From: an uncultured archaeon
GTDB taxonomy: Archaea > Asgardarchaeota > Thorarchaeia > Thorarchaeales > Thorarchaeaceae
Assembly (NCBI GenBank): GCA_964458565.1
Contig: CAYWJO010000003.1
Span: 78,675 to 142,674 of the forward strand
DNA length: 64,000 nt
Direction of reading: 5' to 3'
In this document: in pieces, positions 1 to 64,000 of the stretch
Layout: the number at the start of each line of letters is the position of its first letter
How positions within the stretch are numbered: position 1 is the stretch's first letter
Translations under genes and position numbers: made by a program
The notes under the pieces: generated by a model
What the model saw: only the letters and a program-made list of their open reading frames with translations
Database searches by the model: none
What the model was told of the DNA's origin: nothing

Positions 1-8
1 TCTACAAA

Positions 9-563
9 TTGATGCTTTTCACAAGCCCAGTCAAGACTGATGTCGTTAGTACATTTCGAATAACAGACAAATCCATCTTTCAAGCAATAGAGATTGGACT
101 CAGAGAAAGTGATATACTCACCTTCCTAGAAAAAGAAAGTAGCAAACCTGTACCCGCCAATGTTGTGAGGTCCATTAATGATTGGACATCACAGACTACC
201 TTCGCCACATTATCGAATGTTCAATTATTTGAAACCGAAACCGAAAAAGACATGGAAAATCTCCTGTTGATACCAGACTTCTGTAAATATGTTGAGAGAC
301 GAATAGGACCGACAGCTGTCGTTTTGTCGGGAGAGCCTGAAGCAATAACTGAAAATTTGAGAGATCACAAGATCAATATCAAAGAAGTTGGGCAGAAGGC
401 ATTAGAGAGTGAATCTCCCCCTAGTACGGTAATAACAGATCAGGTTTTACTCGTAGGTGAGGATATCGGAGATATTCCTGAAGCATGTGTTGGTTGTCCC
501 GCAGTCCATTCGTGTAACAGGGTAGTACGAAGAAAGGCTGAAGCGAAAAGAGGAACTGCATAA
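9..563 (+). CDS. hypothetical protein, possibly 5'-partial (frame is open to window start)
   Basis: 184-aa ORF. The track start is TTG at 9 and the frame stays open upstream to base 1. Stop overlaps the next gene start (ATGA at 563), suggesting co-translation. No recognisable motifs. Confidence 0.45.
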   Translation: MMLFTSPVKTDVVSTFRITDKSIFQAIEIGLRESDILTFLEKESSKPVPANVVRSINDWTSQTTFATLSNVQLFETETEKDMENLLLIPDFCKYVERRIGPTAVVLSGEPEAITENLRDHKINIKEVGQKALESESPPSTVITDQVLLVGEDIGDIPEACVGCPAVHSCNRVVRRKAEAKRGTA

Positions 564-1603
564 TGTCAAATTCTCTACTTCCTGAGAGATTAGTAGGTCA
601 GTTTTTTGGTGTGGGAAGTCTTGGGGAAAAAGACCCAGAAACACCAATAGAATACATCAAAAAACTTCCAATTCCGTATGCATTTCAAGTGACATATCTT
701 CATGAAGAAGATATGATTAGGCAATTCGGATATCTGATTGATGGATTCGAAGAGGAAGGAGATTTTCTGATAGACATCGATCTTCACGAGTATAGATCGA
801 TAACGGAATCAAGCGATGGTTTCTTGCCAGATATGAATCATGCGCACAGCTTCTATTTGCTAATAGACGGAACAGCATATCAATATTTCAAGACTCAACA
901 GACGGCACCAATTACGATGTGTTATAGTACAAGAGCTAGGGATGGAAAACAGCATCTGACTCGAACTATGTTCCATCTGTATGTGAGTCTGATGAAACGA
1001 ATCGCCAAGGGGCAAATAGAGCATATGCAGAGTTCCTGTGAAAATATTATTCTTTGTCAGGATGACCCTGCACTTGGTCTAGTATTAGAGAAAATGGGAC
1101 GAGATGAAGTTCCTGATTTGACTCTCAAAGACATCGTTAAAACAACTGATACAATTTATCCTAAGGAAGTGATTCCCGCATATCATTACTGTGATGATTG
1201 GCGGAAACTGGATATTGATGGAGTACATACACTTTGGGACGCCCCAGCCAAAATCGCTCATATCGATCTTGTTAATTATCCACCAATAATAGAGATAGAG
1301 CAAGCTGAAAAACTTAATCGATTTCTTGAAACAGGAGGAGCATTAGCTCTGGGAGTTCTACCAAATGTAGATGATAGTTACTCTGAATCAGTTGCATCAA
1401 CTTTAGAAAGAAATCTCATGAATGCAATCAATTCATTCCAGCAAAGTGGAGTTAGTATCGAACTTCTGAATCGTAACTCCTTGGTATCAACACAATGCGG
1501 TCTTTCACGTGCAAGTATAAAACTAACACGAGAAATTCACGAAACGCTTCTTGGGTCCCGAAAAATCTTCGAACGTGTAATGGAGAATGCAGGTGCGTCC
1601 TAA
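563..1603 (+). CDS. hypothetical cytoplasmic protein
   Basis: 346-aa ORF, ATGA-coupled to the upstream ORF. No TM segments and no motif I can name. Confidence 0.5.
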   Translation: MSNSLLPERLVGQFFGVGSLGEKDPETPIEYIKKLPIPYAFQVTYLHEEDMIRQFGYLIDGFEEEGDFLIDIDLHEYRSITESSDGFLPDMNHAHSFYLLIDGTAYQYFKTQQTAPITMCYSTRARDGKQHLTRTMFHLYVSLMKRIAKGQIEHMQSSCENIILCQDDPALGLVLEKMGRDEVPDLTLKDIVKTTDTIYPKEVIPAYHYCDDWRKLDIDGVHTLWDAPAKIAHIDLVNYPPIIEIEQAEKLNRFLETGGALALGVLPNVDDSYSESVASTLERNLMNAINSFQQSGVSIELLNRNSLVSTQCGLSRASIKLTREIHETLLGSRKIFERVMENAGAS

Positions 1604-1674
1604 ACGATAATTATCTATTCCAAGAAGATATGCTTAAGTGCGTGTTACTTTGAGATGCGTTCAGTTTCAACAAG

Positions 1675-2535
1675 GTGTTTACCATGGGAGAAGCCGAATC
1701 AGAACCCGGTGCTGTAATGGAATTCATCCAAGACTATCGCTTCAAGATGCTCATTCCTGAGCTACTTGTTGTATTTGCCCTGTGGTATCTAGTTCCAGAA
1801 TCATTAACTCAAAATGTCTATGATTTAGTGCTTGGAGATCTACTTGGACCATTAACATTCATACTTCAGCCACTATTTTTCTTGCCGAGTGGTGTGCTTG
1901 CGTTTATTACTGCATTCGTTTTACATGGCATCTATCCTTTAGATAACTATCACGAAGGGAAGATACCAGATTTACCAAAAGCTGCAGTAATAATGATTGC
2001 AATTTCATTCATCCTACTTCCTCTTCTTGTTCTTATGCAAATGATTGGTTACTATATGACGGAAGCTACTGAATACATTAGTAGAAATCCATTATGGGAG
2101 AGAGTGGAAAGTGTTGGAGATCTATTCTTCTATGCAGGAGCGGTTTTCTTTGTGGGTCTGCAATGGTGGCTCCTAATACCGGTATTCTTCCTTAGCCAAG
2201 CAGTTGATGGAATTCATAAAATAGCTCATCATGAAACAGCACACGAAGGAATTACGGCATTTTTCTATTTCCTTTGGCCAATAACAATGCCCCTTTTCTT
2301 CGATCCAATTGAGATCATGGCGATGGCAGCTCTCTCAATACCTGCATTTGCATTTTATAGTTACATCAGGCCATACTATACATATGTGACAGCAGTGCAC
2401 ACATTATCATTCGCGTTGCTTGTTCTTGGCACTATGATAATTGCAATGGCAGGTATATCCATGCCTTTACTAAAATATTGGGTACCTGGAGCAATTCCTG
2501 GAGGAAGACCTCCTGTTCCGGCTCCTAGGTGGTGA
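1675..2535 (+). CDS. polytopic membrane protein, unknown function
   Basis: 286 aa with multiple hydrophobic helices. Track start is GTG at 1675; the first ATG (MGEAESE) is at 1684. Confidence 0.5.
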   Translation: MFTMGEAESEPGAVMEFIQDYRFKMLIPELLVVFALWYLVPESLTQNVYDLVLGDLLGPLTFILQPLFFLPSGVLAFITAFVLHGIYPLDNYHEGKIPDLPKAAVIMIAISFILLPLLVLMQMIGYYMTEATEYISRNPLWERVESVGDLFFYAGAVFFVGLQWWLLIPVFFLSQAVDGIHKIAHHETAHEGITAFFYFLWPITMPLFFDPIEIMAMAALSIPAFAFYSYIRPYYTYVTAVHTLSFALLVLGTMIIAMAGISMPLLKYWVPGAIPGGRPPVPAPRW

Positions 2536-2536
2536 G

Positions 2537-2872
2537 GTGGTTAAAATGAGTAATTGGACAAATAAATGGGTCATAATGCTTTTGTTGGGAATTATAATTC
2601 AGACTGTTATCTATCCGGCAATTTTCATCATGGGCACTTTTGTAGGTTCACCTTCATACGATTACATGTTTAGTGTGTTCCTAATTGGAATGGTATCCAT
2701 CATAATACAAATCATCGGCTTTGCAGTAATTATGAATCAGACAAAGGATACAGATCCAGCTCTATATAGCCAGGGTCGACCATTCCGCCATAAACTTCGT
2801 GAGGAAGACGAAGTCCCAGCCACAAGAAAACCAACCTTTGACGGCACCGACCAGTCAGTTTACGAGGAATAG
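2537..2872 (+). CDS. small membrane protein
   Basis: 111 aa with two predicted TM helices and an acidic C-terminus. Track start is GTG at 2537. An ATG at 2546 is preceded by a GAGGTGG Shine-Dalgarno-like motif and is the more likely start. Immediately follows the previous membrane protein (likely operon). Confidence 0.45.
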   Translation: MVKMSNWTNKWVIMLLLGIIIQTVIYPAIFIMGTFVGSPSYDYMFSVFLIGMVSIIIQIIGFAVIMNQTKDTDPALYSQGRPFRHKLREEDEVPATRKPTFDGTDQSVYEE

Positions 2873-2930
2873 CAGTAGATTTTCAGAGGAGGTTTCAATT
2901 GATCTCCTCTAAATCACTCAAGTGATATTA

Positions 2931-3902
2931 CTATGTTGCCTTTTCATAATAAGATGTGAGCTTTCCAGCAATCATAGCTCCCAATTTTTGAAAATCAGTA
3001 GTAGAAATACTTGGAACGCTACTTGTCCTTGATGGAATTTTGAATCTGGCTACCATAACTGTTACATCGTCATCCATGGAATATTCTATTATTGCAGGAT
3101 ATCTTGTACCAATTTTGAGAGTTTCTTCTCTCTTTTCAACTACAGGACCTTTATAGATTGTACCAACCAAGTATGGATAGGCAAAACCTGAGTGAGAAAC
3201 CTGAACCTGAACTGCAACAGCTTCAGGCAAATCTTTGACAAATATCTTCCATTCTGCATTAAGCAGTGTTAACATACCTTTTCGTTCGCCTAGTTCAACA
3301 TTCACACCAGCTCGAAGATAGGGAATGTTTGAGAGTGCGCGAGCATATTCATAGTTATCACCCATTTCGGGGGCTTTGAAGAATTCATCGGAATCGATGG
3401 TCACAGATCTGAATCCAATTAAAAATCCTGCAAAACCTATGAGCCCATGAAACAAAGGTACTGTAAGTATTGTGTCAAGAGTATATCCAAACATAGGTCC
3501 AACAATTTCTTGATAGAAGACTGAGAAGAGTGCTAAAATCATCAGTATAGGAAGATAGCAAAAACAACATGCACTTTGGTCGCCTGGTTTAGCGAATAGG
3601 CCGCCATAAGCTTTTTTGTACTTTTCAAGAATTGTATCGTATTCCCCAAAGGTGACCCATCTCTTTGATGAGGCCCATTTCCCAGGAATGTAATTAATTG
3701 ATTTCTTTGATCCGATTCCGAAGATAATCGAAAGAATAGCGATGATAAATGAATTACGTGCATATACATCGATTATCACGCTGGGATTTCCAGGATCTGT
3801 AATCATAATGTAGAGCCCGTATCCAATCAATGAAAGAAGAACTGCCCCGAATAATGCACCAATAGTCCGGCTATGACCATAATCGATAATCTCATCGTCC
3901 AT
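2931..3902 (-). CDS. polytopic membrane protein, unknown function
   Basis: 323 aa. N-terminal half is hydrophobic and multi-helix; the C-terminal half is soluble and beta-rich. Third gene of a minus-strand operon. Confidence 0.5.
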   Translation of the reverse strand: MDDEIIDYGHSRTIGALFGAVLLSLIGYGLYIMITDPGNPSVIIDVYARNSFIIAILSIIFGIGSKKSINYIPGKWASSKRWVTFGEYDTILEKYKKAYGGLFAKPGDQSACCFCYLPILMILALFSVFYQEIVGPMFGYTLDTILTVPLFHGLIGFAGFLIGFRSVTIDSDEFFKAPEMGDNYEYARALSNIPYLRAGVNVELGERKGMLTLLNAEWKIFVKDLPEAVAVQVQVSHSGFAYPYLVGTIYKGPVVEKREETLKIGTRYPAIIEYSMDDDVTVMVARFKIPSRTSSVPSISTTDFQKLGAMIAGKLTSYYEKAT

Positions 3903-3953
3903 ATCTCATCCTCACTCTCTGATGAACTTTATCTAAAATAAGCGCATCGCCTC

Positions 3954-4880
3954 TCATTCATCGCGGATATCAATCCCAAGTTCATTTAGCAGATCAATAA
4001 GTAGTGGATCTGAACCCTTGATTTCAATGTATTTTTGGTATGTCGAAATCATGAGATTCCGAATTGCTTGGTCTAATTCTAGTGGATCCGTGGATAATAT
4101 ATTAACATCTATCTTCTCATGTGTCATTGACAGTTCTGATATCAGAGATGTGAGTCGAAATGAACCATCAAGCACAAATTGTATCTTCGCAACCCCTTCA
4201 ATTCCTTCAAGTCGTATCGTTGGCCGTATTTTTGTAAGCGTGTAATACCCACTAGCTTCTTTGATTTGCATCCCTACACCCGCGTATGCGATGCCATCAA
4301 TGTCCAAACTCAAAGAGATGAATTTGCGCATCTTTCTTGGTGGAACAAGCTCTGAATGAATACTCGATGTGCTGTGAAATAGTTTGAATGAGAATCTAGA
4401 GAGAAGCAAACCGTATAGAATAACTAGAAAACCATATACATATGGAGCAGAACCAATTGTGAATATTGATTGTGCCATGAGTAAGGGAATCAGGTTTGTT
4501 GAAGTAAGAATAACTGTGAATAATATGAAATCGCTGAAATCAAACCATGATATTAGATGTGAATAATTCTTTAGATAATCTTCGTATATTCGTTCATATT
4601 CTTCGATACTAATCTCTTGCTCTTTGAGATTCCAGTGAACTTCATGAATAACAACCTGTTGCTTCATATACCAAGATATGACCAGTAAGGGTAAGGAGAG
4701 GATTCCAAGAACTGTTACCGAGGTCGCGATCCACCCAATTGGGTCAGAGTGCGCACTTGCTAGATGTTCCCAACCTGTAGAAAATGCAATGAGAGACCAC
4801 AAGAGAATGATAACAAACTGAAGGATATTGAAGGGAATCATCGATTTTACTGTGATCGGCTCATCAGTCATCAGTTTCAC
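3954..4880 (-). CDS. polytopic membrane protein, unknown function
   Basis: 308 aa with hydrophobic helices in the N-terminal 170 aa. Its start overlaps the upstream gene's stop (4877..4880), indicating translational coupling. Confidence 0.5.
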   Translation of the reverse strand: MKLMTDEPITVKSMIPFNILQFVIILLWSLIAFSTGWEHLASAHSDPIGWIATSVTVLGILSLPLLVISWYMKQQVVIHEVHWNLKEQEISIEEYERIYEDYLKNYSHLISWFDFSDFILFTVILTSTNLIPLLMAQSIFTIGSAPYVYGFLVILYGLLLSRFSFKLFHSTSSIHSELVPPRKMRKFISLSLDIDGIAYAGVGMQIKEASGYYTLTKIRPTIRLEGIEGVAKIQFVLDGSFRLTSLISELSMTHEKIDVNILSTDPLELDQAIRNLMISTYQKYIEIKGSDPLLIDLLNELGIDIRDE

Positions 4881-6085
4881 TCTAGCTTTGCATTAAGCTG
4901 GTTCAATATATCAGCAATTGCACTATCTCGTTCATGCGTCTTAAACCATTCACGATAAAGGATGGCGACAGCATTCTTGGTTAATAGATCGATATCTCTT
5001 ACTCCATATTCCTCTATATTTGATTGGACCGGGAATTTTACATAGTAACCCTCATTATCGTCCCCCACATACTTTCGAAACATTCGATCTCTAGCTACCC
5101 ACCACCATACTATTTGCGGGGTCTCATCAAATGAATGTAGTCGACACAGAATGCTATCAATAGCTCGCAGTTCATGGGTCCATGTTTCAATATACGCACT
5201 TTCACTAAGTCCACTTAATCGAAGGAAGATTCGTGGATTATCATACACTCTGTACGCTCCAATCTCAGCCTTATCAAGGATGACTCGAGCAGTTTCTACA
5301 CCAGGAATTTTTGATTGTTTTCTACATAACCAAACAGCTTCTCGGATCAGAGGGACTTTGAAATCATCAGATGCTGCGTTTGATGTAGCTAACATCCCTA
5401 GAAGCGTTGAAAGGATGAAGAGTAAGGAAAGTGAGAATGCGAAGATGGGAGTAACGAGGGGAATAAATTGAGTGTCAATTTGTATCGCATAGAGTGGCAA
5501 GGTAATCTGACCAAGAAGGATAAGCAGCGGAGCATAAAAGAGCCAAAAATAACCATTCGGAGCTAATCTCACATATTCACGAAGGTACCTGCGTTCCAGT
5601 TTTGAAACTTCTTCGATATCCATCTGAAACGGTTTGTATTCCCAATCGGGTGCGTGATAGATAATCTGGCCCTTTGCGTGGCTACCGATTATAATTCCAA
5701 CAAAAGCGATGATTAATGGGAGTCCCAAGTATATTGTCAAAATCAGAAAGATGTTATCGGAATTACTTGGAAAAATCCAATCTGACATCAAATATCCAAT
5801 GGGTATCAGAGTAGCGGTAAGTATGAAACTAAGAATCTTGTGAATTTTAATGGATTTGTATATTACTGGCTCCACCATCATCTTGTATCGCTCACATTTC
5901 TGGATTGGCACACGCTCTTTAAGGATTGCTGAGAGAACTAAGATTGAAACGACCCCAATCTTTATTAACAAATTTTCCAATATTAAATTCACAATTGTTA
6001 ATAATTTTGGAGAGATATTAGTGATAAAAATTGGAGATAAAGCACCAGATTTCAAGACAATTACAGAGAATGGAGAGAAATTCAA
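4877..6085 (-). CDS. polytopic membrane protein, unknown function (alternative start at 5882)
   Basis: 402-aa ORF with many TM helices. The track start at 6085 overlaps the Bcp gene on the opposite strand. An internal ATG-ATG (MMVEP) at 5882 would remove that overlap. Confidence 0.45.
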   Translation of the reverse strand: MNFSPFSVIVLKSGALSPIFITNISPKLLTIVNLILENLLIKIGVVSILVLSAILKERVPIQKCERYKMMVEPVIYKSIKIHKILSFILTATLIPIGYLMSDWIFPSNSDNIFLILTIYLGLPLIIAFVGIIIGSHAKGQIIYHAPDWEYKPFQMDIEEVSKLERRYLREYVRLAPNGYFWLFYAPLLILLGQITLPLYAIQIDTQFIPLVTPIFAFSLSLLFILSTLLGMLATSNAASDDFKVPLIREAVWLCRKQSKIPGVETARVILDKAEIGAYRVYDNPRIFLRLSGLSESAYIETWTHELRAIDSILCRLHSFDETPQIVWWWVARDRMFRKYVGDDNEGYYVKFPVQSNIEEYGVRDIDLLTKNAVAILYREWFKTHERDSAIADILNQLNAKLE

Positions 6086-6506
6086 ACTCAGTGACTATCG
6101 AGGCAAGAAAGTCCTCCTTTATTGGTATGTGAAAGATAACACAACCGGATGCCAAGCTCAGTCATGTTCACTCCGTGATAACTACAAAGTTTTTGTTGAC
6201 AATGATACTGTGGTTTTTGGTATTGCACCAGGAACTCAGAAAACACATCAATCATTCAAAGAAAAGAATAATCTTCCCTTCCCTCTTTTGATGGATGAAA
6301 ACAATGAGATTGCTAAACTCTATGATATATGGCAGAAAAAGAAGATGTATGGCAAGGAATACATGGGAATTGAGAGAACGACATTTCTGATCGACGAAAA
6401 GGGAAAAATAGCGAAAATCATTGGCAATCATCCAGATGGTGAAGAGAAGGTCCAGACCAAGGAACATGCTGAACAAGTCATCAGGGTCTGGGGTTTGAAA
6501 CTATAG
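6021..6506 (+). CDS. bcp: peroxiredoxin, Bcp/PrxQ type (thioredoxin-dependent peroxidase)
   Basis: Track ORF is 5850..6506, but homology to the adjacent paralog begins at VIKIGDKAPDF. A GTG at 6021 gives a 161-aa product. Thioredoxin-fold Bcp signature T-G-C-x4-C (TGCQAQSC) with peroxidatic and resolving Cys 5 residues apart. Confidence 0.8.
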   Translation: MIKIGDKAPDFKTITENGEKFKLSDYRGKKVLLYWYVKDNTTGCQAQSCSLRDNYKVFVDNDTVVFGIAPGTQKTHQSFKEKNNLPFPLLMDENNEIAKLYDIWQKKKMYGKEYMGIERTTFLIDEKGKIAKIIGNHPDGEEKVQTKEHAEQVIRVWGLKL

Positions 6507-6516
6507 AGGGATTTTT

Positions 6517-6990
6517 ATGCTGAAGATAGGAGATGTAGCACCGGACTTCGAAACATCCGATGAGTCTGGTACTACCTTCAAGCTGAGCAATCACAAGGGA
6601 TCGAAAATTGTTTTGTATTTCTATCCCAAGGATTTTACACCCGGGTGCACTGCAGAAGCATGTTCGATAAGAGATAGTTATCATCTCTTCGAGGGGTCAG
6701 GGATTCCAATCTATGGCATCTCTGGAGGGTCTGCTGAAACACACATGAAGTTTCGAAAGAAATACAATCTTCCATTTCCAATTCTAATGGATGAGGATCT
6801 AGAAATAGCCAAATTATATGACGCCTACAGTAAACTTGACCTCATTGGAATGGGAGTCAAACGTGTTACTTACCTTATCGACGAAACCGGAAAAATCGAA
6901 GCCATCTTTGGTGGTTCAGAAGGTTTAGATAAGGTTCGTTCGAGTGAGCACGCAGATCAAATCTTGGGTCATTGGGGCTTACAAATCTGA
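6517..6990 (+). CDS. bcp: peroxiredoxin, Bcp/PrxQ type
   Basis: 157 aa starting MLKIGDVAPDF, with FTPGCTAEACS (CxxxxC). Paralog of the upstream gene, about 45% identical by eye. Confidence 0.85.
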   Translation: MLKIGDVAPDFETSDESGTTFKLSNHKGSKIVLYFYPKDFTPGCTAEACSIRDSYHLFEGSGIPIYGISGGSAETHMKFRKKYNLPFPILMDEDLEIAKLYDAYSKLDLIGMGVKRVTYLIDETGKIEAIFGGSEGLDKVRSSEHADQILGHWGLQI

Positions 6991-7719
6991 TTGGCGTATA
7001 GATTTTCCAACACTACTGAGGTAAATCACACTCTCATTGACTCCATCGAGATCAAGTAGCTGATTGAGTTCATCATCATATATGGCTCCAATCTGACAGC
7101 TTCCTAGACCAAGTGCTTCTGATGCTAATGCAAGATTTTGAGCTATATGTCCTGCATCTAGGAAAACATATCGATAAGCTCGTTGGAGGTATTTCCATTT
7201 CGACCGTGGGAATAGAGCACTCCATATGAAAACAACAGCAGCTCGCTGAGCAATAGATTGATCGAGAGCACCTGCTTTCACTTCTAATGAATAATCACCT
7301 TCTTTCAACAATTCAAGTTCATGTCTTTTAACTGGATAGTGGTACAGACCTGCATCGATTCCAGAAACGCGATTGACAAGTAGATAGGTTTCAATAGGAT
7401 ACAAAGCTCCAGCTGAGGGTGCAGCACGAAGCTGATAGTCTGATATGACTCCTGTTACGCCCTGTGTTGCCCATATGAGTTGAGAGAGTTCATTCTTCGA
7501 GATCTCATCAGTGCTATAGGCACGTACACTCCTTCTCTGGGCTATCATATCCCACAGTCGAGGTCCAGAATCAGTTGTAGGTGGAGGAAGAGTTACTTTT
7601 AGTGATGAAGGATATTCCTTATAGACAGGAGGTTTCGTATCCCAATCTAGCTGATGAGCAGGAAGTTTTCCACGTACATATTTGGTCCCAAGAAAGAAGT
7701 CATCACCGAGTTTCGACAT
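6979..7719 (-). CDS. nitroreductase-family (SagB-type) FMN oxidoreductase
   Basis: 246 aa. The motif RRSVRAYS, then LYHYP, then a C-terminal GxGSCQIGA pattern, is typical of the SagB/nitroreductase fold. Its 3' end overlaps the Bcp stop by 12 bp (convergent). Confidence 0.7.
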   Translation of the reverse strand: MSKLGDDFFLGTKYVRGKLPAHQLDWDTKPPVYKEYPSSLKVTLPPPTTDSGPRLWDMIAQRRSVRAYSTDEISKNELSQLIWATQGVTGVISDYQLRAAPSAGALYPIETYLLVNRVSGIDAGLYHYPVKRHELELLKEGDYSLEVKAGALDQSIAQRAAVVFIWSALFPRSKWKYLQRAYRYVFLDAGHIAQNLALASEALGLGSCQIGAIYDDELNQLLDLDGVNESVIYLSSVGKSIRQSDL

Positions 7720-7841
7720 AACTGAACGTATTCGGGAATTCCTTTATGAATACAAGGACATAGGAGATTTATTGGAAACATACAACCTTTGACCACAAGG
7801 CATACACTTTAATCATAGCACATTCCGACCGATGCATGCGT

Positions 7842-7860
7842 GACGGGGATATATCCCGTC
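7842..7860. promoter_or_regulatory. palindrome GACGGG(G)ATATATCCCGTC upstream of the malic enzyme gene
   Basis: Inverted repeat centred on ATATAT, 29-47 nt upstream of the ATG at 7889. The position is compatible with an archaeal TATA box flanked by an operator-like dyad. Confidence 0.35.
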
Positions 7861-7888
7861 CTTCTATTAGATGTAGGGGCTCATAATA

Positions 7889-9250
7889 ATGCCTGAAGAG
7901 AAACTCTCTGTTGAAGAACTCAAGAAGAAGGCTGAGAAGCCTGGAAAAGATGCAATGATTTTACACCCATTCTATAAGGGAAAAATCATGAGCATAGGAA
8001 AGGCTCCTGTCCGTAGTTTTGATGATTTTGCAATCTGGTATACACCTGGTGTTGCCAAACCATGTCTTGCAATAAAGGATGATGAAGAAGCTGCTTACGA
8101 ATACACAAACAAAGGAAACATGGTAGCAGTAGTAAGCGACGGAACTCGTGTATTGGGACTTGGTGACATCGGACCATATGGAGCAGGACCGGTGATGGAG
8201 GGGAAAGCGATCCTCTTCAAATACCTGGGTGGTGTTGATGCATGGCCTATCTGTCTTGAAACGAAAGACGCTGAGAAGATTATTGAAACAGTGAAGCTCA
8301 TTCAACCAAGCTTTGGAGGAATAAATCTCGAAGATATCTCGAAGCCAAAGTGTTACGAGGTACTTGAAAGACTGAGGAAAGACCCAGAGGTTAAAATTCC
8401 TGTTTGGCACGATGACGCTCAAGGTACAGCTACAGTTGTTTTAGCTGGTGTGCTTGGAGGATTGAATGTTGTCAAGAAGGACATTGAGAACATCAGAGTG
8501 GCCTTACTTGGGGTAGGTTCAGCAAACACACGAACTGCATACCTTCTCTTTGCAGCAGGTGTTAATCCAAAGAACGTAGTAATGGTTGATAGCAAGGGAG
8601 CTATCTATGCCGATCGCGAAGATATCGTTAAGGACAAGGATTATGACACCTTCAAGTACGATCTCGCTCAAAAGACAAACCCTGATAGAATGAATGGAGA
8701 CCTCGGCGAAGTTATCGATGGCATGGATGTCCTGATTTCAGCTTCTCGACCAGTTCCAGGTGCAATTAAGAAAGAATGGGTTGCCAAAATGGCCACTGAT
8801 TCAATCGTTTATGCGTGTGCCAATCCACTTCCTGAGATCTGGCCTTGGGATGCTATAGAAGCAGGTGCCAGAATTGTGGGAACCGGTAGAAGTGATTTTG
8901 ATAACCAAATCAACAATTCACTTGGTTTCCCAGGTATCTTTAGAGGTACACTTGATGTGAGAGCCAGAACAATCACTGATGAGATGTGTGTCGCAGCTGC
9001 CCAAGCTCTGGCAGATCTTGGCGCTAGAGAGGCAAGCGACAAGAAGGTAATTCCAACTATGGATCAGTGGGAGCTCTATCCGCTTGAAGCTACAGCTGTG
9101 GGTATGAAAGCTATGGAGCAAGGTATCGCGCGAGTGCAATGGGAAGAAAAGGAGCTGTATAAGCATGCAGAAGACGTTATTCGTACAGCAAGAGCTGCTT
9201 CTGAAATGCTGTACAGAGAAGGTCACATCCCGAAAGCACCTCCGACCTGA
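7889..9250 (+). CDS. NAD(P)-dependent malic enzyme (short archaeal/bacterial form)
   Basis: 453 aa. Malic-enzyme N-domain motifs (YTPGVA, VSDGTRVLGLGDIG) and the Rossmann GxGxxG motif LLGVGSA. Length fits short MaeB-like enzymes. Confidence 0.9.
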   Translation: MPEEKLSVEELKKKAEKPGKDAMILHPFYKGKIMSIGKAPVRSFDDFAIWYTPGVAKPCLAIKDDEEAAYEYTNKGNMVAVVSDGTRVLGLGDIGPYGAGPVMEGKAILFKYLGGVDAWPICLETKDAEKIIETVKLIQPSFGGINLEDISKPKCYEVLERLRKDPEVKIPVWHDDAQGTATVVLAGVLGGLNVVKKDIENIRVALLGVGSANTRTAYLLFAAGVNPKNVVMVDSKGAIYADREDIVKDKDYDTFKYDLAQKTNPDRMNGDLGEVIDGMDVLISASRPVPGAIKKEWVAKMATDSIVYACANPLPEIWPWDAIEAGARIVGTGRSDFDNQINNSLGFPGIFRGTLDVRARTITDEMCVAAAQALADLGAREASDKKVIPTMDQWELYPLEATAVGMKAMEQGIARVQWEEKELYKHAEDVIRTARAASEMLYREGHIPKAPPT

Positions 9251-9261
9251 TTGAAAACGAA

Positions 9262-9295
9262 TGGGCCTAACCAGCCCAATCTCTCTTTTTAGTGT
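9262..9295 (+). terminator. stem-loop (tgggc..gccca) followed by a CTCTCTTTTT tract immediately after the malic enzyme stop
   Basis: Inverted repeat TGGGCctaaccaGCCCA followed by a T-rich run. Archaeal terminators are oligo-T tracts, often hairpin-associated. Confidence 0.4.
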
Positions 9296-9489
9296 TGACT
9301 TCAAAATTAAATAGTCTGAAGATTATTTTGTCGCAATAGATCTCAGATAGTTTTAGTTACAGATTCCATTTCTGAACCAATCGTTTCTGGGAATGAGTCT
9401 TTGGTTTTGATAGCTGTGAATATCGGAATCAGATTCAAACTATCATCTATTGGATTGAAGATTCTTTGAAGGGGTGTTGACCTTGAGGT

Positions 9490-11472
9490 TCAGTGAAGTC
9501 TACGCCAGAAGTAAAGGGTCCCGAGCCCTACAGGAATGAGTGTAAATAAGATTAACATTATAATAGTGTTGATCTTCGGATTGTGGTCAGGTCCATCGGG
9601 TTCTAGATCTATATCATTGTCTGGAACCAACGGATCCAAACCCTCTTGGAGCTCTAGCAGGTCTCGTAGTCCATCTTGATCCGTATCATCGTTCAACGCA
9701 TTCATTCCGAGCTGGTACTCCATAAAATCTGGCACACCATCATAATCTCCATCAACAGACCGTGGATCCGAACCATACAGATATTCCTGGATGTTTGTCA
9801 GATTGTCACCATCAAGATCAAGTGCTGAATCATTCAGTAGAGGATTTGTCTGGAATACCACTTCCCACTCATCTAGCATAGAATCCATATCTGTATCATT
9901 CAATCCTGGGTGAGTTCCAATCCGAATCTCTCGCTGGTTCAGGAGACCATCTGCATCTTTGTCCTCTCGAGCATCACGACGAAGGGGTTCAAGCCCATAG
10001 AGGACTTCATTGTTATCGCTCATACCATCTCGATCGGTGTCAGGATGAAACATGTCAGTATCATAAGCGAGTTCATCCATATCGCTCAAACCGTCATGAT
10101 CCCAGTCAAGAGGAGGGTCAGGATCGGGCCAATGGTATTGTTGAGAGTCGAGTATACCGTTTCCATCTGTATCAGAATTATAGAAGAGGTCCAATTCTAG
10201 TTTCACAGTCTCATTCCCTGAGTTTCTTGCATAGATTGCAATTTCTCCAATTCCGGTTGCATTCTCTGCAGTCAATGAAAAGTTATCGTCCTCAATAAGA
10301 GTCAGGGGAATCACTGGCGAGCTGGAATGTGTTATTCTAACAAGAATGCTTTCGTTTTTCGATACTGTACCATTTATTGTAAGTGTTTGTGAAATTGATA
10401 ACACTGCGCGAAGGTAATCAAACTCATTGGGTTGAAGAGTGACATACATTTTCTGATGTGTCGGTTCACCGTTACCCTGCATTGCGAGATATACAGCTGT
10501 AGCTGCCCCAGCTTTTGCAGCAATTAGAGCTTGGGTGTAATTATAATCAGCACTGCCAAGTGCATCTTGAGGTGGAAATTCAGGATCAGGTACCTGACCT
10601 TGATGAACATGAACAGCAGGAATTCCTGCAGCCCAATACTTCCAGTGGTCAGATTGAGTGTAAGCCTCATAAACAGAAGTAGCGATATTTAGTCCACTCT
10701 TCTTCATGAAGCTGACAAAGATGTCACCAAGATACTTGGACCGTTGGTAATTTAGACCTTCATCTATTTTATAGTCTACGTGTATCCTATCGGACTCGTC
10801 TTGGTTGGAGTCATAGAATAGAAGGTCAGCGAAATTATAATTAGCAATAACATCAATGCCTTGCGAATCAAAATAATCAACAATCTCCACAGATCCCCAC
10901 ATTGCCCGTAGACCTGTCAGAGCATCAAGTATCACCCAACTCCCTTGGTAAAAGCAATAGTAAATGTCAATCGGTAACCTGAACTGCGATACAGCTTCAG
11001 CAATTGTTGTCACAACTCCACATCCTATTGAATTAGAGTTAATTTGAGGACCTATGCTTTCTCTAGTATCTAAATTTGCTCCGAAGACAATTGCTCTGCT
11101 GTCGTTTCCATATCCTGGCTGATATGCAACTATAGATTCATGGTTACCAAAATATGCTGCAGTTAGACCCATTCCTTCAAGCTGTTCAATAAGATAATCT
11201 CCAGCCGCATAATAATCTGAGCTTGGACCATACCGATTAGGGAAGGAAGCCACCATGCTGAACGGAGTAAGCAAATCTCCAATGTCAATTGAATCCCATG
11301 CGATATCCCACCAGTTGAGATTGTTCAACGATGAATAATTGATATTTGTTCCACCAGTTCCCCCACCATTGTCATCAGTATCAGGGGGAAAAATTGATGG
11401 ATATAGCAACCAGAGTGCTCCTGATGCGACAACAATAATTAAAGCAATTGCAGCTAACCTTCGTCGATTCAT
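9490..11472 (-). CDS. membrane-anchored protein with M28-peptidase-like domain (probably non-catalytic) and a C-terminal array of DxDxDG calcium-binding (TSP3/dockerin-like) repeats
   Basis: 660 aa with an N-terminal signal anchor and a C-terminal TM helix (LILFTLIPVGLGTLYFW). The M28-like scaffold shows motifs WG[A/S][E/V]E and SDHWKYW. About 7 repeats of DxDxDG-h-x-D-x-x-E. Tandem paralog of 11594..13603. Confidence 0.6.
   Translation of the reverse strand: MNRRRLAAIALIIVVASGALWLLYPSIFPPDTDDNGGGTGGTNINYSSLNNLNWWDIAWDSIDIGDLLTPFSMVASFPNRYGPSSDYYAAGDYLIEQLEGMGLTAAYFGNHESIVAYQPGYGNDSRAIVFGANLDTRESIGPQINSNSIGCGVVTTIAEAVSQFRLPIDIYYCFYQGSWVILDALTGLRAMWGSVEIVDYFDSQGIDVIANYNFADLLFYDSNQDESDRIHVDYKIDEGLNYQRSKYLGDIFVSFMKKSGLNIATSVYEAYTQSDHWKYWAAGIPAVHVHQGQVPDPEFPPQDALGSADYNYTQALIAAKAGAATAVYLAMQGNGEPTHQKMYVTLQPNEFDYLRAVLSISQTLTINGTVSKNESILVRITHSSSPVIPLTLIEDDNFSLTAENATGIGEIAIYARNSGNETVKLELDLFYNSDTDGNGILDSQQYHWPDPDPPLDWDHDGLSDMDELAYDTDMFHPDTDRDGMSDNNEVLYGLEPLRRDAREDKDADGLLNQREIRIGTHPGLNDTDMDSMLDEWEVVFQTNPLLNDSALDLDGDNLTNIQEYLYGSDPRSVDGDYDGVPDFMEYQLGMNALNDDTDQDGLRDLLELQEGLDPLVPDNDIDLEPDGPDHNPKINTIIMLILFTLIPVGLGTLYFWRRLH
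9671..10140. repeat. copy A of an about 460-bp identical tract shared by the two tandem paralogs (copy B at 11779..12245)
   Basis: Direct reading of both regions shows base-for-base identity. The plus-strand shadow ORFs 9910..10200 and 12017..12358 translate to the same 72 aa. The offset between copies is 2108 bp. Confidence 0.85.
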
Positions 11473-11593
11473 TTGAAAGAGTCCTCAATGGTGGTTTTCG
11501 CTAAGAATGTCCGATAGTGACTCACATAAATATGCGCCGAAAGGAGCACAAGTTTCATTGATAATACTTCCTTTTTTCCAAGCAAAAATTCTT

Positions 11594-13603
11594 CTATTGT
11601 CGAACACGGCGCCAGAAAATAAAGGTGCCAATACTCACAGGTACTAACGAAACCAGAACCAGAACTAGTAGTGTATTGACTCTTGGATTATGATCAAATC
11701 CATCGATTTCGAAATCAATGTCAGAATCCGCAACTAGAGGGTCTAACCCTTCCTGTAATTCGATAAGGTCTCTTAATCCATCTTGATCCGTATCATCGTT
11801 CAACGCATTCATTCCGAGCTGGTACTCCATAAAATCTGGCACACCATCATAATCTCCATCAACAGACCGTGGATCCGAACCATACAGATATTCCTGGATG
11901 TTTGTCAGATTGTCACCATCAAGATCAAGTGCTGAATCATTCAGTAGAGGATTTGTCTGGAATACCACTTCCCACTCATCTAGCATAGAATCCATATCTG
12001 TATCATTCAATCCTGGGTGAGTTCCAATCCGAATCTCTCGCTGGTTCAGGAGACCATCTGCATCTTTGTCCTCTCGAGCATCACGACGAAGGGGTTCAAG
12101 CCCATAGAGGACTTCATTGTTATCGCTCATACCATCTCGATCGGTGTCAGGATGAAACATGTCAGTATCATAAGCGAGTTCATCCATATCGCTCAAACCG
12201 TCATGATCCCAGTCAAGAGGAGGGTCAGGATCAGGCCAATGATATTGCTCAGAGTCGGATATTCCATTTCCATCAAGATCAGATTCGTAGAAGACATTAA
12301 GTCTAAGTTGTACAGCATCATTACCCTGATTGATCACTTTAATCAGAAGAGGACCTAGTGTTACGTTGATTGAGCTACCAAGTGTGAAGTTTATGTCCGT
12401 GATCAATGTTGAGTTAAGAATCATGGTTCCGGATTGGGAAATCTGTACATACACACTCTGGTTATCTGAAACAATTCCCTCTAATCTCAACCGCTGGGGA
12501 ATCGATGTTACCATACGGAGAATCTCAACATCTCCAGCGTCCATATCATAATACATCTTTTGTCGAGAGATTTCACCATTACCTTTCATACCCAGATAAA
12601 CTGCAGTTGCAGCAGCTGCCTTTGCAGCGATGATAGCTTGAGTATAGTTATAGTTGGGGGTACCAAATGAATCTACGACCGTGAAATCTTCATCACGTAT
12701 CTGTCCCTCATGTATATACAACGCAGGATATCCAGAGTCCCAGAACTTCCAATGATCAGATTGTGAGAACTCGTTTTGAACTGCAGTAGCTATATTCAGA
12801 CCGGATTTTTTCATAAAAGATACAAAGATGTCAGCGATGTATTTTGTCTCATAGTAACCATGTGTGGCAAGGTTTCGATAATCTACATGAATTCTATCCT
12901 CTTCGTTCTGTAGCGGATCTCTAAACAACATCTCAGCAAAATTAAAGGACGCAATAACGTCTATCTGCTCCTCCTGAAAATAAGTCGTGATTTCTTCTGC
13001 ACCCCATAATCCTCGGATGATATTATTGAAGTCGGCACCTTCTATAACCCAGCTACCTTGATAGAAACAATAGTAGACATCAACAGGTAATCTGAATTGT
13101 GAGATTGAAGATGCTATTGCTGTCACAACACTGCATCCAATCGCATTCCGATTGATTTGAGGACCACCTGACTGCTGTGTATCTATATGAGCTCCAAAGA
13201 CAATGGCTCTGCTATCATTAGCATAACCAGGTTGAAATGCAACAACAGATTCGTAATTACCAAAGTAAGATACTATCAGACCCATTCCTTGTAAGCGGTC
13301 AATAAGATATTCACTAGATTCATAAAAATCAGAAGATAGACCATAACGATTAGGATAGGCTGCAACTGCCACAAGGGGATCAAATATATCACCATATTCG
13401 ATGAAGTCCCAAGCCATATCCCACCAATTGAGATTATTAAGATCAGAATAGTTCACAGTTCGCTCATTTTCATTTTCACTGTCTTTATCGAGGTCATCAG
13501 ATAGTAGATTTGGATAGAATACCCAGAATGTTGCTGTAGACACTATAACAACGATTGCGACGATGGAAAACAATCTTCGACGGTTCAATATACTAGACCT
13601 CAA
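11594..13603 (-). CDS. membrane-anchored protein with M28-peptidase-like domain and DxDxDG calcium-binding repeat array (paralog of the downstream gene)
   Basis: 669 aa. GAHIDT (HxD), WGAEE and SDHWKFW match M28 metal-ligand motifs. The GxDDxSG motif is replaced by NAIGCS. C-terminal about 215 aa is identical to the paralog. Ends in a C-terminal TM helix. Confidence 0.6.
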   Translation of the reverse strand: MRSSILNRRRLFSIVAIVVIVSTATFWVFYPNLLSDDLDKDSENENERTVNYSDLNNLNWWDMAWDFIEYGDIFDPLVAVAAYPNRYGLSSDFYESSEYLIDRLQGMGLIVSYFGNYESVVAFQPGYANDSRAIVFGAHIDTQQSGGPQINRNAIGCSVVTAIASSISQFRLPVDVYYCFYQGSWVIEGADFNNIIRGLWGAEEITTYFQEEQIDVIASFNFAEMLFRDPLQNEEDRIHVDYRNLATHGYYETKYIADIFVSFMKKSGLNIATAVQNEFSQSDHWKFWDSGYPALYIHEGQIRDEDFTVVDSFGTPNYNYTQAIIAAKAAAATAVYLGMKGNGEISRQKMYYDMDAGDVEILRMVTSIPQRLRLEGIVSDNQSVYVQISQSGTMILNSTLITDINFTLGSSINVTLGPLLIKVINQGNDAVQLRLNVFYESDLDGNGISDSEQYHWPDPDPPLDWDHDGLSDMDELAYDTDMFHPDTDRDGMSDNNEVLYGLEPLRRDAREDKDADGLLNQREIRIGTHPGLNDTDMDSMLDEWEVVFQTNPLLNDSALDLDGDNLTNIQEYLYGSDPRSVDGDYDGVPDFMEYQLGMNALNDDTDQDGLRDLIELQEGLDPLVADSDIDFEIDGFDHNPRVNTLLVLVLVSLVPVSIGTFIFWRRVRQ
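11779..12245. repeat. copy B of the about 460-bp identical tract
   Basis: See copy A. Identity breaks at the 5' side (protein C-terminal flank) near 11779 and at about 12236 (gggccaatggtattg versus aggccaatgatattg). Confidence 0.85.
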
Positions 13604-13706
13604 CTTTCAGTGGAAATGAATCAGATTGGTCAGGAATTGCATAAATATGAGCTGAACAGCGTAACATTACAAAATCACTAATTCTAGGAATGTGAAAAAA
13701 AGTGCG

Positions 13707-13718
13707 ACTTGGCCAAGT
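13707..13718. promoter_or_regulatory. perfect 12-bp palindrome ACTTGGCCAAGT in a divergent intergenic region, followed by AT-rich TATA-like sequence upstream of the glcF-like gene
   Basis: Read directly; the sequence is its own reverse complement. It lies 57 bp upstream of the ATG at 13775 and precedes TAATAAAGAATAAT. Confidence 0.35.
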
Positions 13719-13774
13719 TAATAAAGAATAATGCAAGTTGAATAATATTCTACGACAATGCACCTGAACACGGA

Positions 13775-14896
13775 GTGAAACCAATGCTAGAAGACAAATG
13801 TGTACGATGTGGATCTTGTGTGAAATTTTGCCCGATGTTCGATGCGATCGGAGAGGAGCAATATTCGCCGAGAGGAAAAATATACCTTCTTCAAGTGATG
13901 GATTTAATTGAGGACGACGAGGAATTGGCTAAGGAATTCAGGAAAGTTCTCTTTGAATGTACCATGTGTGGTCGATGCTCAGAGATTTGCGCATCTGATG
14001 TGGATTTATTGAGGATTTGGCATGAACAGAGATTGAAGGCATTTGAAACCGCTCCGGATGAATTTGAATACCTTGAATCATTAAGAAATTCTATTGCCAA
14101 TGTTAGAAACATCTATGGACTTCCTATGGATGATAGGGCAATATATTGGGCGGATGAGATCGAGCAGGATATTCCAGAAATTGAAGATAAAATATACGAG
14201 AGAGGGAAGACCGCAGATGTTGCAGTCTTTCTCGGTTGCTTAATGTCTTTCAGAAGCACTCAGATTGATGTAGTAAGGACAATGATTCAGGGATTAGAGA
14301 GGGCAGGAATCAATTATCTTGTCATGGGAGCTGAAGAATTCTGCTGTGGGCATCCATTAGATCTTATGGGAGATGAGAAAGGGGCTGAGGAACTTAGAGA
14401 ACATAACAAGGGAATCCTGAAGGATATGGGTGCGAAGAAGGTTGTTACGGCATGCCCGGGATGTCTATATCAATTGAAGAACAATCACAAAGTTGAAGGC
14501 ATTGAAGCCCTCCATCATACTCAACTATTTGATCGTCATTATGAGAGCCTACCTACTCTTACATTATCAGATGATTTCGTGTATCATGATCCGTGCGAAC
14601 TTCATCGATTATGTGACGTCAAAGTCGAACCTCGTTCTCTACTAGCAAAAATGGGAGTTAATTATAGAGACCTAGAAGTTAGTTGTTGTGGAGGTGGTGG
14701 ACTTCTTCGAATGACAGACCCAGAAGTCAGTGACAAGATAATTGAACTTCGCAAACAAAAGGAAAGGCTTGCAAATACAACTGTGATAACTGCATGTCCA
14801 GCTTGCAGAGAACAACTCCTCAATGCAGAGATTGCCACTGTCGACATCTCAGAACTCCTAGAGTACAATCTTCGAACTGAGGAGGAAAATACATGA
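13775..14896 (+). CDS. Fe-S oxidoreductase with two 4Fe-4S ferredoxin motifs and two CCG domains (GlcF/GlpC/HdrD-like)
   Basis: 373 aa. CxxCxxCxxxCP motifs occur twice in the N-terminal half. Two cysteine-rich CCG domains (CCGHP...CPGC; CCGGGG...CPAC). This is the architecture of glycolate oxidase Fe-S subunit GlcF. Confidence 0.75.
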   Translation: MKPMLEDKCVRCGSCVKFCPMFDAIGEEQYSPRGKIYLLQVMDLIEDDEELAKEFRKVLFECTMCGRCSEICASDVDLLRIWHEQRLKAFETAPDEFEYLESLRNSIANVRNIYGLPMDDRAIYWADEIEQDIPEIEDKIYERGKTADVAVFLGCLMSFRSTQIDVVRTMIQGLERAGINYLVMGAEEFCCGHPLDLMGDEKGAEELREHNKGILKDMGAKKVVTACPGCLYQLKNNHKVEGIEALHHTQLFDRHYESLPTLTLSDDFVYHDPCELHRLCDVKVEPRSLLAKMGVNYRDLEVSCCGGGGLLRMTDPEVSDKIIELRKQKERLANTTVITACPACREQLLNAEIATVDISELLEYNLRTEEENT

Positions 14897-16233
14897 AACT
14901 GAAAGACATAGCAGCAGCTGCTAATGCCTCGATGTATCATAGACCGGACTTCAAGAAAATTAAGGGAGCATTTTATCCTCGAAATGAAGATGAACTAGCT
15001 GAGGCTGTAAAAAGAGCTAGAGAGGGGGGGTATGAAATCACACCAAAGGGTGGAGGCTCAGGACTAAGCGCAGGATGTACTGGAGGCAATGCAGAACGGG
15101 TAATTGTGAGTAGTCTAAAAATGGACAAAGTATTATCAATCTCATTGGAAGAAGGTCATGCTGATGTCCAAGCGGGAATTACACCAGTTCAGTTAAACGA
15201 TATACTCGCAACCATGAGTATGAAATTTCTAGTAACACCAAGTAGCAGAGATATCGCTACTATCGGTGGACTTATGGGAACTGATGGAGGTGGGAACGAT
15301 ACATGGGCAAATGGGACAATGCGGGATAATACCCTTCATGCAAAGGTAATTCTATACGATGGTACAAAGTTGAAAGTCGGATGGGATGGAGTCGAGTGTG
15401 AAAATGAAGTCCTTGAAGCGGCATTGAACAAGAAGGGGATGAACCTTAATGACTTAGCAAGTTCGCATGGAACAATAGGTTTTGTTTCAGAGCTCAGGGT
15501 CAAGATTAAGCCACTTCCAAGGAAGAGACTCTTGGGGGGATTAGCAGAATATGAGAATGCTAATGTCCTTGGAGAGGTATTGACTACGATGATAGAAGAG
15601 AAATGTCCTATCACTTATGGTGAGGCGATTGTCGAAGCACATCCTGATGTGAGGGGTGATCTCAAACCACCACTACTAATTCTGGAATTTCCGTTCGACT
15701 ATTCGTGTGATTTGAGAGAAATCACTCATTTTGAACCATTGACAAAGACAGAACTTAATCGAATGAAGGAGATACGACTCAAACTTCCAAAGCGGAATCC
15801 GAAGGATGGAGTTCAAGTGGCTCTCTTTGAAGGGTATGGATTCCATGGAGAAAATTTATTGAATATGCAAGAAGGGATCTCAGAGATAAATTCACTATTG
15901 CAGCAACATGATTTTGTACCCTTCGCAAAGTCAGGTCATGCCCCTAGCAAATGGTACTTGGGAGATAATCATCCTGCATATGGAATAGTCATGCACTCCA
16001 GAGAGATCCGTCCGCAGAACAAATCGGGAGTGGAAATTTACAAAACTGTTGAAGCATTAGTCGCAAAATGTCAAGAGCTCGGTATCACTCCTAAACCTGA
16101 ACACAAATGGCCTTTTGCGGATGAGGTCAAGAAGGCAAGGCTACAAGAACTTCGTATGATTCTAGGTGAAAGAATGAACTCATTTATTTTTGAACCCAAT
16201 TGTGCTTCGGAAACCCTTGCATCCATGGTTTAG
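14893..16233 (+). CDS. FAD-linked oxidase (GlcD / D-lactate dehydrogenase-like, FAD_binding_4)
   Basis: 446 aa, ATGA-coupled to the upstream Fe-S subunit. FAD-binding PCMH-type domain motifs (ITPKGGGSGLS, TIGGLMGTDGGG). Confidence 0.7.
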   Translation: MKLKDIAAAANASMYHRPDFKKIKGAFYPRNEDELAEAVKRAREGGYEITPKGGGSGLSAGCTGGNAERVIVSSLKMDKVLSISLEEGHADVQAGITPVQLNDILATMSMKFLVTPSSRDIATIGGLMGTDGGGNDTWANGTMRDNTLHAKVILYDGTKLKVGWDGVECENEVLEAALNKKGMNLNDLASSHGTIGFVSELRVKIKPLPRKRLLGGLAEYENANVLGEVLTTMIEEKCPITYGEAIVEAHPDVRGDLKPPLLILEFPFDYSCDLREITHFEPLTKTELNRMKEIRLKLPKRNPKDGVQVALFEGYGFHGENLLNMQEGISEINSLLQQHDFVPFAKSGHAPSKWYLGDNHPAYGIVMHSREIRPQNKSGVEIYKTVEALVAKCQELGITPKPEHKWPFADEVKKARLQELRMILGERMNSFIFEPNCASETLASMV

Positions 16234-16253
16234 TGTGCAAGCATGGTTGTGTT

Positions 16254-16808
16254 TCAATAATAAGTCCGTTTTGGCTTGGATAAGTTATGTTTCCGGACCT
16301 TTCTCCCAAAGATAAGTCCTGCAGTAGTAGCAATCAAGCCTCCCAATACGCCAGGGATAATTATTGGTAGAGTATCTGGACCGACACCACCCGCCATACT
16401 TGCACCAACAAACGCAATAACAATCGCAAGCGGACCTAGAAGGCCGCAATAGCAAGCAGCTTCATATTCCCCGGTTTTTTGAGAATATATGTCATGCCCA
16501 TATGCATCCTTTGCATAGATTGGAACCATGGTTCCTCTGTAAGCAAATATCGCTGCAGCTATAAAGAAGACTCCGAATACACCACCAATTAAAGCGAGAA
16601 TGCTGTTTTGATAGAACATGAGAGATATGCCAACTTCAGCGAAGCCAATTATTCCCGCTATCCCAAATAAATTTCCAGCAGTTCGAGATGTTACACCCAA
16701 TACTAATGCCTCCTTAATTACGAATAGCAATTGTGTCAGTAGCAGAGCCTTGATATCTACTTTATCATTTTTATTTTGTGTGAAGATTGGAAGAATACTT
16801 TCAGTCAT
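16254..16808 (-). CDS. small polytopic membrane protein
   Basis: 184 aa, Gly/Ala-rich, with 4-5 hydrophobic helices. Confidence 0.45.
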   Translation of the reverse strand: MTESILPIFTQNKNDKVDIKALLLTQLLFVIKEALVLGVTSRTAGNLFGIAGIIGFAEVGISLMFYQNSILALIGGVFGVFFIAAAIFAYRGTMVPIYAKDAYGHDIYSQKTGEYEAACYCGLLGPLAIVIAFVGASMAGGVGPDTLPIIIPGVLGGLIATTAGLIFGRKVRKHNLSKPKRTYY

Positions 16809-16820
16809 CCCTCTCTGTAG

Positions 16821-17996
16821 GTGCTTAAATACCCTTTACGAGACAAAAAGATGATAGAAATGGTTAAGCCGCACCGCAGTCCGAAAGGACTCTTTGACCC
16901 TTACTATGTACCAGAGAATATCCTACACAGGGATAGAGAACTCGATCAGATTGAAGGAGTCTATTCTGACTCTTATGAGAGCGAATACGGTGTGAACTGT
17001 CTTGTTCACGGAATATCTGGAGTGGGGGCTACTGTGTTTTCAAGGTATTTTCTGACAAAGATAGTACCTCAGCAATTTGAAGCTCATACAATCTATGTGG
17101 ACGCAAAGAGAAAAAGTCCTACTGAGATTGTGAGCGAGCTGAATGATAAGATTCACAGGTTGGCAAACAGACCTATTACCGTAGCATTCGATCTTGATGT
17201 TCTTTGGATGCAATTCAAGAGAACCGCCAGTGATACTTCCAAGAGGACTGTATTTGTTCTTGATAATGTTAATGAGAACAACGAGGAAATCTACACGAAG
17301 GTAGCACAACTCTCTAAGGAGATCAAAGCCAGCACAATCGGTGTGCTGAATAGTCACGATTACAGAATGCTGACGAAGGGCATGGCTACACAGATGGCAT
17401 ATGACTTTGAAATTCCACTTGACACATACACTCAATCCCAGCTTTATGAGATTATTAGAATGCGCGTAGAAGATACCTTTCCTTTGGGACTTACTGATGA
17501 GGTCATACGATACATCACAGATATCGTGCTTGAGTTTGATGCAGGAAAACCAAAGACCTCAATTGAAGCATTGAAAGCTCTCTGGCCTTTAGCACAGAAA
17601 GGAAAAGAGATTGACTCGGATATTGTAAGAGGTGCTACATCCAAGATTACATCATTCATTCAAGATCAGGATTACATGGATATTGTTGAAACCATAAGCA
17701 TGAACGACTTCATGACTCTGCTGGTTCTAGAAGCAATGAGCGAACATCTCATGCGATACAAGACAGAAACCTACATTGATAGGCAGACGTTGAATGAGCT
17801 CGTGATTATCAAGTTTGAAGAGCTTCAGGTCCGCTATTCCAATGAAGATATCGAGAGAAGCCTGCAGACTCTTATTTTTCAAAGCATTATCTTTGAATCA
17901 GGGTATTCGAGGAATCTCCTTTATGTTTTGGTACCACCTGAAATTCTTCACGATACCTCGCTCAGTTTAAGACGTGAATTAGCTCGCAGGAAGTGA
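16821..17996 (+). CDS. Orc1/Cdc6-like AAA+ protein with degenerate Walker A/B (probable pseudo-ATPase)
   Basis: 391 aa. N-terminus YVPENILHRDRELDQIEG matches the Orc1/Cdc6 lead-in. Walker A position reads GISGVGAT (Lys replaced by Ala). Walker B reads VFVLDNVNE (DE changed to DN). Sensor-1-like VLNSHD is present. The C-terminal region is winged-helix-like. Confidence 0.5.
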   Translation: MLKYPLRDKKMIEMVKPHRSPKGLFDPYYVPENILHRDRELDQIEGVYSDSYESEYGVNCLVHGISGVGATVFSRYFLTKIVPQQFEAHTIYVDAKRKSPTEIVSELNDKIHRLANRPITVAFDLDVLWMQFKRTASDTSKRTVFVLDNVNENNEEIYTKVAQLSKEIKASTIGVLNSHDYRMLTKGMATQMAYDFEIPLDTYTQSQLYEIIRMRVEDTFPLGLTDEVIRYITDIVLEFDAGKPKTSIEALKALWPLAQKGKEIDSDIVRGATSKITSFIQDQDYMDIVETISMNDFMTLLVLEAMSEHLMRYKTETYIDRQTLNELVIIKFEELQVRYSNEDIERSLQTLIFQSIIFESGYSRNLLYVLVPPEILHDTSLSLRRELARRK

Positions 17997-18040
17997 TCCA
18001 CTCTTTTGCGGTACAAGAATAGGGTTTTGTGTCCCCTATT

Positions 18041-28587: not shown

Positions 28588-29355
28588 GTGATGAGGTTGC
28601 CGCACTCTGACATGAAACTAGGCTTTCAGACAGCCGACAAGGCCATCCGGAGAACAGTGAGCACCGGAATAAAGGCATTAGACACTCTTCTAGATGGCGG
28701 TCTCGAACTTGGAATCATGCATCTCTTCTATGGCGACCGTAGTCTCTACAGGGACATCCTGAAGATGGCAGTACACATTCAATTACCAGAAGAACGTCGA
28801 GGTTTATCTAGTCCAACCATCGTCATCGATAGCGCCAATATGTTGAAGATTGAGGCACTCACTGAGTACGCCTTTGAATTTGACCTTGAACCGGAGTATG
28901 TGATGGATAGGGTCTATATCTCACGGGCATTCAATAGCTCACAGACTTACGACCTCGTGATGAATCAGCTCGAGTCGTTCCTAGAAAGAATCCCTGCAAA
29001 GTTACTGATAGTCTCAGGACTGCCGGACCTCTACCTCAGTGAAGGAATCGATGGAGAGGGGTTGCAGCAGATAACGCATATGGCAACCAAGGTGAAGAAT
29101 CTGGCTCTTCAGAGAAACATTGCTACCTTGGTCACCACACAACCTTCACCCAAGAATCCACGGTTTCCTGCCGGAGGAAAAGCACTGTCCAGCAGTGCAC
29201 AGATTCATGTTCATGTTGAGGAGTCAAAGTCCTATACACACTACACTCTTGCAAAGCATCCGCAGTTTCCGGTACGCAGAACCTCACGGGCAAAGACCAT
29301 AGATTTTGGTAGCACTCTTCCTCTATCCTACTTCCTCAATCAAGAGGAAGAATAG
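28588..29355 (+). CDS. RadB/RecA-superfamily protein with lost Walker A and B (probable pseudo-ATPase)
   Basis: 255 aa. TGIKALDTLLDGGLELGIMHLFYGDRSLYRD aligns with the RadB N-terminus (TGxKxLDxLLGGG...YGPPGSGKT), but GKT is replaced by RSLYRD. The Walker B hhhhD position reads LLIVSG. The C-terminal core (NIATLVTTQ) matches the RecA fold. Confidence 0.55.
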   Translation: MMRLPHSDMKLGFQTADKAIRRTVSTGIKALDTLLDGGLELGIMHLFYGDRSLYRDILKMAVHIQLPEERRGLSSPTIVIDSANMLKIEALTEYAFEFDLEPEYVMDRVYISRAFNSSQTYDLVMNQLESFLERIPAKLLIVSGLPDLYLSEGIDGEGLQQITHMATKVKNLALQRNIATLVTTQPSPKNPRFPAGGKALSSSAQIHVHVEESKSYTHYTLAKHPQFPVRRTSRAKTIDFGSTLPLSYFLNQEEE

Positions 29356-29373
29356 AGGGGGTGCGTGTACCCT

Positions 29374-32300
29374 CTACTTCTTGCCTGTGAGACTCTTCAC
29401 AAATTCATCAACCAGCTCACGTGAGAGATGCTCGGCTTGCTCCATGATAGTATCGATCTCGTGAGGTGGCACACCCTTCTCCTCGAGTTCTTTTCTCAAC
29501 TCTGCTAGTTCAAAGGGACTGAGTTTCTCATCAGGGCTAGCAGGTCGTTCTGGTAAGTAGTCCTCAGGTCGTTTATCAGCCATCCGTTTTGCTTCGGGTT
29601 CAGCTTTCATGATAGTGGATTCCATCTCTTCGTCCACATCGATCGGCTCATCGAAGTCGATTGGTGGTTTCTTAGGTCGGTCCTCATCAACAAGGAAGAT
29701 TGAGTCTTCTTCAGGACCTCGATAGTCGACTCTTGGGACCTCACCCTCTTCAACTCCTGCAACCGTTCTTGAGGCCTGATCTGCAACCTCCTCGAGTACC
29801 TTCTCAACACTCTTACCATCACGTCGTGCTGCTCTGATTGCTTCCTGATAGATGACTTCTTTCACGAAAGCAGCCTGCTCACTCAACCTCATCTTGGAGA
29901 TGTCAGCCTTGAACTCGTCAAGCTCATCAGGGCTCAGATGAGTAAGAATAGAGAGCTGTACGAGTAACTCACCCATCTCTGGCACTGCAACTATAACAGA
30001 TTCTGATGGCAGCTGGTCTGGTCTTCGAGTGATTTTGACCTGTTCAAAGGTATCATTGAATAGCTCAGCAATCAGTTGATCTCGCCTTTTAGCCTCATCA
30101 ATAGGCTTTGGAACCTTACCTTTGCCTAGAGCTTTAATCTGTCCATTGATCTGACGAAGTCTCTTTGGTACGCTTAGCACTCTCACGTACAAAGCACCAA
30201 GCAATAGTAGAATGAATACTATTGGAGTTCCATATGATGTGACAGTGGTCAGTGTGTCTTGAAATTCTGTGGGAGTTATTCCAACCAATAATTCGATATC
30301 ACCATCAACATGGTTAACGCGATAGATTCTAATATCAATAACAGAAGACACATCAGGAAGACCAATCGGAAAAAGAACAGGAGCTTCAATTGTTAGTCTG
30401 TAAATTCCATTTCCAATTTCTTCCCAAGATGTGACATTTACAACTTCGGGATTTGATGATATGACCTTAATATAAGCCCCAGTTATTCCATCGCCAACAT
30501 GACCGGGCCATGCATCATAGAATCTTAGCTCTACCGTAGTCGGTACAGCATAATTAATATTGATTCTATCCTCACTGTCCACATTGTTTGATGTAAAGGC
30601 AGTATCTGTGGGGACATCTATAATCGTGATGAATATGGTGATAATAGATTGAGTTCTGTTCGCAGTTCTGAGAGGGATTGTAAATCGATATCTAGCATCA
30701 TCAACTCTGAAAAGACTCGTATCAAAGGTGAAACTGTAGTTACCATTTCCGAGCTCAATAATGTCAAGAGGACTTGTATCATATACAGGATGATAGTATC
30801 TAGCATAATCAACCTCATCCAAGGTCCAATTGGCTCCTTCAACCCCTCCAATAAATGGTGTGTCCCATGGAGCAACTGTGGCATTATAAAATAATATCAC
30901 TGTGATAGAATCACCAAATGGCACCACAAGCTGAGTGGCATCCATACTGGAGTTACTGTACTTTGGCGGATAAACAACAATCTCCGTTGGAATGGATCTT
31001 ACCCTCACCCGAACTGTTCTAGGAATATAATCATAATTATCCTTTCTAAAGTCTACAGTTAGGGAATACTCTTCAGTACTTGGTTCGACAAGAGTGCTGT
31101 CAATGAAAATACCATATGTTCCATTCCCAAATGGCGTCGCATTGAATTTCCTATTCGCCCACTGGTATGTAACAGTTGCATTGATAACAAGTGATTCATG
31201 ATCCTCATCAACAAAATTGAAACCATAAGTTCCATTTCCACCCCAAAATATTGCGGGTATTTCTGGTGCTTCAACCAAGGTATGAATTGCTCTGATACTA
31301 AGGGTTGTTGTTGTGCTATTCGATGTGTATTCCTTGTTGAGTGGAACAGCAGATATTCTCAATGTATAGGTCTGTGCTGGATATTGACTGGTATCGATAG
31401 AGACATTGTAGTATCCCCAATAATTTGCTCCAAAAACTGACCGATTTAAGAGATATAGCGGATATGGTGTTCCTTCACCGATCAGGCTCATTGTTACAGT
31501 TGCATCATTTCTCCAATGTTCGTCAGGATTCTCTGTTTCATTGATATAAGGTGCATATACCCACACACCCACCTCAACAATCTGAGACCAATAGAAGTTC
31601 TCATCAGCAATGCTTTGTGAATTAATATCAAGCTGAACAACAGTCATAGTCTGTTTTACAACGAGAGTCATGATGATTGGTGAGATGAGATAGTTGTTCT
31701 TTGATGCTTCAATGACCAGAGTATACGTTCTAGAAGCCTCTGCATCATCAGTATCGAGGATAAAGGAATAGTTGCCTCCGGTTTCCTGCGTGAAGTATTC
31801 AGATTGCTCGCTACCAAAATCCCAAGTAATTAGTACATTTGCATCAATTACTCCTTCACCAGCATAGGGAGAGTCACTCACTTCTAGATTCACTCGGATA
31901 GTCACTTCAGAACCCCTAGTTGTATCAAGAGTGAAATCATCACCTGATGGATTAATACTCACAGGAATTTGGAGTATTGTCAATGTGACTGATTTTGTCT
32001 GAGTTATGTGATTCTCATAACTAGCAATTATCTGGATGGCATAGGTTCCGTGAGGTACTAGTTGTGTATCTAAGGAGAATGTGAAATTACCAGGAACTCC
32101 TGTAGCTATGAGGGGGATGTCTGAACCTAGAATCCAGCTATAGGTCAAATCACCAGCTAGGACTGGTCTACTGTGTACAGTATCATAATAGACAGCTGTA
32201 ATCGTCACTTCGTCTCTCCAGTAAACAGAAATACTAGAATCTGAAAGAGTAAGGTCGGTCTCTACTTGTTTAATTTCTATGTCGAAGTATACAGCAGAGA

Positions 32301-35300
32301 TTGAATAGCTGGACAGAGATAACACAATTTTGAGTATCTTTACACCATAGGGAATCGAAGTTGTCTGGAATGTAATGTTATAGAAACCACCAGAAATAGG
32401 TGTAACGTCAGATACACTCAACCATGTAACTGTACTACTTGCACCATCCACGAGAACATTCGCATCTGTGTCATTCAACCAAACCAGAATATAACCTTCA
32501 TCTCCAGCAAACCTGGATTTTGTTGATGATACTTCTTGAATACTCGCTTGACGCAAACGGACTTGGAAGGATACCTGTGATTCTGCCTCGTCATATGGAT
32601 ATAGGTTGAATGTAATTACAAGACTTTTGAGACCTGCAGCTCCCGCATCTAAAGTGTTCACAGTAATAAGATACTGACCATCAAACAGAAATTCAATATC
32701 CCATATGGCAGGTTCAGAGCCACTACTGTAGACAACAGTAATTGATGATGAAACGTCGTTAATATAATGACGAGGATCAGGCAAAGTGTGATCTATATCG
32801 TTTAGAGTAATCGTTATAGACACGTTATCCTTTAGAGGAACTGTAGAAGGTACCGGTGAGTCAGGAGTTATGGATGTGCGAATTCCTCTTACAGATCCAA
32901 CCATTGGTACTCCGGAGATGTCTCTATAGAAGGGTCTCGATGAATCAATCCAATCAAGGTTAAGACGGAAAGTGAAAATACCAAAACTTCCCAAGAATGT
33001 TGTACTTACATCGATGTAATATTCACCAGGCAATGCTCCAGAATATACCCAGTAATTAGCGCCCCATGTTAGAGTAACTTGGTCACAAGCTAAAGTGATT
33101 TGGGTTAATGGAATGACAATACCGTTCCCGGTTGTATCGTCAGTATAATTGAAAGTGAGCCTCATGAGATCTTGCATTGGAGTGTCAGGAGAAAGACCAA
33201 TCGTGATTCTAGCCACTCGTTTAGTTATTGTAACACTGACAGGGGTGCTGTCACTCGCATAATATGGTGCACCTCCAGACCATGTGACCGTGATCGTTAA
33301 AATACGAGTCAGAGTCGCATTGGCGATCTTTGTTGTATTAATTACTATTCTGAAATAATTGATTTCAGGTGTAATTATATAATTAGACGGACTGAGTAAT
33401 GTACCTCCATTGTATATGATTACATCACCAGAATCAATGATAATATCATTCCCAGTTCCTACATCAGTAAATGCTAATGTGAAGTTGAACAAATCAAGAT
33501 ATTTCGTCTGCTGAGGAGGATCCTTCACATCTACATTAGTAGGTCTTGTCGTTACGGTGATTCGAACACTGATGACAGCTTCGTTGTAGTAGTATGGTGC
33601 ACCGATTTTGTTAGCGAAGACGAAGATCGTATATTGTGCTGGAGCACCTAAAGCAGAAGTATTCAGATTGATCTGATATTCACCTGCCGTTAGAGCATCC
33701 CAAGTATAATACATCAATGCGATAGGTGAACCATTACTGTATTCAAGGCTGATTGATGCACCATCAATTCCAATACTTGCATCAGTGTCAAGGTACAGTA
33801 CAACGAATGGATTGAGAGGTGATTCTGTAATATCATTGTAAGCGGTAGGTTGAGGAGATTCTTCAAGATCTATTGAAGCAATCCTTCCTCTGATTGAGAA
33901 TGCAATGTAAAGTTCATCAGCAGCATAGAATGGCTCAAGATTAACATAAGACATACGAACGTGCAAGGTGTAATTTATTCCACTTCCAAATCCACGTCCT
34001 GCAGTTTCAACCTGCAGTTCATATTTCTGTGAATCCGAATCCCAAGTAATTGAATAAACATAATCAGGTCCGGTGGTGTTGAGGATTTCGAAAGATGTGT
34101 AAAACGTTGTGCCATTCACTATGGTCTGAAGAGTGAGAATATCTTGATAGTCTAATATCACATTCATTATGGTATCAATACCAATCCGCCCAACAGGCTC
34201 ATTCGAAAGTATTGTTGATCGATATCTAACACTAAACTGGCGGATAGACCATGCATCTTCGACATATTCTGAACCCGTATATGTGAAACTAGCATTAAGG
34301 GTAAATAATCCAGGAGTAGCAAAATAGGATGAGTCCAAGTCTATTTCGAATACACCTGAACCCAAGTAATTCACGGAGTAAAATCCTGTTAATGGATAAT
34401 TACCAGAGATGTTAGAGTAGAATAATGCAAAATCACAATCAGAATCTAGAATACCAGTAGTAGTAAGCCCTGCAATGTCTTGATACTCTACTGTGAACAC
34501 TACACTATCACCAAATGGTGTTGGGTCAGGAGATTGAAACTCGACTATCGATGCTCGTAGTGTGACGGTGATTCTGATTGTAATTAATGTTCTATTTGAG
34601 TAGTAAGGCGCACCAGCCCAAGTCACACTCAAAGTGAATGTCTTTTGACCTATCCCACCAAATTGTGCAGTATCGAATTCAATTGTAAATTCTGTCACAC
34701 CAAAGATTTCAGGTGTTTCGAACAAGCTGGTTGAGATATCCATGTGAGTGGGATCGAAGGATATAGCACTCTCTCCACCACCTGACACATCAAGGAATGA
34801 GAAGGTGAATGTAGCGTTTTCGCCATATGCAGTATTGATTGGTGGTGATACTGAAACAAGTGTGTCGCGGGGTATGATGCTAACCTTTGTAGTAGACGAA
34901 TCATCACGATAATAAGGAACAGACCCATCCCAAATGACTTCAACGGTGATTTGTAAGTTGTTTATCAATACTGTACTTAGGGTTACTGAATTGATTGTAA
35001 CCTCAAATGATGTACCTGTTGTACCATTCAAAGTATAATCTACAACCTGAGTAAGCAGAACACCTTGGTCGTAGATTTTGATGTCAGAATCACTAATTTG
35101 CACCTTCTGACCGGTTACTGCATCAGTGAAAGCAAAAATGAATGTCACATCCTCGAGATAATTGGTAGCTGATGGAGCAACAAGTATCTCAACGTTTGAT
35201 GTTCGTTTCACAACTTGTGCTGTTACTGTTAGGTTTGCCATTGCATGATATGGAATACCTGAGTAACTAGCACTTACTTTCAGACTTGTTGCACCCAATC

Positions 35301-38300
35301 CATCCAATGCAGTGGATAATACTGATACGTCGTAGTAACCGGGAGAGCCAGGGGTGACCAAATAGTCAACATCTTGAACCAAGGTCGTTAAGCCTTTATA
35401 GATCGAGACTGTACCGCCAGAGATAGTGGCATCAAGATCCACATCGTAGTAGCGAATCGTGAAATTAACATATTCAAGGTAAGGTGTATCGCTTGGAGAG
35501 ACTGAAAGGTCAAGAGTCGAGTATCGCGCTCTAGTTTCAATATCCGCAACAGTAGTTCGACTACTATAGAATGGTGCAGCATTTTGGTATGATAATTGAA
35601 TTATCAGACTGGTTACATTACCAGGAACCATTGCTGGATGATTATAAGTCTGAACTGTTAGTAAGTAATAATTGTAGGGTGCTCCAAGCCAAGACATGCT
35701 GGAATACCAGGTACCCGGACTCAATATCTGCACTGAAACATCGTGGTCAATGTTGTCTAGAGTCAGGAAGTCCTGATAATAGAGTATAATGTCAACTGAG
35801 GTGTTGTATGCATTTCTTGGAACCGGGTCAGCAGTCAGAAAAGTTGTTCGATACCTAATCTCCAAAAATCTTGATGCTGTAACATCAGGCATGAAGAATG
35901 TATAATTTGTTAGATATACTCGAAGACCAAATGTTCCAGGAGTTGTATAATATGATGCATTGAAATCGACAGAATATTCACCATCTCCAAGAGGTGTGAC
36001 TGAATAGTAGGAGAATGGTATATAGATGGACCCAAGAACATCATAGAGAGTTAGATTCACATTATTATCGATAGGACCACCAGTGCCCGTAACATCTGTC
36101 CAAATCACTGAAAACACAACATTATCACCAAATGGAGTGGGAGAAGGAGTCTGATATTCCACTACAGTTTGCCGCAATGTCAACGTGACTGAGATTTGCC
36201 GCCCATATCGATCAGCGTAGAATGGTGCTCCATCCCAAGTCACACTGAGTGTGAAGGATTTCTTCTCAATAGGTGCAGTGAATTGATTAGTATCAAATGA
36301 TACTGTGAATGTCTTGTCAGTATCATTATAGAACAATGAGAAATCTGCGAGACTGAGTATAATCTCCATTGTTGTTGAATTATAAGCAATCGGAACACTT
36401 CCTGCGCCAGTGACATCATCGTATGTGAATATGAAAGTAGCATTCTCACCATAGGGAGTAGGAGTAGGTGGTGTAACAGAGAGTATTGTGTCTCTTGGAT
36501 TCACACGTACTGCAATCACATCAGTTCTATTAGTGTAATATGGATCTACTCCAGGATTCCAACCAATGTAGACATTCATCAAGATGACGCCTGTGGTTCC
36601 AAATATGGTGTTGTTAAATGAGATAGAGTAATTTCCAGGTTGACCAATAACCTCTGTTATAGTCACCTTTGACAAATCTACCGTATAACTTTGGAATTCT
36701 ATAGATATGAAAACGTTACCACCTGGTGGATTCCCAGATGTTGTATTATCAATCCCAATACCTGTGAAGAAGTCACTGTAAAAGAACGTGTAAGTCATAT
36801 TCTCAAGATAGGGTGTCGGTTCAGCAGTGATTAGTAGAGCATATGCAGATTCTGTACCACCAATATTGACCTGGGTGTTGATAGTCTTATTTTGATAGGT
36901 ATAAACAGGACCAGTCCAGTTGAAGAATATCTTCAGACCAAAGAGACCTGGACCAAATTGATTTGCAGGTACTTTGATTACGTAGTAACCAGGTAGAGTT
37001 CCATTGAATAGGTATGACGTAACTGGTAGTCCATTGATATCTTCTACTCGATGGAGCACATACTTTGATTTGATGCCAACTTGATCATCAAGGTCACCGT
37101 AGAACACATCAATCGTGATATTAGCATTGAAGTAAGTAGGCTCGGGTGCATTAACTGTTCTAAAGTCCGTGTTATGTGTTCTGAGAGAGATTGTAAGATT
37201 GAATAGACCAAATTGATAGTTTGAGCCCTTTGAGAAATTAAAGAGAACAACGACGTTCTGTTGTAGGGGATCATCCACCTCAGTTGGGAGTGTGATTCGA
37301 TATCTACCTTCACCCAAGAGGTATTGCATAATAACAGGACGCCCAAACAGAGTATCCCATCCAGTGTTCAATTCGAAAAGTCCACTATCATCAATAGGCA
37401 AATTATTGTCAATATCCCAATATTCTACATAGAATACAGGATCATTCCCAACAGGGATATCTAATGCACCAACAGTTGGAATTGCATAGGTATACACAAT
37501 TCGGACTAGAATCCGGAAGTTACTCAATGTTCTTGCAGCATGAATAGTTGATTCTGCAGTGAGGTCAAAGTAGTGAATACCCCTATCAAGACCACCAACA
37601 AGAAGTGTTACATTATAGAGTCCGGGGGTACCTGGAAATTCGTAATAAGATATGGAAATACCTGTAGCAGTTATTGTAGCACCAGATATTCCAGCATTTC
37701 GGTCGATATCAGTATAGTTCAGAGTAATCCAGACATCGCTTCCATATGGAGTAATGACTTGCGGATAATTGTCTGAAGATAGGAAGCTCAGAGCCTCACG
37801 ATATTCAAAAATTATTATCAGACTTGTTGAACCGTAGCGAGAGTCTGAAGGAATAACACGAATAGTAATAGAATAAGATCCTTTCTTTTGGAAGAAAGTA
37901 GCAGAGATACTCAAATTATATCTTCCATCAGATAAGAATGAAATTGATGCAGGAAATGTGTATCCTGTCCCGTTTGTTACTGTGAATTCGCCCTGAGTAA
38001 TTCCGTTGATAGGTGCACCATTATATTGGTTCCCGTCCTCACTTACATTGAAACGGATGATTATTTGGAAATCATCATCAATTGGGTAAATCAGATCTGT
38101 TGGCTCGTTGTAAAGATAGGTTTTCAGACTGTGAATGACAATATCAAAAACATAGTTCCCTGGATGGCCATATATTCCACTCATCGTCATTGATAGTGTT
38201 ACAGTTTCAGTCCCTACATTCCAGATGTTTGTTGGAAGTACTAAGTCTAGTTGAGTATTTGAGGGAGAGTAAGGTGCATACCCAGAACTAAACGTGAATC

Positions 38301-41300
38301 CAGCAACAGAGCTATTATCGAGTTGAGCACCTGTATCTAAATCAGTTATTACAATTGTGAGTGGTGTATCATTACCATATGGACTCACTAAATCACCAAT
38401 CACAGTAATTGCAGTGTAATGAGTTCGTATTATGATTGAGAAGCTATAATCATCTGGACTCTCATAGATTCCTGTCATATCCAATCCAAGTGTAACGGGA
38501 TGAGATGCAACAGACCATGTGTCTGTAGCGAGTAGTACATCAAGATCAAAGATTCCAGGGGAGGTTTCATTATGGTTCCCCGTAGCCCAAACAAATCCAA
38601 ATGATCCAACATCCGAATAATCTAAGATAGATACAGTATCAAGATCTGTTAGTAGGATAGTAACTGCAGTTGTATAGCCATATGCTGTGACAAAGTCACC
38701 TTGAACAGTCATAGCAGTGTGATGCTTTCGAATAGTGATCGTGAAATCATAATCAGTAGGATCATAATACTCGCTACTGCCAACCATTGTGACACTGAGA
38801 GTGACTATTTCATCTCCAATACTCCAGAGATTTGTGGGCAAGTTAACATCAAGATCACTTGGCGTTACCTCACTATATGGTGAAGGAATAGATGTGAAGT
38901 TGAAATAATAGACTGAGGTATGAGTTAATTCGGATGCTGTATCCAAGTCAACAATGACAATTATTAATGGAGTGTTGAAACCAAATGGAGTGAGAAGGTC
39001 TCCATCAACGCTGAGAGACGTGTAGTGCTTTCGTATAGTCACAGCGAAATCATAATCATCAGGACTACTGTAGATATTATTCATAGTCAAGGTCAAGGTC
39101 ACTGTATCAGAACCAATTACCCAATCATCTGTTGTAAGAGTGTAATTGAGATTTGTTATACCTGAGCTTTTTCCTTCAAATTCCGAAGACGATGTAAATG
39201 TGAACGAACTGACGAATGTATGATCAAGATTAGTACCTGTATCGAGATCAACAAGGACTATGGTAACATGAGTGACTTCCCCATAAGGTGTAATAAAATC
39301 ACCCTGTACTGACATAGCTGTGTGATGTTTTCTGACTAAAATCTCAAAACTGTAGTCAGTTGGATTGAAATAGTCACTATCCATGATAACGCTAAGCACC
39401 ACAGTTTCAGGTCCCAGGGTCCAATCATCAGTTGTTAATGTAAAATCAAGACTGCTGATTCCGGGTTGATTATCACCCTCAACTTCCCAGGAAGTGAAAG
39501 TGAATGATTCGATCTCATTTTGAGTGAGTAACAAGCCTGTATCAACATCCGTAAGGACGATTGTTACATCTGTGGTAAACCCGTAAGGTACCAGGAAATC
39601 AGCCTGGACTCCAACAACAGTGTAGTGTTTTCTTATTGTAACCACGAAATCATAATCGGAAGGACTTTCATAGTCACCAGACATAGACAGACTTAGTGTA
39701 ACCGACACCTGACTAACGGACCAACTATCAGTGTCAAGTGAGTGATTGAGAGTTGATGGAGAACCTGGATCTGAACCATAACTTGACAGGAATGAATAAC
39801 TACTCACGAAGGTATCATCCAACTGAGTACCAGTATCAGTATCAGTCAAAACAATAGTTAGATTTGTATCATAACCAAACGGTGTGACCAAATCCCCTTG
39901 TATGTTTGTTGATGTGTAGTGTTTCCGAATCTCAACATTGAATTGATAGATATCTGGAGCAGCGAATATTGGATTAGACATTTTAATTGTAAGATTGACA
40001 ATCCGTGTCATCACTGGCCAACTACTAGTATCTAAAGTCACATCCCAACTTGTTGCTTGCTCAAACTGAGAGCCACCACTCCAATTGAATGTATAATTAC
40101 CGACATTACCAAGTGCTACAGATGCTCCGGTATCCAAATCTATGATGCTGATTGTGAGAGGTGATGTACTACCAAACGGTTGAATGAAATCTCCAGAAAC
40201 CGAAGCAGACGTGTAATGACCTCTAATTGTGACATTAAATACAAAATTATCAGGTGAGTCATATGATGAGCTATCCACAACAGCGAATGTGGTGACCGTT
40301 CTAAGCCCCACAGGCCATGGACTTGTATCTAAAACAAAATCAAATGTTGAAGTAGCACTTGGATTCGCATCCTGATAACCCCCTGTCCATTGGAAACGTA
40401 CTAATGTAACATCGTCAGTTGCAAGCTCAGTACCTGTATCAGTGTCTAAAACAATGATCCTGACATCTGTGTCAAGTCCATGTGCAGTTGTGAAATCCCC
40501 TGTAATCATAAGGGCTGTGTAGTGCACACGAATCTGGACATCAAATTGATAATCATCTGGAATAGCATAATTTGGATTTGAAAAGCTGACTGAAAGGGTG
40601 ACAGTTTCAGCGCCAACAAGCCAACTACTGGTGATAAGGGTGACATAATTATTTCCAGGTGTCGTAACATCCTGAGTGCCATAGGAAGATGTGAAACTCA
40701 ATTGACTAACATTGAGTATTCCAATATCATCACCCGTATCAAGATCAATTATCTTTACATTGATGGGAGTATTAACTCCGAAAGGTGTTGTCAATCCTCC
40801 ACTTACAGACACTGCAGTATAATGAGTCCGAATAGTTACATCAAATGAATAATCAGTTGGATTAGAGTAGTTAACATGACTCATTAAAAGTGACAATGTG
40901 ACTACTCTGGTACTAACACTCCAGTCAGATGTGTCCAATAAAACATTCAACGAACTACCATCAAATGGTTGTGAATCACCAAACCATGAAAGTATGAAGG
41001 AATCAACATAGGTTTCATCCAACTCTATACCGAGATCAGTATCAATTACTACAACAGTGAGATTAGTTTCTAATCCATATGGTGTTATGGTATTACCAAC
41101 AATTGATGCTGTGGTGTAATGTTTTCTGAGAATGAAAGTGATTTCTGTGTAACCTTGCTCCAAGAAGAAACCAGATTTGGTGGCATTGAACGCAAATATG
41201 TGTTCGCCAAGATTGAGACCTGAAGTGGATACTGAGATATTATATTTTCCACCGCCCTGTGCTTCAACGGTAACAGGACTACCATCTGAGAGCGTTATTG

Positions 41301-44300
41301 TCGCACCCGTTATGGGTAGGCCTGTATATGCATTGGTAAAGACCAGAGTAGCCTTGAAGTCAAATCCAACTGGTGTAGTGGAAACATTGAGGTAGGTCAA
41401 TGAAGTATGATGATAGAGTTGTAGGTCAAAATGAGTAGTGGCATCATTATAGTATGGGTGTGATGATTGTATATCTATCCTCCAAGAAGTTGCAGTTCCT
41501 AGATCAGAAGTATTGACTGCAATTCCGTAATATCCTGTGCCATAATCGTTGAACGTTTTCGCTGTTGGTGAACCTGAAACCGTCCAATTCATTGAAACAG
41601 TCGCACCAGTGATACTCTGGGAGTTCACATCGTCATCGAGATAGACCTCTACGTAGAGCAAGTCTCCAGCAAATCTGAGTGAGACCTGATCGCTGACAGC
41701 ATCACCAGGAGAAACAAGAGTTAGAGATGAATCATGTTTCACTAGAAACTCACGTTCATAGAGGCCTGTCTTATCACTAACAGATGCGCCCGTATCATTA
41801 TAGTATACTGAAACAGTCCAAATCCCAGCTGGTGCTGTTGAATCAATTGTCTTGGTGACTGAGTGTTCTGGAGAAGTACGTGTTTGTTGAGATCCTCTCT
41901 GAACAAATGTGGTCGGTGCAAACATATTCTTGTATTCGGTGGAAATCCATCCACTTACACGTTGGACACCTGCTATTCGGACCTCATCTATTTTTCCTGT
42001 GTGATAAGCCTCACCTGCTGAAACCTCTGAGGGGTCTAAATACCCACCACCAATACCCCAATCAGTTGTGAAAGCTAGATTTAGAGAGCTTGCACCAGTA
42101 TGGACTGTTGTGCTCGTGTCATCAACTCCGTTTATGAAAATCTTATTATTTGAAGGAGCGTCAGCATCCATATAGCATGTATAGTAATACCATCCAGATG
42201 ACCAAGATGTAGTAGTTGTGTATTTAGTGTATTCTGAGCCACCAACCTCAAATCCAAATGCCAGACTACCAGGAGAGTTTGTGGATTCGGAATAGTCAGC
42301 GCCTATCAGCATGATATGGAAGTTGTCATCACCATCCAAGTACTTCGACATCAGGAGTCTTGAGGGACTAGAAGTTGAACCCCACGAATCTGCTATGTAA
42401 AACCATCCAGAAAGTGTTAGATCACCACTTAGGTCTAGACCTTCTGAAGCAGCGATAGATATCCAGTCATTACCATCAAAGTCCTGACCATAACTATGAC
42501 CATCTCTCATCCCTACTGTCCTGTCTGTACCATTTCCAGTTCCAGTATAATTGCCAATTGTTGAGTCATAGAAGGCATTACCAAATGTTTCGTCTGTATA
42601 ATCTTCTGAGAGATGCCATACTGCATCATAATTATTAGTCCAGACCTCCGTGGGCTGCTCAGTTGGACCAATCACAGGATTCCCGTAGTACATATACAGG
42701 GTGTTGCTAAGTGTACTGGTTAGATTCGCTTTCACCCAAGCTACAAGTGCACCAGAATCATATCGCTCAATTTCGTGAGACAATACTTTGCCAATACTGT
42801 CTGTGAAGACAATATCATCACCATCAGACTGGGCACGAGTTCCTAAATCCGTATCAGAGAAACTCACCATAACTGGGAAGTTTGTCACATCTGCATCAAC
42901 CTGAGATGCGAGGATAGTTAGGACTTTTCGATATTGAAACGATGGGACATGCCATGTTGTACCGGGGGTACCAGATGTTGCGGAGGTTTCATACCAGACT
43001 GTATCAGTAGGATCTGATAGTACGAAACCAACCTTTGCATTTTCAATCCATGGAGTTGTTGCTCTGAACTGAGCCACATCATTGATATCAAATATAGCAG
43101 TATCTGACAGGCTCTGCCCATTGATTCCTAATTGGACGTTTTGAACATAATTCCAGCTCTGGAACTTAATCTCCCAAACGCCCCAAATGTCAACCGCAGA
43201 TGAGAATATAGTGAGCTTTCCACCAGTATAATCCCAATCTGTACCTTCAATCTTTGCTTGACCAATAGGATTAGTCACCGAGGTGGGAATCCACTCAGTA
43301 ATTGGATAGTTAACGACAAAGTCCATTGAATCAGTTAAAGCAGGAGGAGAAACAAGGATATTAGCTGTCCAATCAACCAAACTCGAATTGGTCACGAAGA
43401 AGGAAGTTCCTTCTTGCATATTCTCATCAAGAGACGAACCAGTTCCTATGAAGTCCATGCTGAGTGTGATACCAACATCAATCGGGCTAGTCGAGCTTGT
43501 TGAAATCAGGAATTGCACCTGTTCGTCAGCGGACCAACCTACGGTGTTTGTATTCTCGGAACCAACAGAGTAGAATGTATCAGGACTATATTGATTATTG
43601 AATTCGGTTTCTATCCAACTTGTTGATAGAAACATTGTCGTCATTCTGAGCTCATCAATTGTCCCATTAAAGAATCGATCCAATACCGGATTATTTTCAT
43701 CAATCATTTGCCAATTTCCAATAGTAAAGTTCAATGTAGAATCTTCAGGAGTGACTCCATTCTTTGTATCTGTTTGAATAAGACTTCCATCAACATATAT
43801 ATTCGATTCAGCAGTGGCAGCACTCCATGTCCACACTAAATGATGCCAGTTCTGTACGGTCACGCCGCCTGCATCAACTGAAGTAGCTGTACTATAATCT
43901 GTGCTGTATCTTATTCTGAAGTTGGTTCCTTGAACAGCAAAGTGAATTATCGCATCAACTGGATTAGTATTAGGGGCTTTTGAGAAGATTCGATCGTCAT
44001 CTGTGTCATTATGAAATATCCATGCACTGATGGAGAAACTTGACCAATCGTCTGTAGCAATTTGTCCAACACTTAATACATCATCATCACCATCGAAATT
44101 GAGACCATAACCCACCTGCCCAGCAACAACATCATTAGAAGACATTGAACCATTCGAAAATCCATCATGGTTGTTCCATGTACTATCAAAGATTGTGCCA
44201 CTGGGATTATCGTCCATATGTTGAACCATCTCGTAATTATTCCATATATTGGTGGAATCCAAATCAACTGAAGATCCACAATAATGCATTCTGATTACAG

Positions 44301-46173
44301 TATCAACAGAGCTCGATAAAGCAGGCACATTTACCCAGGCGACAAGATGAGCATGAGTTGAGTTTTCATATTCGAATAATTCGATCTCATGATAAACAGG
44401 ATTTCCATCAACTGTAAACATGATATCTGAGCCATCTGGTTGAGCATCTGTTCGCAAATCACTATCAAAAATATCAATCATTACAGGAAAATCATTTAGA
44501 ACTGCTGTAACCTGAGATGAATGAATGGTTATATCCTTGTAATAGGGCAGATTGTAATGCTGGTTCTGAATAATATCAGTTTCTAGAGGTACTAGATATT
44601 CAACAACCAATCGAGGCATATCATAACTACGATATGCGTTAGCTGAATCAAAACCAGTGGTTCCTTTGAAATCGTTATACGAAATATCGTCTACACCATT
44701 CATGATATCCAACATGAATGTGACATAGTTACCAGGTTCCCACCCTGATCGAGCAATCACACTCTGAAGGAGTGAACTTACATCAGGTGTACTATACCTC
44801 GTATTAGTAGTCCAGCTTGTTATATCCCATACAATACTTGCACCAAGCCAGGTGTATCTGTCTTCAAGGGTAGGTATACCTGTCGTAAATGCACTAGTAT
44901 CATCGTCATCTGCTAGATATATCCTCATATCCGCAATACCATCAGGACTTCCTGATGATTCCAATTCGAAGTATGCAGATGTTATTGCGGCACCCCGAGG
45001 AATGTTAACAGGGAATTGCACACCGCCTTGAAATGGATTTGAAGCCCAATTACCAGACCCATCATAAATTCCAATGTTTAAATCTCCATCCCCACTACCC
45101 CATGGATAACCATCAAGGTCAATCCCATTACCACCACTATCATCATAGCAGTCACGACCACTTCCATATGGTACATATTGTGAGATTGAACCAGGTATTG
45201 AACCGACCACGCTGGTTTCATTCAATTTGAGATCAATTTGCTCTGGGAATGGACGTACATCCATCTCCATAACAACTTCATCGATATACACTCTGCTAGT
45301 TCTTGCTGCTGATTGTACGCCATTTTGGTCGGTTCCAAGACCAATCTCAAAGAGGAGCGAATTTGGGAAAGAGAGGGTGTTGATAAATGAAGAAGAGATT
45401 GTTACTGAAGCTTGCAACCATGTGCCTGTTGAGTCCCCACTTTCAAAGACTCTGAATTTTGTTTCATCGCCACCTACTCGTATAAACAAATAACATTGAT
45501 CATTCAAATTAGAAGCTGCTTCAACATAATAGTAGAAACTAACATGAATTGATGTCACATCTCGATATGAAGCAGCCACCATTTGACTCATATAAAGTTC
45601 ATCAGAGGAGTATACTGTCCAACCGGTCTGCCAATCTGCACGGAACGAGAAACCCCGTGAACCACCATAACCAGTACCAGCATAATCGATATTTCGGAAC
45701 AGACCGTCTAATGGATGATCACTACCAGAAGATTCAGCGTCTATCATTGTCCAAAAATTAGGAACTGCTACATTCTGGTCGTCATAACCACTTACACCCC
45801 CAGTTAGAAACTTTTCCTGAGTGTAAGTGTCCCATGTTGGATTTGCAAGTGCATTGGCAATATTCAATGAGAGAGAGTCCAAGACTGCATCCAGGTTTGA
45901 TCCAGAAAAACCTGAATCTATTCCAACAACACCATATTCAGATGTTGTCGAGTCTATGGTTAGAGTAGTACCGTTCTTGGCAGTCCCACTGATCTCATAA
46001 TAGATAGGATCTCCAGTTCCCGAGTACGCTTCGGAGTCCTGAGACCATACACTATTCGTTGATTCATCATTCTTTTGATTTAGTTTACTATTTGCATCTA
46101 AATAAGGTCCACCGGTCATCGGGATTAGAAATAGTGCTACAAAGATAAATGCAACCAGACTTGCTCTCTTCAT
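29374..46173 (-). CDS. giant surface protein (5599 aa): signal peptide, unique N-terminal region, 2x (DUF2341-like + LamG), at least 10 copies of a ~100-aa Ig-like repeat, further beta-sandwich arrays, C-terminal TM anchor, conserved cytoplasmic tail
   Basis: Uninterrupted 16.8-kb ORF. Signal peptide MKRASLVAFIFVALFLIPMTG. LamG_3-like segments at about aa 665-870 and 1225-1425. Repeated R[KT]HYT..S/V.G units span aa about 1685-2700. The TM helix GTPIVFILLLLGALYV is followed by KRLRQINGQIK and a tail homologous to the 3160-aa paralog. Confidence 0.9.
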   Translation of the reverse strand: MKRASLVAFIFVALFLIPMTGGPYLDANSKLNQKNDESTNSVWSQDSEAYSGTGDPIYYEISGTAKNGTTLTIDSTTSEYGVVGIDSGFSGSNLDAVLDSLSLNIANALANPTWDTYTQEKFLTGGVSGYDDQNVAVPNFWTMIDAESSGSDHPLDGLFRNIDYAGTGYGGSRGFSFRADWQTGWTVYSSDELYMSQMVAASYRDVTSIHVSFYYYVEAASNLNDQCYLFIRVGGDETKFRVFESGDSTGTWLQASVTISSSFINTLSFPNSLLFEIGLGTDQNGVQSAARTSRVYIDEVVMEMDVRPFPEQIDLKLNETSVVGSIPGSISQYVPYGSGRDCYDDSGGNGIDLDGYPWGSGDGDLNIGIYDGSGNWASNPFQGGVQFPVNIPRGAAITSAYFELESSGSPDGIADMRIYLADDDDTSAFTTGIPTLEDRYTWLGASIVWDITSWTTNTRYSTPDVSSLLQSVIARSGWEPGNYVTFMLDIMNGVDDISYNDFKGTTGFDSANAYRSYDMPRLVVEYLVPLETDIIQNQHYNLPYYKDITIHSSQVTAVLNDFPVMIDIFDSDLRTDAQPDGSDIMFTVDGNPVYHEIELFEYENSTHAHLVAWVNVPALSSSVDTVIRMHYCGSSVDLDSTNIWNNYEMVQHMDDNPSGTIFDSTWNNHDGFSNGSMSSNDVVAGQVGYGLNFDGDDDVLSVGQIATDDWSSFSISAWIFHNDTDDDRIFSKAPNTNPVDAIIHFAVQGTNFRIRYSTDYSTATSVDAGGVTVQNWHHLVWTWSAATAESNIYVDGSLIQTDTKNGVTPEDSTLNFTIGNWQMIDENNPVLDRFFNGTIDELRMTTMFLSTSWIETEFNNQYSPDTFYSVGSENTNTVGWSADEQVQFLISTSSTSPIDVGITLSMDFIGTGSSLDENMQEGTSFFVTNSSLVDWTANILVSPPALTDSMDFVVNYPITEWIPTSVTNPIGQAKIEGTDWDYTGGKLTIFSSAVDIWGVWEIKFQSWNYVQNVQLGINGQSLSDTAIFDINDVAQFRATTPWIENAKVGFVLSDPTDTVWYETSATSGTPGTTWHVPSFQYRKVLTILASQVDADVTNFPVMVSFSDTDLGTRAQSDGDDIVFTDSIGKVLSHEIERYDSGALVAWVKANLTSTLSNTLYMYYGNPVIGPTEQPTEVWTNNYDAVWHLSEDYTDETFGNAFYDSTIGNYTGTGNGTDRTVGMRDGHSYGQDFDGNDWISIAASEGLDLSGDLTLSGWFYIADSWGSTSSPSRLLMSKYLDGDDNFHIMLIGADYSESTNSPGSLAFGFEVGGSEYTKYTTTTSWSSGWYYYTCYMDADAPSNNKIFINGVDDTSTTVHTGASSLNLAFTTDWGIGGGYLDPSEVSAGEAYHTGKIDEVRIAGVQRVSGWISTEYKNMFAPTTFVQRGSQQTRTSPEHSVTKTIDSTAPAGIWTVSVYYNDTGASVSDKTGLYEREFLVKHDSSLTLVSPGDAVSDQVSLRFAGDLLYVEVYLDDDVNSQSITGATVSMNWTVSGSPTAKTFNDYGTGYYGIAVNTSDLGTATSWRIDIQSSHPYYNDATTHFDLQLYHHTSLTYLNVSTTPVGFDFKATLVFTNAYTGLPITGATITLSDGSPVTVEAQGGGKYNISVSTSGLNLGEHIFAFNATKSGFFLEQGYTEITFILRKHYTTASIVGNTITPYGLETNLTVVVIDTDLGIELDETYVDSFILSWFGDSQPFDGSSLNVLLDTSDWSVSTRVVTLSLLMSHVNYSNPTDYSFDVTIRTHYTAVSVSGGLTTPFGVNTPINVKIIDLDTGDDIGILNVSQLSFTSSYGTQDVTTPGNNYVTLITSSWLVGAETVTLSVSFSNPNYAIPDDYQFDVQIRVHYTALMITGDFTTAHGLDTDVRIIVLDTDTGTELATDDVTLVRFQWTGGYQDANPSATSTFDFVLDTSPWPVGLRTVTTFAVVDSSSYDSPDNFVFNVTIRGHYTSASVSGDFIQPFGSTSPLTISIIDLDTGASVALGNVGNYTFNWSGGSQFEQATSWDVTLDTSSWPVMTRIVNLTIKMSNPIFAAPDIYQFNVEIRKHYTSTNIQGDLVTPFGYDTNLTIVLTDTDTGTQLDDTFVSSYSFLSSYGSDPGSPSTLNHSLDTDSWSVSQVSVTLSLSMSGDYESPSDYDFVVTIRKHYTVVGVQADFLVPYGFTTDVTIVLTDVDTGLLLTQNEIESFTFTSWEVEGDNQPGISSLDFTLTTDDWTLGPETVVLSVIMDSDYFNPTDYSFEILVRKHHTAMSVQGDFITPYGEVTHVTIVLVDLDTGTNLDHTFVSSFTFTSSSEFEGKSSGITNLNYTLTTDDWVIGSDTVTLTLTMNNIYSSPDDYDFAVTIRKHYTSLSVDGDLLTPFGFNTPLIIVIVDLDTASELTHTSVYYFNFTSIPSPYSEVTPSDLDVNLPTNLWSIGDEIVTLSVTMVGSSEYYDPTDYDFTITIRKHHTAMTVQGDFVTAYGYTTAVTILLTDLDTVSILDYSDVGSFGFVWATGNHNETSPGIFDLDVLLATDTWSVASHPVTLGLDMTGIYESPDDYSFSIIIRTHYTAITVIGDLVSPYGNDTPLTIVITDLDTGAQLDNSSVAGFTFSSGYAPYSPSNTQLDLVLPTNIWNVGTETVTLSMTMSGIYGHPGNYVFDIVIHSLKTYLYNEPTDLIYPIDDDFQIIIRFNVSEDGNQYNGAPINGITQGEFTVTNGTGYTFPASISFLSDGRYNLSISATFFQKKGSYSITIRVIPSDSRYGSTSLIIIFEYREALSFLSSDNYPQVITPYGSDVWITLNYTDIDRNAGISGATITATGISISYYEFPGTPGLYNVTLLVGGLDRGIHYFDLTAESTIHAARTLSNFRILVRIVYTYAIPTVGALDIPVGNDPVFYVEYWDIDNNLPIDDSGLFELNTGWDTLFGRPVIMQYLLGEGRYRITLPTEVDDPLQQNVVVLFNFSKGSNYQFGLFNLTISLRTHNTDFRTVNAPEPTYFNANITIDVFYGDLDDQVGIKSKYVLHRVEDINGLPVTSYLFNGTLPGYYVIKVPANQFGPGLFGLKIFFNWTGPVYTYQNKTINTQVNIGGTESAYALLITAEPTPYLENMTYTFFYSDFFTGIGIDNTTSGNPPGGNVFISIEFQSYTVDLSKVTITEVIGQPGNYSISFNNTIFGTTGVILMNVYIGWNPGVDPYYTNRTDVIAVRVNPRDTILSVTPPTPTPYGENATFIFTYDDVTGAGSVPIAYNSTTMEIILSLADFSLFYNDTDKTFTVSFDTNQFTAPIEKKSFTLSVTWDGAPFYADRYGRQISVTLTLRQTVVEYQTPSPTPFGDNVVFSVIWTDVTGTGGPIDNNVNLTLYDVLGSIYIPFSYYSVTPLGDGEYSVDFNASYYTTPGTFGLRVYLTNYTFFMPDVTASRFLEIRYRTTFLTADPVPRNAYNTSVDIILYYQDFLTLDNIDHDVSVQILSPGTWYSSMSWLGAPYNYYLLTVQTYNHPAMVPGNVTSLIIQLSYQNAAPFYSSRTTVADIETRARYSTLDLSVSPSDTPYLEYVNFTIRYYDVDLDATISGGTVSIYKGLTTLVQDVDYLVTPGSPGYYDVSVLSTALDGLGATSLKVSASYSGIPYHAMANLTVTAQVVKRTSNVEILVAPSATNYLEDVTFIFAFTDAVTGQKVQISDSDIKIYDQGVLLTQVVDYTLNGTTGTSFEVTINSVTLSTVLINNLQITVEVIWDGSVPYYRDDSSTTKVSIIPRDTLVSVSPPINTAYGENATFTFSFLDVSGGGESAISFDPTHMDISTSLFETPEIFGVTEFTIEFDTAQFGGIGQKTFTLSVTWAGAPYYSNRTLITIRITVTLRASIVEFQSPDPTPFGDSVVFTVEYQDIAGLTTTGILDSDCDFALFYSNISGNYPLTGFYSVNYLGSGVFEIDLDSSYFATPGLFTLNASFTYTGSEYVEDAWSIRQFSVRYRSTILSNEPVGRIGIDTIMNVILDYQDILTLQTIVNGTTFYTSFEILNTTGPDYVYSITWDSDSQKYELQVETAGRGFGSGINYTLHVRMSYVNLEPFYAADELYIAFSIRGRIASIDLEESPQPTAYNDITESPLNPFVVLYLDTDASIGIDGASISLEYSNGSPIALMYYTWDALTAGEYQINLNTSALGAPAQYTIFVFANKIGAPYYYNEAVISVRITVTTRPTNVDVKDPPQQTKYLDLFNFTLAFTDVGTGNDIIIDSGDVIIYNGGTLLSPSNYIITPEINYFRIVINTTKIANATLTRILTITVTWSGGAPYYASDSTPVSVTITKRVARITIGLSPDTPMQDLMRLTFNYTDDTTGNGIVIPLTQITLACDQVTLTWGANYWVYSGALPGEYYIDVSTTFLGSFGIFTFRLNLDWIDSSRPFYRDISGVPMVGSVRGIRTSITPDSPVPSTVPLKDNVSITITLNDIDHTLPDPRHYINDVSSSITVVYSSGSEPAIWDIEFLFDGQYLITVNTLDAGAAGLKSLVITFNLYPYDEAESQVSFQVRLRQASIQEVSSTKSRFAGDEGYILVWLNDTDANVLVDGASSTVTWLSVSDVTPISGGFYNITFQTTSIPYGVKILKIVLSLSSYSISAVYFDIEIKQVETDLTLSDSSISVYWRDEVTITAVYYDTVHSRPVLAGDLTYSWILGSDIPLIATGVPGNFTFSLDTQLVPHGTYAIQIIASYENHITQTKSVTLTILQIPVSINPSGDDFTLDTTRGSEVTIRVNLEVSDSPYAGEGVIDANVLITWDFGSEQSEYFTQETGGNYSFILDTDDAEASRTYTLVIEASKNNYLISPIIMTLVVKQTMTVVQLDINSQSIADENFYWSQIVEVGVWVYAPYINETENPDEHWRNDATVTMSLIGEGTPYPLYLLNRSVFGANYWGYYNVSIDTSQYPAQTYTLRISAVPLNKEYTSNSTTTTLSIRAIHTLVEAPEIPAIFWGGNGTYGFNFVDEDHESLVINATVTYQWANRKFNATPFGNGTYGIFIDSTLVEPSTEEYSLTVDFRKDNYDYIPRTVRVRVRSIPTEIVVYPPKYSNSSMDATQLVVPFGDSITVILFYNATVAPWDTPFIGGVEGANWTLDEVDYARYYHPVYDTSPLDIIELGNGNYSFTFDTSLFRVDDARYRFTIPLRTANRTQSIITIFITIIDVPTDTAFTSNNVDSEDRININYAVPTTVELRFYDAWPGHVGDGITGAYIKVISSNPEVVNVTSWEEIGNGIYRLTIEAPVLFPIGLPDVSSVIDIRIYRVNHVDGDIELLVGITPTEFQDTLTTVTSYGTPIVFILLLLGALYVRVLSVPKRLRQINGQIKALGKGKVPKPIDEAKRRDQLIAELFNDTFEQVKITRRPDQLPSESVIVAVPEMGELLVQLSILTHLSPDELDEFKADISKMRLSEQAAFVKEVIYQEAIRAARRDGKSVEKVLEEVADQASRTVAGVEEGEVPRVDYRGPEEDSIFLVDEDRPKKPPIDFDEPIDVDEEMESTIMKAEPEAKRMADKRPEDYLPERPASPDEKLSPFELAELRKELEEKGVPPHEIDTIMEQAEHLSRELVDEFVKSLTGKK

Positions 46174-46512
46174 TCATTTGAACCTCCTGGGTCATAAAGG
46201 TCCGTTTTGTTTTGGTTATGAAACGGTTAGGTCAGAAAGACCTAGTGTACACTCCTCATTTGGTTCATTTACAGACATAAGAAGGAATTGTATGTCTGAC
46301 CAATTCCGTGATTAGACGGTTATGCCAATTTTTCGAAATCCCAATCAAAGATACATGCGATCACACATTCATTCATTTTGATTTCTTTATCCATCTATTA
46401 CCTATGCCCAACGAACCAAATAGAATTCAAACGTATCTACTCATATATTTACGCTGTTTGAATTCGCGGAGAGAAATTCTAGGAATACTTGTCACAAATC
46501 AGGTCAAAATAG

Positions 46513-47205
46513 CTAATTGGGTGCATTAAGATAATCTCTATAGCTTACAAAAGAATAACCAAGCCGATCTTTCATATCTGCAATCAAATTGAACACAGAG
46601 TTAGACCTACAATCCGCAGGATGAATGGCAAGTTGCATCGCGCCTCCAATCTCTAGCTCTAGCAAAGAATCTACAATCTCTAATTTCCCATCGCCATTGC
46701 TCACAAAGTGATCGGCTGTAGATAAGACAGATTTTTTCTTGAGCAGGTGAATTTCGTTTCCAACCACACAATAATCCAATTTCATGTCTTCAACAATCTT
46801 GAGGATTCTTGGAGGAGCTAACCATTTTGGAGGAATAAATCCGACAGGGCGAGAACCAAACACCTTCCGAACGGAAGTCACTCCTCGCTGAACTCTTGAA
46901 GTCATCTGCTCGCTGTTCAAATTCTTGAATTCACTCGCACCTCCAGATTTGGCTAGAAATGAATATCCATGAAGGGATATCTCCTGATCGAGAGATTTTA
47001 GATATTTCACAAAGATTTCATGTTTCTCAAAATTAGCTGACCCCTTCATTTCATACATGGGAGTGATGAGTAACGTATAGCTATCAATACCTATCTCATC
47101 CATTCGGTCGATAGTTGTAATAATATCATTTTCAAATGCAGGAGAAATAACAGAGATAGAAACCAAACAGGTTTGCTCTTTGACTTGTTCAGACTTCCGT
47201 CTCAA
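46513..47205 (-). CDS. DUF2334-like predicted polysaccharide deacetylase-fold protein
   Basis: 230 aa. The ISLHGYSF motif and overall pattern resemble the DUF2334/deacetylase-like family. Weak assignment. Confidence 0.4.
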   Translation of the reverse strand: MRRKSEQVKEQTCLVSISVISPAFENDIITTIDRMDEIGIDSYTLLITPMYEMKGSANFEKHEIFVKYLKSLDQEISLHGYSFLAKSGGASEFKNLNSEQMTSRVQRGVTSVRKVFGSRPVGFIPPKWLAPPRILKIVEDMKLDYCVVGNEIHLLKKKSVLSTADHFVSNGDGKLEIVDSLLELEIGGAMQLAIHPADCRSNSVFNLIADMKDRLGYSFVSYRDYLNAPN

Positions 47206-47267
47206 CTCTATATCCCCATTATACTATACAATGCGGTAATATATGCACACCACTAAAGAAATAGTGT

Positions 47268-47504
47268 TCATATTGATTTGTTCCATTGTTTATAGGCTAA
47301 GTCAATGTCCTTGTCTGTGATGGTCTTTCTTCGTGTGTGCTCTGTAATTTCGAATGCTCTGCGAGCTATGTATATTCCTACATCTTCCAGTATTTTTGCA
47401 AGTCGTTCAGCACCCTTATCGCTGACTCGTCCAGCACCAGCTTTTCTAATCAAGCGGTCAATAGGTGCAACGGGTATGATTCTGTCATCTCGTGATCTTG
47501 GCAA
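47268..47504 (-). CDS. archaeal histone (HMf-like histone fold) with short basic N-terminal extension
   Basis: 78 aa. IIPVAPIDRLIRKAGAGRVSDKGAERLAKILEDVG...RRKTITDKDIDLAYK aligns with HMfB ([22 protein letters not shown]...GRKTIKAEDIELA). Carries an extra MPRSRDDR N-terminal tail. Confidence 0.85.
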   Translation of the reverse strand: MPRSRDDRIIPVAPIDRLIRKAGAGRVSDKGAERLAKILEDVGIYIARRAFEITEHTRRKTITDKDIDLAYKQWNKSI

Positions 47505-47633
47505 AAGTTATCGCTCCTTTTTTTGGCATTTTTGGCCTTTTCAGCCTGTTATCTCTTGGATGGCCTATTAAAGGCTTGTTATATTGGAAAAACAACCATT
47601 TGAAGTGAGTACGTTTGGCGCGTAGGTTTTACC

Positions 47634-48830
47634 TCATCGACCCTCTTTCCCTGTACGAAGAATTACTACCTTGGACATGTTCAGTTCGTTATCCAAGACT
47701 GATAGATCCATCTGTGCCTCTAGTTGACGCACCTTTTCGAGATCCGCACCAATTGAAGGATATTTTGGAGCAAGTGTGCAGCAGGATGGTGCATCTGTTG
47801 CATAATCATATGTACCGACCTCTCGAGCAAGAGCAGTGATATCCACTTTGTCATCGCCAGCAAGAGGTCGTAGAATTGGCAGGTCTCGAACAGCATCATC
47901 GATTACTCGAAGATTACGTGTCGTCTGCGAGGCTTGTTCTCCGATTATCTCCCCAGTTACAATAGCTTCTGCATCCTCCTTCTCTGCAACACCTCGAGCA
48001 AGACGCATCATGTTTCTCTTACAGAACACACATGTCAATTTGGTTTCGCCCTGAGCCATGGCTTCATCGAGATCTGGACCGTGAGGTACCAAGTACAACT
48101 TGACCTTGTAATTATGTATGTAATCAGCAAGAGTCTGTGCCTGCTTCTTGACCAACTCGATGCATGATTCATCACTATGAGGAAGATTGTCAAAATAGAC
48201 GAAGGTAGGGATACACCCTCGTTTCATTATTTTGTATGCAGCCATTGGAGAATCAAGTCCTGTCGAGAGGGTGCAGACAACTTTGCCTTGGGTGCCTGTA
48301 GGCATTCCTCCAACACCTTTGATGGTCTTTGCAAAAAGATATGCAGCTTCTTTGCGAACCTCGACGTAAATCTCTTGCTCAGGATTTGAGAGATCTACCT
48401 CTAGATTGTATTCTGAGAGGTCATCAAAAATTGCGCCACCTAATTGTGCCCCTACGTCTTGGCTTGAGTACTGATGGTTACCAAATCGACGCGCATGTAC
48501 AGCAAATGTCAATCCTTTCTTAAATTCAGACCTAGCAAGTTTTATACCCGCTGAGGTTATTGAGTCCAGTTCCGAGGTTGTGACTACAACAGGCGAAGTG
48601 GATACTACTCCAAAGACTCTTGATGCAACCAAAGAAGCTTTTTCGACATCTGGGGTTTCGATAAAGATTCTACCCCATTCCTGTCGTATGCTATCAAATG
48701 AAACCTTATTCTCTCTAAGTGTTGAGCGAATGTGCTTCACAAGCATTGCAGTCATTCGTTTACGAGTTTGGTTTGACTTAATACCAATCTCACCAAATCG
48801 TAATAATACTGTAGAATACTCAGGTTCCAT
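47634..48830 (-). CDS. thiI: tRNA sulfurtransferase ThiI (THUMP + PP-loop ATP pyrophosphatase)
   Basis: 398 aa with an N-terminal THUMP-like region and the PP-loop SGGxDS-type motif (CTLSTGLDSPMAAY). Confidence 0.85.
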   Translation of the reverse strand: MEPEYSTVLLRFGEIGIKSNQTRKRMTAMLVKHIRSTLRENKVSFDSIRQEWGRIFIETPDVEKASLVASRVFGVVSTSPVVVTTSELDSITSAGIKLARSEFKKGLTFAVHARRFGNHQYSSQDVGAQLGGAIFDDLSEYNLEVDLSNPEQEIYVEVRKEAAYLFAKTIKGVGGMPTGTQGKVVCTLSTGLDSPMAAYKIMKRGCIPTFVYFDNLPHSDESCIELVKKQAQTLADYIHNYKVKLYLVPHGPDLDEAMAQGETKLTCVFCKRNMMRLARGVAEKEDAEAIVTGEIIGEQASQTTRNLRVIDDAVRDLPILRPLAGDDKVDITALAREVGTYDYATDAPSCCTLAPKYPSIGADLEKVRQLEAQMDLSVLDNELNMSKVVILRTGKEGR

Positions 48831-48937
48831 AAAGATTCCTCAATAAATGATAGTCTACTGATATCCCAATTAACAGTTGTGAAATGACGACTATAGTAAG
48901 AAACCTTATCCAGCGCCGTTGGTGATGGTTTTGTAGA

Positions 48938-49891
48938 ATGCCAGAACTCATTGTCGCTTCATGGGACGAAACTAATATTGAAGAACTTGCTACACTAGCC
49001 GTTCAATGCCGACGAGAAATGGGAATTAGCAAGCTAGACGAAACCATTGAAGATTTTGTCGAAAAACTGGAAGGGTCATATGAAAGTGCACAGTATGACT
49101 GGGTTGTTTTAGCAAGAACGGAAGACAAACTCTTAGGTTGGGTAACTCTCTGGAAATGGGATATTGACATCCTAAGAATCAGTAATTGGCAACCCTATGT
49201 TATGGATAGTAACAAAGGAATAGCTCAATGCATCATCGAACAAATCATCAAGATTACAGTACAACAGGAATTGAATCGAATACATGTTGCATTTAGTAGA
49301 GTTGATGATAATAGTCTAGATGCATATCATGAACGAGCGAAATGGTATTCTATTCAAGGTTTTTACGATTTTCATCAGGAGTATTTTATGAGAAGAACTC
49401 TTGCAGAAGAGGACAATTATTCTGTTGATATCCCAACTGGCTTTAGGGTTACATCTATAGATAATTGGGATCCAGAGGATTTGTGCGATACATATCTCAA
49501 TGCATTCAGAGTAAGTTCAGACAGATTTCATGCTCAACGAAGTGAAGAAAACCGAAAGAATCGGTTTCTTGGGATGCTTGACTCAAATCATACCATCAGA
49601 GATGCTTGTCATGTCATTTCAGATGGAAATATAATTGCAGGATTCTCACTAGTAACAGAGCACTTCCCCCCTGCACACCTTGGTCCTTTCGGAGTCAACC
49701 CTAAGTATAGGAGAAAAGGAATTGGAATAGCTCTTGCATTGCTTAGCATCAGATCATTATCAGAACATGGATATAACACAGTAAGTCTAGAGGTTGATAC
49801 AGAGAATCAGCCTGCACTCAACTTGTATCAAAAGGTTGGTTTCAAAATTGAATCCGAATCACACGTGTTTTACAAAGATATTGTCATTTAG
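48938..49891 (+). CDS. GNAT-family N-acetyltransferase (two-domain)
   Basis: 317 aa. The C-terminal half carries GNAT motif A (VNPKYRRKGIGIALA) and NLYQKVGF. The N-terminal half is a degenerate second GNAT-like domain. Confidence 0.6.
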   Translation: MPELIVASWDETNIEELATLAVQCRREMGISKLDETIEDFVEKLEGSYESAQYDWVVLARTEDKLLGWVTLWKWDIDILRISNWQPYVMDSNKGIAQCIIEQIIKITVQQELNRIHVAFSRVDDNSLDAYHERAKWYSIQGFYDFHQEYFMRRTLAEEDNYSVDIPTGFRVTSIDNWDPEDLCDTYLNAFRVSSDRFHAQRSEENRKNRFLGMLDSNHTIRDACHVISDGNIIAGFSLVTEHFPPAHLGPFGVNPKYRRKGIGIALALLSIRSLSEHGYNTVSLEVDTENQPALNLYQKVGFKIESESHVFYKDIVI

Positions 49892-49917
49892 TTCGGAGGA
49901 TAGCAAGATTTCTTATT

Positions 49918-51975
49918 GTGGTATACTTCGACATTATAGTAACTATGATGATTGCAGGTGTTGATGTCGGAGGTACATTTACAGACATCATTCTTGTTGA
50001 TACCGAATCAGGAAGACAAATCGTACACAAGGTACCATCTACTCCAGAATCACAAGATAGAGCAGTCATCAGAGGTCTCATCGAAATATGCGAGAAAGAA
50101 GGTATAGAGAGAGAGAATGTAGTTCTCATAGTGCATGGCACAACTGTTGCGACAAACGCCATGATTCAGAGAAATGGAGCTAATGTTTGCTTAATCACTA
50201 CAAAAGGACTTGAGGATATTATTGAAATTGGCAGACAGAATCGAGATGAGATCTATTCCCTCGTGGCCTCTAGACCTGAGCCTTTAGTAAGTCGAGAAAA
50301 TCGGATTGGGGTCCATGAAAGAATAGATGTTGAAGGACTAGTCCTTACTGAACTTGATAAAAAAGAGATCAAGCGAGTGCAAAAGGAGATCATGAAGAGA
50401 AAACCAGACTCTGTAGCTGTGTCACTTCTATTCTCATATCAAAACTCTAAGCACGAGTGTACTCTTTTAGAAACGCTCCAAAAAATTCCTGGTCTCTATA
50501 GTGTCACATCTTCTGATGTACTACCAGAATTCAGAGAATTTGAACGAACATCGACAACTGTACTTGAGGCATATCTGGGACCACTAGTTATTGGCTACAT
50601 TGATTGTTTGGATAATAGTCTACAAGAACACTTTCCAAATGCAAAGTTGACTTTGATGCAATCTAATGGTGGCTCTCTGCTCGGAGCGAGTGTGAAAGGA
50701 AAAGCTGTATGGTTAGCAATTTCAGGACTTGCGGGTGGTGTTATTGGGAGCTGGAAGATTTCTCAATCTCAGAACGTGAGAAAATGTATCACGCTAGATA
50801 TGGGAGGAACAAGTTGCGACATCAGCGCCATAAATGAAGAGATTAAAGTCCAACCGGATAATGAGATAGCAGGATTGCCTCTTAGGATTCCTTCCGTAGA
50901 TGTCAAAACTATAGGAGCAGGAGGTGGGAGTATTGCATGGTTGGACGAGGTGGGAATCCTTCATGTTGGACCACAGAGTGCAGGAGCAGAACCAGGACCT
51001 GCAGCTTATGGTAAGGGAGGAATGGATGCAACAATAACAGATGCAAACATCGTTTTAGGCAGGATAAATCCAGATTATTTTGTTGGGGGAGGGGTCAGTC
51101 TTAAACGCGAAATGGCAAATATTGCGATATCAAATCTATCTGACAAGCTTAATCTCTCTATAGAAGAAACAGCTTTGGGTATAATTAAAATCTCGACATC
51201 TAACATGGTGCAGGCAATCAGAGAAGTGACCATAGAAAGAGGTCATGATCCCAGAGAATTTGTACTGATTCCATTTGGTGGAGCTGGACCAACTCAGTGT
51301 GTTGATATTGCAGCTATGCTGGGGATAGAGCAAATACTAATCCCCCCATACCCGGGAATAACATCAGCACAAGGTTTAGTGTTTGCTGATCTTAGAACGG
51401 ACTTGATGAGAACAATACTAGTTTCGGAAATTAATTTCATTGAATCGGATGTTTACAATGTTCTGAAAGACCTCGATAGTGAGGCAATTAGATTTTTGGA
51501 AGAACAAGGTGCAATCCAGGCATCCATTTCAACCCAATGGATGATAGATATTAGATACGTTGGTCAATCTCATGAGATTAGCGTACCATTAGATTCTAAA
51601 TCGGAGATAATCGCTGATTCATCAAGAACAAAATTTGAAACAATCCATAAACAGAGATATGGTTACGATATACAAAATCGAGAAATTGAGTGGGTCACAG
51701 CACGGGTTACAGCTATTGCTAAAAGTGATATAAAGTTCCAACCTCCAAATCTACCTCAGAGAGCTGGATGGCCAATTGATACCAGACAAGTAGTTCTTTC
51801 TAACGGTGAGAAAGTTCTTGCGGATATCTACAGGCGAGAACGGTTATCCAATACACAGGAGATTGAGGGTGCAGCTATTATCGAACAGCTTGATACAACA
51901 ATCTATGTAGAGCCAGGATGGTTAGCTGTTCAAAACAATGATGGTAGTATGTGGATCATGAGGGATGAGAAATGA
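49918..51975 (+). CDS. hyuA: hydantoinase/oxoprolinase A subunit (HyuA family)
   Basis: 685 aa. GVDVGGTFTDI is the N-terminal ASKHA nucleotide-binding motif typical of HyuA, present as MMIAGVDVGGTFTD (likely true start near 49945). Confidence 0.85.
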   Translation: MVYFDIIVTMMIAGVDVGGTFTDIILVDTESGRQIVHKVPSTPESQDRAVIRGLIEICEKEGIERENVVLIVHGTTVATNAMIQRNGANVCLITTKGLEDIIEIGRQNRDEIYSLVASRPEPLVSRENRIGVHERIDVEGLVLTELDKKEIKRVQKEIMKRKPDSVAVSLLFSYQNSKHECTLLETLQKIPGLYSVTSSDVLPEFREFERTSTTVLEAYLGPLVIGYIDCLDNSLQEHFPNAKLTLMQSNGGSLLGASVKGKAVWLAISGLAGGVIGSWKISQSQNVRKCITLDMGGTSCDISAINEEIKVQPDNEIAGLPLRIPSVDVKTIGAGGGSIAWLDEVGILHVGPQSAGAEPGPAAYGKGGMDATITDANIVLGRINPDYFVGGGVSLKREMANIAISNLSDKLNLSIEETALGIIKISTSNMVQAIREVTIERGHDPREFVLIPFGGAGPTQCVDIAAMLGIEQILIPPYPGITSAQGLVFADLRTDLMRTILVSEINFIESDVYNVLKDLDSEAIRFLEEQGAIQASISTQWMIDIRYVGQSHEISVPLDSKSEIIADSSRTKFETIHKQRYGYDIQNREIEWVTARVTAIAKSDIKFQPPNLPQRAGWPIDTRQVVLSNGEKVLADIYRRERLSNTQEIEGAAIIEQLDTTIYVEPGWLAVQNNDGSMWIMRDEK

Positions 51976-53552
51976 TAGAGGACCCAATCACATTTGAGGT
52001 CATCAAGAATGCATTAGTGTCCTGTGCAAGAGAGATGAGCCTTGCACTCAGATTGACGGCATTTAGTCCAAATATTAAAGAAAGAAGAGACTGTAGCTGT
52101 GCACTCTTTGATGAGCAAGGTAAACTGGTTGCTCAGTCAAAGGATATCCCAGTTCACTTAGGGGCTATGCCTTTGTCGGTAAAATCCTGTATTGAACTAT
52201 TAGGACCAGAGTTGACTGAAGGAACAATGGCTCTAGTCAATGATCCCTTTGCTGGAGGTTCGCATTTACCGGATTTGACATTGGTTGCACCAATTTTCGC
52301 TGAGGGGGATTTGAAAGCATTTTCTGCAAACAGAGCTCATCATGCGGATGTTGGAGGTATTGCACCAGGTTCGATGCCTGGAAGTTCAACATCAATTCAT
52401 GACGAGGGAGTTTTAATTGAACCAAGATTGGTTGTTCAGAAATCAAAACTGATGAAAGATGAAGTAATAGATCTTCTTGAGGCAACAAGAACTCCCGACG
52501 AGAGACTTGGAGACCTTTCTGCACAGGTAGCGGCTAACATTGTCGGAACAAGAAGACTAACTGAAATTGCAGAGATTCACAGCTGGGAGATATTAACCAA
52601 ATCCTTTGAAGAATTGATTCAATATTCTACCTCAAGGATGAAAATGGTAATCTCAGAATATGTTGGTAAACGGGGTACCTATAGTGACCAAATGGATGAT
52701 GATGGTGCAGGTACCAAATCGATTCCGATCAAGATCGATGTGGAATTCATGAGGGATAAGGTGAAAGTCGATTTCTCTGGAACCTCACCGCAAGTTAGAG
52801 GAAATATTAACTGTCCGGAAGCCTCCACCCTTTCAGCAGTGTACTATGTATTCATCACATTGTTTGGAAGAGAGATACCAACAAACGAAGGTTGCTGGCG
52901 GGTCCTAGATATCTTGATTCCGAAGGGTTCACTTTTGAATCCAATTTATCCCTCTGCTGTATCTGCCGGAAATGTGGAAACTTCACAAAGGGTGGTTGAT
53001 GTCACATTAGGAGCATTAGCAGGTATCGTACCTGAAAGAGTGCCATCTGCAAGTCAGGGTACAATGAACAATCTTACAATTGGAGGCACAGACCCAAGAA
53101 CAAGGAAACCATTCACCTTCTATGAAACAATTGGAGGGGGTGCTGGTGCGAAGGATGGTTTGAATGGAACGCACGCTATTCATGTTCATATGACTAATAC
53201 TCTGAATACTCCAATAGAGGCATTAGAATCAGCATATCCTCTAAGAGTGACTGAATATTCAATACGCCGTAATACAGGCGGAAAAGGAAAGTGGTGTGGA
53301 GGAGATGGAATTGTCAGAGAGATTGAAATCCTAGCAGATGATTGCATAATATCAATTCAATCAGAGAGGCGAAATACAGGTCCTTGGGGACTTGCTGATG
53401 GAGAATCAGGAAAGAAAGGAATCAATATACTCGTTGAAGGAAGAAAGAGAACTATACTGGATGCAAAAGTGACACGCGAAGTAAAGAGGGGTAGTAGGAT
53501 AAGAATAGAAACCCCTGGTGGGGGTGGCTGGGGGATACCCAACCGCCGATAA
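51972..53552 (+). CDS. hyuB: hydantoinase/oxoprolinase B subunit (HyuB family)
   Basis: 526 aa, ATGA-coupled to hyuA. The N-terminus DPITFEVIKNAL matches the HyuB consensus (DPIT.EV..N.L). Confidence 0.85.
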   Translation: MIEDPITFEVIKNALVSCAREMSLALRLTAFSPNIKERRDCSCALFDEQGKLVAQSKDIPVHLGAMPLSVKSCIELLGPELTEGTMALVNDPFAGGSHLPDLTLVAPIFAEGDLKAFSANRAHHADVGGIAPGSMPGSSTSIHDEGVLIEPRLVVQKSKLMKDEVIDLLEATRTPDERLGDLSAQVAANIVGTRRLTEIAEIHSWEILTKSFEELIQYSTSRMKMVISEYVGKRGTYSDQMDDDGAGTKSIPIKIDVEFMRDKVKVDFSGTSPQVRGNINCPEASTLSAVYYVFITLFGREIPTNEGCWRVLDILIPKGSLLNPIYPSAVSAGNVETSQRVVDVTLGALAGIVPERVPSASQGTMNNLTIGGTDPRTRKPFTFYETIGGGAGAKDGLNGTHAIHVHMTNTLNTPIEALESAYPLRVTEYSIRRNTGGKGKWCGGDGIVREIEILADDCIISIQSERRNTGPWGLADGESGKKGINILVEGRKRTILDAKVTREVKRGSRIRIETPGGGGWGIPNRR

Positions 53553-53557
53553 CAATT

Positions 53558-54307
53558 CTAAATTTTGAGAGCTACGTTTTTATTAACTGCATTAACCCGA
53601 ATAGTCCGTTTCTGTTCACCTAATGAAACATTCACGTAATATGTTGGAATATAATATCCCTCCAACCTCTTGAAGGTCAGTACATGTTCCACAACACGTT
53701 TGGCTTCTTTGGGTGTTTTTGCAGCAATTTTCTCAACTGCTTTGATGACCTTCGCGATCGAATTCATCTTACCAGTGGTAATACTTGCCTTCTTCAAGAA
53801 TGTAGCAGAAGCCGTCTTCTTCCCAGCACCCTTCAAAATACTCTCTATGTTTTTGGATTGGATTCCTGTTGTACCGTCTAGAACCATTGAGTCATCCCAA
53901 GACATCTCGAAAAGTTCAACAATATCTAGAAATATTGCTTTGCCGGGTACATCCTTGCCTTTCGTTGGAGTGAGAATATCATTACCAACCTTAGCTGCTT
54001 TTAGTGAGTCAAGAACTCCAATCTCTTGCTTGTTCACTCGAACAAACTTCATTGCGAGGTTTGCATCATAGATACAATAGAAATCATACTTCAGAGAGGG
54101 TTTACTCACCTTGAGCGAATCAGCAGACGCACCCAGAATTTCAGCTCCAGTATCAGCCGCTAATTTTGCTGCTTTATTAGCATCAATCTTCTCAGCGAAG
54201 TAGTACAACTTCTCTTTCTTCTTTACAGTCTTCATTTTTGAATGTACACCTGTCACCTTGAACAGAGAAGGTGAAAGTGTCGCCTTTGTGGATTTCTTCT
54301 TAGCCAT
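53558..54307 (-). CDS. Lys/Ala-rich hypothetical protein
   Basis: 249 aa, strongly basic (about 15% Lys), no TM segment and no motif recognised. Convergent with hyuB, 5 bp apart. Confidence 0.45.
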   Translation of the reverse strand: MAKKKSTKATLSPSLFKVTGVHSKMKTVKKKEKLYYFAEKIDANKAAKLAADTGAEILGASADSLKVSKPSLKYDFYCIYDANLAMKFVRVNKQEIGVLDSLKAAKVGNDILTPTKGKDVPGKAIFLDIVELFEMSWDDSMVLDGTTGIQSKNIESILKGAGKKTASATFLKKASITTGKMNSIAKVIKAVEKIAAKTPKEAKRVVEHVLTFKRLEGYYIPTYYVNVSLGEQKRTIRVNAVNKNVALKI

Positions 54308-54360
54308 TTGAAATCACTAATTTATTTTAAAACAACAGTACTATATGTTCTCTTTGGCGG

Positions 54361-56142
54361 CTATTTATGCGAGAATGCTGCTCGAATTTTTGGTCTGGTC
54401 TCATAAATCTTTGCGAATCCCACGCGCTCGAACTGGAGAAATGTTCCTGATTCAATATTAGCAATTGAGGGTTCTGCAAGTCCTTCAATAATTGAAGCAT
54501 CAATATTTATCATTTCAACAGGAACTGCAGCTTCCTTAGGAATCCAATGTAAGATTGGACTATTCGTTTCACGTACAACATCAACATCCAGACTGTGGAA
54601 TACGCATGAGGGTACTTTACCTTTCTTTAGCTCGAAATTAGCTAAATCTTTCAATCTGAATAAATCACCGTTGCCCAACCGAGAGTAGTCCTTTGTGGAA
54701 ATTCCTAAGATAATTGGGTTTCCTAACGGAATATCACGATTTCCTCTCTCAGGGAAATCAGGATGAACTGGTGCTTCTGCATTTTTCACCGTATTTGGCA
54801 GATCTTGTGGATTCAACCATATCGGCGCTTCAACAAAGAAGAAGCGGGGGGCTTCAGCATCTAGAAGTTTCCTGTTTTCAGAATAGACAGCCTTCATTGA
54901 GAATGAGATGTCAACGATACTAAGACCCAAATCGACCATTGCTTTCTCAAGTGCTCTTGGATCTATACCGCGTCGCTCAAGAGACTGTAAGCTCCAAGTG
55001 CGAGGGTCGTTCCAGCCCGAGTAAGTTCCATCCTGAACCTCCTTTCGTGATTTGCTTTTACTCAACTTTGCATCTGAAAATCGTAGTCGACCATAGTACA
55101 TCAATTCAGGGTGTTTCCATTCATAGATATTCCAGATATGTTGCTCAATCTTTCCTTCTTTGACCAAGTCTTTTCCTCGAAGGATATGTGATATACCTAG
55201 CTCATGGTCATCAATACCCCAAGAGTACTCAAGTAAGGGCCATACTCGATATTTAGAACCGACTCGAGGATGATCGGTCTCGGATATTCTTAGAATGACG
55301 TGGTCTCTCATCGCAGGGTCAGGATCATCCATTCCTGTTTTGAGACGGACTGCTGCAGCACGTTCCTCATATGTTCCATCGAGCATTTTAGTCCAACGCT
55401 CAAGATTATCATTGACACCAATATTTCTACAATTACATGGGATACCAACTGCTTTATGCTGTGTTCGCCAAACCTCCGCATCACAATCACATACGTAAGC
55501 TTCCTGACGCTTGATCAAATCCTCAGCATAATCATAGAACAATTCCAATCGATCAGATTTGTAAACTGTGTCGTGCCATTTTACTCCAAGGTAATTGAGA
55601 CCCTCAGGAATCAGATCAAAAGCGTCAGGTTCAACAATTTTTTCAGCTGAACCAATTGTATCATCGAAAACGAGGATGAGCTTCCCATTATATCTCTTAA
55701 CGTATTGATCGTTTAGAATAACCATCCTGGCGTTTCCTATATGAAGAGGTCCTGAAGGGAATGGCGCAAGTCGCATTACTACTTTATCCCATTTGTCAAG
55801 ATTTGGTAATTCTGGTAATTCTTTTTCTTCTTCAGCGGGAGCTATTTCAGTATCCTCGAGCAACTCTGGTGCGATTCTCTTCAGCTCAGCTCTTTGCGCC
55901 TCTGGATCCATTGATGCAACTTCACTAACTATACGTTCAACAAGGTCTTTGACTTCTTTTGCTTGTTTCCTTAAATCCGCCCTTGAGCCTAACAACGCAC
56001 CCATTACTGACTTTACATTTGGCAAACCATCGTATTTCACGGCGTTATCTAAAACAACCTTTCTGATTTCATTCTCTAAGTCAGTCATACGAGTCAGCTC
56101 CATGATTGTACATTGCAAAACTAATTTAACGCTGATGGTCAA
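54361..56142 (-). CDS. gltX: glutamyl-tRNA synthetase, archaeal/eukaryotic type (class I)
   Basis: Class I HIGH-type motif (PSGPLHIGNAR) and KMSKS-type motif (KLSKSKS). The C-terminal anticodon-binding beta-barrel is typical of archaeal GluRS. The track start adds about 13 aa; the real start is probably MELTRM at 56103 or MTDLEN at 56088. Confidence 0.9.
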   Translation of the reverse strand: MTISVKLVLQCTIMELTRMTDLENEIRKVVLDNAVKYDGLPNVKSVMGALLGSRADLRKQAKEVKDLVERIVSEVASMDPEAQRAELKRIAPELLEDTEIAPAEEEKELPELPNLDKWDKVVMRLAPFPSGPLHIGNARMVILNDQYVKRYNGKLILVFDDTIGSAEKIVEPDAFDLIPEGLNYLGVKWHDTVYKSDRLELFYDYAEDLIKRQEAYVCDCDAEVWRTQHKAVGIPCNCRNIGVNDNLERWTKMLDGTYEERAAAVRLKTGMDDPDPAMRDHVILRISETDHPRVGSKYRVWPLLEYSWGIDDHELGISHILRGKDLVKEGKIEQHIWNIYEWKHPELMYYGRLRFSDAKLSKSKSRKEVQDGTYSGWNDPRTWSLQSLERRGIDPRALEKAMVDLGLSIVDISFSMKAVYSENRKLLDAEAPRFFFVEAPIWLNPQDLPNTVKNAEAPVHPDFPERGNRDIPLGNPIILGISTKDYSRLGNGDLFRLKDLANFELKKGKVPSCVFHSLDVDVVRETNSPILHWIPKEAAVPVEMINIDASIIEGLAEPSIANIESGTFLQFERVGFAKIYETRPKIRAAFSHK

Positions 56143-56212
56143 GCCGCAACCTAATCCTCCGACACCTACGGTGAAGTTTATTTACTATAAGTGAAGGGTT
56201 ATAGGAAAGTAA

Positions 56213-56545
56213 TTGATTCAGGTGCGAATATTGTCAAGTGAAATTCTGAAATGCTGCAAAATTTGTGGTGCTTTCCTCACATGCAATCATAAAGGTGAGT
56301 GCTGCCCAGAATGTAGTTATTTTGATGAGAAAGATTACCTTTGCCTCGCACCTGAACAGATGAAAAAAGCGGCAAATGCAAAGAAACAAAAAACAACCGA
56401 AGAGGAGATTACTGATGAGGATGAGGTGGATCCTGAAACATTCCTCTTCGAGGATGATGATGAAGATGAAGACCTCGACGAAGATCTTGATGAAGATGAG
56501 GAAGATTTCGAAGAGGACTTCGGGTTTGAAGATGATTGGGATTAG
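56213..56545 (+). CDS. small zinc-ribbon protein with extremely acidic C-terminal tail ending FGFEDDWD
   Basis: 110 aa with CCKICG...CCPEC (Cys4-type ribbon), then a 50-aa D/E-rich tail. Divergently transcribed from gltX. Confidence 0.5.
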   Translation: MIQVRILSSEILKCCKICGAFLTCNHKGECCPECSYFDEKDYLCLAPEQMKKAANAKKQKTTEEEITDEDEVDPETFLFEDDDEDEDLDEDLDEDEEDFEEDFGFEDDWD

Positions 56546-57342
56546 GGTGCGAGAAGATTATAGAAATATAATCCCAATAGACCTAAAGCGACCATAAGTA
56601 ACAGGGTTGCATTCGCCGCTAACCAGTCTCGAGCATATTTTTTGCTAACTTTGATAGGACCTAATGGTTTCAACCCAGTGGGGGCTTCAGCACCAGGATC
56701 TATGGAACGCCAAACAATCTCAAGAAAATTAGCATCACTCGGATATATGTCAGCATAGAGATGTGATGCGTATCCAATCAAAAACAAAGCTCCAATGTAT
56801 ATTTCCACATTAGCCTCAATCTCTAAAGAGCCACCCATGATAATTTTAATTGCTACATTTGAAACCAGGCCGGCGATAACTAGGAACGGAAGAATCACCG
56901 AATGAAAAATCAGATTTCTATGGCGACTAATTCCCAGGAGAGGAATATCCCAATCAGGCATGAGAGCTCCAGTAACAGTGATTACTCCACCTATGAAGAT
57001 TGAAAGATTTCCTATAACTGTCACACCTGTCAGAATCTGATAAATCCACATTCCCATCATTGAACCTATGCAGAAACAGATAAAGAACATCGCACCATAT
57101 GCACCCCTATCACTCGTTGTTCGTGTTTTATCTTTGTGAGGTGCTTTGTAATAGAGGAGGGGCATAGCAAATATTGAAAGTCCTATTCCGCCTGCGAAAT
57201 AATATGCAAGACCATTAATCACACGGGCAGCATCTGAATGCCAGACACTAAAACCCCATACAATTGAATAAAGACCAACGAACAATGAGAAAGCAAGAAC
57301 CATATGTGAGAGTCGATTCATCACAGCATCTCCTGAATCCAA
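56542..57342 (-). CDS. membrane-bound metal-dependent hydrolase-like protein (DUF457/YdjM-like)
   Basis: 266 aa, polytopic. SRHRNLIFHS and ASHLYAD resemble the conserved His motifs of the DUF457 family. Weak. Confidence 0.4.
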   Translation of the reverse strand: MDSGDAVMNRLSHMVLAFSLFVGLYSIVWGFSVWHSDAARVINGLAYYFAGGIGLSIFAMPLLYYKAPHKDKTRTTSDRGAYGAMFFICFCIGSMMGMWIYQILTGVTVIGNLSIFIGGVITVTGALMPDWDIPLLGISRHRNLIFHSVILPFLVIAGLVSNVAIKIIMGGSLEIEANVEIYIGALFLIGYASHLYADIYPSDANFLEIVWRSIDPGAEAPTGLKPLGPIKVSKKYARDWLAANATLLLMVALGLLGLYFYNLLAP

Positions 57343-57374
57343 TAATCAATTGACTATTCCTTATGAACAGTGAC

Positions 57375-59711
57375 TTATTTCTTTCCCCCTCTCAAACCAG
57401 GGAACCAATACTTCGTTCCACCTGAGAAACTCTTCTGCAGTTTTGCCACTCCACGTTGTATGAGTAGTTCCAGAGTATTCATCACACGTTCTTCAGTCCA
57501 ACCTAAAGTTAGTACTGCTTCCTCTATAGTGAGACCACCTTCATGATCTGCAGCAATCTCTAGTATCTGGTGCGGGTCATCAGTAAGAGCAACGGGAATG
57601 AATTGAGCAATTCGTGCTCCGGATAATGTCGAAGTGATGCCTTCGATCAATCCATCTCGTTTCATATCGTCTAATATTGTATCGATCTCATCAGGTACGG
57701 TATCCCATCCTTGCTCATCAAGCTCAACCAAAAGATCTGAGAGAAGCATGATACCACCAGATTGTTTGGAGTCCTCAGCAATTCTGAGAATATCGCGTCT
57801 GATACCATCAGTCCTATCATCACGTTTCAATAACCGCTTAACCATACCTTTGCGAGTTTTTGCCTGAGATATCCAGTTTTCCGGATCATATCCAAGCTCA
57901 ATAAGCAACTCTTTCAAAGCACTACGATATGCAGGAATACTCAGGAGTGTTGGGCCATGTTTCTGAAATGCATTCCACAATCTGGACCTTACTGAATCAA
58001 TACGACCAGCCCTCTTAACAAGTCGGTCGAGAACAAGTTCTAGTCGCTCTTCGGAGGGCATTGGTTTTAGTGTTATAGGGATAACTGCATCCTGAACTGT
58101 GTCTATCGTAAACTCAATCGATGAGTCGAGGAACCCGAATGCACTCACAGTTCCGCTATATCTTCCTGGTAGAAGTGATGCTTTTACAATTCCAGTTGAT
58201 AGTGATTGAAATCGTTGAGAACCAAATACAATATTAGCCTCATCGATGGGTTGTCCTTCCTCGTCCATTAGATGAAACCTAACATTGCACATTGTATCAT
58301 CAGGACCTATTACTTGAGCTTTCATACTATCAGGAAGGTCGATCTCAGGGATACCATAGAGAACAGACTTCAGGCTTTCGTATAAATCAAGTTTTGCAAA
58401 ACCATCGGCAACTAGACCATTTCCGCCTTCACGAATAATTTGGCGACCTATCTTCAATGATAAGAGATTGAGTGTTTCTGACTCAAGACGCACATGTTTT
58501 CGCAATGCTACATCAGTTGACATCCGTTCAGATACACGTTCTTTCAACCCACTGAGTAGAATCGAAGATTCGGTAAAAGGATTAACAAAATCCTTACGAC
58601 GACTCACTCGTTCATCAGTGAATGTAAGATGCGATGGAGGAGTTATCTCCACTTCGAGTTTACCTCTACGAGTGAATCCCACCAGGATAAATGGCACTAG
58701 AAGTATATTCCCTTTTGATGAGAGGTCAACAGAAACACAGGGTGTCGAGATGGAGTCACCCTGGATTTTCAATTCACGGATGACTTTCCTGCTCCACTCC
58801 ATTTTCTCATCCAGTATAGCTAGCTGTTCATCGAATTTTTCCCTTAACCTCAGTGATTTTGCAATGAAACTTGACCTACGTTCTTCGTCACGTTTCAAGG
58901 CGGTCTTTCGGGCTTTCAGCGTCGAAGCGGATTCCTTTGTCTTCTCTTGTGTGTATCTGATTTCAAGATTTGCAACCTCTTGTTCTAAATGTGAGATTCT
59001 TAGTTCTAGCCGATCTAACTGAGATTTTACCTCATTTTCAAGAGACGCTATCTGTTGCTGAGTGATATTGGTAAGCACACGCCTTGCACGGGAATAGGTT
59101 TCATCAGCAATATGGAGGTAACGAAGCGTTGAATTCAATAGAGAGCCCAAGGTTGTCATATCTGGAAATTCGCTACCTGTAGAAAGAATGAAAGAGTACG
59201 GTTCAACATTGTCAATCGTTGGCCATTCCAATAACTCATGTGGACTTGAATCGTGATTTTTAGAGATTAAACCAGCTATCGACACTTGACGTTTCTCATC
59301 CAAGAGATCCAATGTTTCTTGAAAGAGTGCGATTGCATTTAGTACATCCTCTTCAGTATTAATATCCTCAAGAAAATCAAGAAGTTCATCCAAACGGCTA
59401 TCTTGAAGAGGTGTCAATTCCGATGAAACAAGACCTAGGTGTTCAACGAACGAAACACGATTAGCATCACGAATCTGTATTATCCTGATAGGTAAGTATG
59501 CTTTCAGGACAAACTCCAAATCCCGACCATTTAGGTCCTGAAAAGCCTTTAATACTACAGCTGCAATGAAATAATCATCAGGAACCGCTTGCTGAACAAT
59601 TGGTCCCCCCTCTAATCGATGAGTGCCTGTTGTCATGACAGGTACGATTAGATTGAAATGATTGAGTTCCATTGGGAGTCCCTCAGTGCACTGTTCGTGT
59701 ATGCTTTTCAT
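57375..59711 (-). CDS. large cytoplasmic coiled-coil protein with C-terminal beta-sandwich and tandem winged-helix-like region, unknown function
   Basis: 778 aa with no TM segment. Central heptad-rich segment (about aa 215-300: ...LENEVKSQLDRLELRISHLEQEVANLEIRY...). Sits 100 bp downstream of flotillin on the same strand. Confidence 0.55.
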   Translation of the reverse strand: MKSIHEQCTEGLPMELNHFNLIVPVMTTGTHRLEGGPIVQQAVPDDYFIAAVVLKAFQDLNGRDLEFVLKAYLPIRIIQIRDANRVSFVEHLGLVSSELTPLQDSRLDELLDFLEDINTEEDVLNAIALFQETLDLLDEKRQVSIAGLISKNHDSSPHELLEWPTIDNVEPYSFILSTGSEFPDMTTLGSLLNSTLRYLHIADETYSRARRVLTNITQQQIASLENEVKSQLDRLELRISHLEQEVANLEIRYTQEKTKESASTLKARKTALKRDEERRSSFIAKSLRLREKFDEQLAILDEKMEWSRKVIRELKIQGDSISTPCVSVDLSSKGNILLVPFILVGFTRRGKLEVEITPPSHLTFTDERVSRRKDFVNPFTESSILLSGLKERVSERMSTDVALRKHVRLESETLNLLSLKIGRQIIREGGNGLVADGFAKLDLYESLKSVLYGIPEIDLPDSMKAQVIGPDDTMCNVRFHLMDEEGQPIDEANIVFGSQRFQSLSTGIVKASLLPGRYSGTVSAFGFLDSSIEFTIDTVQDAVIPITLKPMPSEERLELVLDRLVKRAGRIDSVRSRLWNAFQKHGPTLLSIPAYRSALKELLIELGYDPENWISQAKTRKGMVKRLLKRDDRTDGIRRDILRIAEDSKQSGGIMLLSDLLVELDEQGWDTVPDEIDTILDDMKRDGLIEGITSTLSGARIAQFIPVALTDDPHQILEIAADHEGGLTIEEAVLTLGWTEERVMNTLELLIQRGVAKLQKSFSGGTKYWFPGLRGGKK

Positions 59712-59811
59712 CCTTTCTCATTAGGCGCGAATAAACACGAAAGAATGTTCAAAGCTTAAAAAAGGAAATATCAGCCCGACATTTTTGCCGGGCTGTCAGG
59801 GAGAAGGTAAT

Positions 59812-61146
59812 TTACTTCTCATCTGGAGCCGCTAATTCACCTAACGACTCCTTCATCAGACCTTTCATGTCGAAACCCATCATTTTCGCCATCATGAGCA
59901 TCGGGAGAAGGACATTTCCAAACACCTGGAATGCGCCAGCACCGGCACCTTCACCTTCTTCACCACTACCACCTGCACCACCACCAAACAGTGTGACATC
60001 ACCGATATCAATCTGCTCGTAGATCTTAGGTAGCATTTGGAGGAAATCACGAGCGAAAGCCTGTGGGGAATAGTCCCGTGCTGCTTCGAGAGTTTTCTTG
60101 ATACCTTCAGCTTCAGCCGTTGTAATCTTACGAATCTTATCAGCTTCAGATGCAGCTACCACACTAATCTTTTCAGCTTCAGCTTGGGCCTCTTGAAGGA
60201 TACTCTGAGCTCTGACTTCAACCTCTTGCTTAATCTTTCTCTGCTTCTCAGCTTCAGCCGCGAACTTAGCAACCTCAAGGTCCTTTGAAGCCTCAACCTC
60301 AGCCTTTTGCTTCTCATAGCGTTTCTGCATCAAATCTTTCTGAAGCTCAATCTCCAGAACACTCTGTTCACGTTGCTTCTCAGCTTCCTGAATAGCACGA
60401 AATTGTGACTGTTCCTTTACACCGACTTCTTTATCACGTTCGATCTCCTGTTGTTTGAGTAATTTGCTTCTTTCGATATCTTTTAGGCCAGTTTCCTGTT
60501 CAGCTTCAATAAGAGCAATCTGTGCTTTTCTGTGCATTTCAGCCTCACGTGGTTTAGACATATCACTAAGAAAAGCATCATTGACCACAACAACATCAAC
60601 GAGTTCTACAGTGACTACTTTCAAACCCCATTCACTTACTATGTCAGTCAGTTCTTTCTTGATAGCCTCAATAATTAACTGTCGCTCTTCCAATATCTCC
60701 TCAACAGCAAGTTGTGCACAGGCAGTACGTATGACTGATTCAATGATAGCTGTAAGACGCGCAGGGATTTCACTCCACTTCACGTTGTTAATTGTGGCAA
60801 TAGCATTCTCAGCTTGCCACTGAAGTACAGCGCTAAGTTTAATCTTCTGTTTCTCTTTTGAAAGGACAGACTCAGCTGAAATATTAAGCTGTTGTACCGT
60901 CCTGTCTACTGCAAGAATACGGTCCAAAAAAGGAATCCGAACAACCATACCACCTTCGCCTTGCTTGATGGCTTTACCTCTTCTAAGATGCACATAGAAG
61001 ATGTTAGGGTCAAAGATACGTACGTATTTCTTAACGTAGAGAGCGAGTAATAACACACTTAGGACGATTGTCACAAATATCAGGGTACCAAGATTTTCTG
61101 CCAACCAATCCGTCCATCCCGCTTGCATTTGTTTTTCTACTCTCAC
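59812..61146 (-). CDS. flotillin-like SPFH/band-7 protein
   Basis: 444 aa. N-terminal TM anchor, SPFH domain, long Ala/Glu/Gln-rich coiled-coil (EA repeats) and a Gly-rich C-terminus. This is canonical flotillin architecture. Confidence 0.8.
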   Translation of the reverse strand: MRVEKQMQAGWTDWLAENLGTLIFVTIVLSVLLLALYVKKYVRIFDPNIFYVHLRRGKAIKQGEGGMVVRIPFLDRILAVDRTVQQLNISAESVLSKEKQKIKLSAVLQWQAENAIATINNVKWSEIPARLTAIIESVIRTACAQLAVEEILEERQLIIEAIKKELTDIVSEWGLKVVTVELVDVVVVNDAFLSDMSKPREAEMHRKAQIALIEAEQETGLKDIERSKLLKQQEIERDKEVGVKEQSQFRAIQEAEKQREQSVLEIELQKDLMQKRYEKQKAEVEASKDLEVAKFAAEAEKQRKIKQEVEVRAQSILQEAQAEAEKISVVAASEADKIRKITTAEAEGIKKTLEAARDYSPQAFARDFLQMLPKIYEQIDIGDVTLFGGGAGGSGEEGEGAGAGAFQVFGNVLLPMLMMAKMMGFDMKGLMKESLGELAAPDEK

Positions 61147-61367
61147 CTTTGTATTAGCATGAATCTTCTTTCCTCTGATGTTTTTCTGAAGACAATGATA
61201 TTAGAATCATCATCTGTTTTGCTTTGGCCAACCCCCTCACCCAGTTTTTTGAACGGGGTATCGATTTGTTGGCCTCAGATTGCACCGAGGACAGACATAT
61301 TCATGTAGTTCTTGTATTGAAGCAATATAAAGCTGCGCAGGGATTTTGGAAGTAATTTCACAAGATT

Positions 61368-63263
61368 TCAAGTCTTTCTTGCTTTAACTGTAAGAACCAC
61401 TATAATCAATATAACAACGATTGAACCAATAGTGATTACCACTGACATAAATTCCCACAATTGATAATCACTTGCATTGTTCGCAGTTGTTGAAGTTGTT
61501 GATGTTGTTGATGATGAGTGTGTGGAACTCGTTGAAGAACTGCTCGTTTCAGATGAAGTCGGATTTGATGTGGAAGATGAAACGAATTCATTATTTCGGA
61601 AAAGCCAAGGAAACCAGAGATTAGTGATGTCACCTATTATGCCATCAATCTTCGGTTCCGAAACAATATAAGTACGACCTTGCCAGAGGGGGATTATTGA
61701 ACATTCAGAGGCTTGAAGATCCTGTAAAGCATGATAAGCTGCTCGCGCCTCACTGATCGTGTTCGCAGACCGACCCTCGAGCCAGAGTGAATACTGTGCA
61801 ACGCCCCCTGCAGGATATGTTAAATTATATCCTAGATTCAACCATGAGGCGAATGGAAGAAATCCAAAATTATCTGCATGAGATATATCAGGGTACCATC
61901 CATACATGAATACTGGCATCAGGCCTTCATTTCTATACATCCTGTAGGTAGGCCAATCTACACCAGTCAAATCAACCGAGATAACTCCACTAGCCTCCAG
62001 ACTATCTTCGTAAACCAGTGCCTGTTCTGTACTTTGCGGATAATGACTTGAGGTTTCGAAGTAGAGATTCACATTCAACTTATTCGTTTCATTATAACCA
62101 TACATACCCAGCACCAAACGTGTGTATGTATAATTTGCCTCACCAAACACCTCGAAAGATGGTTTGTGATATTCTAATCCGGCGGGGATAACACTATACA
62201 ATGGATCAACGGTATCATGAAACACGGTGTTTGCTAGGTATGTTCTATTAAACGCTGCAGCAATACCTTGCCGAATCAATGTTTCATTGTAAGGGTAGAA
62301 ATCTTGGTTGAAACATAAAAATTGGATTTTAGGATTGAGATATTGCCAGACACGAAAATCAGGATTTGTCATAAATGATTGAATTTGGGGAATAGAAAGT
62401 TCTCTATAAGCTATATCAATTTCACCTGCCATTAGTGCCGCTGCAAGTGCTATATCCGAAGAGTAGAATTGAATTATAATAGAGTCCACCATCTCATCAG
62501 AAACATTCCAATAACCAGGGTTTTTAGCAAGCCTCATCATGCTATCAGATCCACCAACCCGAGTCCAGTTACTCAATAGGTAAGGTCCTAGAGCATTTGG
62601 ATGACTTGCACGGGCATCACCTTCCGCAAAATGAACAAAATCATCAATTGGGGCATATTCTGGATCTACGATGAAAGATGCGGGACAGCTAAGAAGTTGT
62701 AGGAATGGAAAATAAGGAAGACTGAGATTGAATCTAACGGTGTATTCAGACACAACCACAATTTCATTGATGATTTCTGCATAACCTATATTCAATTGAG
62801 GACCATCCTCAAGAGCCAAGCCAATATTTCTATCAAATGAATATTTTACACATGATGCATTGAAAGGAGCCCCACTCTCAAAAACAATATTATCACGGAG
62901 ATTGAAATCCCAAATCAACCCACTACCGTCCACAGTCCAAGATTCTGCTAAAGAGGGAATAATATCATCGAGACCAGCTTGAGACCCAGGCCTGATTTGC
63001 ACAAGTCCTGAGCTAAGCGTTTGTATCATTTGCCAACCAAAGAGATCATAGGATTGAGCAGGGTCCAGACTAAATTCAACACTATGTGTTGTTCCAATGA
63101 TTATCGATGAATTAGTAGATACCATCTCTCTCTGGAAAATACCTGACATGTCTTGTGTCGTAATTTGTAGACCAGATGTAGTCACCACGAGAGCCAAGGA
63201 AAGAACTAAGAACAGAGTTGACCACTTTTTCAAAGTCAAACAACCTCCATTAAACCAACGCAA
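61368..63263 (-). CDS. ABC-transporter solute-binding protein, family 5 (peptide/nickel type), with C-terminal Ser/Thr-rich linker and TM anchor
   Basis: 631 aa. Signal peptide, family-5 SBP-like core, then SSSTSNPTSSETSSSSTSSTHSSSTTSTTSTT and a hydrophobic C-terminal helix. This is an archaeal-style membrane anchor. No permease or ATPase genes are adjacent. Confidence 0.7.
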   Translation of the reverse strand: MRWFNGGCLTLKKWSTLFLVLSLALVVTTSGLQITTQDMSGIFQREMVSTNSSIIIGTTHSVEFSLDPAQSYDLFGWQMIQTLSSGLVQIRPGSQAGLDDIIPSLAESWTVDGSGLIWDFNLRDNIVFESGAPFNASCVKYSFDRNIGLALEDGPQLNIGYAEIINEIVVVSEYTVRFNLSLPYFPFLQLLSCPASFIVDPEYAPIDDFVHFAEGDARASHPNALGPYLLSNWTRVGGSDSMMRLAKNPGYWNVSDEMVDSIIIQFYSSDIALAAALMAGEIDIAYRELSIPQIQSFMTNPDFRVWQYLNPKIQFLCFNQDFYPYNETLIRQGIAAAFNRTYLANTVFHDTVDPLYSVIPAGLEYHKPSFEVFGEANYTYTRLVLGMYGYNETNKLNVNLYFETSSHYPQSTEQALVYEDSLEASGVISVDLTGVDWPTYRMYRNEGLMPVFMYGWYPDISHADNFGFLPFASWLNLGYNLTYPAGGVAQYSLWLEGRSANTISEARAAYHALQDLQASECSIIPLWQGRTYIVSEPKIDGIIGDITNLWFPWLFRNNEFVSSSTSNPTSSETSSSSTSSTHSSSTTSTTSTTANNASDYQLWEFMSVVITIGSIVVILIIVVLTVKARKT

Positions 63264-63336
63264 GAAAAATTATCGTTCTGCTGCTTTTACGTTTTTTGGA
63301 AGGAGTGGATAACCCATTTTTCAAAAAGATAGGCGG

Positions 63337-64000
63337 CTATCCTTCAGGTTCCTTACCACTCTGTTTTTGCTGCCCCTTTGCAATTTCCTCTCTGGGATCT
63401 ACAAACACAACCTTTTCATTTGCAGATACGACATAGAGCCACTCTCCTTTCTGAAACGTATCGCCTGTCTGGAGTGGTCTTGCCTGAAAACGTCGAAGAC
63501 CCATCTCGGTCTCAGCTCTTACTTCCCCAAATCCTGACCATATTGTTGATACTGCTTCTACTTTTCTTCCGACTATATGTCTGGGCTCGATAAGAAATCC
63601 AGATTCAACCATGAATTTACCTAATATAGTCCGGAAAGTCCACACCATTGCAACAGTAGCTCCTACATGGACTAATACCTTTGCAAGGAATGGCAACAAA
63701 ATGCCTGGGTAGTAGACGACAGACCCGAAGAGTCCAAAACTTACTAGTGATGTGCCAATTGTCACTCCAAGTGGAGGGCCCCGTGCGAATTCAAAGAATC
63801 CAGATTGGGGCTCGCCATGATCAAAATCAATATCGTGTTCTACATCATGATGAACATCGTGGTCATGATCGGGATGAGAGTCAACATCATGGTCCACATC
63901 GTGATCGTAATCATGTTCGACCTCATGAGAGACATCATGGTCATAATCGTGATCGTAATCATGTTCGACCTCATGAGAGACATCATGGTCATAATCGTGA
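63337..64000 (-). CDS. NfeD-like membrane protein (OB-fold C-terminus), 5'-partial, with N-terminal His/Asp-rich repeat region
   Basis: Track ORF is 63337..63897 (GTG start), but the frame stays open to the window end. Two TM helices, then a beta-rich C-terminus (GRKVEAVSTI...GEVRAE...GEWLYVVSANEKVVFV) typical of NfeD short forms. Upstream codons continue ...HDYDHDVSHEVEHDYDHD. Confidence 0.6.
   Translation of the reverse strand, partial: HDYDHDVSHEVEHDYDHDYDHDVSHEVEHDYDHDVDHDVDSHPDHDHDVHHDVEHDIDFDHGEPQSGFFEFARGPPLGVTIGTSLVSFGLFGSVVYYPGILLPFLAKVLVHVGATVAMVWTFRTILGKFMVESGFLIEPRHIVGRKVEAVSTIWSGFGEVRAETEMGLRRFQARPLQTGDTFQKGEWLYVVSANEKVVFVDPREEIAKGQQKQSGKEPEG
63903..63998. repeat. two perfect tandem copies of a 48-bp unit (gatcgtaatcatgttcgacctcatgagagacatcatggtcataatcgt), running to the window edge
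   Basis: Read directly: 63903..63950 equals 63951..63998. Degenerate related units occur at 63841..63902. The unit encodes the 16-aa HD-rich repeat HDYDHDVSHEVEHDYD in the NfeD-like gene. Confidence 0.85.

Follow-up and report, generated by a model that had tools for sequence, protein, structure and literature searches.

A tandem pair of Thorarchaeota membrane proteins with an M28-type head that lacks its zinc site, on a thrombospondin-3-type stalk

Introduction

Does a gene that databases name as a peptidase necessarily encode one? The question is raised by two neighbouring genes, here called geneA and geneB, on the minus strand of a 64 000-nt stretch of DNA (the window) from the genome of a Thorarchaeota species, an Asgard archaeon. 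The family to which they belong is found in essentially every Thorarchaeota genome under the automatic NCBI name 'M28 family peptidase', and taking that name at face value would inflate inventories of extracellular peptidases. The surface of Asgard archaea, which are believed to live closely with microbial partners, is to our knowledge scarcely characterized. A surface protein that is conserved, fast-evolving, recurrently duplicated and putatively glycosylated, on a predicted calcium stalk, is a concrete candidate for cell–cell or cell–ligand contact.

Results

Gene pair and domain layout

The downstream copy, geneA (9490–11472), has an ATG start and encodes 660 aa, identical to the database protein P0002, whereas the upstream copy, geneB (11594–13588), has a TTG start at 13588 and encodes 664 aa, 100% identical to P0001; these and all features of the pair given below are on the minus strand. 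The two proteins share 66% identity, and the first-pass annotation, which had reported tandem paralogous reading frames here, was exact as to their positions. The start of geneB was nevertheless corrected, with the TTG at 13603 given in the list of open reading frames being probably unused and itself lying inside a GAGG ribosome-binding-like motif. The TTG at 13588 has GAGG 8–14 nt upstream and agrees with all homologues, with the NCBI gene call P0001 and with the M-x-R-R-K N-termini of all family members. A TATA-like box (CATATTTATG) at 11525–11534, 53–62 nt upstream of the geneA ATG, has a second copy at 13640–13649, 52–61 nt upstream of the geneB TTG; being conserved between the two upstream regions, the box is a putative promoter element, and the two genes would be separate transcription units.

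Both paralogues are built in the same order: a TM anchor at the N-terminus is followed by a domain with the M28 fold, a beta-jelly-roll and a series of calcium-loop repeats, and a further TM helix closes the C-terminus. The AF2 model of geneB (mean pLDDT 88.2, pTM 0.76; residues numbered from the 13603 start) contained a TM helix at 8–29, an alpha/beta domain at 54–338, an eight-stranded beta sandwich at 346–439, short helices every 22–26 residues at 450–617 and a TM helix at 640–668. Together with the profile searches, the model bore out the layout proposed earlier, i.e. a signal anchor, an M28-like domain, a beta-rich middle part, an array of 12-residue acidic loops and a C-terminal TM helix.

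The M28-fold head and its active site

The head domain is encoded at 10462–11337 in geneA (aa 46–337) and at 12578–13444 in geneB. The best Foldseek match of the geneB model was the Aeromonas aminopeptidase (AAP; 1amp, E 8.6e-18, TM(target) 0.76), and the Pfam Peptidase_M28 profile (PF04389) matched geneB with 29.3 bits against a cut-off of 21.3 bits as well as 31 of 35 family members. With geneA by itself no match to that profile was found at E ≤ 1, and the M28 similarity suggested in the first-pass annotation thereby held on HMM search for geneB and most of the family, but went undetected for geneA alone. A profile of the family matched LapA and AAP in the PDB at E 3e-9 to 1e-6, and motifs outside of the metal ligands (the H-x-D strand, S/T-D-H and D260) are shared with AAP-type enzymes. 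All of the Foldseek top 50 and the PDB profile matches were AAP-type enzymes and glutaminyl cyclases; eukaryotic non-catalytic M28 receptors were absent from that top 50 and from the PDB profile search (E ≤ 0.01).

In AAP numbering, the zinc ligands are H97, D117, E152, D179 and H256, with E151 as the general base. Of these ligands geneA has none (H97 to N, D117 to S, E152 lost, D179 to A and H256 to F) and geneB only H97 (D117 to R, E152 lost, D179 to A and H256 to F). The position of E151 falls opposite a gap or variable residues in both alignments, with the EE motif missing whichever alignment was used and replaced by an insertion of ~10 residues. The alignments show that the co-catalytic zinc site and the general-base glutamate have been lost in both genes of the window. 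Among the 35 family members, H97 is retained in 30, E152 in two, and D117 and H256 in one each. The disappearance of D117, E151, E152 and H256 is ancient and extends to the family as a whole. Position 179 is Asp or Glu in 31 of the 35, but Ala in both geneA and geneB. Since H97 and D179 make up the Zn2 pair of AAP and are mostly kept, those members of the wider family that have both, unlike the window genes, may possess a single metal site and perform some other chemistry. The lack of an M28 active site in this family is a new observation, missed in the first-pass annotation. The full H-D-D-E-E-D-H set is retained in 12 of 13 relatives having the same architecture, from Thorarchaeota and Lokiarchaeota MAGs, and the EE motif is likewise present in 12 of the 13 sister-group proteins.

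The calcium-loop stalk

The repeat array lies at 9574–10173 in geneA (aa 434–633; 28% Asp+Glu, no Cys) and at 11681–12280 in geneB. The repeats, with the pattern DxDxDGxxDxxE and a period of 22 or 26 residues, start in geneA at residues 434, 456, 478, 504, 526, 552, 574 and 596, followed by a variant loop at 618, so that the array holds eight full repeats and a ninth variant loop instead of the about seven repeats counted earlier. Loop positions 1, 3, 5, 9 and 12 are 91–100% conserved, mostly 100%, across the 35 homologues, the overall identity of which is only 37–66%; this conservation is far beyond chance.

With regards to the type of loop, the earlier suggestion of an EF-hand, dockerin or thrombospondin type-3 (TSP3) likeness stood for TSP3 alone. 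The tandem units are ~22 residues long, carry the acidic ligands D1, D3, D5, D9 and E12 and have no cysteine, as in TSP3 repeats. The TSP3_bac profile (PF18884) scored 26 bits (cut-off 25 bits) over three stretches when searched with the repeat region alone and 18–19 bits with the whole geneA and geneB proteins, and it matched 32 of the 35 family members (best E 2.9e-23). The NCBIfam thrombospondin-3 models were also matched (MtsD at E 8e-11 to 2e-10, CglD at about E 1e-6). Dockerin_1 (PF00404) had no match at E ≤ 1 with the whole proteins, at E ≤ 10 with the repeat region or in any of the 35 members, and type I dockerins were rejected on that ground and because eight to nine loops are found over 200 aa, as compared to one pair over about 70 aa. 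The 12-residue loop pattern does fit an EF-hand, but this candidate was rejected as well, since the entering helix is missing (DSSP) and no Pfam EF-hand profile matched the repeat region (E ≤ 10) or either complete protein. A phmmer search gave only insignificant matches, to lanmodulin and oncomodulin (E 0.12–0.24).

Within this stalk, a tract of 456 nt covering repeats 2–8 is 100% identical between geneA (9670–10125) and geneB (11777–12232). Because the tract is identical while synonymous sites elsewhere between the two genes are saturated, it points to a recent gene conversion over the stalk, an event proposed here from the sequences and missed in the first-pass annotation.

Membrane anchors, jelly-roll and location

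The N-terminal hydrophobic anchor is encoded at 11389–11460 in geneA (aa 5–28, from the sequence) and at 13502–13582 in geneB (AF2 helices 8–29 and 31–34). The uncharged N-terminal run comprises 17–23 aa in all 35 family members, as compared to 9–17 aa in the majority of active-type relatives, in which it resembles a signal peptide; the anchor of geneA and geneB is probably uncleaved and would then form a second tether. The C-terminal TM helix, at 9505–9567 in geneA (aa 636–656, followed by an RRLH tail) and at 11612–11674 in geneB (followed by RRVRQ; from sequence and AF2), would tether the protein to the archaeal membrane. In geneA it is preceded by a conserved D-x-N-P-[RK]-[IV]-N motif, and this motif, the TM helix and RR give the C-termini the tripartite shape of a sorting signal. 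An archaeosortase-type signal was nonetheless rejected, as no NCBIfam model of archaeosortase/exosortase sorting signals (PGF-CTERM, PEF-CTERM and similar) matched at E ≤ 1 and the motif ending is absent from every other open reading frame of the window.

Between head and stalk, the beta-jelly-roll (10180–10461 in geneA, aa 338–431; 12281–12577 in geneB, from the AF2 model) is of the PPC / protease C-terminal type, being a beta-sandwich that follows a protease-type domain. It is rich in N-x-S/T sequons (3.6 observed versus 1.3 expected), and this excess together with TM helices at both ends of the protein argues for an extracellular location.

Distribution and evolution of the family

In 33 species genomes of Thorarchaeota/Asgard archaea the gene of this family is found in synteny, usually as a single copy, and its chromosomal position is conserved across Thorarchaeota. 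Head identity between species is 26–45%, as compared to 80–90% for the flanking malic enzyme, and by this measure the head is fast-evolving; tandem duplications have arisen repeatedly, in three or more lineages. In the M28 domain dN is 0.30 between geneA and geneB with saturated synonymous sites, wherefore neither copy is a pseudogene, and these substitution rates show purifying selection on both. The combination of M28, jelly-roll, TSP3 and TM segments, earlier called unusual, is shared by dozens of proteins from Thorarchaeota and Lokiarchaeota. One MAG, TEKIR_12S, holds both the dead and the intact-site type, the active paralogue being encoded elsewhere in an unrelated context.

Discussion

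With the zinc-binding and catalytic residues lost and the head placed on a calcium-loop stalk, geneA and geneB most likely encode proteins with a binding or structural role and not the peptidases that databases name them. The explanation we favour, with a probability of roughly 60%, is that they are extracellular membrane-tethered proteins in which a TSP3 stalk carries a PPC-like jelly-roll and an M28-fold head that is non-catalytic and serves binding or adhesion. Each loop would chelate Ca2+ and thereby make the acidic segment rigid, giving a spacer that would hold the predicted glycosylated head away from the membrane. Such a head, presumably incapable of peptide cleavage, could serve as a module for recognition, binding or adhesion, a reuse that may be likened to that in the transferrin receptor and nicastrin. 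In the tandem copies the heads have diverged and would therefore recognize different things, while the stalks may have been homogenized by the recent conversion.

A more specific version of this, which we put forward tentatively and regard as rather unlikely, is that the dead head, found throughout Thorarchaeota, functions as a genuine receptor or adhesin derived from a surface aminopeptidase by loss of catalysis, used for contact with partner cells or for capture of peptides or proteins and diversified by repeated tandem duplication, with the Ca2+-loaded stalk as a length-setting and calcium-switchable spacer. If true, it would be an independent archaeal parallel to the eukaryotic route that led to the transferrin receptor and nicastrin. 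Both of these, as well as nicalin, are membrane-anchored, degenerate M28-fold ectodomains that bind rather than cleave; the likeness is an analogy of concept only, and the window proteins lack the PA domain.

Two other readings keep an enzyme in the picture. Working zinc aminopeptidases on the cell surface, trimming extracellular peptides for uptake, would suit the M28 fold, the Pfam M28 score of geneB, the relatives with an intact site, the peptide-type SBP_bac_5 binding protein encoded at 61368–63263 in the same window and the general view that Thorarchaeota ferment peptides. That binding protein gene is, however, ~50 kb away, and with none (geneA) or one (geneB) of five metal ligands left, the general base gone from both and most of these losses ancient, we consider such activity very improbable. 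Many dead paralogues regulate or position active relatives, and the head could in the same manner pair with an intact-site paralogue or with the sister copy, as both types are found with the same architecture in one MAG and have TSP3 stalks and C-terminal anchors in common. This pairing is unlikely in our view, since the active paralogue is encoded in an unrelated context and AAP-type M28 enzymes are monomers.

The remaining alternatives concern the stalk. The first-pass annotation raised the possibility that dockerin-like repeats dock the protein to the giant surface proteins nearby, which would amount to a cellulosome-style assembly. The 12-residue loops, each followed by a short helix, do have a 22-residue period as in dockerins, and giant Laminin_G_3 proteins are encoded within 5–20 kb both here and in other Thorarchaeota. 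This docking is hardly credible, however: it was TSP3_bac and not Dockerin_1 or EF-hand that matched, the loops are too many for a pair, the protein brings membrane anchors of its own, and a search for cohesin domains in the two giants found none, only Laminin_G_3 and DUF2341. The pair is separated from the giants by three or more unrelated genes (CCG, FAD-binding and AAA_22), with GcvH and a Rad51-like gene also intervening before the larger one, and as this gene order is conserved across the whole phylum, the pair and the giants are collinear rather than an operon; the genomic neighbours gave no functional hint. With a metagenome-derived contig of 157 849 bp, faulty assembly had to be considered as the source of the identical tract or even of the tandem arrangement, as assemblers typically have difficulty with exact repeats within 2.1 kb and the other tandem pairs (L016 and L031) have no such tract. 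We find an artefact quite improbable, because two copies in tandem, arranged in the same order, are also present in a second, independent MAG (GCA_016840225.1, locus L005), tandem pairs occur in other lineages, P0002 (geneA) is recorded by both NCBI and JGI, and both reading frames are intact, with the tract in frame, spanning whole repeats and having edges in register with a sharp fall to about 62–70% identity.

Returning to the non-catalytic head on a TSP3 stalk, its closest known counterparts each share a part of it. The secreted M28 leucyl aminopeptidases (Aeromonas/Vibrio proteolyticus 1amp and Legionella LapA, 6esl) have the alpha/beta fold in common with the window proteins, and precursors of the AAP/LapA type likewise have the catalytic domain followed by a PPC-like beta domain. 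The window proteins, in contrast, lack all or all but one of the five zinc ligands as well as Glu151, carry the insertion at the EE motif and are not secreted, having the TSP3 stalk and two TM anchors. The intact-site relatives (TFG07411.1, P0084; MBD3407434.1, P0085) have the same four-part architecture in about 615 aa and match the profile of M28 plus jelly-roll with E values of 1e-38 to 1e-27, but differ in their short signal-peptide-like N-termini, fewer repeats and genomic location, and they lack the NxLNWWD and D-x-NP-[RK]-[IV]-N motifs of the dead family. Because intact and dead paralogues share their architecture, they provide a natural experiment on how an enzyme may become a binding module. 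With Myxococcus MtsD and CglD, which we take to be a cell–cell cohesion protein and a gliding-motility adhesin, respectively, and with OmpA-like TSP3 proteins (PF18884), the cysteine-free 22-residue DxDxDGxxDxxE repeats are shared; only this module is common to them, since these bacterial proteins have other globular domains and a different anchoring. A gene conversion restricted to the stalk, as suggested for geneA and geneB, would be a case of concerted evolution of that repeat module while the heads diverge.

The gene pair and its domain architecture

The tandem paralogues are both encoded on the minus strand, geneA at 9490..11472 (660 aa) and geneB, as listed, at 11594..13603, with 66% identity between the proteins. 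The true start of geneB is almost certainly the TTG at 13588 and not that at 13603, giving 664 aa, because every homologue opens with M-x-R-R-K at the matching position, the database protein P0001 has 664 aa at 100% identity, and the TTG at 13603 falls within the GAGG motif found 8–14 nt ahead of the start codon in both genes. A TATA-like CATATTTATG is also common to the two upstream regions, 52–62 nt ahead of the start codon, and thus the promoter region was included in the duplication; each gene probably forms a transcription unit of its own.

An AlphaFold2 model of geneB with 35 homologues as input (mean pLDDT 88.2, pTM 0.76; residues counted from the 13603 start) contained an N-terminal helix (residues 8–29), an alpha/beta domain (the head, 54–338), an eight-strand beta sandwich (the jelly-roll, 346–439), a repeat segment of about 190 residues with one short helix per 22–26 residues (the stalk) and a C-terminal helix (640–668); hydrophobic anchors are found at both termini of either protein. 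When this model was compared with the PDB using Foldseek, the first match was the Aeromonas/Vibrio proteolyticus aminopeptidase (AAP, 1amp; E 8.6e-18, TM 0.76), followed by Legionella LapA/LapB, the Streptomyces griseus aminopeptidase and glutaminyl cyclases, and a sequence search with the family profile recovered Foldseek's aminopeptidases at E 3e-9 to 1e-6. For the jelly-roll, the likenesses listed were to ColG/ColH collagen-binding domains, the furin P domain and GOLD domains, and its sequons are enriched (3.6 observed versus 1.3 expected), while no similar segment was found for the repeats among solved structures. Kinship with nicastrin or the transferrin receptor was absent among the sequence and fold matches examined, making these analogies only. 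An archaeosortase-type sorting signal at the C-terminus was also rejected, as neither protein had such a match in NCBIfam and the NPRIN-TM-RR ending had no second example among the window's other proteins.

Loss of the active site

Active-site residues were mapped on AAP with an HMMER alignment and MAFFT, with an independent mapping on the intact relatives described below. The alignment of the family (35 homologues) is anchored because neighbouring non-ligand motifs are conserved, namely H-x-D99, N at position 118, S/T-D229-H230 and D260. Residues invariant in the family include NxLNWWD, R86, GYGNDSR, N153, D283 and G341-N342. As for the ligands, H97 is His in 30 of the 35 (Asn in geneA, His in geneB) and D179 is Asp or Glu in 31 (Ala in both window genes). 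The bridging ligand D117 is Asp in a single member and mostly Gln (Ser in geneA, Arg in geneB), H256 is likewise His in one only (Phe in both), and E151/E152, general base and zinc ligand, are unconserved and lost in both genes, with an insertion of about 10 residues instead. It follows that geneA has none of the five zinc ligands left, and geneB one. The M28-fold head is, by its sequence, predicted to be catalytically dead.

Relatives with an intact site

A word-indexed search gave 37 homologues of full length (about 655 aa), all of those with a source name coming from Thorarchaeota MAGs and the commonest name being 'M28 family peptidase'. Using a profile of head and jelly-roll against 1.84 billion representatives, we found a second tier of relatives (E 1e-38 to 1e-27) in Thorarchaeota and Lokiarchaeota MAGs, having the same architecture of signal peptide, M28, jelly-roll, TSP3 repeats, C-terminal TM helix and basic tail. 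Within Asgard archaea the fusion of M28 and TSP3 is thus no rarity, contrary to the first-pass annotation, which had called the combination unusual. The complete H-D-D-E-E-D-H set is kept in 12 of 13 second-tier proteins, and the mark distinguishing the window's family from its relatives appears to be the loss of catalysis. The two groups also differ in the uncharged hydrophobic run at the N-terminus, which is TM-like with 17–23 residues in the window's family and mostly 9–17 residues in the intact group.

Both types are possible in one genome, since the MAG TEKIR_12S holds the intact-site protein P0084 (TFG07411.1) on SDNO01000109.1 and a dead syntenic copy on SDNO01000043.1. The surroundings of P0084, with DUF2070, flavoprotein and HD-associated genes, are unrelated to those of the dead gene. 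A third, Loki-associated group (P0108, P0117 and P0120) is degenerate in its own manner. The literature yielded no paper on the geneA/geneB family and none on Asgard TSP3 repeats.

The stalk of predicted calcium loops

Each repeat is built from a D-x-D-x-D-G-h-x-D-x-x-E loop of 12 residues and, after it, a helix of 6–7 residues. In geneA the loops start at residues 434, 456, 478, 504, 526, 552, 574 and 596, a spacing of 22 or 26 that is consistent with a 12-residue loop, and the ninth loop, a variant at 618, comes immediately ahead of the membrane helix. In all repeats, conservation at loop positions 1, 3, 5, 9 and 12 is about 100% (35 homologues, 37–66% identity), the pattern that would be expected from functional metal ligands; the segment has 28% Asp+Glu and no cysteine. 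Pfam TSP3_bac matched the repeat region alone with 26 bits against a cut-off of 25 bits, and 32 of the 35 family members with a best E of 2.9e-23, and further matches came from the thrombospondin-3 models in NCBIfam for MtsD and CglD of Myxococcus. Dockerin and EF-hand models gave no matches to the whole proteins, the repeat region or the family, and similarity to lanmodulin and oncomodulin was insignificant. Tandem paralogues joining an M28 domain to a calcium-loop array were hence found as first annotated, with small corrections, both similarities being present; among the loop types then suggested, thrombospondin type-3 stood while dockerin and EF-hand did not.

Genomic context, duplication and homogenisation

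Scanning a single genome for each GTDB species gave 33 loci, labelled as Thorarchaeota, Promethearchaeota or only as uncultured archaea, nearly all having a divergent pair of CCG/4Fe-4S and FAD-binding oxidase genes on one side and a convergent malic-enzyme gene on the other. These genes appear simply to have stayed collinear across the phylum, without forming an operon; operon-based inference of function was rejected on these orientations, and as the neighbours are unrelated housekeeping genes, context provides no functional clue. Between species the head is only 26–45% identical, compared with 80–90% for the malic enzyme and mostly 69–79% for the AAA_22 gene, and is evidently fast-evolving.

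Most genomes have a single copy at the locus, and a pattern scan of a closed 3.16-Mb chromosome (L022) gave one match. Tandem pairs were found in the window, at L016, at L031 and at L005, where, in the related MAG GCA_016840225.1, a second copy begins after P0003. At L005, from the closest related MAG, the stretch from the AAA_22 gene to the tandem genes lacks the oxidase pair, apparently a local rearrangement of the otherwise phylum-wide order. Further tandem pairs at contig breaks are probable in MAGs HM4_FB6 (L013/L038) and C14-20 (L020/L037), where a contig ends within or beside the gene and the halves lie on separate contigs, as would be expected of short-read assembly of tandem copies with near-identical tracts. 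In a distance-based neighbour-joining tree, drawn without support values, every pair sits within its own clade, which indicates at least three lineage-specific duplications.

geneA and geneB share a tract of 456 nt (152 codons) at 100% identity, spanning 9670..10125 and 11777..12232 without a single difference, and identity falls sharply to about 55–70% in the flanks. Outside this tract synonymous sites are saturated, with a dN of 0.30 in the M28 domain; the duplication is accordingly old, and purifying selection acts on both copies. In the repeat region the two proteins are 96% identical, versus 76–78% between either of them and P0003, and homogenisation therefore postdates the split from the MAG of P0003. 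We read the tract as recent gene conversion restricted to the stalk. It is no general trait, as the longest identical runs were at most 26 nt at L016 and at most 14 nt at L031. Plus-strand ORFs at 9910..10200 and 12017..12358 have identical first 72 residues only because both lie within the tract, which is no evidence of genes.

Proposed role

The family appears to be a non-catalytic version of a surface enzyme type already known. We propose that the proteins are displayed outside the cell, where Ca2+ bound by the loops would make a stiff spacer of an acidic segment that is floppy without it, with head and jelly-roll acting as a binding or adhesion unit; the repeat type is shared with MtsD and CglD, which are named in NCBIfam for cell–cell cohesion and gliding-motility adhesion. 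Duplication would then permit the head to diverge with the stalk staying uniform.

That the proteins are working aminopeptidases, as their fold and usual database name would have it, is very improbable given the missing ligands. A dead head serving as regulatory partner of an active paralogue, of the kind seen in TEKIR_12S, is unlikely, though the least so of the alternatives. An assembly artefact behind the tract or the tandem arrangement is less likely still: near-identical copies would be expected to break up short-read assemblies, but tandem pairs recur at other loci. Least credible is a dockerin-type docking module, and the docking onto the giant neighbours first suggested finds no support, with no dockerin match and neither cohesin nor TSP3 modules in those two proteins, which gave Laminin_G_3 and DUF2341 only. 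Newly recognised are a putative pseudo-aminopeptidase present across the phylum, a sister group of it with the site intact, tandem duplication that has recurred, and probable gene conversion limited to the stalk.

Other genes in the window

The giant ORFs, at 18041..27619 (minus strand, 3192 aa, Laminin_G_3) and 29374..46173 (minus strand, 5599 aa, DUF2341), have a common tail motif, GVPxHEIxTIMEQAxxLxRxLVxExxKS. At the corresponding position, other Thorarchaeota genomes carry a single giant gene, the 3192-aa gene and a 184-aa membrane ORF (16254..16808) being extra in the window's genome. Another membrane-tethered surface protein, a family-5 solute-binding protein of oligopeptide type (61368..63263, minus strand; SBP_bac_5, E 4e-61), contains a linker rich in Ser and Thr and has its TM anchor at the C-terminus. 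The 186-aa ORF at 63337..63897 (minus strand), which had no Pfam match and whose N-terminus is rich in His and Asp (HDVDSHPDHDHDVHHDVEHDIDFDHG), may bind metal. Tandem AhpC/TSA peroxiredoxin genes lie at 5850..6506 and 6517..6990 (plus strand), and other Thorarchaeota (L002 and L004) have the same pair in their syntenic regions.

What the first reader, a model, noticed from the sequence alone, without database searches (positions are those of the whole stretch)
16821..17996. Orc1/Cdc6-like AAA+ protein with inactivated nucleotide-binding motifs, abutting the 3' end of giant gene 1
The protein follows the Orc1/Cdc6 template (YVPE..L.hR..E...I, P-loop position, Walker B, sensor 1, helical lid, C-terminal winged helix). 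The Walker A Lys/Thr are GVGAT instead of GxGKT. Walker B is DN instead of DE. The sensor-2 Arg context (GDAR) reads DAGKPK. This looks like a replication-initiator fold repurposed as a non-hydrolysing, possibly DNA-binding or scaffolding protein. It converges on the giant surface-protein gene with only 44 bp between the stops.
Basis: partly seen in the sequence, partly recalled or inferred. Interest (0 to 1): 0.6.

Follow-up and report, generated by a model that had tools for sequence, protein, structure and literature searches.

The report
Catalytically dead Orc1/Cdc6 paralogue, Thorarchaeota
This gene from an Asgard (Thorarchaeota) archaeon encodes a well-conserved copy of the DNA-replication initiator Orc1/Cdc6 that has lost its ATPase residues and its basic DNA-gripping wing; related genomes also carry a normal initiator, much as eukaryotic origin-recognition complexes combine active and dead subunits.

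Summary

It is not a decaying gene. More than 100 Thorarchaeota orthologues share the losses, and dN/dS is about 0.01-0.04. It is 95% identical to its closest relative, where the flanking genes are 59-67% identical.

It belongs to a wider Asgard clade (Loki-, Hel-, Thorarchaeota) of degenerate Orc1/Cdc6-like proteins marked by "EFDxx[RV]PG" in place of GDAR. The winged helix is acidic and its wing is shortened. Three Thorarchaeota genomes carry a canonical ORC1, so this is an extra paralogue.

The adjacency to the giant gene is lineage-specific and incidental. The most likely role is a non-catalytic, protein-binding factor, possibly linked to replication; that role is inferred, not shown. I found no special affinity to eukaryotic ORC2-5 and no published description of the clade.

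The parts
16860..17996 (+). Coding sequence of the degenerate Orc1/Cdc6-like protein (378 aa from the conserved Met; alternative starts are ATG 16851 and GTG 16821)
   Evidence: ORF. The N-termini of more than 100 orthologues begin at MV[KR]P.... Orc1/Cdc6 similarity.
16825..16831 (+). TATA-like box TTAAATA about 29-35 nt upstream of ATG 16860; implies a very short leader (inferred)
Evidence: Sequence. Its promoter function is inferred, not tested.
17010..17033 (+). Walker A remnant GISGVGAT; Ala replaces the P-loop Lys
   Evidence: HMMER register against 2qby_A and 2v1u_A. In 106 family members this position is M, R, A, N or S and never K, while the glycines and Thr are invariant. It follows strand beta1 (residues 49-54) in the model.
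17163..17231 (+). Region equivalent to the initiator-specific motif (PITVAFDLDVLWMQFKR), highly conserved within the family and containing an invariant Trp
   Evidence: Aligned to PFTGLSIAELYRRLVKA of 2qby_A. F113, D114 and W119 are invariant. An 'LW' is also conserved in the wider clade.
17250..17267 (+). Walker B remnant VFVLDN; Asn replaces the catalytic Glu
   Evidence: the family has DN or DG, never DE. It lies at the end of strand beta3 (residues 132-138) in the model.
17337..17354 (+). Sensor 1 (IGVLNS), Asn retained
   Evidence: Aligned to GITND of 2qby_A. Found in 104 of 106 family members. It lies at the end of strand beta4.
17367..17396 (+). Arg-finger (box VII) region MLTKGMATQM; Met sits at the position of the canonical Arg
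   Evidence: Aligned to LLDPRVKSSL of 2qby_A. The family has no Arg at that column.
17532..17561 (+). Sensor-2 position: EFDAGKPKTS replaces the canonical xxHGDARRAL (Arg->Pro). This is the clade signature EFDxx[KRV]P
   Evidence: Pro is invariant in the family. The motif is shared by the wider degenerate clade.
17709..17936 (+). C-terminal winged-helix domain, acidic and with a shortened wing
17937..17990 (+). Extra C-terminal helix ending in the conserved basic tail SLRRELARRK
   Evidence: Helix 363-380 in the model. R374, R375, R380 and K381 are nearly invariant.
18011..18048 (.). Hairpin in and next to the 44-bp spacer between the convergent stops; possibly a shared terminator
   Evidence: Minimum free energy -16.3 kcal/mol, z=-2.47, 3 of 200 shuffles fold as well. 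This is weak evidence and the function is inferred.

Best explanation
The gene encodes a vertically inherited, strongly constrained pseudo-ATPase paralogue of the archaeal replication initiator Orc1/Cdc6. It keeps the whole three-domain architecture: AAA+ base, helical lid and C-terminal winged helix, modelled in the compact conformation seen in P. aerophilum Cdc6. It has lost the Walker A lysine, the Walker B glutamate, the arginine finger and the sensor-2 arginine, so it cannot run the ATP-hydrolysis switch that controls canonical Orc1/Cdc6. It has also lost the basic wing and recognition-helix residues that canonical proteins use on origin DNA. It belongs to a wider Asgard clade (Loki-, Hel-, Thorarchaeota) of degenerate Orc1/Cdc6-like proteins, and the Thorarchaeota branch is the one that additionally lost the P-loop lysine. 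Thorarchaeota also carry a canonical ORC1, so this protein is an accessory factor and not the initiator ATPase. Shown here: homology, fold, motif losses, purifying selection, clade membership, and the presence of a canonical ORC1 in the class. Inferred: it works through protein-protein contacts as a fixed-state, non-hydrolysing structural or regulatory partner. The most plausible partners are in the replication-initiation machinery (canonical ORC1 and/or MCM), by analogy with the dead AAA+-like subunits of eukaryotic ORC and with Sir3.

For: Motif losses are in register and conserved across 106 orthologues. The Walker A position floats among M, R, A, N and S and is never K.

Selection: dN/dS is 0.014, with pN/pS 0.043, against the 95%-identical orthologue. 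Between the same two genomes the flanking genes are only 59% and 67% identical. Against other Thorarchaeota the protein is 61-78% identical while most neighbours are 43-68%.

Vertical inheritance: the synteny malic enzyme-(M28-CCG-FAD_binding_4)-ORC-like-(methyltransferase)-GCV_H recurs in Thorarchaeota.

Wider clade: motif table and neighbour-joining tree; source labels Lokiarchaeia, Helarchaeota and Thorarchaeota.

Canonical ORC1 in three Thorarchaeota MAGs has GKTGTGKT, VVLDEVD, GDAR and a wing reading KGRYGRTKK; the L013 protein passes the NF001625 and TIGR02928 cut-offs.

DNA-binding surface is degraded: winged-helix net charge -6.4 against +3.5, a truncated wing, and a whole-protein pI near 5.0.
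Against: No experiment and no conserved operon partner ties the protein to replication. Its neighbours are metabolic genes, and the contexts in Thorarchaeota and in Loki/Helarchaeota differ. The P-loop glycines, Walker A Thr, Walker B Asp and sensor-1 Asn remain invariant, so residual nucleotide or other ligand binding is not excluded. The conserved basic C-terminal helix could still contact nucleic acid. Presence of a canonical ORC1 was shown for three other Thorarchaeota genomes, not for this genome or for one shown to hold both genes. Complex formation with ORC1 or MCM was not tested.
Confidence: 0.6

Rival explanations
1. It is a nucleotide-binding but non-hydrolysing switch locked in one state. 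The retained P-loop scaffold still holds ATP, ADP or another phosphate ligand without the lysine, and the protein acts as a constitutively 'on' Orc1/Cdc6-like factor.
For: G54, G57, G59, T61, D138 and N167 are invariant or nearly so, even though the Lys position varies. The nearest sister subfamilies keep GxGKT while lacking the Walker B Glu, a configuration expected to bind but not hydrolyse ATP. In S. islandicus Orc1-2, ATP binding switches regulation on and hydrolysis switches it off (PMC9738581 abstract).
Against: The Lys position is free to be Met, Ala, Asn or Ser, which argues that no phosphate-contacting role is selected there. The sensor-2 Arg and the Arg finger are also gone. From general knowledge of P-loop NTPases, loss of the Walker A Lys usually lowers nucleotide affinity by orders of magnitude.
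Confidence: 0.2
2. It is a DNA-binding transcription regulator of the Orc1-2 type, like the Sulfolobales DNA-damage-response regulator, that no longer needs ATP.
Against: Orc1-2 function needs ATP binding, ATP hydrolysis, the ISM and the wing arginines R381/R383 (PMC9738581 abstract). Here the ATPase residues are gone and the wing is shortened and lacks those arginines, with the winged helix net acidic. The RadA-like neighbour is not retained in the divergent L002 locus or in Loki/Helarchaeota.
Confidence: 0.12
3. It is a divergent 'shell' Orc1/Cdc6 copy brought in by a virus, plasmid or defence island, or a decaying pseudogene.
For: It is very divergent from canonical Orc1/Cdc6 (about 20% identity). 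Raymann et al. 2014 (PMC3914693) describe divergent extra copies that derive from integrated elements. There is a marginal PHROG hit (E=1e-4).
Against: The chromosomal synteny is conserved and the gene is distributed across the class. dN/dS is about 0.01-0.04. It is among the most conserved genes of its neighbourhood. There are no PADLOC hits, and no integrase or viral domains were found among the neighbours that gave Pfam hits; several neighbours gave no hit at all.
Confidence: 0.03

Closest known systems
Archaeal Orc1/Cdc6 initiators (TIGR02928; structures 1fnn, 2qby_A, 2v1u, 1w5s)
   Same: Same three-domain architecture and the same N-terminal YVPExLxxRxxE motif. Significant sequence and fold similarity. 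Sensor-1 Asn is retained.
   Different: Walker A Lys, Walker B Glu, the Arg finger and the sensor-2 Arg are all lost. The winged helix is acidic with a shortened wing. The gene is not next to an origin-sized intergenic region. The score is below the curated family cut-off (77 against 181 bits). Identity to the canonical Thorarchaeota ORC1 is only about 21%.
Eukaryotic ORC subunits with degenerate AAA+-like domains (Orc2, Orc3; non-hydrolysing Orc4/Orc5 in some species)
   Different: There is no specific sequence affinity. The degenerate-clade profile hits Orc4 and Orc5 at 2e-4 and 3e-6, whereas the canonical archaeal profile hits them at 4e-24 and 2e-12. Published phylogenies place the ORC1-5/CDC6 duplications after the split from known Archaea (PMC7058166). 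Complex formation was not tested here.
Yeast Sir3 (Orc1 paralogue)
   Different: It arose independently in a eukaryote by recent duplication, has a different domain composition (a BAH domain), and has no orthology with this protein.
Sulfolobales Orc1-2, the non-initiator DNA-damage-response regulator
   Same: It is an Orc1/Cdc6 paralogue with a non-initiator role. The family is marginally closer to the Orc1-2/1fnn-like profile.
   Different: Orc1-2 depends on ATP binding and hydrolysis, on the ISM and on wing arginines (PMC9738581). All of these are degraded here.
Lokiarchaeales RfcS2, the Walker-B-less clamp-loader subunit (Feng et al. 2025, PMC12680538)
   Same: It is an Asgard-specific paralogue of a replication AAA+ protein that has lost a catalytic motif and coexists with the active paralogue. 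It is a conceptual parallel.
   Different: It belongs to a different family (RFC). For RfcS2 the paper reports co-purification and a phylogenetic affinity to eukaryotic RfcE. Neither is available for this ORC-like clade.

Membership tests
Orc1/Cdc6 (ORC1-type DNA replication protein; TIGR02928 / NF001623-6) | Significant sequence similarity across the AAA+ and lid domains | tested here: met
   TIGR02928 E=1.2e-21 over residues 23-309; 2qby_A E=1e-12 with the single sequence and 7.7e-16 with the profile.
Orc1/Cdc6 (ORC1-type DNA replication protein; TIGR02928 / NF001623-6) | Score at or above the curated family cut-off | tested here: not met
   77 bits against a cut-off of 181.3 for TIGR02928, and 45-48 bits against 311-501 for the NF0016xx models. 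The canonical Thorarchaeota ORC1 from L013 passes with 417.6 and 505.8 bits.
Orc1/Cdc6 (ORC1-type DNA replication protein; TIGR02928 / NF001623-6) | Three-domain architecture: AAA+ base, helical lid, C-terminal winged helix | tested here: met
Orc1/Cdc6 (ORC1-type DNA replication protein; TIGR02928 / NF001623-6) | Walker A GxxGxGK[ST] | tested here: not met
   The motif reads GISGVGAT. Across 106 family members the position is M, R, A, N or S and never K.
Orc1/Cdc6 (ORC1-type DNA replication protein; TIGR02928 / NF001623-6) | Walker B hhhhDE | tested here: not met
   The motif reads VFVLDN. The family has DN or DG.
Orc1/Cdc6 (ORC1-type DNA replication protein; TIGR02928 / NF001623-6) | Sensor-1 Asn | tested here: met
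   GVLNS aligns to GITND and is conserved in 104 of 106 members.
Orc1/Cdc6 (ORC1-type DNA replication protein; TIGR02928 / NF001623-6) | Arg finger (box VII) and sensor-2 Arg (GDAR) | tested here: not met
   Met sits at the finger column. GDAR is replaced by AGKP with an invariant Pro.
Orc1/Cdc6 (ORC1-type DNA replication protein; TIGR02928 / NF001623-6) | Basic winged-helix recognition helix and wing (G-R-x-G-R-T) for origin (ORB) binding | tested here: not met
   The wing is about 6-8 residues shorter. Winged-helix net charge is -6.4 against +3.5 and K+R is 6.4 against 13.1. The canonical Thorarchaeota ORC1 has TQRR and KGRYGRTKK at these places. This is a sequence-level test only.
Orc1/Cdc6 (ORC1-type DNA replication protein; TIGR02928 / NF001623-6) | Gene adjacent to a replication origin with ORB repeats | tested here: not met
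   The flanking spacers are 51 bp and 44 bp in the window and about 70 bp in L001, L003 and L004. That leaves no origin-sized intergenic region.
Orc1/Cdc6 (ORC1-type DNA replication protein; TIGR02928 / NF001623-6) | ATP-dependent origin binding and MCM recruitment | not testable with these tools
   This needs biochemistry.
Eukaryotic-type non-catalytic ORC subunits (Orc2/Orc3-like) | Orc1/Cdc6-like fold with a degenerate nucleotide site, coexisting with a catalytic Orc1 | tested here: met
   Motif losses. Canonical ORC1 is present in Thorarchaeota genomes, although presence of both genes in one genome was not demonstrated.
Eukaryotic-type non-catalytic ORC subunits (Orc2/Orc3-like) | Specific sequence or phylogenetic affinity to Orc2-5 | tested here: not met
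   The degenerate profile scores weaker against Orc4 and Orc5 than the canonical archaeal profile does.
Eukaryotic-type non-catalytic ORC subunits (Orc2/Orc3-like) | Stable hetero-oligomer with the catalytic subunit | not testable with these tools
   No multimer prediction or biochemistry was available.
Cdc6/Orc1-2 cluster (Raymann et al. 2014) | Closer to Orc1-2 than to Orc1-1 in profile or phylogenetic comparison | tested here: inconclusive
   hhalign score 240 against 191 for the Thorarchaeota family and 279 against 227 for the wider clade, in favour of the 1fnn-like group. With HMMER the best PDB hit is instead the Orc1-1 protein 2qby_A. The midpoint-rooted neighbour-joining tree places the clade outside both groups.

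The most novel reading that the evidence does not exclude
Asgard archaea of the Loki-Thor lineage may run a heteromeric initiator: the canonical ORC1 ATPase plus this conserved non-catalytic ORC-like subunit. That would make them an archaeal instance of the mixed active and dead AAA+ design of eukaryotic ORC, whether by parallel evolution or as a so far unrecognised precursor state. It would parallel the Walker-B-less RfcS2 reported for Lokiarchaeales clamp loaders.
Probability: 0.15. Interest if true: 0.85.

Novelty: new variant of a known kind. Interest (0 to 1): 0.55.

Why it matters
How the eukaryotic origin recognition complex came to combine catalytic and non-catalytic Orc1/Cdc6-derived subunits is an open question. 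Current analyses place all ORC1-5/CDC6 duplications after the split from known archaea (PMC7058166) and treat ORC2-5 as gains of the last eukaryotic common ancestor (PMC12680538).

This work identifies a strongly constrained Orc1/Cdc6 paralogue that is conserved across the class and has lost both its ATPase residues and its basic wing. It sits within a wider Asgard clade of degenerate copies, in a class whose members also carry a canonical ORC1. That makes it a concrete candidate for testing whether sub-functionalisation of the initiator began, or arose in parallel, in Asgard archaea.

It also matters for annotation. Sources label these proteins variously as "orc1/cdc6 family replication initiation protein", "cell division control protein 6", "AAA family ATPase" or "hypothetical protein". 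Counting them as initiators would inflate estimates of initiator or origin number in Asgard genomes.

Tried and rejected
1. A conserved gene triad of ORC-like gene, small minus-strand gene and ~255-aa plus-strand gene shared by Thorarchaeota and Loki/Helarchaeota. The layout looked the same. The proteins are not homologous: forced alignments give about 20% identity, and the small protein is a Zn-ribbon in one class and helical in the other. Rejected.

2. A functional link to the giant surface-protein gene. The gene is absent at that position in L001, L002, L003 and L004 and present only in the closest relative. Rejected as incidental.

3. A paralogue or canonical Orc1/Cdc6 inside the 64-kb window. 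A family-HMM scan of six-frame ORFs found none.

4. Finding a canonical Thorarchaeota Orc1/Cdc6 through the protein searches. Cluster look-ups of top canonical hits gave Methanomethylophilus and Nitrososphaeraceae, or no names. The profile search listed only the best 120 hits, none labelled Thorarchaeota. This was finally solved with the genome-contig scan.

5. ORB-like repeats beside the canonical Thorarchaeota ORC1 genes, as a contrast. Only short two-copy repeats were found, which is not convincing.

6. Special affinity to eukaryotic ORC2-5. Not found.

7. Defence-system or phage origin. No PADLOC hit and only marginal PHROG hits.

8. The first AlphaFold run, using only close orthologues, gave a poor model (pLDDT 71, with a low-confidence P-loop). 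It was superseded by the model from the 96-sequence alignment.

9. The afdb50 fold library was unavailable, and the supplements of Feng et al. 2025 are not held.
Full report
**What is there.** The window carries an ORF at 16821..17996 on the plus strand, 391 aa if read from GTG. It converges on a 3192-aa minus-strand gene whose stop is at 18041, which leaves exactly 44 bp between the two stops. The orthologues are 377-381 aa long and begin at a conserved Met in MV[KR]P.RSPKG. In the window that Met is ATG 16860, with ATG 16851 as an alternative. The probable product is therefore 378 aa, translated from a transcript with a very short leader; this last point is inferred. The window as a whole is about 41% G+C, and homologue labels identify the organism as a Thorarchaeota-type Asgard archaeon.

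**Is it Orc1/Cdc6-like?** Yes.
- Sequence: NCBIfam TIGR02928 (orc1/cdc6 family) matches at E=1.2e-21 over residues 23-309, although the 77-bit score is far below the curated cut-off of 181 bits. Pfam finds only weak AAA_22 and AAA_16 hits.
- Solved structures by sequence: the best hits are S. solfataricus Orc1-1 (2qby_A, E=1e-12; 7.7e-16 with a family profile) and A. pernix ORC1 (2v1u_A).
- Fold: a first AlphaFold model built from close orthologues alone was mediocre (pLDDT 71). A second model built from a 96-sequence alignment spanning the family, its distant relatives and canonical proteins reached pLDDT 94.5 and pTM 0.90.
- All three domains are present: AAA+ base, lid and C-terminal winged helix. 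There is also an extra C-terminal helix.

**Are the motifs really dead?** In the HMMER register, the substitutions are as follows.
- GISGVGAT aligns with GLTGTGKT, so the Walker A Lys becomes Ala.
- VLDNVN aligns with VLDEID, so the Walker B Glu becomes Asn.
- The box VII segment LTKGMATQ aligns with LDPRVKSS, so the Arg finger becomes Met.
- FDAGKPKT aligns with EHGDARRA, so the sensor-2 Arg becomes Pro.
- GVLNS aligns with GITND, so the sensor-1 Asn is kept.

In the model these motifs lie after beta1, at the end of beta3, at the end of beta4 and at the start of the lid, as expected for AAA+ proteins. No alternative GK[ST] or hhhhDE appears in the sequence.

**Is it a functional gene?** The protein search returned 113 orthologues at 47-95% identity, labelled Thorarchaeota where a label exists.
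- In 106 near-full-length members the Walker A position is M (80), R (14), or A, N or S, and never K. Walker B is DN or DG and never DE. The sensor-2 Pro is invariant. A column that floats freely inside a protein with 75% mean column identity indicates that the lysine's function was lost long ago, while the rest of the protein remained constrained.
- Against the 95%-identical orthologue (L088), dN/dS is 0.014 and pN/pS is 0.043; dS is near saturation. Between the same two genomes the flanking membrane protein is 59% identical and the C-terminus of the giant gene is 67% identical.
- Against three more distant Thorarchaeota loci, the ORC-like protein is 61-78% identical. Six syntenic neighbours are 43-68% identical, and only malic enzyme is higher (80-86%).

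This is a slowly evolving core gene, not a pseudogene.

**Genomic context.** In other Thorarchaeota the order is malic enzyme, (M28 peptidase, Fe-S/CCG protein, FAD_binding_4), ORC-like, (UbiE-type methyltransferase), GCV_H, small Zn-ribbon protein, Rad51/RadA-like, giant gene.
- The 3192-aa giant gene abutting the ORC-like gene in the window, and the 184-aa membrane ORF upstream, are found only in the closest relative. They are lineage-specific insertions. The 5599-aa giant gene further downstream is the syntenic one.
- The intergenic spacers next to the ORC-like gene are 44-72 bp, too short for an origin.
- No other Orc1/Cdc6 homologue lies in the window. The rest of the window encodes metabolic and housekeeping functions.
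- There are no PADLOC hits and only marginal PHROG hits.

**A wider clade.** A full HMMER scan of 1.84 billion representative proteins with the family profile found 491 hits at E<=1e-3. A motif table and a neighbour-joining tree of the best 150 split them cleanly into two groups.
- Canonical Orc1/Cdc6, with GxGKT, DE and GDAR.
- A large degenerate clade. In it the sensor-2 motif is replaced by EFDxx[RV]PG(xC). The Walker B Glu is almost always lost (DN, DS, DD, NN, QN and others). The residue after the Walker A Lys is often not Thr or Ser (GKN, GKK, GKG).

The Thorarchaeota family nests inside this clade, next to subfamilies that still have GxGKT. Together with one neighbouring branch (GVGRT), it is where the lysine itself is lost. 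Where sources give names, the sister subfamilies come from Lokiarchaeia, Helarchaeota and 'Ranarchaeia', plus one Bathyarchaeota-labelled MAG. Their gene neighbourhood (KaiC-like ATPase, Robl/LC7, ORC-like..., actin, histone) is conserved within Loki/Helarchaeota but is unrelated to the Thorarchaeota neighbourhood. An apparent shared triad of ORC-like gene, small gene and 255-aa gene proved to consist of non-homologous proteins.

**Is there a canonical initiator as well?** I scanned the species-representative genome collection with an alignment of canonical Asgard ORC1 proteins. Three contigs titled Candidatus Thorarchaeota (L013, L039, L053) were among the 80 best loci.
- Their products carry GKTGTGKT, VVLDEVD (VAVLDEID in L053), GDAR, a TQRR recognition helix and a KGRYGRTKK wing.
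- The L013 protein passes the NF001625 equivalog and TIGR02928 cut-offs, at 505.8 and 417.6 bits.
- They are only about 21% identical to the window protein.

Thorarchaeota therefore possess a bona fide ORC1, and the degenerate protein is an additional paralogue. Presence of both genes in one and the same genome could not be shown with the tools left.

**DNA-binding potential.** I compared the Thorarchaeota family, the wider degenerate clade and 74-77 canonical sequences.

| Property | Thorarchaeota family | Degenerate clade | Canonical |
|---|---|---|---|
| Winged-helix net charge | -6.4 | -3.5 | +3.5 |
| Winged-helix K+R count | 6.4 | 8.4 | 13.1 |
| Whole-protein pI | about 5.0 | 5.7 | 7.3 |

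The wing loop is about 6-8 residues shorter and lacks the G-R-x-G-R-T motif. [quoted passage not shown] None of these elements survives here. The region equivalent to the ISM is nevertheless among the most conserved parts of the family (invariant F113, D114, W119). So are the clade-specific lid motif EFDxxKP...L+xLWP and the basic C-terminal tail. These are candidate interaction surfaces; that is an inference.

**Which lineage does it derive from?**
- HMMER, however, ranks the Orc1-1 protein 2qby_A first.
- The midpoint-rooted tree puts the clade outside both groups.

I leave this question open.

There is no special affinity to eukaryotic ORC2-5. The clade profile hits human Cdc6 (5e-13), Orc1 (5e-9), Orc5 (3e-6) and Orc4 (2e-4). 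The canonical archaeal profile hits Orc4 at 4e-24 and Orc5 at 2e-12.

**Literature.** Searches of the held library found no description of this degenerate Asgard clade.
- The 2025 Asgard replisome study treats ORC2-5 as gains of the last eukaryotic common ancestor. It notes only that Cdc6-1 and Cdc6-2 copy numbers expand in many archaea. It does describe an analogous Walker-B-less RfcS2 in Lokiarchaeales (PMC12680538).
- Ocana-Pallares et al. place the ORC1-5/CDC6 duplications after the divergence from known Archaea (PMC7058166).
- Raymann et al. distinguish slowly evolving, syntenic 'core' Orc1-1 and Orc1-2 from divergent 'shell' copies (PMC3914693). This family is unusual because it is divergent from the canonical proteins yet behaves like a core gene.

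**Conclusion.** The protein is a replication-initiator fold that has been turned into a non-hydrolysing protein and kept under strong selection. My evidence adds five points.
- The loss extends to the Arg finger and to the DNA-binding wing.
- The protein belongs to an Asgard-wide degenerate clade.
- A canonical ORC1 exists in the class.
- The adjacency to the giant gene is incidental.
- A protein-binding role is more likely than canonical DNA binding.

Its actual partner and pathway remain inferred. I put the pseudo-ATPase-paralogue description at high confidence and the specific replication-accessory role at modest confidence.

Noticed in passing
window 28588..29355 (+): A 255-aa RadA/Rad51-fold protein (Pfam Rad51 1.2e-16; NCBIfam RadA 4e-22, far below cut-off) that lacks the Walker A GKT. 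It reads LFYGDRSLYRD where I recall RadA having GEFGSGKT. It is a second degenerate ATPase from a DNA-metabolism family, lies in the same Thorarchaeota syntenic block as the ORC-like gene, and is 58-65% conserved.
   Followed up: partly
window 18041..27619 (-) and 29374..46173 (-): Two giant genes of 3192 and 5599 aa share similar repeat-rich ectodomains and a nearly identical C-terminal transmembrane segment plus cytoplasmic tail (…PKRLRQINGQIK..KGKVP.P..EAK…LFNDT…EELDEFKADISKM…), so they look like paralogues. The larger one is syntenic in other Thorarchaeota. The smaller one is seen only in the closest relative.
   Followed up: partly
window 16254..16808 (-): A 184-aa multi-pass membrane ORF with no family hit lies between the FAD_binding_4 gene and the ORC-like gene. 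It is 59% identical to a gene in the closest relative (L088) and is absent from L001, L003 and L004, where those two genes are about 70 bp apart.
   Followed up: partly
window 57375..59711 (-): A 777-aa protein with a weak C-terminal EAP30/Vps36 (ESCRT-II-like) hit at E=8e-6, just below the Pfam cut-off. It is a possible Asgard eukaryotic-signature protein.
   Followed up: no
window 18011..18048: A hairpin with a 9-bp core (AAUAGGG…CCCUAUU) lies in and next to the 44-bp spacer between the convergent stops. Its free energy is -16.3 kcal/mol with z=-2.47. It may be a shared terminator, but the evidence is weak.
   Followed up: partly
proteins P0122-P0163, P0182, P0183, P0189 (not in the window): The degenerate Orc1/Cdc6-like clade has many deep subfamilies with ever more eroded motifs: P-loops GKN, GKK, GKG or GKH; Walker B QN, NN, HQ or RS; and a conserved EFDxx[RV]PGxC. 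Some are fused to longer N-termini of 419-586 aa. The clade appears to have expanded in Lokiarchaeia.
   Followed up: partly
L005-L007 (Loki/Helarchaeota loci), about 8001-9161: The sister-subfamily gene sits in a conserved block with a KaiC-like ATPase, a 350-400-aa Robl/LC7 protein, an actin homologue and a histone. Its upstream intergenic region is unusually long, 290-440 bp, and was not examined for origin-like repeats.
   Followed up: no

Follow-up and report, generated by a model that had tools for sequence, protein, structure and literature searches.

ATPase-dead Orc1/Cdc6-like and Rad51-like genes beside giant surface-protein genes in Thorarchaeota: one inherited neighbourhood and one rearrangement

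Archaeal Orc1/Cdc6 initiators, such as Cdc6-1 of S. solfataricus (2qby_A) and Cdc6 of P. aerophilum (1fnn_A), are built from three domains. RadB, like the Rad-like protein described below, has no N-terminal HhH domain, and it retains the Walker A motif. Some Rad51 paralogs act as non-catalytic or mediator subunits, Csm2 and Psy3 of the Shu complex among them. As described in the cited work, Orc1-2 of Saccharolobus is a non-replicative paralog that regulates the DNA-damage response (PMC6061795). In this study, we analysed 64,000 nucleotides from the chromosome of a Thorarchaeota-type Asgard archaeon, hereafter the window, in which relatives of both families lie beside genes for giant surface proteins, and compared it with about 60 relatives; junction counts were taken from GTDB species representatives. 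We consider it probable that the locus holds class-restricted, catalytically dead paralogs that belong to one ancestral block altered by one transposition, the proteins having non-catalytic roles and the convergent gene ends serving as transcript ends.

In the window, the conserved block opens with the gene for a CCG/4Fe-4S protein resembling GlcF/HdrD (13775..14896, plus strand; Pfam CCG and Fer4_8), followed by that for its partner, a FAD_binding_4 oxidase (FAD4; 14893..16233, plus strand; PF01565). Between FAD4 and the Orc-like gene lies a minus-strand gene (16254..16808) for a 184-aa membrane protein without a match in Pfam and NCBIfam searches. The insertion marks the window's subclade: the only homologs in the searched loci are those of L079-L081, L080 having up to three copies. 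The Orc-like gene (16860..17996, plus strand; longest reading frame from 16821) converges on giant1 (18041..27619, minus strand), which encodes a G1-type surface protein of 3192 aa with a Laminin_G_3 match. Two minus-strand genes intervene between giant1 and the Rad-like gene, one for a GcvH-like lipoyl-carrier protein (gcvH; 27750..28232; Pfam GCV_H, 7.6e-35) and, upstream of it, one for a 66-aa Zn-ribbon protein (28264..28464; weak Ogr_Delta match) that is a conserved partner of gcvH, with 32-73% identity in relatives. The Zn-ribbon/gcvH unit and the Rad-like gene diverge from 28465..28587, a putative shared promoter region whose counterparts in relatives measure 110-196 bp. Finally, the Rad-like gene (28588..29355, plus strand) converges on giant2 (29374..46173, minus strand), which encodes a G2-type surface protein of 5599 aa with a DUF2341 match. 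The geometry of the original prediction was thus confirmed, as both giant genes lie on the minus strand and each is met tail-to-tail by a small plus-strand gene, with stop-to-stop gaps of 44 bp (Orc-like/giant1) and 18 bp (Rad-like/giant2).

The two giants are paralogs with internal repeats, seen as off-diagonal HSPs. Each has a signal-like segment at its N-terminus and a single TM helix close to the C-terminus, followed by a charged, conserved tail of about 245-260 aa; the helix spans residues 2916-2948 in giant1, where the cytoplasmic tail measures about 245 aa, and residues 5310-5337 in giant2, where the conserved tail measures about 260 aa. Both are type-I membrane or surface proteins with a cytoplasmic tail. 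The analysis thereby defines a family of giant type-I membrane proteins in Thorarchaeota that share this conserved cytoplasmic tail; the family seems to be restricted to Thorarchaeota-type genomes. Lineages differ in how many giants the examined flank of this locus carries (1-2), in whether these are of G1 or G2 type, and in their length (674 to >5000 aa). Giant1 aligns colinearly, as one HSP scoring 2195-2578 bits, with the Rad-like-adjacent giant of about 3170 aa in other lineages (L008, L012-14, L018, L032-34, L039, L044, L050 and L053); the Rad-adjacent giants of L001, L005, L007 and L042 match giant2 better than giant1. In L011 and L054 the Rad-adjacent gene encodes only 674 or 1232 aa and keeps the TM helix and the tail.

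The Rad-like protein scores 61.1 bits with the Pfam Rad51 model (PF08423; gathering score 22), a match found in all 13 aligned members, and its profile matches P. furiosus Rad51 (1pzn) with an E-value of 6e-26. Its AF2 model (pLDDT 87; residues 1-18 disordered) superimposes on the RAD51, RadA and Dmc1 core with a Foldseek TM-score of 0.81. The protein falls below the RadA equivalog cut-offs (NF003301, 78.7 bits versus 259; TIGR02236, 68.5 versus 361), and it also misses those of RadB (TIGR02237, 37 bits versus 172; NF006861, 34 versus 278). A RadB identity was rejected on these scores and on the lack of a P-loop; the protein also scores higher with the RadA model than with the RadB model. Of the family assignments originally made, Orc1/Cdc6-like holds, whereas RadB-like has to give way to a closer relation with the RadA/Rad51 core. 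It shares with that core the fold and the FxxA motif, but differs from it in that the P-loop is replaced (YGDRxLHxDLL, with a two-residue deletion, where PfRad51 has GEFGSGKTQ) and Walker B has lost its aspartate (LLIVSGLPD opposite LLIVDSL, hhhhD). Lacking the N-terminal HhH domain, the protein begins about 12 residues ahead of the FxxA polymerisation motif, which is kept as GFxTAD; F13, T15, A16 and D17 are invariant in 59 sequences, and F13 and A16 align with F97 and A100 of PfRad51 (FMRAD). The exact start is uncertain, as the database homolog P0114 begins at 28612. A second group of Rad-like paralogs, equally motif-dead, occurs in an unrelated gene context without a giant neighbour, and at least two dead Rad-like groups are present within Thorarchaeota.

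The Orc-like protein falls well short of the curated family cut-offs, scoring 77 bits with TIGR02928 (cut-off 181.3) and 18-48 bits with the Orc1/Cdc6 equivalog models (cut-offs 311-501). Its ortholog profile matches S. solfataricus Cdc6-1 with an E-value of 9.5e-15, and the top Foldseek matches of its AF2 model are archaeal Cdc6/Orc1 structures aligned over the full length (1fnn_A, E 7e-12; 2qby_A; 1w5t_A; 2v1u_A). The model is moderate overall (pLDDT 71.6) and reaches pLDDT 84-94 in the C-terminal residues 280-378, where a helix-helix-helix-strand-strand pattern is predicted. The modelled architecture is that of an AAA+ base, a lid and a winged-helix-like C-terminus, as in the archaeal initiators. 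In contrast to these, the Orc-like protein lacks the Walker A lysine, reads DN in Walker B and, in a word-seeded search, is restricted to Thorarchaeota-type genomes. Its Walker A, which aligns with GLTGTGKT of 2qby_A, is GI[ST]GVG[A/M/R]T in 12 of 12 aligned orthologs, none of which has the lysine, and its Walker B is VFV[IL]DN with DN for DE, D148 and N149 being invariant in the 12 orthologs. In the window the two motifs read GISGVGAT and VLDN, departing from the GxxGxGK[ST] and hhhhDE patterns of active AAA+ proteins. Translation probably starts at M14 (16860) rather than at 16821, since most orthologs begin there. The window's gene is flanked by spacers of 12 bp (16809..16820) and 44 bp, and those in most relatives measure about 35-130 bp; such spacers are too short to hold an adjoining replication origin. 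In being an extra paralog with no obvious tie to an origin, it resembles Orc1-2 of Saccharolobus as portrayed in the cited work (PMC6061795).

That both small genes encode motif-degenerate P-loop NTPases was borne out, as every ortholog is without the lysine of Walker A and the acidic residue of Walker B. Destroyed ATPase motifs could suggest that these are decaying pseudogenes lying near large genes by chance. However, intact reading frames are found in more than 50 species. There are >100 intact ortholog clusters of the Orc-like protein (47-95% identity; mean column identity 76-78%) and >250 of the Rad-like protein (about 55-100% identity; mean column identity 62-65%). Many non-catalytic positions are invariant in both, and the fold of the Rad-like protein is predicted confidently. 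On the strength of this sequence conservation, decay, which the original prediction had itself named as a possibility to be checked, is refuted and retains practically no chance of being correct. Because the motif losses are common to all orthologs, they are ancient and stable. Homologs of the Rad-like protein and, in a word-seeded search, of the Orc-like protein are nearly all labelled Thorarchaeota or Promethearchaeota.

Comparison of the neighbourhood across Thorarchaeota separates the two junctions. In 45 of 49 representatives, the order is CCG, FAD4 and Orc-like on one strand, converging on gcvH and the Zn-ribbon gene, with Rad-like following and converging on one or more giants; in the remaining four, the Orc-like gene is displaced from gcvH. 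This arrangement is present, for example, in L085, whose Orc-like protein is 60% identical to that of the window, and in L001 (Baja Thor), where gcvH is accompanied by a gene for 67 aa and the giant measures 5021 aa. Convergence of the Rad-like gene on a tail-bearing giant was found in all 54 assessable species representatives, whereas the Orc-like gene abuts a giant in none of 49. The pairing said to recur is hence conserved for Rad-like, and for Orc-like it is confined to the window's subclade. CCG and FAD4 are adjacent in 40 of 40 relatives and FAD4 and Orc-like in 32 of 42; junctions neighbouring Rad-like/giant are broken in 0-24% of loci, and only Rad-like/giant and CCG/FAD4 stay intact throughout the sample. 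Synteny extends equally to about 12 unrelated upstream genes, including those for a nitroreductase, malic enzyme and an M28 peptidase. Eight relatives (L013, L014, L018, L033, L034, L039, L050 and L053) have a second tandem giant, arranged head-to-tail with the other and without an intervening or neighbouring NTPase gene.

A giant directly beside the Orc-like gene is confined to one nested clade, formed by the window, L079, L080 and L081. In the latter three, whose Orc-like proteins are 85-95% identical to that of the window, a G1-type tail converges on the Orc-like gene; in L084, the 5' end of a G1-type giant is followed by gcvH, the Zn-ribbon gene and Rad-like, on which a G2-type tail converges. 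One junction is visible on each of these four contigs. In a neighbour-joining tree of the Orc-like protein rooted on L082, the genomes with the derived order form a single nested clade, and in the basal lineages L085/L024 and L059 the Orc-like gene faces gcvH. The ancestral block would thus have been CCG, FAD4 and Orc-like converging on gcvH and the Zn-ribbon gene, then Rad-like converging on the tail-bearing giant or giants. In a local transposition, a 1.7-kb segment with gcvH, the Zn-ribbon gene and Rad-like would have traded places with a G1-type giant, all orientations being preserved, to give Orc-like facing G1, then gcvH and the Zn-ribbon gene, then Rad-like facing G2. Since the Rad-adjacent giant of other lineages is the colinear counterpart of giant1, one such event accounts for the second junction; its direction and mechanism are deduced from a one-protein tree and fragmentary contigs. 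The recurrent arrangement is therefore the outcome of shared ancestry and one rearrangement and not of two independent recruitments. Two independent occurrences within 12 kb had been taken to speak against chance if such genes are rare; as the Orc-like and Rad-like genes are neighbours in one ancestral block, the occurrences are not independent and this statistical argument is removed.

Could selection nevertheless keep a dead NTPase beside each giant as an adaptor, chaperone or regulator of its tail? The unbroken Rad-like/giant adjacency with abutting stops, which holds even beside neighbours reduced to 674 or 1232 aa, would fit such coupling, as would the apparent restriction of the Orc-like, Rad-like and giant families to Thorarchaeota-type genomes. 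Selection would likewise predict that in the rearranged subclade each giant again faces a dead NTPase, and it may be the reason why this junction is intact while FAD4/Orc-like is broken in 10 of 42 relatives and Orc-like/gcvH in 4 of 49. However, the Orc-like gene usually faces gcvH, the second tandem giants of eight relatives and the second dead Rad-like group lack such a partner, unrelated genes nearby are just as syntenic, and both folds are DNA-transaction folds with DNA-repair-type interaction motifs retained. Mirror-tree analysis also gave no excess co-evolution of the Rad-like protein and the tail (partial correlation 0.32, compared with 0.36 for gcvH/tail), far below the CCG/FAD4 positive control (0.67); Orc-like/tail reached −0.20. 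The tandem giants, the paralog's context and the mirror-tree result argue against a dead NTPase as the partner of each giant, and we regard this coupling as unlikely. The same low probability applies to any functional tie between the Rad-like gene and the giants, whether as a tail partner, a cis-encoded antisense or termination partner, or a recombination modulator. If true, such a tie would explain why the abutment is unbroken in all sampled Thorarchaeota genomes and survives both the shrinkage of the giant (674 aa) and local rearrangement.

Recombination offers another route to such a tie, in which the Rad-like protein would modulate homologous recombination among the repetitive tandem giant genes and so generate surface variation. 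RAD51 paralogs contribute to antigen (VSG) switching in trypanosomes, according to the source cited for this analogy (PMC3170485). The giants carry internal repeats and vary in number, type and length, the locus is rearranged in the window's subclade, and FxxA, the docking motif for RadA/Rad51, is kept. A trans-acting factor, however, needs no gene beside its target, and the second Rad-like paralog, encoded elsewhere in the genome, is just as dead; we regard this idea as very unlikely. The convergent ends themselves might instead be regulatory, with the Rad-like gene, or the Orc-like gene in this clade, exerting antisense or interference effects on the giant mRNAs. The stop-to-stop distance of Rad-like and giant is −4 to 55 bp at 17 junctions of relatives and 113 bp in one further measurement, and the window's gaps are of similar size. 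A T4 tract begins 8 nt past the Orc-like stop, and the Rad-like/giant2 gap contains no T4+ tract; the first T4 tracts lie inside the partner gene, at 136 nt for Rad-like, 193 nt for giant2 and 435 nt for giant1. Hairpins span the stop codons: one at 18008..18050, covering the spacer between Orc-like and giant1 together with the stop codon of giant1 (MFE −18.2 kcal/mol; z −5.2 on the plus and −4.7 on the minus strand), and one at 29343..29386, whose arms (TAGAGGG…CCCTCTA) hold the Rad-like and giant2 stop codons (MFE −18.0 kcal/mol; z −2.6 and −3.3) and whose palindrome recurs in L084. From this geometry and these hairpins, overlap of the 3' transcript ends is plausible. Against a regulatory role, convergent genes are generally closely spaced in compact archaeal genomes, the Orc-like/gcvH gaps of relatives are likewise just 40-130 bp, and the hairpins may merely terminate or stabilise both transcripts, so that regulation by overlap appears quite unlikely. 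Compact bidirectional transcript ends are the most likely function of the abutting 3' ends and their hairpins.

As first posed, the pairing would have implied a new rule linking pseudo-ATPases to giant surface proteins, whereas the comparison gives an ordinary history of one conserved neighbourhood and one transposition. Like function-free synteny blocks of prokaryotes, the Rad-like/giant pair lies within more than 12 functionally unrelated, class-wide colinear genes; unlike them, its junction is unbroken throughout the sample, and this class-wide invariance is modestly interesting. As for the proteins, their sequences and models suggest that the Orc-like protein is most likely a nucleotide-independent DNA-binding or scaffold factor, and that the Rad-like protein most likely partners RadA or its own paralog in a non-catalytic role, using FxxA to dock. 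In contrast to RadB, in which Walker A is present, the Rad-like protein has lost its P-loop; it would resemble Rad51-paralog mediators or filament caps, for which eukaryotic RAD51 paralogs such as XRCC3-RAD51C provide the comparison. The Asgard lineage thus contains two class-wide paralogs, neither described before, that derive from core information-processing ATPases and are catalytically dead. They are candidates for the kind of non-catalytic subunits that became common in the eukaryotic ORC and RAD51-paralog complexes.

Both giant type-I membrane-protein genes are transcribed from the minus strand, and the original prediction that a gene for a dead NTPase converges on each of them is confirmed by ORF listing and translation. 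On the plus strand, the gene for Orc-like, a Walker-motif-degenerate Orc1/Cdc6 paralog (16821..17996, 391 aa), faces giant1 (18041..27619, minus strand, 3192 aa) with 44 bp from stop to stop, and that for Rad-like, a Walker-motif-degenerate paralog of the RadA/Rad51 core (28588..29355, plus strand, 255 aa), faces giant2 (29374..46173, minus strand, 5599 aa) at 18 bp. Genes for a GcvH-like protein (27750..28232, 160 aa) and a Zn-ribbon protein (28264..28464, 66 aa), both on the minus strand, separate giant1 from Rad-like. The giants are paralogous, with BLASTP HSPs reaching 845 bits. Both have a hydrophobic segment at the N-terminus, one transmembrane helix near the C-terminus (aa 2916-2948 in giant1, 5310-5337 in giant2) and, after it, a charged, conserved tail of ~245-260 aa. 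Their Pfam matches are limited to Laminin_G_3 in giant1 and DUF2341 in giant2, and a homolog search with the tails yielded nothing but short fragments at contig ends, with labels such as Thorarchaeota or Promethearchaeota, which are uninformative about tail-bearing proteins beyond the class.

The two convergent junctions differ sharply in their conservation. GTDB species representatives were scanned with the Rad-like alignment, giving 76 loci, and the window's proteins were placed on the relatives' loci by tblastn. Rad-like is followed by a giant's tail in 54 of 54 relatives, the tail beginning 18-208 bp past Rad-like by HSP coordinates; the exact stop-to-stop gap was −4 to 55 bp in 17 loci measured and 113 bp in a further one (L010). 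Thus the predicted pairing holds across relatives for Rad-like, whereas a giant adjoins Orc-like in none of 49 representatives. There, the gene after Orc-like is gcvH (45/49), as on the Baja Thorarchaeota contig (L001), which reads CCG, FAD4, Orc-like→, ←gcvH, ←67 aa, Rad-like→, ←5021-aa giant. The stretch from gcvH to Rad-like is kept in 52 of 53 relatives and the step from CCG to its partner FAD4 in 40 of 40; the junction most often disrupted is FAD4/Orc-like, kept in 32 of 42 and broken in 10. As the block continues upstream into syntenic genes for an M28 peptidase, malic enzyme, a nitroreductase and AhpC, gene order here is generally stable across the class.

Some local features were also recorded. 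A 184-aa multi-TM protein without a family match (16254-16808, minus strand) is inserted between FAD4 and Orc-like in the window's subclade only, and three tandem paralogs of it occur in one relative (L080:1981-3455). Two tandem genes of ~660 aa (9490-11472 and 11594-13603, both minus strand) look like a local duplication; one is M28-peptidase-like, the other had no Pfam match at the threshold used, and in most relatives one M28 gene alone occupies the site. Further along, a 778-aa protein (57375-59711, minus strand), whose EAP30/Vps36-like C-terminal region scores 26.2 bits, just under the gathering score of 26.8, may be related to ESCRT-II; its gene adjoins one for an SPFH/flotillin-like protein (59812-61146, minus strand).

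The arrangement in the window is a single ancestral neighbourhood altered by a clade-specific transposition, and not, as had been proposed, two independent pairings within 12 kb. In the closest relatives of Orc-like (L079, L080 and L081; 85-95% identity, three different assemblies), a tail of the giant1 (G1) type converges on Orc-like; its identity is 64-71% with the G1 tail, against 51-53% with the G2 tail. The other half of the arrangement is found in L084 (Rad-like 70% identical), where gcvH–Zn-ribbon–Rad-like has a G1-type giant's 5' end on one side and, on the Rad-like side, a convergent G2-type tail. A neighbour-joining tree of Orc-like was rooted on its most divergent homolog (L082:10001-11134, GCA_964589775.1, 47% identical), which still lies downstream of a malic-enzyme gene; no gcvH, Rad-like or giant is near it, and CCG/FAD4 is found 8 kb away in opposite orientation. 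L082 has the look of an outgroup lineage whose block differs in part. The Orc-like/giant state is limited to one nested clade of the tree, and the early-branching L085/L024 and L059 have the Orc-like/gcvH state. Furthermore, giant1 aligns in a single colinear HSP of 2195-2578 bits with a ~3170-aa giant beside Rad-like in L008, L012-14, L018, L032-34, L039, L044, L050 and L053, in eight of which (L013, L014, L018, L033, L034, L039, L050 and L053) a second giant stands in tandem with the first, head to tail; the Rad-like neighbour is of the G2 type in L001, L005, L007 and L042. In the simplest history, a starting order Orc-like→ [←gcvH ←ZnR Rad-like→] ←G1 ←G2 would have become Orc-like→ ←G1 [←gcvH ←ZnR Rad-like→] ←G2 by one transposition that preserved every orientation.

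Both convergent spacers contain a hairpin that takes in the giant's stop codon, at 18008-18050 for Orc-like/giant1 (z −5.2) and at 29343-29386 for Rad-like/giant2 (z −2.6). In the latter, both stop codons lie inside the arms TAGAGGG and CCCTCTA, a palindrome also carried by L084. The two hairpins have the stem core AAGAATAG(A)GGG…CCC(T)CTA in common; its TAG is the stop codon of Rad-like at the Rad-like junction, and the TAG in the corresponding place at the Orc-like junction ends no gene. A search of the Orc-like/giant1 spacer for remains of the 3' end of Rad-like led to this shared AAGAATAG…GGG core, which stands in a different register to the giant's stop codon. The core might descend from an earlier junction of Rad-like with G1, but so short a match does not decide this. 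A T4 tract directly follows the stop codon of Orc-like only; as the other three convergent genes have none within the gap, their transcripts could read through into the partner gene.

The constancy of the Rad-like junction raises the question whether Rad-like and the tail-bearing giants are functionally tied. The junction is never broken, a property shared only by CCG/FAD4, and in the chromosome-level MAGs CP070761.1 and CP070658.1 the convergent neighbour is down to 674 or 1232 aa (L011:10766-12787, L054:10772-14467) and keeps the C-terminal extracellular module, the transmembrane helix and the conserved tail. What is conserved beside Rad-like is therefore the tail module, not gene size. Nevertheless, we consider such a tie improbable. 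The second tandem giants of relatives have no NTPase neighbour, the outgroup-like Orc-like homolog in L082 stands apart from the giants, and no giant was found in the neighbourhood of a second group of dead RadA-core paralogs, whose members compared here are 47-52% identical to Rad-like. In a mirror-tree comparison over 37 loci, a weak test confounded by the G1/G2 paralogy of the tails, neither Rad-like/tail (raw r 0.57, partial r 0.32) nor Orc-like/tail (0.35 and −0.20) showed an excess; gcvH/tail gave 0.61 and 0.36, and the positive control CCG/FAD4 0.88 and 0.67. In L004:10779-20400 and L021:10768-20717 the Rad-adjacent giants are broken across two to four reading frames, which may reflect indels introduced in assembly or true pseudogenisation.

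The second paralog group, joined by a third in some MAGs, is 39-52% identical to the window's Rad-like and likewise lacks Walker A/B (L056, L058, L060-L068, L070-L074, L076-L078; e.g. L077:9989-10744). It has a conserved context of its own, in which an aminotransferase, a TPR protein and small unknown proteins are followed either by an arrestin-like protein or by one of 558 aa whose C-terminus is a Zn-ribbon. Hetero-oligomers could arise where one genome encodes several such dead RecA-fold paralogs.

With 61 bits against Pfam Rad51, Rad-like itself clears the gathering score of 22, and it falls far under the RadA and RadB equivalog cut-offs. Its profile matches P. furiosus Rad51 (E 6e-26), with GDRSL--HEDL against GEFGSGKTQ at the P-loop and an invariant GFxTAD aligned with FMRAD, the F97 polymerisation motif. 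The AF2 model (pLDDT 87.2, pTM 0.82) has the RAD51/RadA/Dmc1 core as its top Foldseek match (TM 0.81). Kinship with Elp4/5/6 of the Elongator RecA-like ring was rejected: the weak PAXNEB matches reach E 0.0015 at best, span just ~25 residues at the N-terminus and are found in 8 of 13 members, Rad51 matches are full-length in 13 of 13, and the fold search returned mostly RAD51/RadA. Orc-like scores 77 bits against TIGR02928, under the cut-off of 181, and a profile of 12 orthologs matches S. solfataricus Cdc6-1 (2qby_A) at E 9.5e-15. All orthologs have GI[ST]GVG[A/M/R]T as Walker A and …DN as Walker B, and most start at the equivalent of M14 (window position 16860). The AF2 model (pLDDT 71.6; <50 in the P-loop region, 84-94 in the C-terminal winged-helix-like part) aligns over its full length with archaeal Cdc6/Orc1 structures in Foldseek (1fnn_A, E 7e-12). 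An origin-adjacent initiator was rejected because the locus has no intergenic space.

Alignment columns average 76-78% identity in Orc-like and 62-65% in Rad-like, and nearly all homologs of the two carry the label Thorarchaeota or Promethearchaeota. Such strong conservation rules out decaying pseudogenes, a possibility named at the outset, and marks both as inactivated but selected paralogs. From motif and fold conservation we infer a role for both in DNA transactions: Rad-like would dock through FxxA on RadA or on its own paralog, and Orc-like would be a DNA-binding factor independent of nucleotide. Literature searches returned no account of these paralogs or of their arrangement with giants. 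Catalytically dead Orc1/Cdc6 and RadA paralogs are a known category, of which Orc-like and Rad-like are new, class-specific cases.

Follow-up and report, generated by a model that had tools for sequence, protein, structure and literature searches.

A short gene in the 64-kb window analysed here (the whole 64,000-nt stretch of Thorarchaeaceae DNA) raises the question of which family its protein belongs to, and what a recombinase-fold protein could do after losing the residues that bind ATP. The sequence-only reading of the locus had proposed a catalytically dead RadB abutting a giant gene. We assign the protein by homology to the iRadA clade, and we favour, as the probable answer, an adaptor that works without nucleotide and for which we propose three contact points. 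Elsewhere among the archaea, iRadA is a non-catalytic subunit of a damage-inducible PolB2 (Dpo2) translesion complex (PMC4104785, PMC11791011). The protein kind has been described since 2013–2014 and was modelled in 2025, so the window protein does not found a class of its own; the "dead RadB" reading no longer stands.

The mechanically defined ORF begins at a GTG (28588..29355, + strand, 255 aa), and the database gene model (P0001) begins at ATG 28612 (247 aa). The start is likely ATG 28591 rather than the GTG, because ORF position 2 is Met in most homologues (88 of 121) and because of the spacing to an upstream TATA-box-like element (Table 1). The position of this element also suggests a leaderless mRNA.

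Table 1. Features of the iRadA-like locus, in window coordinates
Feature	Position	Strand	Remarks
Orc1/Cdc6 homologue	16821..17996	+	Walker A Lys replaced by Ala (GISGVGAT)
Giant gene 1	18041..27619		Inserted between Orc-like gene and GcvH
GcvH-like gene	27750..28232	-	Part of conserved neighbourhood
Zinc-ribbon gene, 66 aa, four Cys	28264..28464	-	Divergent from iRadA, conserved in Thorarchaeota loci
TTATATT, TATA-box-like	28560..28566	+	About 28 nt upstream of ATG 28591, read from sequence
iRadA-like CDS	28591..29355	+	254 aa from likely start ATG 28591; ends with TAG 29353-29355
GFQTAD, RadA/Rad51-type FxxA polymerisation motif	28621..28638	+	Low-confidence flexible N-terminal arm
Degenerate Walker A, GDRSLYRD	28732..28755	+	From family alignments
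Degenerate Walker B strand, LLIVSG	29002..29019	+	From family alignments
C-terminal tail TLPLSYFLNQEEE, PIP-like (xxxLxxFL) with acidic residues	29314..29352	+	Low-pLDDT tail
Spacer between convergent stops of iRadA and giant gene 2	29356..29373	.	18 nt
Giant gene 2, 5599 aa	29374..46173	-	Convergent neighbour, conserved synteny partner

Alignment with Pyrococcus furiosus RadA (PDB 1pzn) pairs GDRSLYRD with GEFGSGKT at the P-loop (GEFGSGKTQL/GDRSLYRDIL), KLLIVSGL (within AKLLIVSGLP) with KLLIVDSL at Walker B, and IATLVTTQ (within NIATLVTTQ) with IAVFVTNQ at the core strand, bearing out the earlier motif readings, including the retention of the last strand. Across the family, the Walker A site has the consensus G-[DE]-R-[SG]-L-H-[DNE]-D. 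The P-loop glycines are gone, the Lys position is Arg in the window protein and Asp, Asn or Glu in most other members, and the Thr position is an invariant Asp. The Walker B Asp position is occupied by Ser, Thr or Ala in the group of the window gene (paralogue A) and by Pro in a second group (paralogue B). The loss of these Walker A and Walker B residues (Lys/Thr and Asp) goes back to the ancestor of the whole family.

Other functional positions have changed as well. With positions numbered as in human RAD51 (our own mapping), Ser or Gly takes the place of the trans-acting His294 in the family, Pro that of Gln268 in most members, and Gly, Gly and Ile those of the L1 DNA-binding residues Y232, R235 and R241; the L2 region is six residues shorter in the window protein than in P. 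furiosus RadA (1pzn alignment). The window protein contains no GxxxxGK[ST] motif and no helix-hairpin-helix (HhH) N-terminal domain, its N-terminus beginning 11 residues ahead of the FxxA motif. Since the catalytic positions are substituted and the substitutions are conserved, the protein cannot bind ATP in the canonical manner, and the alignment indicates that the primary ssDNA-binding site has probably been lost too.

What remains is a well-conserved RecA-type core. Pfam Rad51 matches residues 23–186 (E = 1e-16), and the best PDB sequence match is P. furiosus RadA (1pzn, E = 8e-20), a resemblance that chance could not produce. A search of 5.8 billion proteins returned 256 homologues; the best 120 of these are 55–100% identical to the query, and nearly all taxon-labelled proteins among them are from Thorarchaeota. 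Forty-six representatives share 48 invariant columns at a mean identity of 63%, and a gene of this kind occurs in at least 65 GTDB species assemblies.

AlphaFold2 with the family alignment gave a confident RecA-type fold (pLDDT 88.9, pTM 0.84), disordered only at residues 1–7 (pLDDT < 50, 247-aa model) and over the last ∼15 residues. Foldseek against the PDB ranked RAD51, RadA and DMC1 protomers first (E ∼1e-22, TM 0.82–0.84). Fold-comparison values descended from RAD51C and yeast Rad51 (26.7 each) through XRCC3 (25.9), RAD51D (25.8) and DMC1 (24.8) to XRCC2 (21.3), RadB (21.1), RecA (20.9), KaiC (about 19), Sso2452 (17.0), Elp4 (16.4), FlaH (16.1) and Csm2 (10.9). Structure prediction and fold search, two of the checks proposed with the sequence-only reading, uphold its view of a RecA-fold protein from a recombinase family that has lost its ATPase motifs. 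Relationships to KaiC, Elp4/PAXNEB (Elp4-6) and FlaH were considered and rejected, the best sequence and fold matches lying elsewhere.

The closest relatives outside Thorarchaeota are likewise Walker-dead. When 1.84 billion cluster representatives were searched by profile (19 matches below 1e-30 and 425 below 1e-10), all full-length matches ranking above the first canonical RadA proved to lack the Walker motifs. They measure about 230–350 aa and agree in their P-loop (YG[DS]R), their Walker B site ([ST]G) and a RAF[NT] segment. Where a taxon label is given, it names another Asgard lineage (Ranarchaeia or Lokiarchaeota/Promethearchaeota) or Bathyarchaeia. The canonical RadAs looked up among the matches came from other phyla; Thorarchaeota presumably carry a canonical RadA as well.

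The published family in question is iRadA, for inactivated RadA (arCOG04294/arCOG07763/arCOG08101), which serves the PolB2/Dpo2 mutasome as an accessory subunit (Makarova et al. 2014, PMC4104785; Timinskas et al. 2025, PMC11791011). The names iRadA and PPB2 were coined in the latter study, PPB2 (arCOG07300, DUF8156, Pfam PF26485) being a protein with a conserved N-terminal MGRT motif; in our PPB2 alignment, M, G, R, T, P and R are invariant at the N-terminus. The same study modelled a complex of PolB2, iRadA and a PPB2 trimer with high confidence, in which a PolB2 loop that mimics the Rad51 oligomerisation (FxxA) motif docks on iRadA, and it reported that orc1/cdc6 genes are enriched near PolB2 operons. 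The Sulfolobus PolB2 (Dpo2) serves as an extender polymerase in translesion synthesis (PMC8764526).

Of four genomic contexts looked up for the Walker-dead matches, three (L008, L009 and L090) are iRadA operons. Downstream of the Rad51-like gene of L008 (Ranarchaeia) come first an 89-aa protein with the N-terminus MMGRTVPS and then a family-B polymerase with HGIVDS; L009 has at this place a 93-aa protein that begins (V)GRTVPS and is most similar to Helarchaeota-labelled proteins; and in L090 and L091 a family-B polymerase follows directly. HGIVDS at the PolC motif, present in the L008 and L090 polymerases, is a PolB2 signature (cf. PMC8764526). By gene content and sequence motifs, L008, L009 and L090 match the published iRadA-PPB2-PolB2 operon.

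HMMs built from operon-type iRadAs score 140–171 bits (group b) and 109–141 bits (group c) on the Thorarchaeota paralogues A, B and C, compared with 74–121 bits for a canonical RadA/Rad51 HMM. In a rough distance (NJ) tree, the Thorarchaeota sequences group together as a single clade next to group b, apart from the clade with intact Walker motifs. On the strength of these scores and this tree, together with homologous C-terminal tails and an Orc1/Cdc6 neighbour, we place the Thorarchaeota proteins in the iRadA clade by homology. Like other iRadAs, they consist of a RadA/Rad51 core without the N-terminal domain, have their ATPase residues replaced, with the YG[DS]R and [ST]G substitutions in common, end in a PIP-like tail, and are encoded near an Orc1/Cdc6 paralogue, as in PolB2 operons.

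The tail TLPLSYFL, followed by EEE, lies at the disordered C-terminus (pLDDT 54–60 in the AlphaFold2 model) and is nevertheless conserved as TLPL[SD][YH]F[LF]; across the 46 sequences, P, L and S never vary and T and F hardly do. Its L-x-x-F-L spacing fits the hydrophobic core of archaeal PIP boxes (QxxLxxWL), without the canonical Gln. Thorarchaeota paralogues end in TLPLSYFL, TLPLDYFF or TLPLEHFM, and other iRadAs in TTLDFWM, KKLDQWL, YTLDFFL or MALDQFL (cf. ..TLDxW[LM]), a C-terminus of the form L-[DS]-x-aromatic-hydrophobic being common to paralogues B and C and to the operon-type proteins. By sequence, the Thorarchaeota tails and those of other iRadAs are positionally homologous. PCNA-binding motifs are frequent, though not universal, at published iRadA C-termini (PMC11791011).

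At the other end of the protein, the F, T, A and D of GFQTAD (residues 12–17) are invariant in the 46 sequences, and HMMER aligns G12-F13 with G85-F86 of human RAD51. A GFxTAD-type motif, nearly invariant as a whole, occurs in paralogues A, B and C, and F-x-T-A-D is kept in all groups. In other iRadAs it is sporadic: an Fxx[AG] stands in the equivalent segment of 6 of 18 testable group-b proteins, compared with 11 of 13 canonical RadAs. The equivalents of the RAD51 residues that form the FxxA pocket (I78, I80, Y110, L123, M106 and V109) are conserved and hydrophobic, positions that also belong to the protein core. We found no description of an FxTAD arm in the iRadA papers (PMC4104785, PMC11791011). 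The sequence-only reading had overlooked this motif, as well as the PIP-like tail and the paralogues.

Thorarchaeota iRadAs differ from the operon-type proteins in further respects, namely gene number, distance from PolB2 and PPB2 genes, and a fixed neighbourhood of GcvH, zinc-ribbon and giant genes. When one genome of each GTDB species was scanned with search patterns derived from paralogue A, at least 80 loci emerged; those with taxon labels are all Thorarchaeota, or are labelled Promethearchaeota or Hermodarchaeota. Three or more sequence groups can be told apart: paralogue A, to which the window gene belongs, whose Walker B site reads [STA]G and which contains PAGG; paralogue B, with PFQTAD, LLILPGL and PPVG; and the further groups C and C2. 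Two or three paralogues occur together in at least 14 of 65 assemblies, with up to three per genome. The neighbours of paralogues B and C encode arrestin-like, TPR, transporter and Yip1 proteins and offer no DNA-repair clue.

Neither PolB2 nor PPB2 was found within ∼10 kb of ∼80 Thorarchaeota loci or anywhere in the 64-kb window. The search, with a PPB2 HMM and PolB2 tblastn, covered 1.36 Mb and up to 10 kb on each side of a locus, and its only matches fell in the non-Thorarchaeota loci L008, L009, L090 and L091. Database searches with PPB2 returned no Thorarchaeota-labelled protein among the best 120 matches, and the accessible part of the PMC11791011 supplements holds no entry containing "Thorarchae". 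A PolB2 partner encoded in trans is nonetheless plausible for Thorarchaeota, because a PolB2 labelled "Ca. Thorarchaeota archaeon" is aligned in PMC8764526.

As an iRadA-clade adaptor, the window protein could make its three contacts as follows. The TLPLSYFL-EEE tail would bind PCNA; the RadA-type acceptor surface would take an FxxA-like peptide, which PolB2 supplies in the published models; and the GFQTAD arm would be donated to a partner, which could be RadA, a second iRadA paralogue or a PolB2 whose gene lies elsewhere in the genome. The protein would then act as an ATP-independent adaptor in DNA-damage tolerance. The fold, the loss of the ATPase motifs, family affiliation, motif conservation, paralogy and synteny are directly observed; binding to PCNA, the choice of partner and the damage-tolerance role are what we infer. 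The Pol V mutasome (UmuD'2C-RecA) offers an analogy, in that a recombinase-fold subunit serves a translesion polymerase (PMC11791011); it differs in that RecA is an active, ATP-bound, borrowed recombinase, whereas iRadA is a dedicated, ATP-blind paralogue.

Several observations sit less easily with a mutasome reading: no PolB2 or PPB2 gene lies nearby, FxTAD is sporadic in other iRadAs, the tail lacks the PIP Gln, and the tree is rough.

The strongest competing explanation, which we nevertheless consider unlikely, is a mediator independent of PolB2, in which dead paralogues would assemble head-to-tail through their FxTAD arms and cap or nucleate RadA filaments, possibly while tethered to PCNA. 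It draws on the RadA-type GFxTAD being invariant in all three paralogues, on the absence of an N-terminal domain, on the assemblies with two or more paralogues, on the lack of a PolB2 or PPB2 gene nearby, and on RAD51C, XRCC3 and RAD51D being among the closest structural neighbours; paralogues without the N-terminal domain cap RAD51 filaments, with caps formed by RadB, Rad55 and XRCC2 modelled or solved (PMC7618403). Against it, the highest sequence affinity is to operon-type iRadA rather than to RadA or RadB, the L1 residues are replaced and L2 is shortened, and published modelling finds PolB2 binding to be specific to iRadA (PMC11791011). A related and equally doubtful proposal is that Thorarchaeota iRadAs form a PolB2-independent module, whose two or three nucleotide-blind paralogues would polymerise head-to-tail by way of the FxTAD arms and dock on PCNA with their tails. 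If true, such a module would connect the sliding clamp with RadA filaments or with stalled forks and would be an archaeal, independently evolved counterpart of eukaryotic Rad51-paralogue scaffolds such as BCDX2 and Shu.

Eukaryotic Rad51 paralogues (XRCC2, Rad55) and Csm2/Psy3 resemble the Thorarchaeota proteins in that several non-recombinase Rad51-fold paralogues occur per genome and act as scaffolds, some of them without the N-terminal domain or the ATPase motifs. The Shu-complex proteins Csm2 and Psy3 are not known to have Walker motifs. To RadA, Rad51 and Dmc1 themselves the window protein is tied by its best PDB sequence and fold matches and by the retained FxxA motif and linker, LP.E.GGL...IDS and RAFNS; it differs from RadA/Rad51 in lacking the HhH domain, the P-loop, the Walker B Asp and the trans-acting His, and in its altered L1 and L2 on our RAD51 mapping.

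To our knowledge, iRadA has so far been described solely as a partner of the translesion polymerase PolB2 within an operon, and there is no biochemical study of an iRadA by itself. In the searchable literature, we found no description of the orphan context of Thorarchaeota iRadA, its paralogue expansion, its invariant FxTAD arm or its synteny with Orc-like, GcvH and giant genes. Being unlinked, duplicated and equipped with a RadA oligomerisation arm, the Thorarchaeota proteins offer a natural test of what the pseudo-ATPase itself contributes, with clamp tethering, RadA docking and hetero-oligomer formation as candidates. They are also a further example of how recombinase paralogues have diversified, found among the prokaryotes most closely related to eukaryotes.

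The neighbourhood of paralogue A follows the order malic enzyme, M28 peptidase, Fer4/CCG, FAD-binding, Orc1/Cdc6-like (+), GcvH (-), a 66–72-aa zinc ribbon (-), iRadA (+) and giant gene (-). In other Thorarchaeota, the Orc1/Cdc6-like gene directly adjoins the GcvH-zinc ribbon-iRadA block; in the window, giant gene 1 separates it from GcvH. The Orc1/Cdc6 homologue of the window matches PDB 2qby_A (E = 1e-12) and TIGR02928 (E = 1e-21), and the zinc-ribbon gene is probably co-transcribed with GcvH. Downstream, the convergent orientation described in the sequence-only reading holds, although the gap between the stops is one nucleotide shorter than its 19 bp. An AGAGGG-N10-CCCTCT inverted repeat overlaps the stop codons of both iRadA and giant gene 2.

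Could the protein instead be functionally tied to the giant surface protein, for instance as a cytoplasmic binder of its conserved C-terminal tail? The comparison covered 35 Thorarchaeota species loci whose sequence continues for at least 3 kb downstream. In 32 of them the gene faces a convergent ORF that is 900 codons or longer and homologous to the window giant genes, at a median stop-to-stop gap of 6 bp, so the adjacency noted in the earlier reading is real and conserved. We still regard a functional tie as very improbable. Convergent orientation excludes co-transcription, the whole ∼20-kb block from malic enzyme to GcvH is equally syntenic, one complete genome has a 637-aa gene at the giant-gene position, paralogues B and C and the non-Thorarchaeota iRadAs have no adjoining giant genes, and the remaining iRadA family is tied to DNA polymerase genes. 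No functional tie to the giant gene was found in this analysis. Given the orientation, the conserved block, the 637-aa exception and the paralogues and out-groups without giant neighbours, the adjacency seems to reflect conserved synteny and not a shared function.

A divergent RadB orthologue is less probable still. RadB, a euryarchaeal RadA paralogue, keeps Walker A and Walker B and is not known to have an FxxA arm. The window protein is, like RadB, a short RecA-core protein without the N-terminal domain, and RadB has been proposed as a RadA-filament cap (PMC7618403). Its sequence similarity to RadB is, however, much weaker (PDB E = 0.87, against 8e-20 for RadA), and NCBIfam RadB models reach only 37 bits (TIGR02237, cut-off 172.4) and 34 bits (NF006861, cut-off 278). 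They are outscored by the RadA models (78.7 and 68.5 bits), which rank best along with those for Dmc1 and Rad51; the RadA equivalog score of 78.7 bits is itself below its cut-off of 259. The RadA-specific segments LPEERRGLSSPTIVIDS and RAFNSSQ and the FxxA arm are present, and the Walker motifs, unlike those of RadB, are lost. The N-terminal TG..LD.LL.GG pattern earlier taken as a mark of RadB is generic to RadA, RadB and KaiC. In sequence and fold, the protein is nearer to RadA/Rad51 than to RadB, and nearer still to iRadA.

A decaying pseudogene or spurious ORF, which the missing catalytic motifs might suggest, is refuted almost beyond doubt by the conservation pattern, with its invariant columns and substituting residues that are conserved in their turn, next to a confident fold prediction and the spread of the gene over GTDB species assemblies. 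For annotation, these Thorarchaeota genes are best labelled iRadA-like, rather than RadA, RadB or "hypothetical".

In other Thorarchaeota, a homologue of Orc1/Cdc6 directly adjoins the block formed by the GcvH-like, zinc-ribbon and iRadA (Walker-dead RadA-core) genes, an arrangement that recalls the reported enrichment of orc1/cdc6 around PolB2-iRadA operons. The Walker A motif of the window's homologue reads GISGVGAT, with Ala in place of Lys, and this protein is presumably the "first" dead P-loop protein implied when the sequence-only reading described iRadA as a second one. The Orc1/Cdc6-like and GcvH genes were adjacent in all five other contexts inspected (L002, L003, and L005-L007), whereas giant gene 1 lies between them only in the window's genome. 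Because giant gene 1 separates these two genes, the iRadA block is here flanked on both sides by giant genes, which have in common a conserved transmembrane segment and a cytoplasmic C-terminal tail. The tail of giant gene 2 contains an FxxA-like stretch, SPFELAELR, whose counterpart in giant gene 1 is SVFELEELR; the Ala is not conserved, and the likeness to FxxA is probably a coincidence.

Within the block, the zinc-ribbon gene is on the same strand as GcvH, 31 nt upstream of it. Its product (66–72 aa) was kept in all Thorarchaeota contexts inspected, and the 66-aa protein of the window has only weak Pfam matches (Ogr_Delta, E=7e-4). The median gap between the convergent stop codons is only 6 bp across Thorarchaeota, and the inverted repeat around the window's spacer may act as a bidirectional terminator common to iRadA and giant gene 2.

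Features of the window and of homologous loci (L-numbers) in other genomes
Feature	Position	Strand	Remarks
Orc1/Cdc6 homologue	16821..17996	+	2qby_A E=1e-12; TIGR02928 E=1e-21, score under TIGR02928 cut-off
Giant gene 1	18041..27619	-	3192 aa
Zinc-ribbon gene	28264..28464	-	four Cys (CPKCG...C..EECGYSG); divergent from iRadA
iRadA/giant gene 2 spacer	29356..29373		18 nt, within AGAGGG-N10-CCCTCT
Giant gene 2, C-terminal tail	29374..30200	-	
778-aa protein	57375..59711	-	EAP30/Vps36-family match E=8e-6; coiled-coil match
SPFH/flotillin-like gene	59812..61146		follows the 778-aa protein gene
iRadA paralogue B/C	L072 9989..10729		
iRadA paralogue B/C	L082 9995..10744		
Ranarchaeia PolB2	L008 9241..12204		

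Many Thorarchaeota genomes encode one or two further Walker-dead iRadA proteins elsewhere (paralogues B and C, loci L062-L089). The typical convergent neighbour of paralogue B is either a 552-aa zinc-ribbon protein or an arrestin-like protein of 284–300 aa matching Arrestin_N/C and Vps26.

The PolB2 of the Ranarchaeia iRadA-PPB2-PolB2 operon carries an intein, its Intein_splicing match being flanked by two DNA_pol_B segments. Farther along the window, the EAP30/Vps36-family and SPFH/flotillin-like genes are ESCRT-related and of eukaryote-signature type, as expected for an Asgard genome.
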